Below are positions 1 through 24,237 of a stretch of 24,237 nt of DNA, one piece after another (positions within the stretch are counted from its first letter, which is position 1; every line of letters starts with the position of its first letter). A program made the translations under genes and the position numbers. A model generated the notes under the pieces. The model worked only from the letters and a program-made list of their open reading frames with translations, did no database searches and had not been told where the DNA came from. The DNA is taken from positions 1 through 24,237 of the forward strand of contig JBGSIV010000274.1 in assembly GCA_041742355.1 (NCBI GenBank), written 5' to 3'. The DNA is from Candidatus Zixiibacteriota bacterium (GTDB lineage: Bacteria; Zixibacteria; MSB-5A5; GN15; FEB-12).

Positions 1-619
1 TGCCGGTGACGACGCCCGGGACAGCGTGGGCGGCGCGCATGGAATAGGTGTCCATGAACCAAGCCATTACCTGCGGGCCGGTGCCGACATCGGGCGCCGG
101 GACATCGGTTTCAGGGCCGAAGAGGTCGGCCATGTCGGCGGCGTAGCGCCGGGTGAGGCGTTCGAGTTCGCTGGGGGAAAGTTTGGTCGGGTCGCACACA
201 ACCCCGCCTTTGCCGCCGCCGAACGGGATGTTGACCACGGCGCACTTCCAGGTCATCCAGGAGGCGAGGGCCTGGACCTCGTCGAGGGTAACATCGGGGT
301 GGTAGCGGATGCCGCCTTTGGCCGGCCCCCGGGCGACCGAGTGCTGAACGCGGTAGGCGGTGAACATGCGCCAGGAGCCATCGTCCATGCGGCAGGGCAG
401 GTTCATCATGGTGCTGCGGCGGGGGAGTTTTATGAAGTTGAGCAGGTCGGTCTCGAGGTTGAGTTTGGCGGCCGCGGCATCGAACTGCTTCATGACGTTG
501 CCGAAGACGGAAATGGGAATGGTGCGGTCTTTGAACGACACGAGGTTGGATGCGTTCGGCCTTTTTTGCCTTGGTTTTTCGGGTGCGCCAATGGTCCTGG
601 CGCGGGTGGTTTTTGCCAC
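1..619 (-). CDS. gdhA: Glu/Leu/Phe/Val dehydrogenase (glutamate dehydrogenase), 5' part; runs off the window edge
   Basis: Not in the ORF track. Manual translation from GTG at 619 (GAGAGGAA upstream) gives MAKTTRART...[51 protein letters not shown]...DVPAPDVGT...WFMDTYS, the canonical GDH motifs. Confidence 0.95.
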
Positions 620-641
620 GATACGTTCCTCTCTCGAGCAG

Positions 642-1235
642 TTATCCGGGTCTTGACACGGAGGCGGCGTTCTTGTCGTAGAAGCGCCACGGCCGGTCGG
701 TAGCGGTGCGGATCCCGATGCGGGCCGAAGTGCCGATTTCCGCAACACGGAAATTCCGGTCTTCAAGATACAGTATGTTGCCGGTCAGATCAAGGTTGTT
801 TTGCTCCCTGTTCAAGTCGAAGGCGCGGCAGAACTTCCCCGGGCCGTTGAGGATCTGGTGGATCTTCGTGCTGGTGGCGCGGGCGCGCATGAGTTCGATG
901 CCTTCGACCGGCTCGGCGGCGCGCAGGAGGACAGCGGCGGCGCGGCCCGCAGGCTCAGTTACGAAATTGAGGCAGTAGTAGACGCCGTAGATGAAGTAGA
1001 TGTAGCTGAACCCGGGGGGGCCGAACATGACGTCGTTGCGCAGAGTGCGCCCACGGTGGGCGTGGCAGGCCGGATCATCCTCACCAACGTAGGCCTCGGT
1101 TTCGGTAATGCGGGCGACGAGGGGGCCGTCGGGGGAGTTGTAAACGATGAATTTGCCGAGGAGGTCGGGGGCGACCTCAAGGGTGGGACGGGCGTAGAAC
1201 GAGCGCGGGAGCCTCTTCGCTTTAGCGGCCGTCAT
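642..1235 (-). CDS. mpg: DNA-3-methyladenine glycosylase (MPG/AAG family)
   Basis: Motifs [60 protein letters not shown]. Confidence 0.93.
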
Positions 1236-1244
1236 GCCCGTTGC

Positions 1245-2090
1245 CTACTCCCCGTAATACGGCGCGGTGTGGGCGATCAGGGGCGCGGCGGCATCGAAAT
1301 CCAGGCCAACCTGTTCGGGTTTGTGGGAATCGGAGCCGAGTCGTTCGATGCGGACGCCGGCGCGGCGGGCGGCATGGACTATCGAGGGGGTGGGATAGTA
1401 GTCCTTCAAGCCGTGGCGGATGGCGGAGGTGTTGATTTCGAGGGCCGTATCGGTGGCGACGCAGGCATCGAAGAGGGCCGGGAGGTACTGCTGGTGCAGG
1501 GTGCCGAGGACAGGGCCGTAGTGGGCCTCGCCGTAGCGCCGGTAGTAGGTGAGGTGGGCGATGGCGCTGAAGAGGCCGGTGCGGGCGGCGGCGGCGGCCT
1601 GGCGGAAATACTCCTCGACCAGCCACTCGGGGGTGGCGCGGCCGAGGTGGCGTTCGATGTCACGGGAGCAGATGCAGACATCGCCGACGTCGTGGATGCC
1701 GCAGAGGATGTAGTCGAAGGGGTACTTCTTCCTCACTTCGATGACGGATTCCTCGCACCCGGGCCACCAGCCGATTTCGACGCCGAGTTTGACGGTGAGA
1801 CCGTGGGGGTAGAATTCGTCGTGCGCGCGCAGGACATCGTCGACATACGGCGCGAGCATATCGGGGGAGGTGCGCATACGTTTGCCGTTGATCAGGATAT
1901 AGCAGTCGATCGCATCGGAGGCCGGGTTCATGTCGTAGTGGGTGGTGAAGCAGATTTCCGCGAGGCGGCGCTTCAGGGAGGCCTCGCAGTAGTCGCGGAT
2001 GGCACCGATGGCGTCGACCGAGTAGTCGCAGTGCATGTGGAAGTCGCTCAACTGCGGGGTGTCGAGCGGCTGGATCCGAATGTCAGACAA
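1245..2090 (-). CDS. PHP-domain phosphatase, histidinol-phosphatase HisJ family
   Basis: PHP metal motifs DFHMH, FTTH, GVE, GIH, AHL, LEINTS, GSDSH; overlaps the upstream gene by 8 nt. Confidence 0.85.
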   Translation of the reverse strand: MSDIRIQPLDTPQLSDFHMHCDYSVDAIGAIRDYCEASLKRRLAEICFTTHYDMNPASDAIDCYILINGKRMRTSPDMLAPYVDDVLRAHDEFYPHGLTVKLGVEIGWWPGCEESVIEVRKKYPFDYILCGIHDVGDVCICSRDIERHLGRATPEWLVEEYFRQAAAAARTGLFSAIAHLTYYRRYGEAHYGPVLGTLHQQYLPALFDACVATDTALEINTSAIRHGLKDYYPTPSIVHAARRAGVRIERLGSDSHKPEQVGLDFDAAAPLIAHTAPYYGE

Positions 2091-2724
2091 TGTGACCGCC
2101 TGAAAGGAAGGGGTTATTGGTCTTCTCGCCGCCGATGGTGGTCGACGGGCCGTGGCCCGGGAAGCAGGTCACGCCGGGGGGCAGGGTGAGGAGCTGGCGT
2201 TCGATGGAGTCGATGAGCTGTTCGTGGGAGCAGCCGGGGAAGTCGGTCCGTCCGACGGAGCCCCAGAACAGGGTATCGCCGCAGAAGAGGTTGCCGGCGC
2301 GTTCATCGAGGTAGCAGATCCCGCCGGGCGAATGGCCGGGCGTGGCCAGAACCCGCAGTTCGATCGGGCCGAGCTGGACCAGTTCGTTGTCTTTCAGGAG
2401 GGTGTCGGGGGTCGGGGCGGTGAGCGGGTTGCCCACAAAAGTCGACATATTGAGGCTCGGGTCGGCCAGCAAGACTTCCTCTCCCTTGCCGGCGAACAAC
2501 GGAATTCGGTAGTGGGTCATAATGGGGGCGACGGCGGCGATGTGATCGGCGTGGCCGTGGGTGAGGAGTACGGCCAAGGGACGAAACCCGGCTTTGTCGA
2601 CAGCTTTGATGATCACCTGTTCTTCGGCGCCCGGGTCGATGATGACCCCCTCGCGGGCGGTTTCATCGTAGTAGAGGTAGCAGTTGACCTGAAAGGGGCC
2701 AACGACGATGGTTTTGACTTTCAT
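2083..2724 (-). CDS. MBL-fold metallo-hydrolase (glyoxalase II-like, YcbL/GloC type)
   Basis: THGHADH motif, TPGHSPG, GDTLF, GRTDFPG, PGHG. Confidence 0.9.
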   Translation of the reverse strand: MKVKTIVVGPFQVNCYLYYDETAREGVIIDPGAEEQVIIKAVDKAGFRPLAVLLTHGHADHIAAVAPIMTHYRIPLFAGKGEEVLLADPSLNMSTFVGNPLTAPTPDTLLKDNELVQLGPIELRVLATPGHSPGGICYLDERAGNLFCGDTLFWGSVGRTDFPGCSHEQLIDSIERQLLTLPPGVTCFPGHGPSTTIGGEKTNNPFLSGGHIV

Positions 2725-2733
2725 AAGGTATGC

Positions 2734-2761
2734 AAGATACCTACCCGAATGGACTTGTCAA
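2734..2761 (-). promoter_or_regulatory. sigma70-type promoter for the MBL-PHP-mpg-gdhA run
   Basis: Minus strand TTGACA-N16-TATCTT, 9 nt before the ATG at 2724; no SD. Confidence 0.6.
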
Positions 2762-2794
2762 CTCTCTTTTCCGGGTGCGGATCGGGGCGGGACT

Positions 2795-2812
2795 TTGTGA
2801 AAAAATTAACAT
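2795..2812. promoter_or_regulatory. Rex/CRP-like operator in the divergent promoter region
   Basis: TTGTGAA-AAAA-TTAACAT, similar to the palindrome at 20234-20253. Confidence 0.4.
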
Positions 2813-2828
2813 TTTGTCGGGTTTAGGA

Positions 2829-2857
2829 TTGACCCCGTACATTCAACGCGATATATT
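2829..2857 (+). promoter_or_regulatory. sigma70-type promoter of prfB-pta-aminotransferase-pckA
   Basis: TTGACC-N17-TATATT, followed by GGAGG (2873-2877) and ATG at 2888. Confidence 0.7.
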
Positions 2858-2887
2858 TAACCCTTTCTTACTGGAGGAAACGGCGAG

Positions 2888-4019
2888 ATGCTTGCAGAGT
2901 TGAGAAACAGCATTCCCGGCCTCAAGGGGCGCCTCGAAAAACTAGCGAGGTATCTTTGACTTAGAGGCGCGTCGGGAGAAAGCAAAAACCCTCGAAGAGG
3001 CCACGTCGGCCCCCGATTTCTGGGGGGACAACCAGCGGGCCCAGGCGATCCTCAAAGAGGCTGCGGTCCACAAGAAGTGGATCGAACGACACCAGCGCCT
3101 GCACTCCGACCTGACGGCAATCGAGGAGCTCCTCGAAATGGCCGATCCCCAGACCAATCCCGCGGAACTGACCGAGCTTGAGGTCGCGCTTTCCGGTATC
3201 AGCGAAGAAATCGAGAAGCTGGAATCCTCGGCCCTGCTTTCGGGGCCGGATGATTTCCGCGATGCTATTGTGACGATACATCCCGGCGCAGGCGGCACGG
3301 AGTCGCAGGACTGGGCGGACATGCTTTTCCGGATGTACAACCGGTGGTCCGAGCGCAACGGGTTTACGATCGAGCTGATGGACTACCAGCCGGGGGATGA
3401 AGCGGGGCTGAAGTCGGCGACGATGGAGATCAAGGGAGAATATGCGTTCGGCTACCTGAAGGCCGAGTCGGGCGTGCATCGCCTGGTGCGCATCTCCCCG
3501 TTCGACGCCGCGGCGCGGCGGCATACCTCGTTTGTCTCGGTGCATGTCTACCCCGTTGTCGAGGGGAATATCGAGATTGAGATCAAGGACGAGGATGTGC
3601 GGGTGGATACGTACCGCGCTTCGGGCGCGGGGGGCCAGCATGTCAACAAGACCTCGTCGGCCATACGGCTGACCCATATCCCGACCGGCATCGTGGTGAC
3701 CTGCCAGACCGAGCGCAGTCAGCACAAGAACAAGGATGCCGCGTTCATGGTCCTCAAGTCCCGCCTCTACCAGCTGCAGAAGGAAGAAGATCTGAAGAAA
3801 ATGGCCAAGTTCGAGGACGCCAAGAAGAAGATCGAGTGGGGATCGCAGATCCGTTCGTACGTTTTCCAGCCGTACCAGATGGTCAAGGACCACCGCACCG
3901 ATGTCGAGACGGGGAACGTGCAGGCGGTGATGGACGGCGAGTTGAACAACTTCATACAGGCGTACCTGACCGACCCGGAACTAAACGATAGCCTCGGCGC
4001 TCTGGCGCCGTCTGAATAA
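2888..4019 (+). CDS. prfB: Peptide chain release factor 2, translated via a programmed +1 frameshift (about 376 aa)
   Basis: A 23-codon ORF0 (MLAELRNSIPGLKGRLEKLARYL) ends at CTT-TGA-C. The +1 frame continues DLEARREK..PDFWGD into the 3138-4019 ORF, which has the SPF and GGQ motifs. Confidence 0.97.
2945..2960 (+). other. RF2 +1 frameshift cassette
   Basis: GCGAGG-TAT-CTT-TGA-C: internal SD-like GAGG, 3-nt spacer, then CTT TGA C. Confidence 0.93.
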
Positions 4020-4051
4020 TAACAATAGATAAAGCCTTTGGGGAGTGCATC

Positions 4052-5044
4052 ATGGATGCGGTATCAGTCATAAAGGAACGGGCGAAGAAGAAACACGGAA
4101 CCGTTGTGCTGCCGGAAGGGGCCGAGCCGCGCACAATACAGGCGGCGAAGAAACTGGTGGCCGAGAAGATCGCGAAGGTGATTCTGCTCGGCAATCCGTC
4201 CGCGATCGAGAAAGAGGCGAAGGCGCATGGCCTGGACCTCGAGACGGTGCAGGTAGTACACCCGCCCAAACACGCCGATTTCGACGCGTACGCGGGCGAG
4301 CTGTACGAGATGCGCAAGGCCAAGGGGATGACGCTGGAGCAGGCCCGGGAGGCGATGTGCACCGAGCTGTACTACGGCGCGATGCTCGTGCGGCACGACA
4401 AGGCGGACGCCTCGGTGGCGGGTGCGATCAACACCACCGGCAACGTGCTGCGGGCGGCTATCCACTGTCTCGGCCTGAAGCAGGGGATCAACACGGTCTC
4501 GAGCTGCTTCCTCATGACGATCCCGGAGTACCGGGGTGAGAAGAACAAAGTGTTCGTGTTCGCCGACTGCGCGGTGGTGCCGAATCCGACGCCCGAGCAG
4601 CTGGCATCGATTGCGGTTTCCTCCTCGGACACGCTGAAGTTCCTGCTGGGTGAGGATCCGCGGGTGGCGATGCTGTCGTTTTCGACCAAGGGGTCGGCGA
4701 AGCATGAGGATGTGGACAAGGTGCTGGCCGCACTGGACATCCTGAAGAAGAATTATCCGGACCTGAAGGTTGACGGCGAGTTCCAGCTCGATGCCGCGAT
4801 TGTTCCGGAAGTCGGCGCGAAGAAAGCGCCGGGTTCGGCGATCGCCGGCACGGCGAATGTGCTGGTCTTCCCCGATCTCGATGCGGGCAATATCGGGTAC
4901 AAGCTGACGCAGCGGCTGGCCAACGCCACCGCGACGGGTCCGATCATTCAGGGCCTGGCCAAACCGGCTAATGATTTATCACGCGGCTGCTCGGTCGACG
5001 ACATCGTCGACGTCAGCGCCATAGCGACACTCTTGCGAGGGTAG
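4052..5044 (+). CDS. pta: Phosphate acetyltransferase
   Basis: VLPEGAEPR, FADCAVVPNP, RVAMLSFSTKGS, DGEFQLDAA, FPDLDAGNIGYK, GPIIQGLAKPANDLSRG. Confidence 0.95.
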   Translation: MDAVSVIKERAKKKHGTVVLPEGAEPRTIQAAKKLVAEKIAKVILLGNPSAIEKEAKAHGLDLETVQVVHPPKHADFDAYAGELYEMRKAKGMTLEQAREAMCTELYYGAMLVRHDKADASVAGAINTTGNVLRAAIHCLGLKQGINTVSSCFLMTIPEYRGEKNKVFVFADCAVVPNPTPEQLASIAVSSSDTLKFLLGEDPRVAMLSFSTKGSAKHEDVDKVLAALDILKKNYPDLKVDGEFQLDAAIVPEVGAKKAPGSAIAGTANVLVFPDLDAGNIGYKLTQRLANATATGPIIQGLAKPANDLSRGCSVDDIVDVSAIATLLRG

Positions 5045-5049
5045 GACTA

Positions 5050-6267
5050 ATGAGCATCAGCCAACTTGCCCGGGAGGTCAAAGAGTCGCCGACCCTCAAG
5101 CTCAACGAGGCGGCCCGCCTGTTGAAGGAGCGCGGCGAACCGGTGATTCACCTGGGTGCAGGGGAGCCGAAGAGTCGGGTCCCGATTGACGCCGTGCTTG
5201 CGAGCGCGGCGAAATTGACCTCCGCTGAAATCCGGTACACGCCGACCGAGGGGATTCCCTCGCTCATCAAGGCGATCATCCGGTACACCGAGGAGAACTA
5301 CAACAAGGTTGTCGGCCCCCGCAATGTCGTCGTGTTTTCCGGCGCAAAGCAGGCGTTCTACAACCTCATGTTCACGCTGATCAACCCGCAGGATGAGGTG
5401 ATCATTGTCGCGCCGTACTGGGTGAGCTATCCGGAGATCGTGCGGATGGTCTACGGCGTGCCGGTGATAGTGACGCCGGAGAGCGGGCGGTTCGAGCCGA
5501 CGATCGAGGATATCACGCAGCAGGTCAGCTCGTACACCAAGGCGATCGTGATCAACAGCCCGAACAATCCGTCGGGTGCCGTCTACAGTGAGGAGTTCAT
5601 TGCGCAGATAGTCGAGTACTGCGAGCGCAAGGGGATCTACCTCGTCATGGATGACATCTATCACAAGCTCGTGTTCGGTGGCGGCAAGTGGGCGCCCTGC
5701 TACAAGTACGCGAAGGACGATTCGGACAATTCGCGGCTGATCGTGATCAACGGCGTCTCGAAGTCGTACGCCATGACCGGGTTCCGGATCGGCTGGACGG
5801 TGGCGAACAAGGCGGTGACGGCGGCGATGGTGAATGTGTCGGCGCAGAATACCTCGTGCCCGTCGGTGGTGGCGCAGTCGGCCGCGGCCGGGGCGCTCAC
5901 GGGCGTGCAGAGCAGTGTGGAGAGCCTTCGCCTGACGCTGGAGAACAACGCCAAGGTCATGATGAACGAGCTCAAGGCGTTCAACGGCGTGTGTATCATC
6001 GAGCCGAAGGGAACGTTCTACTGCCTGCCGGATTTCCGGGCGTACGAGAAGGATTCGGTGAAGCTGTCCAAGATGCTCCTGGATCGCGCCCGGGTGGTGG
6101 CGGTTCCCGGCAAGGAGTTCGGCCTCGAGGGGTACCTCCGGCTGTCCTACTGCGGGACGATCAAGGAGATCAAGGAGGGCGTCGCGCGCATCAAGTGGGC
6201 CCTCGATCCTGAGTCGCCGAATGAAATCTACATTGGCGACCGCAAATACCGGAGGGACTGGAAATGA
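5050..6267 (+). CDS. PLP-dependent class I/II aminotransferase (aspartate aminotransferase-like), AT1
   Basis: GEP, YTPTEG, GAKQA, PYWVSY, NSPNNPSG, DDIY, SKSYAMTGFRIG (PLP lysine). Confidence 0.92.
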   Translation: MSISQLAREVKESPTLKLNEAARLLKERGEPVIHLGAGEPKSRVPIDAVLASAAKLTSAEIRYTPTEGIPSLIKAIIRYTEENYNKVVGPRNVVVFSGAKQAFYNLMFTLINPQDEVIIVAPYWVSYPEIVRMVYGVPVIVTPESGRFEPTIEDITQQVSSYTKAIVINSPNNPSGAVYSEEFIAQIVEYCERKGIYLVMDDIYHKLVFGGGKWAPCYKYAKDDSDNSRLIVINGVSKSYAMTGFRIGWTVANKAVTAAMVNVSAQNTSCPSVVAQSAAAGALTGVQSSVESLRLTLENNAKVMMNELKAFNGVCIIEPKGTFYCLPDFRAYEKDSVKLSKMLLDRARVVAVPGKEFGLEGYLRLSYCGTIKEIKEGVARIKWALDPESPNEIYIGDRKYRRDWK

Positions 6268-7934
6268 CCCAGTACATCATAGATGTCAAGACGCCCGCGC
6301 AGAAGGAGGCGGGTTCGGTCAAGAGCGATTACGGCCTGGAGAACCACGGGCTGATCCACCTCCACAATGTTTACTGGAACCTTCCGGACGAAGCGCTCTA
6401 CGAGGAGATCGTGTTCCGGGGCGAGGGGAAGATGACGAAAGGCGGGGCGCTGACGGTCAACACCGGCAAGCACACCGCCCGTTCGGCCAACGACAAGTTT
6501 GTCGTCAAGGAACCCACGACCGAGGACAAGATCTGGTGGGGCGAGTATAACCGTCCCTTCAGCCTCGACAAGTTCCACGGGGTCTGGAACCGCCTGCAGG
6601 GATTCCTGCAGGGGCGCGATCTGTTTGTCCAGGACTGCTATGCCGGTGCGGACAAAAACTATCGCCTGCCGGTGCGGATTATCACCGAATACGCCTGGCA
6701 TTCGCTCTTCGTGCGAAACATGTTCATCACGCCAGAGACGAATGACGAGCTTCGGCACTTCATACCCGAATTCACGATCGTGTCGATTCCGTCGTTCAAG
6801 TCGCTGCCACAGATCGACGGTACGCTGTCGGAGACGTTTATCCTGCTCAATTTCGACGAGAAGCTGTGTGTGATCGGCAACTCCGGCTACGGCGGGGAGA
6901 TCAAGAAAGCGGCCTTCACAGTCATGAACTTCCTGCTCCCCCTCGAGGGTGTGCTGTCGATGCACTGCTCGGCCAATGTCGGCCCCAAGGGGGACTCGGC
7001 GCTGTTTTTCGGGTTGTCGGGCACGGGTAAGACGACGCTGTCGGCCGACCCGAACCGTGGCTTGATTGGCGACGACGAGCACGGCTGGAGCGATGAGGGG
7101 ATCTTCAATGTCGAAGGGGGTTGTTACGCCAAGGTAATCGCCCTCTCCCCCACCGCCGAACCGCAGATTTACGCGTGCACGCACAAGTTCGGGACGATCC
7201 TGGAGAATGTCGTGTTCGATCCGGTGTCGCGCTATCTCGACCTGGATGACGAGCGGCTGACGGAGAATACGCGCGCGGCGTATCCGCTGGAGTTCATCGA
7301 CAACGCTGTGCCGGAGAAGATGGCGGGGCATCCGAAGAATATCGTGATGCTCACCTGCGATGCCTCGGGCGTAATGCCGCCGATCGCGCGGCTGACGCCG
7401 GAGCAGGCGATGTACCACTTCATCTCGGGGTATACCTCGAAGGTAGCCGGTACGGAAGTCGATCTCGGCAAAGAGCCGGAGGTGACGTTCTCGGCCTGTT
7501 TTGGGGCGCCGTTCATGGTGCACCACCCGGCGTACTACGCGGAGCTTCTGCGCAACAAGATGGAGAAATACGGCGCGGAGTGCTGGCTGGTGAACACCGG
7601 CTGGACCGGCGGGCAGTACGGAATCGGCAAGCGCATGAGTATCAAGCACACGCGGGCGCTGTTGAACGCAGCGCTGGACGGCTCGTTGCTCAAAGTCGAC
7701 TTCCGGACCGATCCGGTGTTCGGGTTTGCCGTTCCTAAGACGTGCGAGGGGGTGCCGGACAAGGTGCTTCGCCCGATCGATACGTGGGAAGATCCGAAGG
7801 CGTACGAGGACAAGTACGCGCAGTTGGCCGCGCTCTTTATCGAGAACTTCAAGAAGTTCGCGGAGGGTTGTCCGGAAGAGGTTGTCAAAGCCGGACCGAC
7901 GAAGGACGGCGTGGGCAAGCTGCGGACGGCATGA
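6264..7934 (+). CDS. pckA: Phosphoenolpyruvate carboxykinase (ATP)
   Basis: YGGEIKK, MHCSAN, FFGLSGTGKTTLS, LIGDDEHGW, EGGCYAK, TENTRAAYP, FSACFGAPF; ATGA overlap with AT1. Confidence 0.97.
   Translation: MTQYIIDVKTPAQKEAGSVKSDYGLENHGLIHLHNVYWNLPDEALYEEIVFRGEGKMTKGGALTVNTGKHTARSANDKFVVKEPTTEDKIWWGEYNRPFSLDKFHGVWNRLQGFLQGRDLFVQDCYAGADKNYRLPVRIITEYAWHSLFVRNMFITPETNDELRHFIPEFTIVSIPSFKSLPQIDGTLSETFILLNFDEKLCVIGNSGYGGEIKKAAFTVMNFLLPLEGVLSMHCSANVGPKGDSALFFGLSGTGKTTLSADPNRGLIGDDEHGWSDEGIFNVEGGCYAKVIALSPTAEPQIYACTHKFGTILENVVFDPVSRYLDLDDERLTENTRAAYPLEFIDNAVPEKMAGHPKNIVMLTCDASGVMPPIARLTPEQAMYHFISGYTSKVAGTEVDLGKEPEVTFSACFGAPFMVHHPAYYAELLRNKMEKYGAECWLVNTGWTGGQYGIGKRMSIKHTRALLNAALDGSLLKVDFRTDPVFGFAVPKTCEGVPDKVLRPIDTWEDPKAYEDKYAQLAALFIENFKKFAEGCPEEVVKAGPTKDGVGKLRTA
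7830..7874 (+). repeat. 45-bp direct repeat, left copy (inside the pckA 3' end)
   Basis: GCGCTCTTTATCGAGAACTTCAAGAAGTTCGCGGAGGGTTGTCCG is identical to 13750-13794. Confidence 0.95.
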
Positions 7935-7957
7935 TTGCCGCGTGAGCACAGTGAACA

Positions 7958-7998
7958 GAAGAAAGGCACGACCCTCGGAGGGCCGTGCCTTCTTTTTT
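7958..7998. terminator. Intrinsic, probably bidirectional terminator between pckA and propeller gene 1
   Basis: AAGAAAGGCACGACCCTC-G-GAGGGCCGTGCCTTCTTTTTT hairpin with A-rich and T-rich flanks. Confidence 0.85.
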
Positions 7999-8032
7999 CA
8001 ATTGCAGTGTCGCGTTAGTCGGTACCGCGGAG

Positions 8033-10549
8033 TCACTGACAGGCAGCCGGCGGCGGTCCGCTCTTAAACATGTGTGTCACGAGGTAGGTCAAGTCGGACA
8101 CTGACGTAAGTCCATCGACGTTGACATCCGCATGGGCGGGACAGTCCGGGGAGGGTCCTCCTTTGAAGAGCCGGTTGACCAGGAAGGTCAGATCGCTGAC
8201 TGCTACGCCGCCATCCCCGCTCAGATCGCCGCGCAGCAGGCAGCAGCAGGCGTCGCCAATGCCGTCGAGGTCAGTATCCTTCTGGTCCGGGTTATAGATG
8301 AGCGGGCAGTTGTCGAGGAGGTCTTCGATGTTGTCGCAGTCGGGATCGACGCAGGTTTTGGTCCATGCAGCCAGATAGACTGCGACTTTGTCTCCTGCCT
8401 GCACAAATCTCCCGCCGACGATTAAGTTGCTGTCATAGGAGAGGAGGTCGTACGGCATGTAGCCGGTGCCGGATCCAAGCCCGAACCAGGTGGAGCCGTC
8501 CCATGCGGCGATGCGGTTGGCAGCCACGCCGCCGGCCGTTGTGAACTCGCCGCCGGCGAACAATAAGCCGTCGTGGACCGCGAGGCAGTCGGTTCTCTGA
8601 GCTCCTGACGACAGGGGCGACCAGTTGGAACCATCCCATGCAGCTATCCCTGTAGCGGCTGTTCCCCCGGCGGTTGTGAACAGCCCACAAGCAATCAAGC
8701 GGCCATCATAAATGTCAAGGTCTCTGACCTGCAAATTCATACCGGATCCCAGAGAAGACCAGGAGGTACCGTCCCAGACTGCAATTCGGCTGGCAGGCAG
8801 CCCTCCCGCAGTCGAAAACAACCCACCGGCGTACAGCTTGTTGTCGAAAACCTTGAGGCAATTGACTTGTCCGTTGATGCCCGAGCCGAGAGGCGACCAT
8901 TGCGAGCCGTCCCAGGCGGCGATGTAATTGCACGTTATACCATTGGCCTCGGTGAAGTAGCCGCCGGCGATCAACTGCCCGTTGTATACAGTCAGAGCAA
9001 GCACTGCTCCGACTTCCATGATTCCCAGCGTGGACCACGAGGTTCCATTCCAAGCGGCCACCCCATCCCCTCCGGCGACAAGTTTGTCTTCGTAGGTAGT
9101 AAGGGCAAACACTGGCGTATTCAGTCCTGTATCCAGGGGCAACCACGAGGCGCCGTTCCATGCGGCGATGAAGTCTGCCATTCCATTGCCACTCGTGCCG
9201 AACCATCCGCCAGAGATAAGCATGCCGTCGAAGACGGTCAGAGCCTCGACATAGCCGGTTATGCCGCTCCCGAGCGGAGCCCAATTGAGACCGTCCCAGG
9301 CAGCAATAGACTCACAGTCACGGCCACCAGCGCTCCTGAATAACCCACCGGCAATGAGTTTGCCGTCCCAACTCCCCAGTGCCTCGACCAGGGCGTCCGT
9401 CCCAAGCCCCAGAATCTCCCATGAGGAGCCATCAAACGAAGCGATGCCCCGGCCAAAGTCGAAATCGCCTGCTGCGATCAGCGCATTGCCGTTAACGACC
9501 AGGTCCATCACAGCCCCGCCTATTTCTGTTCCCAGGGCCGACCAAGTCTGGCTGACCGAATCGTATGCTGCGATGGCCTGGGCCGACGTCGGCCCGGCAT
9601 ATGTAAATCCACCCCCGGCGACCAGTTTACCTCCGTAGACAGTGAGCGCCGAGACCCAACCATTTAGTAGTTGTCCCGGAGACGTCCATCCACCGGCGCC
9701 ATCGGAGAATACGAGGCAGCCATTCGGTATATCTCCTCCCTGGGTGAACTCTCCTCCCACAGCAAGGCGGCCTCCAAACTCGCAGAGTGCCCATACGGTT
9801 TCGTTGACCCCCGATCCGATGGCGGACCAGGAAGATCCATTCCATGTGGCCAGACGGTTTACTTGCACTCCCCCGGCGGTAACAAAGTCACCGCCGGCTA
9901 CCAAGCCATAAGGAAGGCTGTCGTACACAGTGAGGGCGTACACAACGCTGTCCATGCCCGACCCCAGTGCCGACCACGAGATGCCGTCCCAGGCGGCAAT
10001 GTAGCTTGCCGAAACACCCCCGGCGGTGCTGAATCTCCCTCCGGCTATCAACTTATTCTGGCACACCGTGAGAGCATAAACCGGCCCATCGGTTCCGGAT
10101 CCGAGGGGCGACCACGATGTTCCATCCCAAGCGGCGATTCTGTTGGCGAGCACACTCCCCGCAACGGTGAAGAACCCGCCTGCAATCAGTTTGCCGTCGA
10201 ACACAGCCAGACAGCGGACGCCCGAATTGGTTCCCGGGAGAGACGACGACATCGAGTTGTCCCAGTAGATGTCATCGGGTACACTGGCAGCGGTCAGGTC
10301 ACCGGTGGTTGGATCGATTTGGAGGTTCAGCCCCTCGATGTCGAAGCCCCCCTCGTAGCCGGCCTCCAGGGCGCCGCTGATATCAACGGAGCCGTTCGGA
10401 GCGAGGAAGTCTCCGATCGGCAAGTCCTTCTGGGCCGAAGCCTGAACCGACTGGCCCTGAGCACACGATTGAGGCTGAATTTCGGTCGCGTTCGCCGCCA
10501 GCGTAGCGAACAGAAGCACGCCGGCGGACAACAGAGTGGATTTGACCAT
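8033..10549 (-). CDS. Secreted repeat protein P1: signal peptide, 14 x ~46-aa beta-propeller-like repeats, TSP3 motif, dockerin-like C-terminus (838 aa)
   Basis: Start reassigned to MVKSTLLSAGVLLFATLAANA (GGGAAGG SD). Repeat VxALTVYxGxLIAGGxFTTAGGxxAxxIAAWDGxxWxxLGSG. Tail DNCPLIYNPDQKDTDLDGIGDAC then GDLSGDGGVAVSDLTFL..ADVNVDGLTSVSDLTYL. Confidence 0.85.
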   Translation of the reverse strand: MVKSTLLSAGVLLFATLAANATEIQPQSCAQGQSVQASAQKDLPIGDFLAPNGSVDISGALEAGYEGGFDIEGLNLQIDPTTGDLTAASVPDDIYWDNSMSSSLPGTNSGVRCLAVFDGKLIAGGFFTVAGSVLANRIAAWDGTSWSPLGSGTDGPVYALTVCQNKLIAGGRFSTAGGVSASYIAAWDGISWSALGSGMDSVVYALTVYDSLPYGLVAGGDFVTAGGVQVNRLATWNGSSWSAIGSGVNETVWALCEFGGRLAVGGEFTQGGDIPNGCLVFSDGAGGWTSPGQLLNGWVSALTVYGGKLVAGGGFTYAGPTSAQAIAAYDSVSQTWSALGTEIGGAVMDLVVNGNALIAAGDFDFGRGIASFDGSSWEILGLGTDALVEALGSWDGKLIAGGLFRSAGGRDCESIAAWDGLNWAPLGSGITGYVEALTVFDGMLISGGWFGTSGNGMADFIAAWNGASWLPLDTGLNTPVFALTTYEDKLVAGGDGVAAWNGTSWSTLGIMEVGAVLALTVYNGQLIAGGYFTEANGITCNYIAAWDGSQWSPLGSGINGQVNCLKVFDNKLYAGGLFSTAGGLPASRIAVWDGTSWSSLGSGMNLQVRDLDIYDGRLIACGLFTTAGGTAATGIAAWDGSNWSPLSSGAQRTDCLAVHDGLLFAGGEFTTAGGVAANRIAAWDGSTWFGLGSGTGYMPYDLLSYDSNLIVGGRFVQAGDKVAVYLAAWTKTCVDPDCDNIEDLLDNCPLIYNPDQKDTDLDGIGDACCCLLRGDLSGDGGVAVSDLTFLVNRLFKGGPSPDCPAHADVNVDGLTSVSDLTYLVTHMFKSGPPPAACQ

Positions 10550-10624
10550 TTGACCTTCCCAGGCTATTAAGAAGACCTTCTGGAATGACCAATAGCGCGA
10601 ACGGGCTAACTGCTCAACGTGTTC

Positions 10625-10653
10625 AATATACTCCAACTTCCTCATTCGCACAA
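10625..10653 (-). promoter_or_regulatory. Putative promoter of P1
   Basis: Minus strand TTGTGC-N17-TATATT. Confidence 0.5.
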
Positions 10654-10684
10654 GCGCTTTCGCCAGACAGTGCTCACCCACGGC

Positions 10685-10833
10685 CGACGCCTCCCCCACG
10701 GTTTCGCCTTGCCAACTGCTTATAATGGATGTACTCAGTCCGGATGAAACTCGCGGCCAATATGACGAACCTGCATCCCTCGGGGCCGATGGCGTATTCT
10801 GCGCGGGTTCGGGAACTCGTCCGGTCAGGATGG
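10685..10833 (+). pseudogene. Remnant of the promoter and first ~29 codons of aminotransferase AT2
   Basis: Aligns with 16691-16837. ATG 10744 gives MKLAANMTNLHPSGPMAYSARVRELVRSG versus MKLSANMTNMRPSGTMAYFARVRELVQAG. Confidence 0.9.
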
Positions 10834-10841
10834 ATTACATC

Positions 10842-10954
10842 GAGGAGTTCATCGCGCAGATAGTCGAGTACTGTGATCGCAAGGGGATCTACCTCGTAAT
10901 GGATGACATCTAACACAAGCTCGTGTTCGCCGGCGGCAAGTGGGCGCCCTGCTA
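10842..10954 (+). pseudogene. Internal remnant of aminotransferase AT1
   Basis: 113 bp matching 5590-5702 with 7 mismatches; EEFIAQIVEYCDRKGIYLVMDDI*HKLVFAGGKWAPC*. Confidence 0.92.
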
Positions 10955-10987
10955 AAAAGGGGCACGGCCGTAAGGTCGTGCCCTTTT
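10955..10987. terminator. Intrinsic terminator downstream of P2
   Basis: AAAAGGGGCACGGCC-GTAA-GGTCGTGCCCTTTT hairpin. Confidence 0.8.
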
Positions 10988-11016
10988 CGATTTTTGTCAG
11001 GGCGCCGCGTCTACTG

Positions 11017-13569
11017 CTACGGCAGCCGCAGTACTGGACAGGGGGCCGGGTCGGCGCCGCCACCGAAGAGCTTGGCGACCAGATGGACGATATCGGCAAT
11101 GTTGGTGTGCTCGTCACCGGTGACATCGGCATGGACGGGGCAGCCGGCATCCGGACCGCCACGGAAGAGGGAAGCCACCAGGTACGTGAGATCAACGATG
11201 TTGATCTTCTGGTCACCGGTCACATCCCCCACCATCGTGCAGCAGCAGGCGTCGCCGACGCCGTTGCTGTCGGTGTCAGCCTGGTCGGGATTGCTGACGA
11301 AGGGGCAGTTGTCGGAAGCATCGGGAACGCCGTCGATGTCGGTGTCGAGGCTTCTGGCCCACTGCGCGAGGTAGGCGGAGACTCTGTTTCCCGCGACCGT
11401 GAAGTGTCCCCCCGCGATCAAAGCGCCAGCGTACACGGTCAGGGCGGCGACATAGGTTCCCTCGATCCCCGAGCCGAGCGGCGACCAGGCCGAACCGTTC
11501 CAGGAGGCGATGCGGTTGGCACCGGTCCCGCCGGCAGTGGTGAATTGTCCCCCCGCGACCAGCTGGCCGTTGTACACGGTTAGAGCCCAGACCTCGTAAT
11601 CCATGCCAGAGCCGAGCGGCGACCAGGCCGAACCGTTCCAGGAGGCGATGTAGTCGGCGCCGGCCTCACCCGCTGTGGTGAAACCTCCACCCGCGATCAA
11701 CTGATCGTCGTACACGCTCAGGGCAGCGACAAAGGAACTCATCCCCGAACCGAGGGGGGACCAAACCGAACCGTTCCAGGAAGCGATGTAGTTGGCGCCC
11801 GTCTCGCCCGCCGTGGTGAAATATCCCCCTGCGATCAAGGCGTCGTTGTACACGGTTAGAGCCCAGACCTCGTAATCCATGCCGGAGCCGAGCGGGGACC
11901 ACGCCGAACCGTTCCAGGAGGCGATGTAGTTGGCGCCGGCCTCACCCGCCGAGGTGAAACTTCCACCTGCAATCAACTCGCCATTGAAAACCGTCAGAGC
12001 CCAGACAGAGCCGTCCATGCCCGAACCCAAAGGGGACCATGCCGAACCGTCCCAGGAGGCGATGTAGCTGGCGTCGGTGTCACCCGCCGTAGTGAAGTCA
12101 CCGCCTGCGACCAAGGCGCCATCGTACACAGTCAGAGCCCAGACGGTGCTATTCATCCCCGAGCCGAGGGGGGACCAGGCCGATCCGTTCCACGAAGCGA
12201 TGTGGTTTGCGTTAGTGCCGCCGGCGGAGGTAAAATTGCCCCCCGCGATCAGGGCACCGTTGTACACGGCTAGCGGCCAGACATCGGCACTCATCCCTGA
12301 GCCGAAAGTGGACCACGTCGAACCGTTCCAGGCTGCAATGTTGTTGGCCGTGTTTCCGCCTGCAGTGCCGAATTGCCCCCCCGCGAAGAGAGCGCCGTTG
12401 TACACCGTCAGGGCCCCGACATAGTTATTCATCCCTGAGCCGAGAGGGGACCAAGTCGAACCGTTCCAGGAGGCGATTCGGTCGGCACTGGCCCCGCCCG
12501 CCGTGGTGAAGTTGCCCCCCGCGATCAGAGCACCGTCGAACACTGTTAGAACCCCGACGATGTAACTCATTCCCGAGCCGAGGGGTGACCACGCCGAACC
12601 GTCCCACGAGGCGATGTAGTTCGCGCCTGTTCCGCCGGCGGTGGTGAAACTACCCCCGGCGATCAAGGAGCTTTCGTACACGGTGAGGGCATGGACATAG
12701 GGGTATGTGCCCCCCATTCCCGATCCCAAAGGTGACCAGGCCGAGCCGTTCCACGAGGCGATGCCGAGGGCACTGGTTCCGCCGGCTTTGTTGAATCGCC
12801 CCCCAGCGATGAGGGCCCCGTCGTACACGGTCAAGGCTTCGACATAGTAACCCATCCCTGAGCCCAGGGGGGACCACGCTGAGCCGTTCCATGAGGCGAT
12901 GTAGTTCGCCCCCGATCCGCCGGCGAGGACAAAACTGCCGCCCGCGATCAAGGCGCCATCGTACACAGTCAAGGCGGCGACAGGGTAATTCATTCCCGAA
13001 CCCAGGGAGGACCAGGCCGAACCATCCCATGAGGCGATGTAGCTGGCGTTGGTTTCACCTGCCGTGGTGAATTGCCCTCCCGCGATCAGGGCGCCGTTGT
13101 ACACAGTCAGGTCCTGGACGGGGGAGTTCATTCCCGAGTCGAGGGGGGACCACGTCGAACCGTCCCAGGAGGCGATGTTGTTGGCAATCGCGCCACCTGC
13201 GATCTGGAAGGAACCGCCGACAATCAAGTTGCTGCCGTAGATAACAGCCGCGCTGACTGCGCCACCCATACCGACGACGGATGGAGAAATGGAATTGTCC
13301 CAGTAGATGTCGTCGGGATCCTCGGCAGGAGACGCAGGGCCAAAGAGAGGTTCGCCTGTAGCCGGGTCGAGGATTGGCTCGAAACCGGCAATATCGAGGG
13401 GGCCCTCGTAGCCCGAGCGACGCGCGGCCTGGAGGTCAAAGCGGCCGTCGGGAGTGAGAAAGTCGGAAACGCTGCGGCCGTGAGTGTACGGCGGAGCACC
13501 AGGGGTGTCGGAAAAGGCAGCGCCCGCGAGGAGCAGGCAGAGGACAAGGAGCGCGAAAGGCATCTTCAT
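11017..13569 (-). CDS. Secreted repeat protein P2: signal peptide, 14 x 46-aa beta-propeller-like repeats, TSP3 motif, dockerin-like C-terminus (850 aa)
   Basis: GGGGAGG SD; MKMPFALLVLCLLLAGAAFS signal; very regular repeats; DNCPFVSNPDQADTDSNGVGDAC; GDVTGDQKINIVDLTYL..ADVTGDEHTNIADI. Confidence 0.88.
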   Translation of the reverse strand: MKMPFALLVLCLLLAGAAFSDTPGAPPYTHGRSVSDFLTPDGRFDLQAARRSGYEGPLDIAGFEPILDPATGEPLFGPASPAEDPDDIYWDNSISPSVVGMGGAVSAAVIYGSNLIVGGSFQIAGGAIANNIASWDGSTWSPLDSGMNSPVQDLTVYNGALIAGGQFTTAGETNASYIASWDGSAWSSLGSGMNYPVAALTVYDGALIAGGSFVLAGGSGANYIASWNGSAWSPLGSGMGYYVEALTVYDGALIAGGRFNKAGGTSALGIASWNGSAWSPLGSGMGGTYPYVHALTVYESSLIAGGSFTTAGGTGANYIASWDGSAWSPLGSGMSYIVGVLTVFDGALIAGGNFTTAGGASADRIASWNGSTWSPLGSGMNNYVGALTVYNGALFAGGQFGTAGGNTANNIAAWNGSTWSTFGSGMSADVWPLAVYNGALIAGGNFTSAGGTNANHIASWNGSAWSPLGSGMNSTVWALTVYDGALVAGGDFTTAGDTDASYIASWDGSAWSPLGSGMDGSVWALTVFNGELIAGGSFTSAGEAGANYIASWNGSAWSPLGSGMDYEVWALTVYNDALIAGGYFTTAGETGANYIASWNGSVWSPLGSGMSSFVAALSVYDDQLIAGGGFTTAGEAGADYIASWNGSAWSPLGSGMDYEVWALTVYNGQLVAGGQFTTAGGTGANRIASWNGSAWSPLGSGIEGTYVAALTVYAGALIAGGHFTVAGNRVSAYLAQWARSLDTDIDGVPDASDNCPFVSNPDQADTDSNGVGDACCCTMVGDVTGDQKINIVDLTYLVASLFRGGPDAGCPVHADVTGDEHTNIADIVHLVAKLFGGGADPAPCPVLRLP

Positions 13570-13634
13570 AGGATCCTCCCCGGATCTGCGCTGATGAGGC
13601 CACCAGTTGATAAGACTGCTGTGCTTATAAGGGC

Positions 13635-13663
13635 AAAGTACAGATAGTGGACTCTTTGGTCAA
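13635..13663 (-). promoter_or_regulatory. Putative promoter of P2
   Basis: Minus strand TTGACC-N17-TACTTT, positionally conserved with the P3 promoter. Confidence 0.65.
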
Positions 13664-13705
13664 GCTCTGATTGGGCACCTGCGACCAGGACCGCGCAGTC
13701 ATGCT

Positions 13706-13748
13706 GTCGGGTTTCTCGGGACCTCCGGTCCCTCGGAACCCGACCTAC
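13706..13748 (-). repeat. GTAG-type REP-like palindrome, copy 1
   Basis: Plus strand GTCGGGTTTCTCGGGACC-TCC-GGTCCCTCGGAACCCGAC-CTAC, i.e. GTAG followed by a bulged hairpin on the minus strand; near-identical to 16634-16676. Confidence 0.85.
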
Positions 13749-13749
13749 G

Positions 13750-13855
13750 GCGCTCTTTATCGAGAACTTCAAGAAGTTCGCGGAGGGTTGTCCGCCGGAG
13801 GCGCTGAAGGCAGGCCCGACGAAAGCGGGCGTGGGGCAAGCTGCGGACGGCGTAG
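13750..13855 (+). pseudogene. Displaced pckA 3' end (variant allele)
   Basis: The first 45 bp are identical to 7830-7874. The rest is a codon-wise variant of the pckA tail with one extra G, ending in TAG instead of TGA. Confidence 0.92.
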
Positions 13856-13877
13856 AATCGAATGGTACTTTGCGAGG

Positions 13878-13911
13878 AAGAAAGGCACGGCCCACAGGCC
13901 GTGCCTTCTTT
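13878..13911. terminator. Intrinsic terminator downstream of P3 and the pckA remnant
   Basis: AAGAAAGGCACGGCC-CACA-GGCCGTGCCTTCTTT, homologous to 7958-7998. Confidence 0.82.
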
Positions 13912-13949
13912 CGTTGTTTGGTTCGAGCAAAGCAGATGCCGGAGCGGGA

Positions 13950-16469
13950 TCACGGACACGCGACCGGATCGGGGCCGCCACGGAAAAGCGATGCGACCAG
14001 GTAGGTGATATCGGCGATGTTGGTGTGCTCATCGCCCGTGACGTCAGCGTGGGTAGGACATCCGGTGCCCGGCCCGCCGCGGAAAAGGGAAGCCACCAGG
14101 TACGTGAGATCAGCGATGTTGATCTTCTGGTCGCTCGTTACATCCCCCACCAGCGCACAGCAGCAGGCGTCGCCGACGCCGTTGCTGTCGGTATCGGCCT
14201 GGTCGGGGTTGGTGACGGAGGGGCAGTTGTCGACCGCATCGGGGACGCCGTCGGTGTCGGTGTCGAGGCCTTTAGTCCATTGAGCGAGGTACGCTGAGAC
14301 TCTGCCACCGGCGACGGAGAAACTTCCCCCCGCAATCAACGCGCTGTCGTAGATCGTCAGAGCACTAACGGAGTAGTCCGTCCCCGAGCCGAGGGGAGTC
14401 CACGAGGACGCGTTCCAGGAAGCAATGTTGTTGGCACCTATCTCGCCCGCAGTGCCGAAATACCCACCTGCGATCAGGGCATCGTTGAAGACCGTCAGGG
14501 CACAAACCGCGTAGTCCATCCCCGACCCGAGAGGCCACCAAACGGACCCGTCCCAAGACGCGATATTATGAGCGCTGACTCCACCCGCGGTGAAGAACTC
14601 CCCGCCCGCGATCAGATTGCCATACCACACTGTCAGGGCAAAGACGGGGCCATCCGTTCCAGAGCCGAGGGGATCCCACCAGGATGACCCGTCCCAGGAA
14701 GCGATGTAGTAGGTGAAGGCACCTCCAGCGATAAGAGTGTCGTTGTAGACTGTCAGAGCAAAGACATAACCATCTAGCCCCCAGCCGAGGGGTGACCAGG
14801 CAGACCCGTCCCACAAAGCGACATTGTTGGCGTTCATCTCGCCCACGGTGGTGAAGTCCCCTCCTACGACAAGGGTATCTTTGTACACGGCCAAAGCATA
14901 GACGGGGCCATTTGTTCCCGCGTCCAAGGGCGACCAGGCAGACCCGTCCCAAGAGGCGATGTGGTTGGCACTGGCTGCACCGGCCGTGGTAAACCAACCT
15001 CCCGCGATTAGAGCGCTTTCGTAGACAGCCAGAGCAACAACAGGATAATCCGTTCCGGCGCCCAAGGGCAACCAGTCGTTCCCATCCCATGCAGCGATGT
15101 TATAGGCGCCGACTCCGCCCACAGTGGTGAACTCTCCCCCTGCGATCAGGGCACCCTTGTATACCGTCAGGGCATAGACCGCTCCATCCATCCCCGGGCC
15201 ACCGAGATGAGCCCACGCGAATCCGTCCCAATACGCGATGTTGCTGGCACTCATTTCGCCTGCGGCGGTGAAAGCACCTGCTGCGATTAGGGCACCGTCG
15301 TACACGCTTAGGGCAGAGACACTATAGCCGCTAATCCCCGAACCGAGGGGCGACCAAGTCGAGCCGTTCCAGGAAGCGACACGGTTAGCGGCAGAATCCC
15401 CCGCAGTGGTGAAGGAGCCCCCCGCGATCAGAGCGCCGTTGTGGACCGTGAGGGCAGAGACGGGGGCATCCATCCCTGAGCCGAGGGGCGACCAGATAGA
15501 CTTGTCCCAAGACGCAATGTATCTGGCGCTGGTCCCGCCCGCAGTGGTGAAAGAGCCCCCCGCGATCAGGGTGTCGTTGCGGACCGTCAATGCAAGGACA
15601 GAGCTATATGAACTCATCCCTGAGCCAAGGGAGGACCAAACCGAGCCGTTCCAAGCGGCTATGCTGTTAGCTGTGAGCCCCCCCGCCGTCGCGAAACTTC
15701 CTCCCGCGATGAGATCGCCATCATACACGGTCAAAGCACGTACCATGCCGTTCGTCCCCAAGCCGAGGGGCGACCATGCAGATCCGTCCCACGAAGCGAT
15801 ATTGTTGGCGTTCATCTCACCTGCGGTGGTGAAGTCCCCCCCTACGACAAGGGTATCTTTGTACACAGCCAAAGCATAGACAGGACCGTTTGTCCCCGCG
15901 TCGAGGGGCGACCAGGCAGACCCGTCCCAAGAGGCAATATTGTTAGCGCTGACGCCGCCCGCGGTGGAGAAATACCCCCCGGCAACCAGAACGCCGTTGT
16001 AAACGGTCAGGGCAAGGACATAACCACTTATCCCCTCGCCGAGAGGCGACCACTCTGACCCGTCCCAAGAAGCAATGCCATAAGTAAGACCACAACGCGC
16101 GACCTTGAACGCCCCGCCTACGACGAGGTGGCCATCGAATACGGTTGCCACAACTACTTCGCGGTCAAAGCTGGTGAAGCACGGAGAGATGGTGTTGTCC
16201 CAGTAGATGTCGTCCGGGTCGTCGGCGGCAGAAGCTGGTTGGAATAAGGGTGCGCCGCTTTCGGGGTCGATGACCGACTGGAAGCCGTCAATCTCCAGCG
16301 AACCTTCGTATCCGGAGCGACGGGCGGCATCGAGATCGAAGCGGCCATCGGGGGTGAGGAAATCGCCCACGCTGCGTCCCTGAGCGGCCGGGGGAGCAAC
16401 CGGACTGTCGGCAAATGTGGCACCCGCGAGGAGCATGCTCAACGCGAAAGATACGAAGGTTGTCCTCAT
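13950..16469 (-). CDS. Secreted repeat protein P3: signal peptide, 14 x ~46-aa beta-propeller-like repeats, TSP3 motif, dockerin-like C-terminus (839 aa)
   Basis: AAGGA SD; MRTTFVSFALSMLLAGATFA signal; same architecture as P1/P2, and its C-terminal ~105 aa closely resemble P2. Confidence 0.88.
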   Translation of the reverse strand: MRTTFVSFALSMLLAGATFADSPVAPPAAQGRSVGDFLTPDGRFDLDAARRSGYEGSLEIDGFQSVIDPESGAPLFQPASAADDPDDIYWDNTISPCFTSFDREVVVATVFDGHLVVGGAFKVARCGLTYGIASWDGSEWSPLGEGISGYVLALTVYNGVLVAGGYFSTAGGVSANNIASWDGSAWSPLDAGTNGPVYALAVYKDTLVVGGDFTTAGEMNANNIASWDGSAWSPLGLGTNGMVRALTVYDGDLIAGGSFATAGGLTANSIAAWNGSVWSSLGSGMSSYSSVLALTVRNDTLIAGGSFTTAGGTSARYIASWDKSIWSPLGSGMDAPVSALTVHNGALIAGGSFTTAGDSAANRVASWNGSTWSPLGSGISGYSVSALSVYDGALIAAGAFTAAGEMSASNIAYWDGFAWAHLGGPGMDGAVYALTVYKGALIAGGEFTTVGGVGAYNIAAWDGNDWLPLGAGTDYPVVALAVYESALIAGGWFTTAGAASANHIASWDGSAWSPLDAGTNGPVYALAVYKDTLVVGGDFTTVGEMNANNVALWDGSAWSPLGWGLDGYVFALTVYNDTLIAGGAFTYYIASWDGSSWWDPLGSGTDGPVFALTVWYGNLIAGGEFFTAGGVSAHNIASWDGSVWWPLGSGMDYAVCALTVFNDALIAGGYFGTAGEIGANNIASWNASSWTPLGSGTDYSVSALTIYDSALIAGGSFSVAGGRVSAYLAQWTKGLDTDTDGVPDAVDNCPSVTNPDQADTDSNGVGDACCCALVGDVTSDQKINIADLTYLVASLFRGGPGTGCPTHADVTGDEHTNIADITYLVASLFRGGPDPVACP

Positions 16470-16533
16470 AGATAGTCCTTGCGTCTATGCTGGTGAAACC
16501 AGCCGATGTAGCGAACCCTGCGCTTACTGACGC

Positions 16534-16562
16534 AAGATACCAATAGTGGATGTTTTGGTCAA
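16534..16562 (-). promoter_or_regulatory. Putative promoter of P3
   Basis: Minus strand TTGACC-N17-TATCTT. Confidence 0.65.
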
Positions 16563-16633
16563 GATCAAAGGAAGATGGGCGACCGAAGCCGCGGAGGAAA
16601 GCCTCGCGGTACCAGGCTGCCGGTCGCGAGCAC

Positions 16634-16676
16634 GTCGGGTTTCTCGGGACCTTCGGTCCCTCCGAACCCGACCTAC
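16634..16676 (-). repeat. GTAG-type REP-like palindrome, copy 2
   Basis: Plus strand GTCGGGTTTCTCGGGACC-TTC-GGTCCCTCCGAACCCGAC-CTAC. Confidence 0.85.
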
Positions 16677-16712
16677 TCCCGGAGCCCGAGCGACGTCTCC
16701 CCCGCTTTCGCC

Positions 16713-16741
16713 TTGCCAATCACCCATAATGGATGTACTCT
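16713..16741 (+). promoter_or_regulatory. Putative promoter of AT2 (leaderless configuration)
   Basis: TTGCCA-N17-TACTCT, then 6 nt, then ATG 16748. The same spacing is kept in the remnant at 10709-10746. Confidence 0.55.
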
Positions 16742-16747
16742 GTCCGG

Positions 16748-17944
16748 ATGAAACTCTCGGCTAATATGACGAACATGCGTCCATCGGGGACGATGGCATA
16801 TTTCGCAAGGGTGCGGGAACTGGTGCAGGCGGGACGGAACATCATCTCGCTGGCGACCGGGGAGCTGCACTCCCCCACGCCGGAGCAGATTTGCCGGGCA
16901 GGAATCCGGGCGATTCGCGAGGGGCACACGAAGTACACGCTCAATCCGGGGCTCCGGGATCTTCGAGGGGCGATCGCGCGGACTGTCTCGGCGGCGCAGG
17001 GTATTCGATACGCGTTCGACCAGGTGATTGTCAGCAACGGCTCGAAGCAGTCGCTGTTCAACGCGCTCTACGCGGCGTGCGGGCCGGGGGACGAAGTGAT
17101 CGTGATGTCGCCGTACTACCCGAGCTACCCCGAGCAGGTGCGTATGGCCGGAGCGACACCGGTGCTGGTGCCGACACGAAGAGGTCAGGGGTATCAGATC
17201 GACGAGGCGTTGCTGCGAAGCCAGATAAGCGAGCGGACGCGGGCGATCGTGATCAACAGCCCAAACAATCCGACCGGGATGGTTTACGACGAGAAATCGC
17301 TTCAGGCAGTAGCGCAGATGGCGAGGGAGACAGAGTGCTGGGTGATCTCGGACGATATCTACGAGGCCATTGTTTATCCCCCTGCGCAGATGCGGTACAT
17401 TCTGCGGGTGGCGCCGGATCTGGCCGATCGGGTCGTTATTGTGAGCGGGTTCTCCAAGAGCTACGCGATGACCGGATGGCGGGTGGGGTACGCGGTCGGG
17501 CCGAAGGGGATAGTCGACGCGATGGCGCTGGTGCAGTCGCACGTGACCAATAATGCGTCATCGGTGTCGCAGCATGCCGCGCTGGCGGCACTGGAGGAGG
17601 GCTCGGATTTCCGCGCAAAGGTGGTAGTGCAGTTGCAGATGCAGCGGGATACCGCGCACGAAGTGCTGACGGGGGTGGCAGGGGTCGAGTGCCCGCTCGG
17701 CGAGGGGGCGTTCTACCTGTTCCCGGATGTGTCGGGAGTGCTCGGGGGGATGGCGGGAGAGCGCGAAATCCGGACATCGTCGGATCTGGCCCTGTACCTG
17801 CTTGAAGAACACGAGGTGGCGGTCGTGCCGGGATCGGCTTTTGGGCTGGAGAGTTGTATCAGAATTTCGTATGCTACAGTTGACAGCCGCCTGAACGAGG
17901 GGTTGCGCCGCCTGCAAACGGGGCTGGAACAAATTCGGCGGTAG
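16748..17944 (+). CDS. PLP-dependent class I/II aminotransferase (aspartate aminotransferase-like), AT2
   Basis: SLATGE, TKYT..PG, GSKQSL, PYYPSY, NSPNNPTG, SDDIY, SKSYAMTGWRVG. Start placed at MKLSAN (16733 also possible). Confidence 0.9.
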   Translation: MKLSANMTNMRPSGTMAYFARVRELVQAGRNIISLATGELHSPTPEQICRAGIRAIREGHTKYTLNPGLRDLRGAIARTVSAAQGIRYAFDQVIVSNGSKQSLFNALYAACGPGDEVIVMSPYYPSYPEQVRMAGATPVLVPTRRGQGYQIDEALLRSQISERTRAIVINSPNNPTGMVYDEKSLQAVAQMARETECWVISDDIYEAIVYPPAQMRYILRVAPDLADRVVIVSGFSKSYAMTGWRVGYAVGPKGIVDAMALVQSHVTNNASSVSQHAALAALEEGSDFRAKVVVQLQMQRDTAHEVLTGVAGVECPLGEGAFYLFPDVSGVLGGMAGEREIRTSSDLALYLLEEHEVAVVPGSAFGLESCIRISYATVDSRLNEGLRRLQTGLEQIRR

Positions 17945-17999
17945 AAGCAATATGCGTCTTTGTCGACCGTTGTGACGAGACAGGAGTGAGTAGAGACTA

Positions 18000-18230
18000 A
18001 TGCCGACCTATCAGTACCTCTGCAACAAGTGCGGACACCAGTTCGAGGAGATGCAGCGGATCAGCGATTTGCCGCTCACCGAATGCCCCAAGTGCAAAGG
18101 GGATGTCGAGCGGGTAATAACCGGCGGAGCGGGGATCGTGTTCAAGGGGAGCGGATTCTACATTACCGATTACCGGAAGAAGGATTACAAGGACGCCGCC
18201 GGGAAGGACAAGAGCGGGTCGAAGGATTGA
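18000..18230 (+). CDS. FmdB-family zinc-ribbon regulatory protein
   Basis: MPTYQYLCNKCGHQFE..CPKC..FKGSGFYITDY signature. Confidence 0.9.
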   Translation: MPTYQYLCNKCGHQFEEMQRISDLPLTECPKCKGDVERVITGGAGIVFKGSGFYITDYRKKDYKDAAGKDKSGSKD

Positions 18231-18237
18231 GGGAGTT

Positions 18238-18743
18238 GTAGGGCGGGAATCCCCAGATTCCCGCCATGGCAATACTACAGCCGTATCCGGCAGGAGCCTG
18301 GGGGCTCCTGCCCTACAAGAGAACAGGCTGCACGGCAGTAGGTCGGCAGCCTGACAAGACCATTTCGAGCACACAAGAAGTCAGGCTCCAAGGAGCCTGA
18401 CCTACGGGACCAATTGTAGAACCGTAGGAGCTTTGGGGCTCATAGCATGCAGCAAAACAAGTGTCATGGTTCGACTCCGCTCAGCATGACAACATTGATC
18501 GTCACCCTGAGCGGAGTCGAAGGGGGACGGGGGAGCAGAGAGGACTGGATCCCGGGGCAAGCCCGGGATGACAGTTTCCGAGAGTCGGTTTAGGTTAATG
18601 TCAGGACCACGAGGATCCTGACCTACAGGAAGAATACCGATCCGAGTTTCGATTTGGGTCAATGGCAGGACCCTGGGGGATCCTGCCCTACAGAATGTCC
18701 CAGAGCCCATGCGAGGCACGACCACTGAAGGGTCGTGCCCTAC
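18238..18743. repeat. Intergenic mosaic of REP-like and other palindromic repeats
   Basis: GTAG/CTAC-tagged hairpins at 18238-18265, 18289-18316, 18338-18355, 18380-18405, 18600-18626, 18664-18691 and 18715-18743. Non-GTAG palindromes at 18462-18525 and 18546-18574. Confidence 0.85.
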
Positions 18744-18800
18744 AATGTGCGTACAGCGTGCCCGACAACGTGCGATGCAGCCACAGCGACAACCACAGCC

Positions 18801-20165
18801 ATGATGCCACACGACTTCAAACCACTTCACTGCCTCCTCTCAACCCCCGATGCCCTTGTGCTCGATGTCGACAATTACGAAGCGTACCACCACGACGCGA
18901 CGGATTACCGGGGACGTCCGGCGGCGATTGTTTTTGCGACCTGCGAGCAGGATGTGATCGAGACTGTCCGGTTCTGCGCCGAGCATGAGATACCCCTTGT
19001 CGGGCGCGGGGCGGGGACAGGGTTGTCGGGCGGGTGTGTGCCGACGATGGGGGAACTGGTGCTGTCGACCGAGCGGATGACCGAGCTGTGTGTCGACCCG
19101 GTGTGGCGAATCGCGGTCTGCGGGCCGGGGGTGATCACCAAACATCTGCAGGATGAAGCACTCAAATTCAACTTCGCCTATCCCCCGGATCCGGCATCGT
19201 ACACTGAATCGACGCTCGGCGGGAATATTGCGGAGAACGCCGGGGGGCTTCGCTGCAAGCGGTTCGGGGTGACGCGGGACTACGTGATCGGATTGCGGGG
19301 GATCCTGGCTGACGGCCGGGTCCTGGATACCGGGATCTTCAACCGGAACGGCGGGTTCAACTTCACCGATCTGCTCATCGCCTCTGAAGGGACGCTGGTG
19401 ATTACCACGCGGATTGCGGTGCGGCTTGTTCCTGCCTGTGGGCGCGGGACGACAATCCTGGCGGCGTTTGATACCCCCGAGCAGGCAGCGCAGACCGTCT
19501 CGGATATCACCGGGGCGGGAATTATTCCGATGGTGCTGGAGTATGTAGACGGGGACGCGGCCTCGGTCGCCAATGCGTACAAGCATACGGAGGGGATCGA
19601 CAAGGCGGCGGCGGTCCTGTTAATCGAGACCACGGAGCTGGATCCGGAGGGGGAAACGGCGCGTATCCGCCGGTTCTGCGAGGGCAACCAAGCGGCCTAT
19701 GTTCGGGCCGAGGCCGACCCGGAGCGGGCGGAGGTGTTGTGGGATGTCCGACGGAATATCTCGACTGCGCTTAAAGCTATGGCGGCGATACGGATATCCG
19801 AGGATGTCGCGGTTCCGAACAGCCGTTTCCCGGATCTGGTGGCGTATGTGTCGGAGTTGAATGCGGCCAGTTCGATCCGGATCAACTCGTACGGGCACGC
19901 GGGGGATGGCAATTTGCATGTGAATTTCATTAGTATGACCGGTTCGGATGGGGATCGGGAGGAGATTGAGCGCCGGATCGGGGAGTTGATGCGGCGGACG
20001 ATCGAGCTTGGGGGGACGTTGTCCGGGGAGCACGGGATCGGGTTGGCCAAACGCCAGTTTATCGGCCTTGAATTCGATGATTCGACGCTGGAGGCGATGC
20101 GCGAGTTCAAACGAATCTTTGACCCATCAAGCACTTTCGGGCCCGGGAAAATTCTCGAAATATAG
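18801..20165 (+). CDS. FAD-linked oxidase, GlcD / D-2-hydroxyacid dehydrogenase family
   Basis: RGAGTGLSGG, YPPDPAS..STLGGNIAENAGG, ASEGTL, EDVAVP, GHAGDGNLH, GTLSGEHGIG. Start moved to ATGATG at 18801 because the 18735 start lies in a REP. Confidence 0.9.
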   Translation: MMPHDFKPLHCLLSTPDALVLDVDNYEAYHHDATDYRGRPAAIVFATCEQDVIETVRFCAEHEIPLVGRGAGTGLSGGCVPTMGELVLSTERMTELCVDPVWRIAVCGPGVITKHLQDEALKFNFAYPPDPASYTESTLGGNIAENAGGLRCKRFGVTRDYVIGLRGILADGRVLDTGIFNRNGGFNFTDLLIASEGTLVITTRIAVRLVPACGRGTTILAAFDTPEQAAQTVSDITGAGIIPMVLEYVDGDAASVANAYKHTEGIDKAAAVLLIETTELDPEGETARIRRFCEGNQAAYVRAEADPERAEVLWDVRRNISTALKAMAAIRISEDVAVPNSRFPDLVAYVSELNAASSIRINSYGHAGDGNLHVNFISMTGSDGDREEIERRIGELMRRTIELGGTLSGEHGIGLAKRQFIGLEFDDSTLEAMREFKRIFDPSSTFGPGKILEI

Positions 20166-20195
20166 GCCTCGATCCCCTTTTTCCCTCACGGAGAC

Positions 20196-20224
20196 TTGAC
20201 AACCCCCGTAGCAGTTGTTACACT
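20196..20224 (+). promoter_or_regulatory. sigma70-type promoter of gltA
   Basis: TTGACA-N17-TACACT with a TG extension. Confidence 0.75.
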
Positions 20225-20233
20225 GAGCGGCAA

Positions 20234-20253
20234 AATGTGAATAGTTTCACATT
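20234..20253. promoter_or_regulatory. Palindromic operator (Rex- or CRP/FNR-like) just downstream of the gltA promoter
   Basis: AATGTGAA-TAGT-TTCACATT, a perfect 8-bp inverted repeat with a TGTGA-N6-TCACA core. Confidence 0.65.
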
Positions 20254-20322
20254 GAAAGATGAACTGATGCGACTTGTCATACACATCCAAATCTGGAACC
20301 AACAGTAATAAAGGAGCATCTG

Positions 20323-21618
20323 ATGGCCAAGACTCTCAAAGAGACGCTGGGCGAACTCATTCCGAAATGGCGCGAGGACCGCACGAAGCTGGCGAAGGAA
20401 GCCGGTGAACTGAAGATTTCGGAAGTGAACATCGGTCAGGCGATCGGCGGCATGCGCGGCGTCAAGGGCCTCGTCTGCGATACGTCGGTAGTGGAACCCG
20501 ATCAGGGTCTCATCATTCGCGGCTATCCGGTGGCGAAGCTGACCGAGAAGCTGCCGGAGGAGGTTTTCTGGCTGCTTCTGACCGGCAAGCTGCCGACGGA
20601 AGAAGAGACCAAGGGGCTGCAGAAAGAGCTGCGCACCCGCGCCGAGGTCCCGCCGTATGTGATAAAGGTCCTCAAGGCGATGCCGAAGAATTCGCATCCG
20701 ATGGCGATGCTGGATACCGGTATTCTCGTGATGGAGTGCGAGTCCGAGTTCCGTCGCCGCTATACCGAAGGCATGAAGAAAGACGTGTACTGGGAGCCGG
20801 CGCTGGAAGATTCGCTGCGCATTCTCGGCACGATCACCGGAATCGCCGCCGCGGTGTACCGGATCAAGTACCACAAGGGTGACATCATTGAGACTTCCCA
20901 TAAGGACGACTGGTCGGCGGACTACGTGAAGATGCTCGGCCTGCCGCCGAAGAAGGGCGACACCGCGAAGATGATGCGCCTCTACCTCGTGCTGCACAGC
21001 GATCACGAGGGCGGCAACGTGTCGGCGTTTTCGGCGCACACGGTCGGCAGCGCATTGTCCGATCCGTACTATGCCCTGTCCGCCGGTCTGAACGGCCTGG
21101 CGGGCCCACTGCACGGTCTGGCCAACCAGGAATGCCTGGGCTGGGTTCTGGAAACGATGGAGAAGTTCGGCGGCGCCCCGACCGAAGAGCAGCTGCACAA
21201 GTACGCGTGGGATACCCTCAACAGCGGCAAAGTGGTGCCGGGTTACGGCCATGCGGTTCTGCGTGTGACCGATCCGCGGTTCACCGCGTTTATCGAGTTT
21301 GGCAAGAAGTATCTTGCGAAGGATCCGGTTTTCCAGACGGTCAACCGCGTGTTCAACGTGGTGCCGGGCGTGCTCAAAGAGCACGGCAAGGCGAAGGATC
21401 CGTGGCCGAATGTCGACGCCGGTTCGGGTGCGATTCTGTATCCGTTCGGACTGACGCAGTTCGAGTACTACACGGTGCTGTTCAGTGTCTCGCGTGCGAC
21501 GGGCATTCTCGCGCAGCTGGTGCTGAACCGTGCGCTGGGTACGGCGATTACGCGGCCGAAGTCGGTGTCGACCGAGTGGCTGCAGAATTTCGTGAAGAAG
21601 GCGCAGGTGCCGGCGTAA
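20323..21618 (+). CDS. gltA: Citrate (Si)-synthase, eukaryote-like type
   Basis: GGMRGVKGLV.DTS, LHSDHEGGNVSA, SALSDPY, GLAGPLHGLANQE, VVPGYGHAVLRVTDPR, WPNVDA; AAGGAG SD. Confidence 0.95.
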   Translation: MAKTLKETLGELIPKWREDRTKLAKEAGELKISEVNIGQAIGGMRGVKGLVCDTSVVEPDQGLIIRGYPVAKLTEKLPEEVFWLLLTGKLPTEEETKGLQKELRTRAEVPPYVIKVLKAMPKNSHPMAMLDTGILVMECESEFRRRYTEGMKKDVYWEPALEDSLRILGTITGIAAAVYRIKYHKGDIIETSHKDDWSADYVKMLGLPPKKGDTAKMMRLYLVLHSDHEGGNVSAFSAHTVGSALSDPYYALSAGLNGLAGPLHGLANQECLGWVLETMEKFGGAPTEEQLHKYAWDTLNSGKVVPGYGHAVLRVTDPRFTAFIEFGKKYLAKDPVFQTVNRVFNVVPGVLKEHGKAKDPWPNVDAGSGAILYPFGLTQFEYYTVLFSVSRATGILAQLVLNRALGTAITRPKSVSTEWLQNFVKKAQVPA

Positions 21619-21663
21619 GCGCGATTTGGAATTAGTGTTTCATCATCGACAGGCATCATGACG

Positions 21664-21697
21664 AACCGGCCCGCTTTCCCGAGCGGGCCGGTTTCTT
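21664..21697 (+). terminator. Intrinsic terminator of gltA
   Basis: AACCGGCCCGCT-TTCCCG-AGCGGGCCGGTT-TCTT. Confidence 0.8.
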
Positions 21698-21719
21698 ATG
21701 GGGGGGCAGGAACAAGTTT

Positions 21720-22235
21720 GTAGGTCAAATCCCTTTTGCCAACCGCCGTATCATTTGCACCCCTAATACAGTGCGGCGGGCGAGAACGGAGATCGGCGTT
21801 GCGAGGGATTTGACATGGCCTCGGCGAATGTCAAATCCCTCTGGGTCGTCGCACCCAATCATCGGATGCCAAATCCTGTGCGGCCAGGTTCCATCAAGCG
21901 GATCAAAAGGGGATTTGACCTACGGCTGATCGCGATCGCTTCGCTAACCCTTGCAACAGAGATGACTTTGCGAGGGATTTGACATGGCCTCTGCGAATGT
22001 CAAATCCCTCTAATTGGTCGCACCCAATCATCGGTTGCCAAATCCTTTGCAATCAGGTTCCATCAAGCGGCTCAAAAAGGGATTTGACCTACCGATTTTG
22101 AACCGGGGGTCCGGCGTTGAGAGGGATTTGAGGTTGTTTCTGTCAAATCCCTCTCAACGATCACTCCCGATTGCCGTTGGCTTAGTTCCGCGCAGACGGT
22201 TTTACTCGAGCCGTTCAAAAAGGGATTTGACCTAC
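21720..22235. repeat. RAYT-flanking REP/REPIN-like array, left
   Basis: Ten copies of GTCAAATCCC/GGGATTTGAC (one variant). GTAG at 21720; CTAC ends at 21923, 22092 and 22235. Confidence 0.9.
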
Positions 22236-22260
22236 AACTCGGAAAGCAGAGCTGGCGACG

Positions 22261-22764
22261 CTATTCACCGAATTCAGACCCGGGGATTGTCTGGTCGAAA
22301 CTTGCCCAATCTGCTCCGTACATTCCGCAGCGAACGAAGGAACCGAAGGATGACCACTCGTATTCGTGTGGAGTCGGTGCCAGACCATGCTTGACCGGGT
22401 TGTAGTGAATGTAGTCGAGGTGTCTCCGCAGGTCTCCCTCGCTCCGAATGACATGGTCCCAGAAGCGGTACTGCCATAGACGACCTGTCGCAGCCGGATG
22501 GGTCGCCCTGAATCGTTTGGAGAACGACAGTTTCACTTCTCGGACGATCTCTGAAAGATCGTTGTTCCGAGGAAGCAGGATCATGTGAAAGTGATCAGGG
22601 AGTATCGCCCATGCGACTACACCAAATCGCCGCCGCGACCGTATTCTCCCCCAGGCGCTTAAGAGCAATCGCTCCGAGCCGCTCAGGATCGGCAGTCTCT
22701 CGAGCGTGACATGAGTCGTAAAATACAGTTGCCCCGAATCATAGTAACGGCGAATCATCGACAT
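22261..22764 (-). mobile_element. REP-associated tyrosine transposase (RAYT / TnpA-REP, Y1 HUH family)
   Basis: YFTT, AILPDHFH (HUH), LWQYRFWDHVIR, HLDYIHYNPVKHGL, WSSF, C-terminal FGE; flanked on both sides by GTAG repeats; no tnpB. Confidence 0.93.
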
Positions 22765-22886
22765 GGCCCAACTTGCTCCTGCCGAGAGTGTAATCGCAAC
22801 CCTTCTGGAGTTTTCAGCTTTGGAGAGACGCTGTCAATCACATTCTCCCATGCCGACAAAGGCTCGCCGCACCGAAGCACGTAGCC

Positions 22887-23240
22887 GTAGGTCAAATCCC
22901 TTTTGCCAACCGCCGTATCATTTGCGCCCCTAATACAGTGCGGCGGGCGGGAACGGAGATCGGCGTTGAGTGGGATTTGACATGTCCTCGGCGAATGTCA
23001 AATCCCTCTGGGCGGTCGCACCCAATCATCGGATGCCAAATCCTGTGCGGCCGGATTCCATCGAGCGGATCATAAGGGGATTTGACCTATAGATTTTTAA
23101 CCAGGAGATCGGCGTTGAGAGGGATTTGACAGATGCGATGACTATGCCAAATCCCTCTGGGCTCCAGACGACCAGTATCCGACACCGGTATTCTGGTCGG
23201 AGGTCTTTCAAGGGACATTAGCAAAAGGGATTTGACCTAC
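22887..23240. repeat. RAYT-flanking REP/REPIN-like array, right
   Basis: Seven arm copies (one variant). 22887-23090 is a 204-bp direct repeat of 21720-21923. The last unit ends GGGATTTGACCTAC at 23240. Confidence 0.9.
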
Positions 23241-23291
23241 GGACTTCCTTCCAGCCGTTCGTACATCCCGAAAAGCCAAGGACGGGGATTC

Positions 23292-23780
23292 ATGAACCAA
23301 CCGTACACAATCCCCCCGCAGACTCGGATCGGGCATGTGCACCTGAAAGTGAGCGATCTGCAGCAGTCGCTCAACTTCTACTGCGGGCTGCTCGGATTCG
23401 AGTTGATGACGACATATGGGCCGGACGCGGCGTTCATCTCTGCGGGCGGATATCACCACCATATCGGGCTCAATACTTGGCACAGCAAAAGCGGAGCACG
23501 GCCGCCACGCGACGCGGTCGGATTGTACCATGTGGCGATCCTCTACCCTACCCGGAGGGATCTGGCGGTGGCGTTTGATCGGCTGCGTGAGGCCGGGTAT
23601 CCGATCAGAGGGGCATCCGATCACGGCGTATCGGAGGCGCTCTACCTCGATGATCCGGACGGCAACGGTCTGGAGTTATACTGCGACCGGCCGGGCGAGC
23701 AGTGGCCGCGGGCGGAGGACGGTTCGCTCCTGATGTACACGCAGTCGCTGGATCTCGAGACCTTGCTGAGAGAGCTGTAG
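23292..23780 (+). CDS. VOC/glyoxalase family protein (CatE-like single domain)
   Basis: RIGHVHLKVSDL, GGYHHHIGLNTW, GLYHVAIL, DHGVSEALYLDDPDGNGLELY. Start at MNQPY (GGGGA upstream). Confidence 0.9.
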   Translation: MNQPYTIPPQTRIGHVHLKVSDLQQSLNFYCGLLGFELMTTYGPDAAFISAGGYHHHIGLNTWHSKSGARPPRDAVGLYHVAILYPTRRDLAVAFDRLREAGYPIRGASDHGVSEALYLDDPDGNGLELYCDRPGEQWPRAEDGSLLMYTQSLDLETLLREL

Positions 23781-23855
23781 TTCCCGCTCCGCGTGCCCAC
23801 GCGGTGTTTCCGTGTTTTTACTGGCGCGAATATTTGCCCTCGCGTATGCTCAGGC

Positions 23856-24237
23856 ATGTTCCTCCAACGGCTCGGCATATCGCGCAACGTGTTTGTCCTC
23901 GGCTGGGTGAGCTTCTTCAACGATATCGCCTCGGAGATGATCTACCCGCTGGTGCCGCTCTTCCTCACGGGCGTGCTGGGGACGCCGGTCAGCATCGTGG
24001 GGGTGATCGAGGGGATCGCCGAGTCGACCGCGAGTCTCCTGAAGGCGTTTTCGGGCTGGTTCTCCGATCGGGTGGGAAGACGCAAGCCGTTTCTCGCAGG
24101 CGGCTATCTGCTCTCGGCGGCATCGAAAGGGCTGCTGGCGATCGCGCAGGGGTGGCCGGTAGTGCTTTCCGGGCGGTTCGCGGACCGCCTCGGGAAAGGG
24201 GTTCGCACGGCCGCTCGCGACGCGCTGATCGCCGAGA
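23856..24237 (+). CDS. MFS transporter, 5' part; runs off the window edge
   Basis: Not in the ORF track. MFLQRLGISRNVFVLGWVSFFNDIASEMIYPLVPLFL...GWFSDRVGRRKP (MFS motif A)...DRLGKGVRTAARDALIAE. Confidence 0.9.
   Translation, partial: MFLQRLGISRNVFVLGWVSFFNDIASEMIYPLVPLFLTGVLGTPVSIVGVIEGIAESTASLLKAFSGWFSDRVGRRKPFLAGGYLLSAASKGLLAIAQGWPVVLSGRFADRLGKGVRTAARDALIAE

Follow-up and report, generated by a model that had tools for sequence, protein, structure and literature searches.

Remnants of flanking core genes between tandem propeller-dockerin genes of a Candidatus Zixiibacteriota bacterium point to probable stacking of sister-lineage alleles

Tandem surface-protein gene arrays are usually read as in-place duplications. 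The Candidatus Zixiibacteriota genome GCA_041742355.1 contains three same-direction propeller-dockerin paralogues, P1, P2 and P3, between pckA and the aminotransferase gene AT2, and the spacers between them carry pieces of the genes that flank the array. How was this array built? We analyzed the locus within a window of 24,237 nucleotides (contig JBGSIV010000274.1). An initial annotation had proposed that cassettes were gained additively from related genomes through flank homology, possibly with REP/RAYT nicking, building a repertoire of surface binders.

The left flank comprises AT1, a class I/II aminotransferase (5050-6267, plus strand; PF00155), and pckA, encoding an ATP-dependent PEP carboxykinase (6264-7934, plus; PF01293) and syntenic in the congeneric genomes G001-G003. 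The right flank is AT2, also a class I/II aminotransferase (16733-17944, plus, with the start at 16733 or 16748); in codon-position G+C, AT2 does not clearly stand out among the window's genes (0.78 vs 0.75-0.87). As the annotation had stated, three co-oriented genes of ~2.5 kb occupy the gap, all on the minus strand: P1 (8033-10549, 838 aa), P2 (11017-13569, 850 aa) and P3 (13950-16469, 839 aa), with pairwise identities of 48% (P1-P2), 46% (P1-P3) and 64% (P2-P3). The annotation had suggested comparing this interval across relatives, and we found the slot empty (75-140 nt) in all three congeners (G001, G002, G003) and in G022. No integrase is present among the window's ORFs (ORF list and Pfam), again as annotated.

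Pfam detected a Rax2-like propeller in all three proteins and TSP_3 in P2 and P3. Dockerin_1 (PF00404) was found in all three with E-values of 4e-5 to 9e-4 in the protein scan, above the cut-off there only in P1, and above the cut-off in all three in the genome-wide scan. P1 is composed of a predicted signal peptide, an N-domain, 14 blade repeats, a Ca-binding linker and a dockerin; P2 is a predicted secreted double seven-bladed beta-propeller with TSP3 and dockerin, and its sister P3 has 14 blade repeats, TSP3 and dockerin. The signal peptides, judged by eye from the sequence, and the C-terminal duplicated dockerin motif are those of type I dockerin-bearing secreted proteins, and the 14 blade repeats of ~46 aa resemble the Rax2-like/DUF5122 repetitive double beta-propeller with type I dockerin (PF12768, PF17164, PF00404). 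An AlphaFold2 model of P2 from a 9-sequence input (mean pLDDT 79) matched tandem seven-bladed propellers in Foldseek (2ymu and the BT4663/BT4673 sensor domains) at only 10-14% identity to solved chains; it replaced a single-sequence model with a pLDDT of 53, for which the fold search was meaningless. The family extends to at least 190 relatives (E ≤ 1e-150), whose C-terminal anchors vary. From the domains we infer a putative surface-binder role, in which the proteins would be exported, held by the dockerin, and present a variable propeller surface for binding. Searches for Zixibacteria with dockerin, or with secreted beta-propellers, returned no paper in literature lying mostly outside subscription journals.

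Trees placed P2 and P3 as sisters with moderate support (93/85 in the C-terminal tree; SH-aLRT 95 in a quick full tree), the N-terminal tree giving no resolution of P2/P3. P1 groups with other paralogues outside P2+P3, in a different subfamily. Four-fold sites differ at 68% between P1 and P2 and at 36-57% between P2 and P3, values that are inflated because gene conversion acts on the propeller genes, as exact runs of 35 and 27 nt common to P2 and P3 and blade-to-blade copies within each gene show.

The reported core-gene pieces in the spacers were borne out by whole-genome matches, with E-values of 2e-44, 1e-34 and 6e-31, far beyond chance. In spacer 1, a remnant designated AT2' (10685-10841, plus; 81% to 16691-16843) comprises the right half of the ancestral intergenic hairpin, the AT2 promoter region and the first ~35 codons. 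It is fused, with an overlap of a few bases, to AT1' (10836-10957, plus), an internal piece of 38 AT1 codons (blastn, 92% to 5584-5705). In spacer 2, a REP (13706-13748, minus) is followed by a pckA tail and terminator (13750-13911; 79% to 7830-7995).

Could these joints be artifacts of a chimeric assembly of co-occurring strains, the first of the outcomes that the annotation had named as refuting? The genome is metagenome-assembled, in 310 contigs; in the source-run piece listed, only 30 letters extend across the spacer-2 joint, one fewer than the rule of the tool requires, and 13780-14162 is absent among the source-run pieces listed. Independently built contigs nevertheless agree with the array: a 917-nt source-run contig matches 10353-11269, a stretch that takes in every spacer-1 joint, without a single difference, 14163-17105 is likewise covered, and source-run depth is even at 7.8-10.4 throughout. 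In run X2, 13834-14356 (tail'-T3-P3) lies on one contig. An assembler, moreover, cannot create remnants with stops and 8-20% divergence. We consider a chimera extremely unlikely.

Relative to the resident genes, dS and dN were 0.67 and 0.13 for AT2', 0.21 and 0.03 for AT1', and 0.87 and 0.15 for the pckA tail, which for these short segments (19-37 codons) pool to 0.51 and 0.089, a dN/dS of 0.17. The same segments of working orthologues, G002 or G003 against the resident, gave 0.22 and 0.20. Neutral decay in place, part of the second of the refuting outcomes, was simulated: the observed synonymous share of the pooled remnants was reached in ≤0.8% of matched simulations (P ≤ 0.008). For AT1' alone, neutral decay was not rejected (P 0.13-0.21). 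Because the dN/dS is orthologue-like and neutral decay rarely gives such a value, the remnants appear to have diverged as functional alleles elsewhere; addition from sister lineages is therefore supported. The description of the remnants as differing mostly by synonymous changes thus holds for the pool, with the qualifications that the pckA remnant is unevenly diverged and that the remnants also carry marks of decay. These are an in-frame stop and a second stop at the joint in AT1', one extra base in the pckA tail, whose stop is kept at the same codon via a different triplet, and private non-synonymous changes at otherwise invariant residues.

The remnants fall into two depth classes, a near class of AT1' and the 45-bp pckA end described below, and a far class of AT2' and the pckA tail; AT1' and AT2' differ in divergence (Fisher p 0.01). 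Differences in adjacent remnants amount to 0/45 and 8/114, and to 0-20% across the remnants. Set against the 68% at four-fold sites between P1 and P2, the remnants are of much more recent origin than the split of these two genes, in agreement with the annotation, which had the paralogues more diverged than the remnants and P1 especially so.

These values also bear on the conventional reading, namely old in-place tandem duplications of AT1-pckA-P-AT2 whose copies long remained functional and were trimmed late, with patchy gene conversion homogenizing short tracts and P1 swapped in or diverging fast. The joints run downstream-to-upstream, as in tandem duplications, the promoters and REPs of the sisters P2 and P3 are homologous, and conversion-like tracts are present; the private changes at invariant residues are real decay, and long-lived working duplicates would also yield a low dN/dS. 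On the other hand, duplicate pckA and AT2 would have had to be kept under selection to a dS of 0.7-0.9 and then lost, AT1' stands at 0.21 in the same spacer as AT2', P1 comes from another subfamily, and the simulations reject immediate neutral decay. We regard in-place duplication as unlikely.

The pckA remnant does not diverge uniformly. Its first 45 nt are identical to the resident gene and the remainder differs at 16/60 sites, a sharp step at 7874/7875 (0/45 vs 16/60, p 5e-5). The identical tract corresponds to pckA codons 523-537, its left copy lying at 7830-7874 and its right copy at 13750-13794 (both plus), where it is followed by the diverged C-terminal allele (13795-13855, plus). This exact repeat at the pckA end is likely a crossover or anchor tract, as judged from the step; its identity need not reflect a crossover, because gene conversion acts at the locus.

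The 45-bp direct repeats bracket 5.92 kb holding P1 and P2. Gene-end replacement is known from icd-targeting prophages, and by analogy P1+P2 could be an integrative module, excisable or amplifiable, with the repeats as attL/attR at the pckA 3' end and an integrase acting in trans. An X2 contig aligns from exactly 7830, preceded by 57 unaligned letters, as a circle joint would; it could equally be a path taken by the assembler, at depth 4, across a repeat that exceeds the word size. Against such a module, no mobility gene lies inside, depth in the source run is flat at ~8-10 across the array, viral contigs searched with P1 gave no match, and a search for PF00589 found only two matches genome-wide, both on other contigs. 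We give this explanation very little weight.

Each paralogue had been credited with its own sigma70-like promoter. This holds for P3 (16534-16562, minus; 9/12) and, by homology, for P2 (13635-13663, minus; 8/12), whose -35 and spacer motif are the same as in four other family members in the genome and which is homologous to the P3 promoter; in P1 the match is 7-8/12 and the motif is absent. The terminators, described as homologous, do share likeness. T1 (7965-7989), a bidirectional terminator-like hairpin, T2 (10961-10982), possibly in the opposite orientation, and T3 (13884-13905) are foot-less members of a dispersed REP family that numbers 42 sites genome-wide, and likeness alone is no proof of common descent; T1 resembles T3 more than T2. 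A second REP (16634-16676, minus), 95% identical to that at 13706-13748, occupies the same position relative to the P3 promoter. These belong to a GTAG-foot family with 73 sites in this genome (G000) and 0-1 in four relatives. In the comparison of five genomes, the two REP families are confined to G000; all units therefore come from its sub-clade.

In another reading, a RAYT/TnpA-REP would nick at REPs and so move or join cassettes. A single base separates the spacer-2 joint from the REP's GTAG foot, the REP family bracketing the RAYT on C214 is also the one from which T1, T2 and T3 derive, and the genome has six RAYT-like loci. Hairpins, for their part, also serve as plain deletion end-points. 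No RAYT flanked by the GTAG-foot family was found among the six loci, and a different REP family surrounds the RAYT of the window; P1 lacks a GTAG-foot REP, and so does the AT2/AT1 side of both spacer-1 joints. Dockerin genes show no excess of neighboring REPs (12/76 vs 228/1106 gaps of ≥300 nt, p 0.38). TnpA-REP cuts at CT or CA in the part of the published account available (PMC8266576), whereas the REP strand has C|C at the joint and C|G at the pckA site. A similar RAYT role was proposed for prochlorosin genes, for which the authors later saw no strong evidence either way (10.1101/2020.03.09.984088). The hallmark of a RAYT/REP-mobilised unit, a CT/CA joint close to a GTAG-foot REP for which a cognate RAYT exists, was thus not seen here, and the nicking proposed in the initial annotation is, in our judgment, improbable by a wide measure.

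We examined whether the array varies among strains. Three non-source runs (few, low-depth samples) each contained matches to all three genes, so that cassette number is 0 in congeners and 3 in each of the few samples seen from the species. One strain, from another study, is mosaic at the locus, differing by 0.5% in the P1 block, 2.4% in the core and 7.7% in P2. The annotated picture of a variable, still-growing cassette array is not upheld by these samples, which match all three genes even at ~2.4% core divergence. The step in pckA identity and the strain mosaic fit excess flank recombination, in a comparison of only one genome per species.

Sister lineages exist, to judge from pckA alleles 98% and 95% identical to the resident; the 98% allele carries the resident-type tail. 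An AT2 at 73% identity, the nearest in protein searches for donor alleles, has three residues in common with AT2' against the resident; none of these nearest alleles had the remnants' private residues. A P1 protein search, limited to 8000 candidates, gave none above 51% identity among the best 120 of at least 190 matches, and a metagenome scan with AT2 gave 80 loci, the best at 46% identity, with no close relative. Genome, metagenome and protein searches found neither a donor genome nor a slot occupied by just one or two of the genes, which makes the central inference an indirect one. A genome-wide hunt for other flank remnants with a same-contig filter returned seven matches, two from the pckA-AT2 locus, two paralogue-to-paralogue on C139 and three others, and no second such locus stood out; this filter misses AT2' and is blind across contig breaks, and an earlier one missed two of the three remnants of the pckA-AT2 locus. 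Self-comparison of eight loci of family homologues in five other genomes revealed no flank scraps.

Taken together, we consider it probable that two or three rare recombination events stacked sister-lineage versions of the locus in tandem, each leaving a flank scrap. Additive gain from related genomes via flank homology, as initially proposed, is thus supported by the empty slot in the congeners and by remnants that bear the mark of purifying selection. In the proposed sequence, one gene would have entered the pckA-AT2 gap in the sub-clade ancestor, and the slot content would then have diverged or been replaced in sister lineages (P1-type, P2, P3). Chromosomal DNA would have arrived via transformation or transduction; ComEC and DprA are present in the genome, a weak indication, as 10-11 of 14 controls also have them. 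A homology joint on one side and an illegitimate short-overlap joint on the other would give a tandem of two alleles rather than a swap, and deletion would trim the redundant core-gene copies. Most economically, AT1-pckA-P1-AT2' and AT1'-P2-REP-45bp would represent near relatives (dS ~0.2), whereas a more distant sister (dS 0.7-0.9, like P2 vs P3) would have supplied tail'-T3-P3-REP-AT2 as a single fragment that crossed in at the conserved 45-bp pckA end. The terminators do not sort by these lineages, and a mirror model, with tail-T1-P1-AT2' as the far fragment, also fits the two depth classes. Housekeeping recombination suffices, with no dedicated enzyme needed. A dedicated or ongoing cassette system is not supported, and the locus appears one-off and stable.

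A broader conjecture, which we put forward tentatively as one possibility, is that variable surface-protein slots act as enzyme-free accretion points. A cousin's locus would be taken up through one homologous and one illegitimate joint and both alleles kept, and the resulting short repeats, such as the 45 bp of pckA, would leave the added block excisable and amplifiable. On this view the locus preserves, as a datable fossil, a general route to paralogue arrays that recurs in unrelated phyla and in which 'tandem duplicates' would be captured alleles.

Searches for tandem arrays with flanking core-gene remnants, or interspecies tandem duplication with pseudogene remnants, found no paper in literature largely outside subscription journals. 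Of the known systems, integrons and integrase-driven cassette arrays have a recombinase beside the array, a recurring attC-like site and promoterless cassettes; here no recombinase adjoins the array, the spacers differ, and P2 and P3 appear to have their own promoters. Insertion with long target duplication (Furuta et al. 2010, PMC2853133) resembles the locus in part: in the portion of that report available, as here, an insert of <20 kb without mobility genes is bounded by a direct repeat of >30 bp (45 bp around 5.92 kb here, 46-47 bp in some cases there), often overlapping a gene 3' end. Those inserts carry restriction-modification genes, which Pfam did not detect here, where the cargo is secreted proteins, and have a matching empty-site genome, whereas the congeners here lack all three genes, not merely P1 and P2. 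Homology at our locus also continues past the repeat as a diverged allele, and the second joint uses other flank genes.

The additive flexible genomic islands of Alteromonas (PMC4898812, accessible part) likewise accumulate cassettes at a single site, where the end of the target gene is left repeated. They mostly target tRNA/tmRNA genes by site-directed recombination with unrelated, clone-variable cargo, unlike the protein-coding flanks, paralogous cargo and constant three genes in the strains sampled here, where the repeated target is a protein-coding gene end to which no site-specific enzyme could be linked. In the transformation-triggered merodiploids of Streptococcus pneumoniae (PMC3784515, from the sections at hand), incoming DNA leads to unequal crossing-over and tandem duplication with no integrase, as proposed here, but over 100-900 kb, at IS repeats and transiently, in contrast to a fixed few-kb tandem with trimmed duplicate core genes. 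The lpl cluster of Staphylococcus aureus (PMC2568036) also consists of tandem surface-protein paralogues, mosaic between strains through homologous recombination; there, a conserved block within the paralogues is the site of recombination, and the part of the paper available describes no flanking core-gene scraps.

The MGE-free hotspots (Oliveira 2017, PMC5635113) share several features with this locus: accessory genes lie between core genes with no integrase, MGE or mobility gene, housekeeping recombination through flank homology is proposed, and ComEC and DprA are present. As far as the available text goes, those hotspots are defined by high turnover across strains, whereas the three non-source runs here, few and of low depth, all match three genes; and a double crossover is proposed there that swaps content and leaves no scar, whereas here alleles stand side by side with diverged flank scraps. 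Apparently one-off and stable, the locus serves as an instructive single case and does not represent new machinery. Its flank scraps, with orthologue-like dN/dS, two depths and a sharp step, constitute a measurable signature of an array probably built from sister-lineage alleles without a mobile element. Diverged flank scraps between paralogues and their dN/dS offer a simple, scalable test of how often alleles are added, not swapped, at integrase-free hotspots.

The initial annotation had placed a co-oriented trio of paralogues between pckA (6264-7934) and the aminotransferase gene AT2 (16733-17944). The trio is present in the source genome G000 (4.37 Mb, 94% complete, 310 contigs, the window being the entire contig C274) as three minus-strand genes, P1 (8033-10549, 838 aa), P2 (11017-13569, 850 aa) and P3 (13950-16469, 839 aa), with pairwise identities of 46–64%. 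Each contains 14 blade repeats of ~46 aa apiece, a Ca-binding linker and a dockerin. A structure model of P2 (9-sequence alignment, pLDDT 79, pTM 0.51) resembles tandem seven-bladed propellers at 10–14% identity, a predicted likeness of fold that says nothing on function. Dockerins are frequent in G000 (63 Pfam matches; 111 genes with a home-made profile, including 16 tandem runs).

The proposal that each gene has its own sigma70-like promoter holds for P3 (9/12 match) and for P2, which shares the −35 and promoter spacer of P3 with four other family genes; P1 lacks them. The conserved promoter lies upstream of P2, P3 and paralogues on contigs C284, C266, C107 and C121, and a motif inside its 17-nt spacer is a possible regulator site moving along with the gene. 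In P2 (11017-11040), the family stop after the last cysteine is gone, and reading runs a few residues further.

Comparison of the pckA-AT2 interval across relatives, as the initial annotation had suggested, found an empty slot in all three congeners and in the related genome G022 (pckA to AT2 distance 75–140 nt), so all three genes arrived after the split from the congeneric species. Among the other five genomes compared, pta lies directly before AT2 in four, and neither gene is nearby in one. Four more distant genomes (loci L020, L023-L025) have neither AT1 nor pckA (window 4052-7934) between pta and AT2; the region thus gained genes at least once earlier. Elsewhere in the window (2826-4019), the prfB ORF was called from 3138 only; a short first part is typical of programmed frameshift in this gene.

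Pieces of the flanking genes were found in both spacers, as claimed. In spacer 1 (P1/P2), AT2 sequence running from the promoter through codon 35 (AT2', 81%) is fused to 38 internal codons of AT1 (AT1', 92%) and followed by a terminator; spacer 2 (P2/P3) contains a REP, the last 35 pckA codons (tail') and a terminator. The congener pckA-AT2 gap has a hairpin; only its right arm is retained in spacer 1 and at the AT2 promoter. The three terminators T1-T3 (7965-7989, 10961-10982, 13884-13905) are indeed alike, but they belong to a dispersed REP family that brackets a RAYT on contig C214 and counts 42 sites in G000, against none in four of four relatives. These hairpins lack the GTAG foot, have acquired A/T runs, and appear to have been domesticated as bidirectional terminators in place of the ancestral hairpin. 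The REP family of spacer 2 occurs 73 times in G000, and 0, 0, 1 and 0 times in the four relatives. Since these REPs are lineage-specific, all units belong to this sub-clade, and the near absence of the two tested families from three congeners indicates a lineage-specific burst. The GTAG-foot REPs of G000 fall into at least 17 families, with 487 intergenic sites in all; none of the six RAYT-like loci in this genome adjoins the commonest family.

The suggested nicking by REP/RAYT fared poorly. The spacer-2 joint lies one base off the REP foot, as RAYT action might leave it, but it is not CT/CA, going by the portion of PMC8266576 available, and dockerin genes in G000 show no enrichment of REPs. 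The window has a complete REPtron (21714-23246), whose RAYT (Y1_Tnp, 22261-22764, minus strand) has six members of its own GTAG-foot REP family around it, along with longer mosaic repeats of 150–200 nt; this is a third family, and we consider RAYT action an improbable source of the joints.

A gene fragment duplicated in situ has no function from the start, so neutral decay is expected. The remnants instead differ from the resident genes with dN/dS of 0.16 (AT1'), 0.19 (AT2') and 0.17 (pckA, final 19 codons); pooling gives 0.17, from 22.5 synonymous and 16.5 non-synonymous differences. Matching segments of the working genes of congeners G002 and G003 gave 0.22 and 0.20. Simulated in-place decay (resident-branch acceptance 0.1–0.3, analyst-chosen) attained the observed pooled synonymous share in 0–0.8% of ~500 matched runs, with 0.9–2.8% for AT2' and tail' and 13–21% for AT1' alone. 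The tail' stop is at the resident codon position with another triplet, and a working AT2 at 73% has three residues in common with AT2' that differ from the resident. The claim of mostly synonymous change is borne out, alongside decay: a stop within AT1', one extra base in tail', and changes at homologue-invariant residues. In-place duplicates that were long-lived and trimmed late, plus conversion, are a less probable account, though one carrying appreciable weight.

The divergences form a near class (AT1' dS 0.21; 45 bp of pckA, 0 differences) and a far class (AT2' dS 0.67; tail' dS 0.87), and the step within the pckA remnant is abrupt (0/45 differences, then 16/60; p 5e-5). The paralogues are more divergent than the remnants, P1 most, as stated initially: four-fold sites differ by 68–70% between P1 and P2 or P3; for P2 against P3 the figure is 36% in the C-terminus and 57% over the whole length, close to far-class depth. 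Judged from these values, the P1/P2 pair cannot stem from the event behind AT1', which stands at 7%. In trees of 14 rows, P2 and P3 are sisters (C-terminal tree, omitting the truncated G009, 93/85; quick full tree 95) and P1 groups with paralogues of other loci; the N-terminal tree gave no resolution of P2/P3. P2 and P3 have runs of 35 and 27 nt in common and blades were copied within genes; such conversion blurs paralogue depth estimates. Near-identical blade copies lie seven apart in P3 (blades 2-3 and 10-11, gene positions ~534 and 1512) and two apart in P2 (blades 11 and 13), a product of recent conversion within the gene, one propeller with the other.

Independently built contigs from the probable source run (depth 8–10) matched the window with zero differences over 10353-11269, 13222-13779 and 14163-17105 among the longest pieces listed. 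All spacer-1 joints fall within the first piece; a listed piece reaches only 30 letters past the spacer-2 joint, and as 13780-14162 is absent among these pieces, how the two pckA tails are phased is taken from the original assembly. P1, P2 and P3 are present in all three non-source runs compared, where adjacency is partly covered. X3 and X4 matched pieces of all three genes with 0–2 differences. X2 (another study, depth 4–6) differs by 2.4% in pckA and AT2 pieces (29/1211), 0.5% in the P1 block (13/2607), 7.7% in P2 (85/1098), 5.0% in the tail'-T3-P3 end and 0.5% in the P3 middle; the locus is a mosaic between strains. An X2 contig alignment begins exactly at 7830, preceded by 57 unseen letters, where an exact 45-bp repeat (7830-7874, 13750-13794) flanks 5.92 kb. 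P1 and P2 could thus form an att-type module, but an assembly path through the repeat explains the contig as well, and the only two tyrosine recombinase matches in G000 lie elsewhere; we rate this slightly below RAYT action.

Most likely, the locus preserves, in fixed form, two or three events of allele capture by housekeeping recombination. One gene would have entered the pckA-AT2 gap, and sister lineages would have come to carry differing versions. Incoming chromosomal DNA would then have put two versions in tandem, recombining through homology at one end and through a short-overlap joint at the other, after which the spare core genes would have been trimmed by deletion. HFIR, with one-sided homology and an illegitimate second joint, is a known route. 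In the simplest assignment, tail'-T3-P3-REP-AT2 would be a single fragment of a farther sister, with crossover at the conserved 45 bp; with one split it accounts for the depths of tail', AT2 and P2/P3, and a 98% sister pckA with a resident-type tail agrees with it. In the mirror assignment, tail-T1-P1-AT2' would be foreign; the two depth classes fit likewise, and terminator likeness gives no clean preference. Protein searches found no donor alleles. G000 has ComEC and DprA, both common genes. There is no support for dedicated machinery. Of the additive gain from related genomes via flank homology proposed initially, the working-gene divergence of the remnants supports the capture; current turnover shows no sign.

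A same-contig filter of the 310 G000 contigs, which also missed AT2' itself, brought out no further locus of this type, and no flank scraps were found at eight homologue loci of five other genomes. On contig C139 (17868-25718), four tandem ~650-aa paralogues have a single propeller of the P1-P3 repeat type and nucleotide matches of 76–79% among themselves; the filter showed no flank scraps. In G002, a 1345-bp perfect direct repeat (L120:6654-7998 and 10543-11887) covers the 3' ends of two neighbouring genes for large secreted proteins, through recent conversion, duplication or assembly collapse. In G039, tandem dockerin genes (L122:7027-7967, 11614-12556) are 76% identical over 950 bp that take in the C-terminus and the DNA beyond it; 260 bp of this downstream part recur a third time (L122:4392-4659) ahead of the first gene.

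A literature search, with subscription journals largely outside its reach, turned up no publication describing such a pattern or the proteins themselves; related work, available in part, includes PMC2568036, PMC10250203, PMC7661048 and bioRxiv 2020.03.09.984088. From the portions available of the following sources, spacer 2 shows the repeat of insertion with long target duplication (PMC2853133), here without restriction-modification cargo; additive islands (PMC4898812) are similar, whereas here there is neither tRNA nor integrase; and transformation-made merodiploids (PMC3784515) bear a resemblance. The propeller locus is real, and works like an MGE-free hotspot (PMC5635113), from which it sets itself apart by keeping both alleles.
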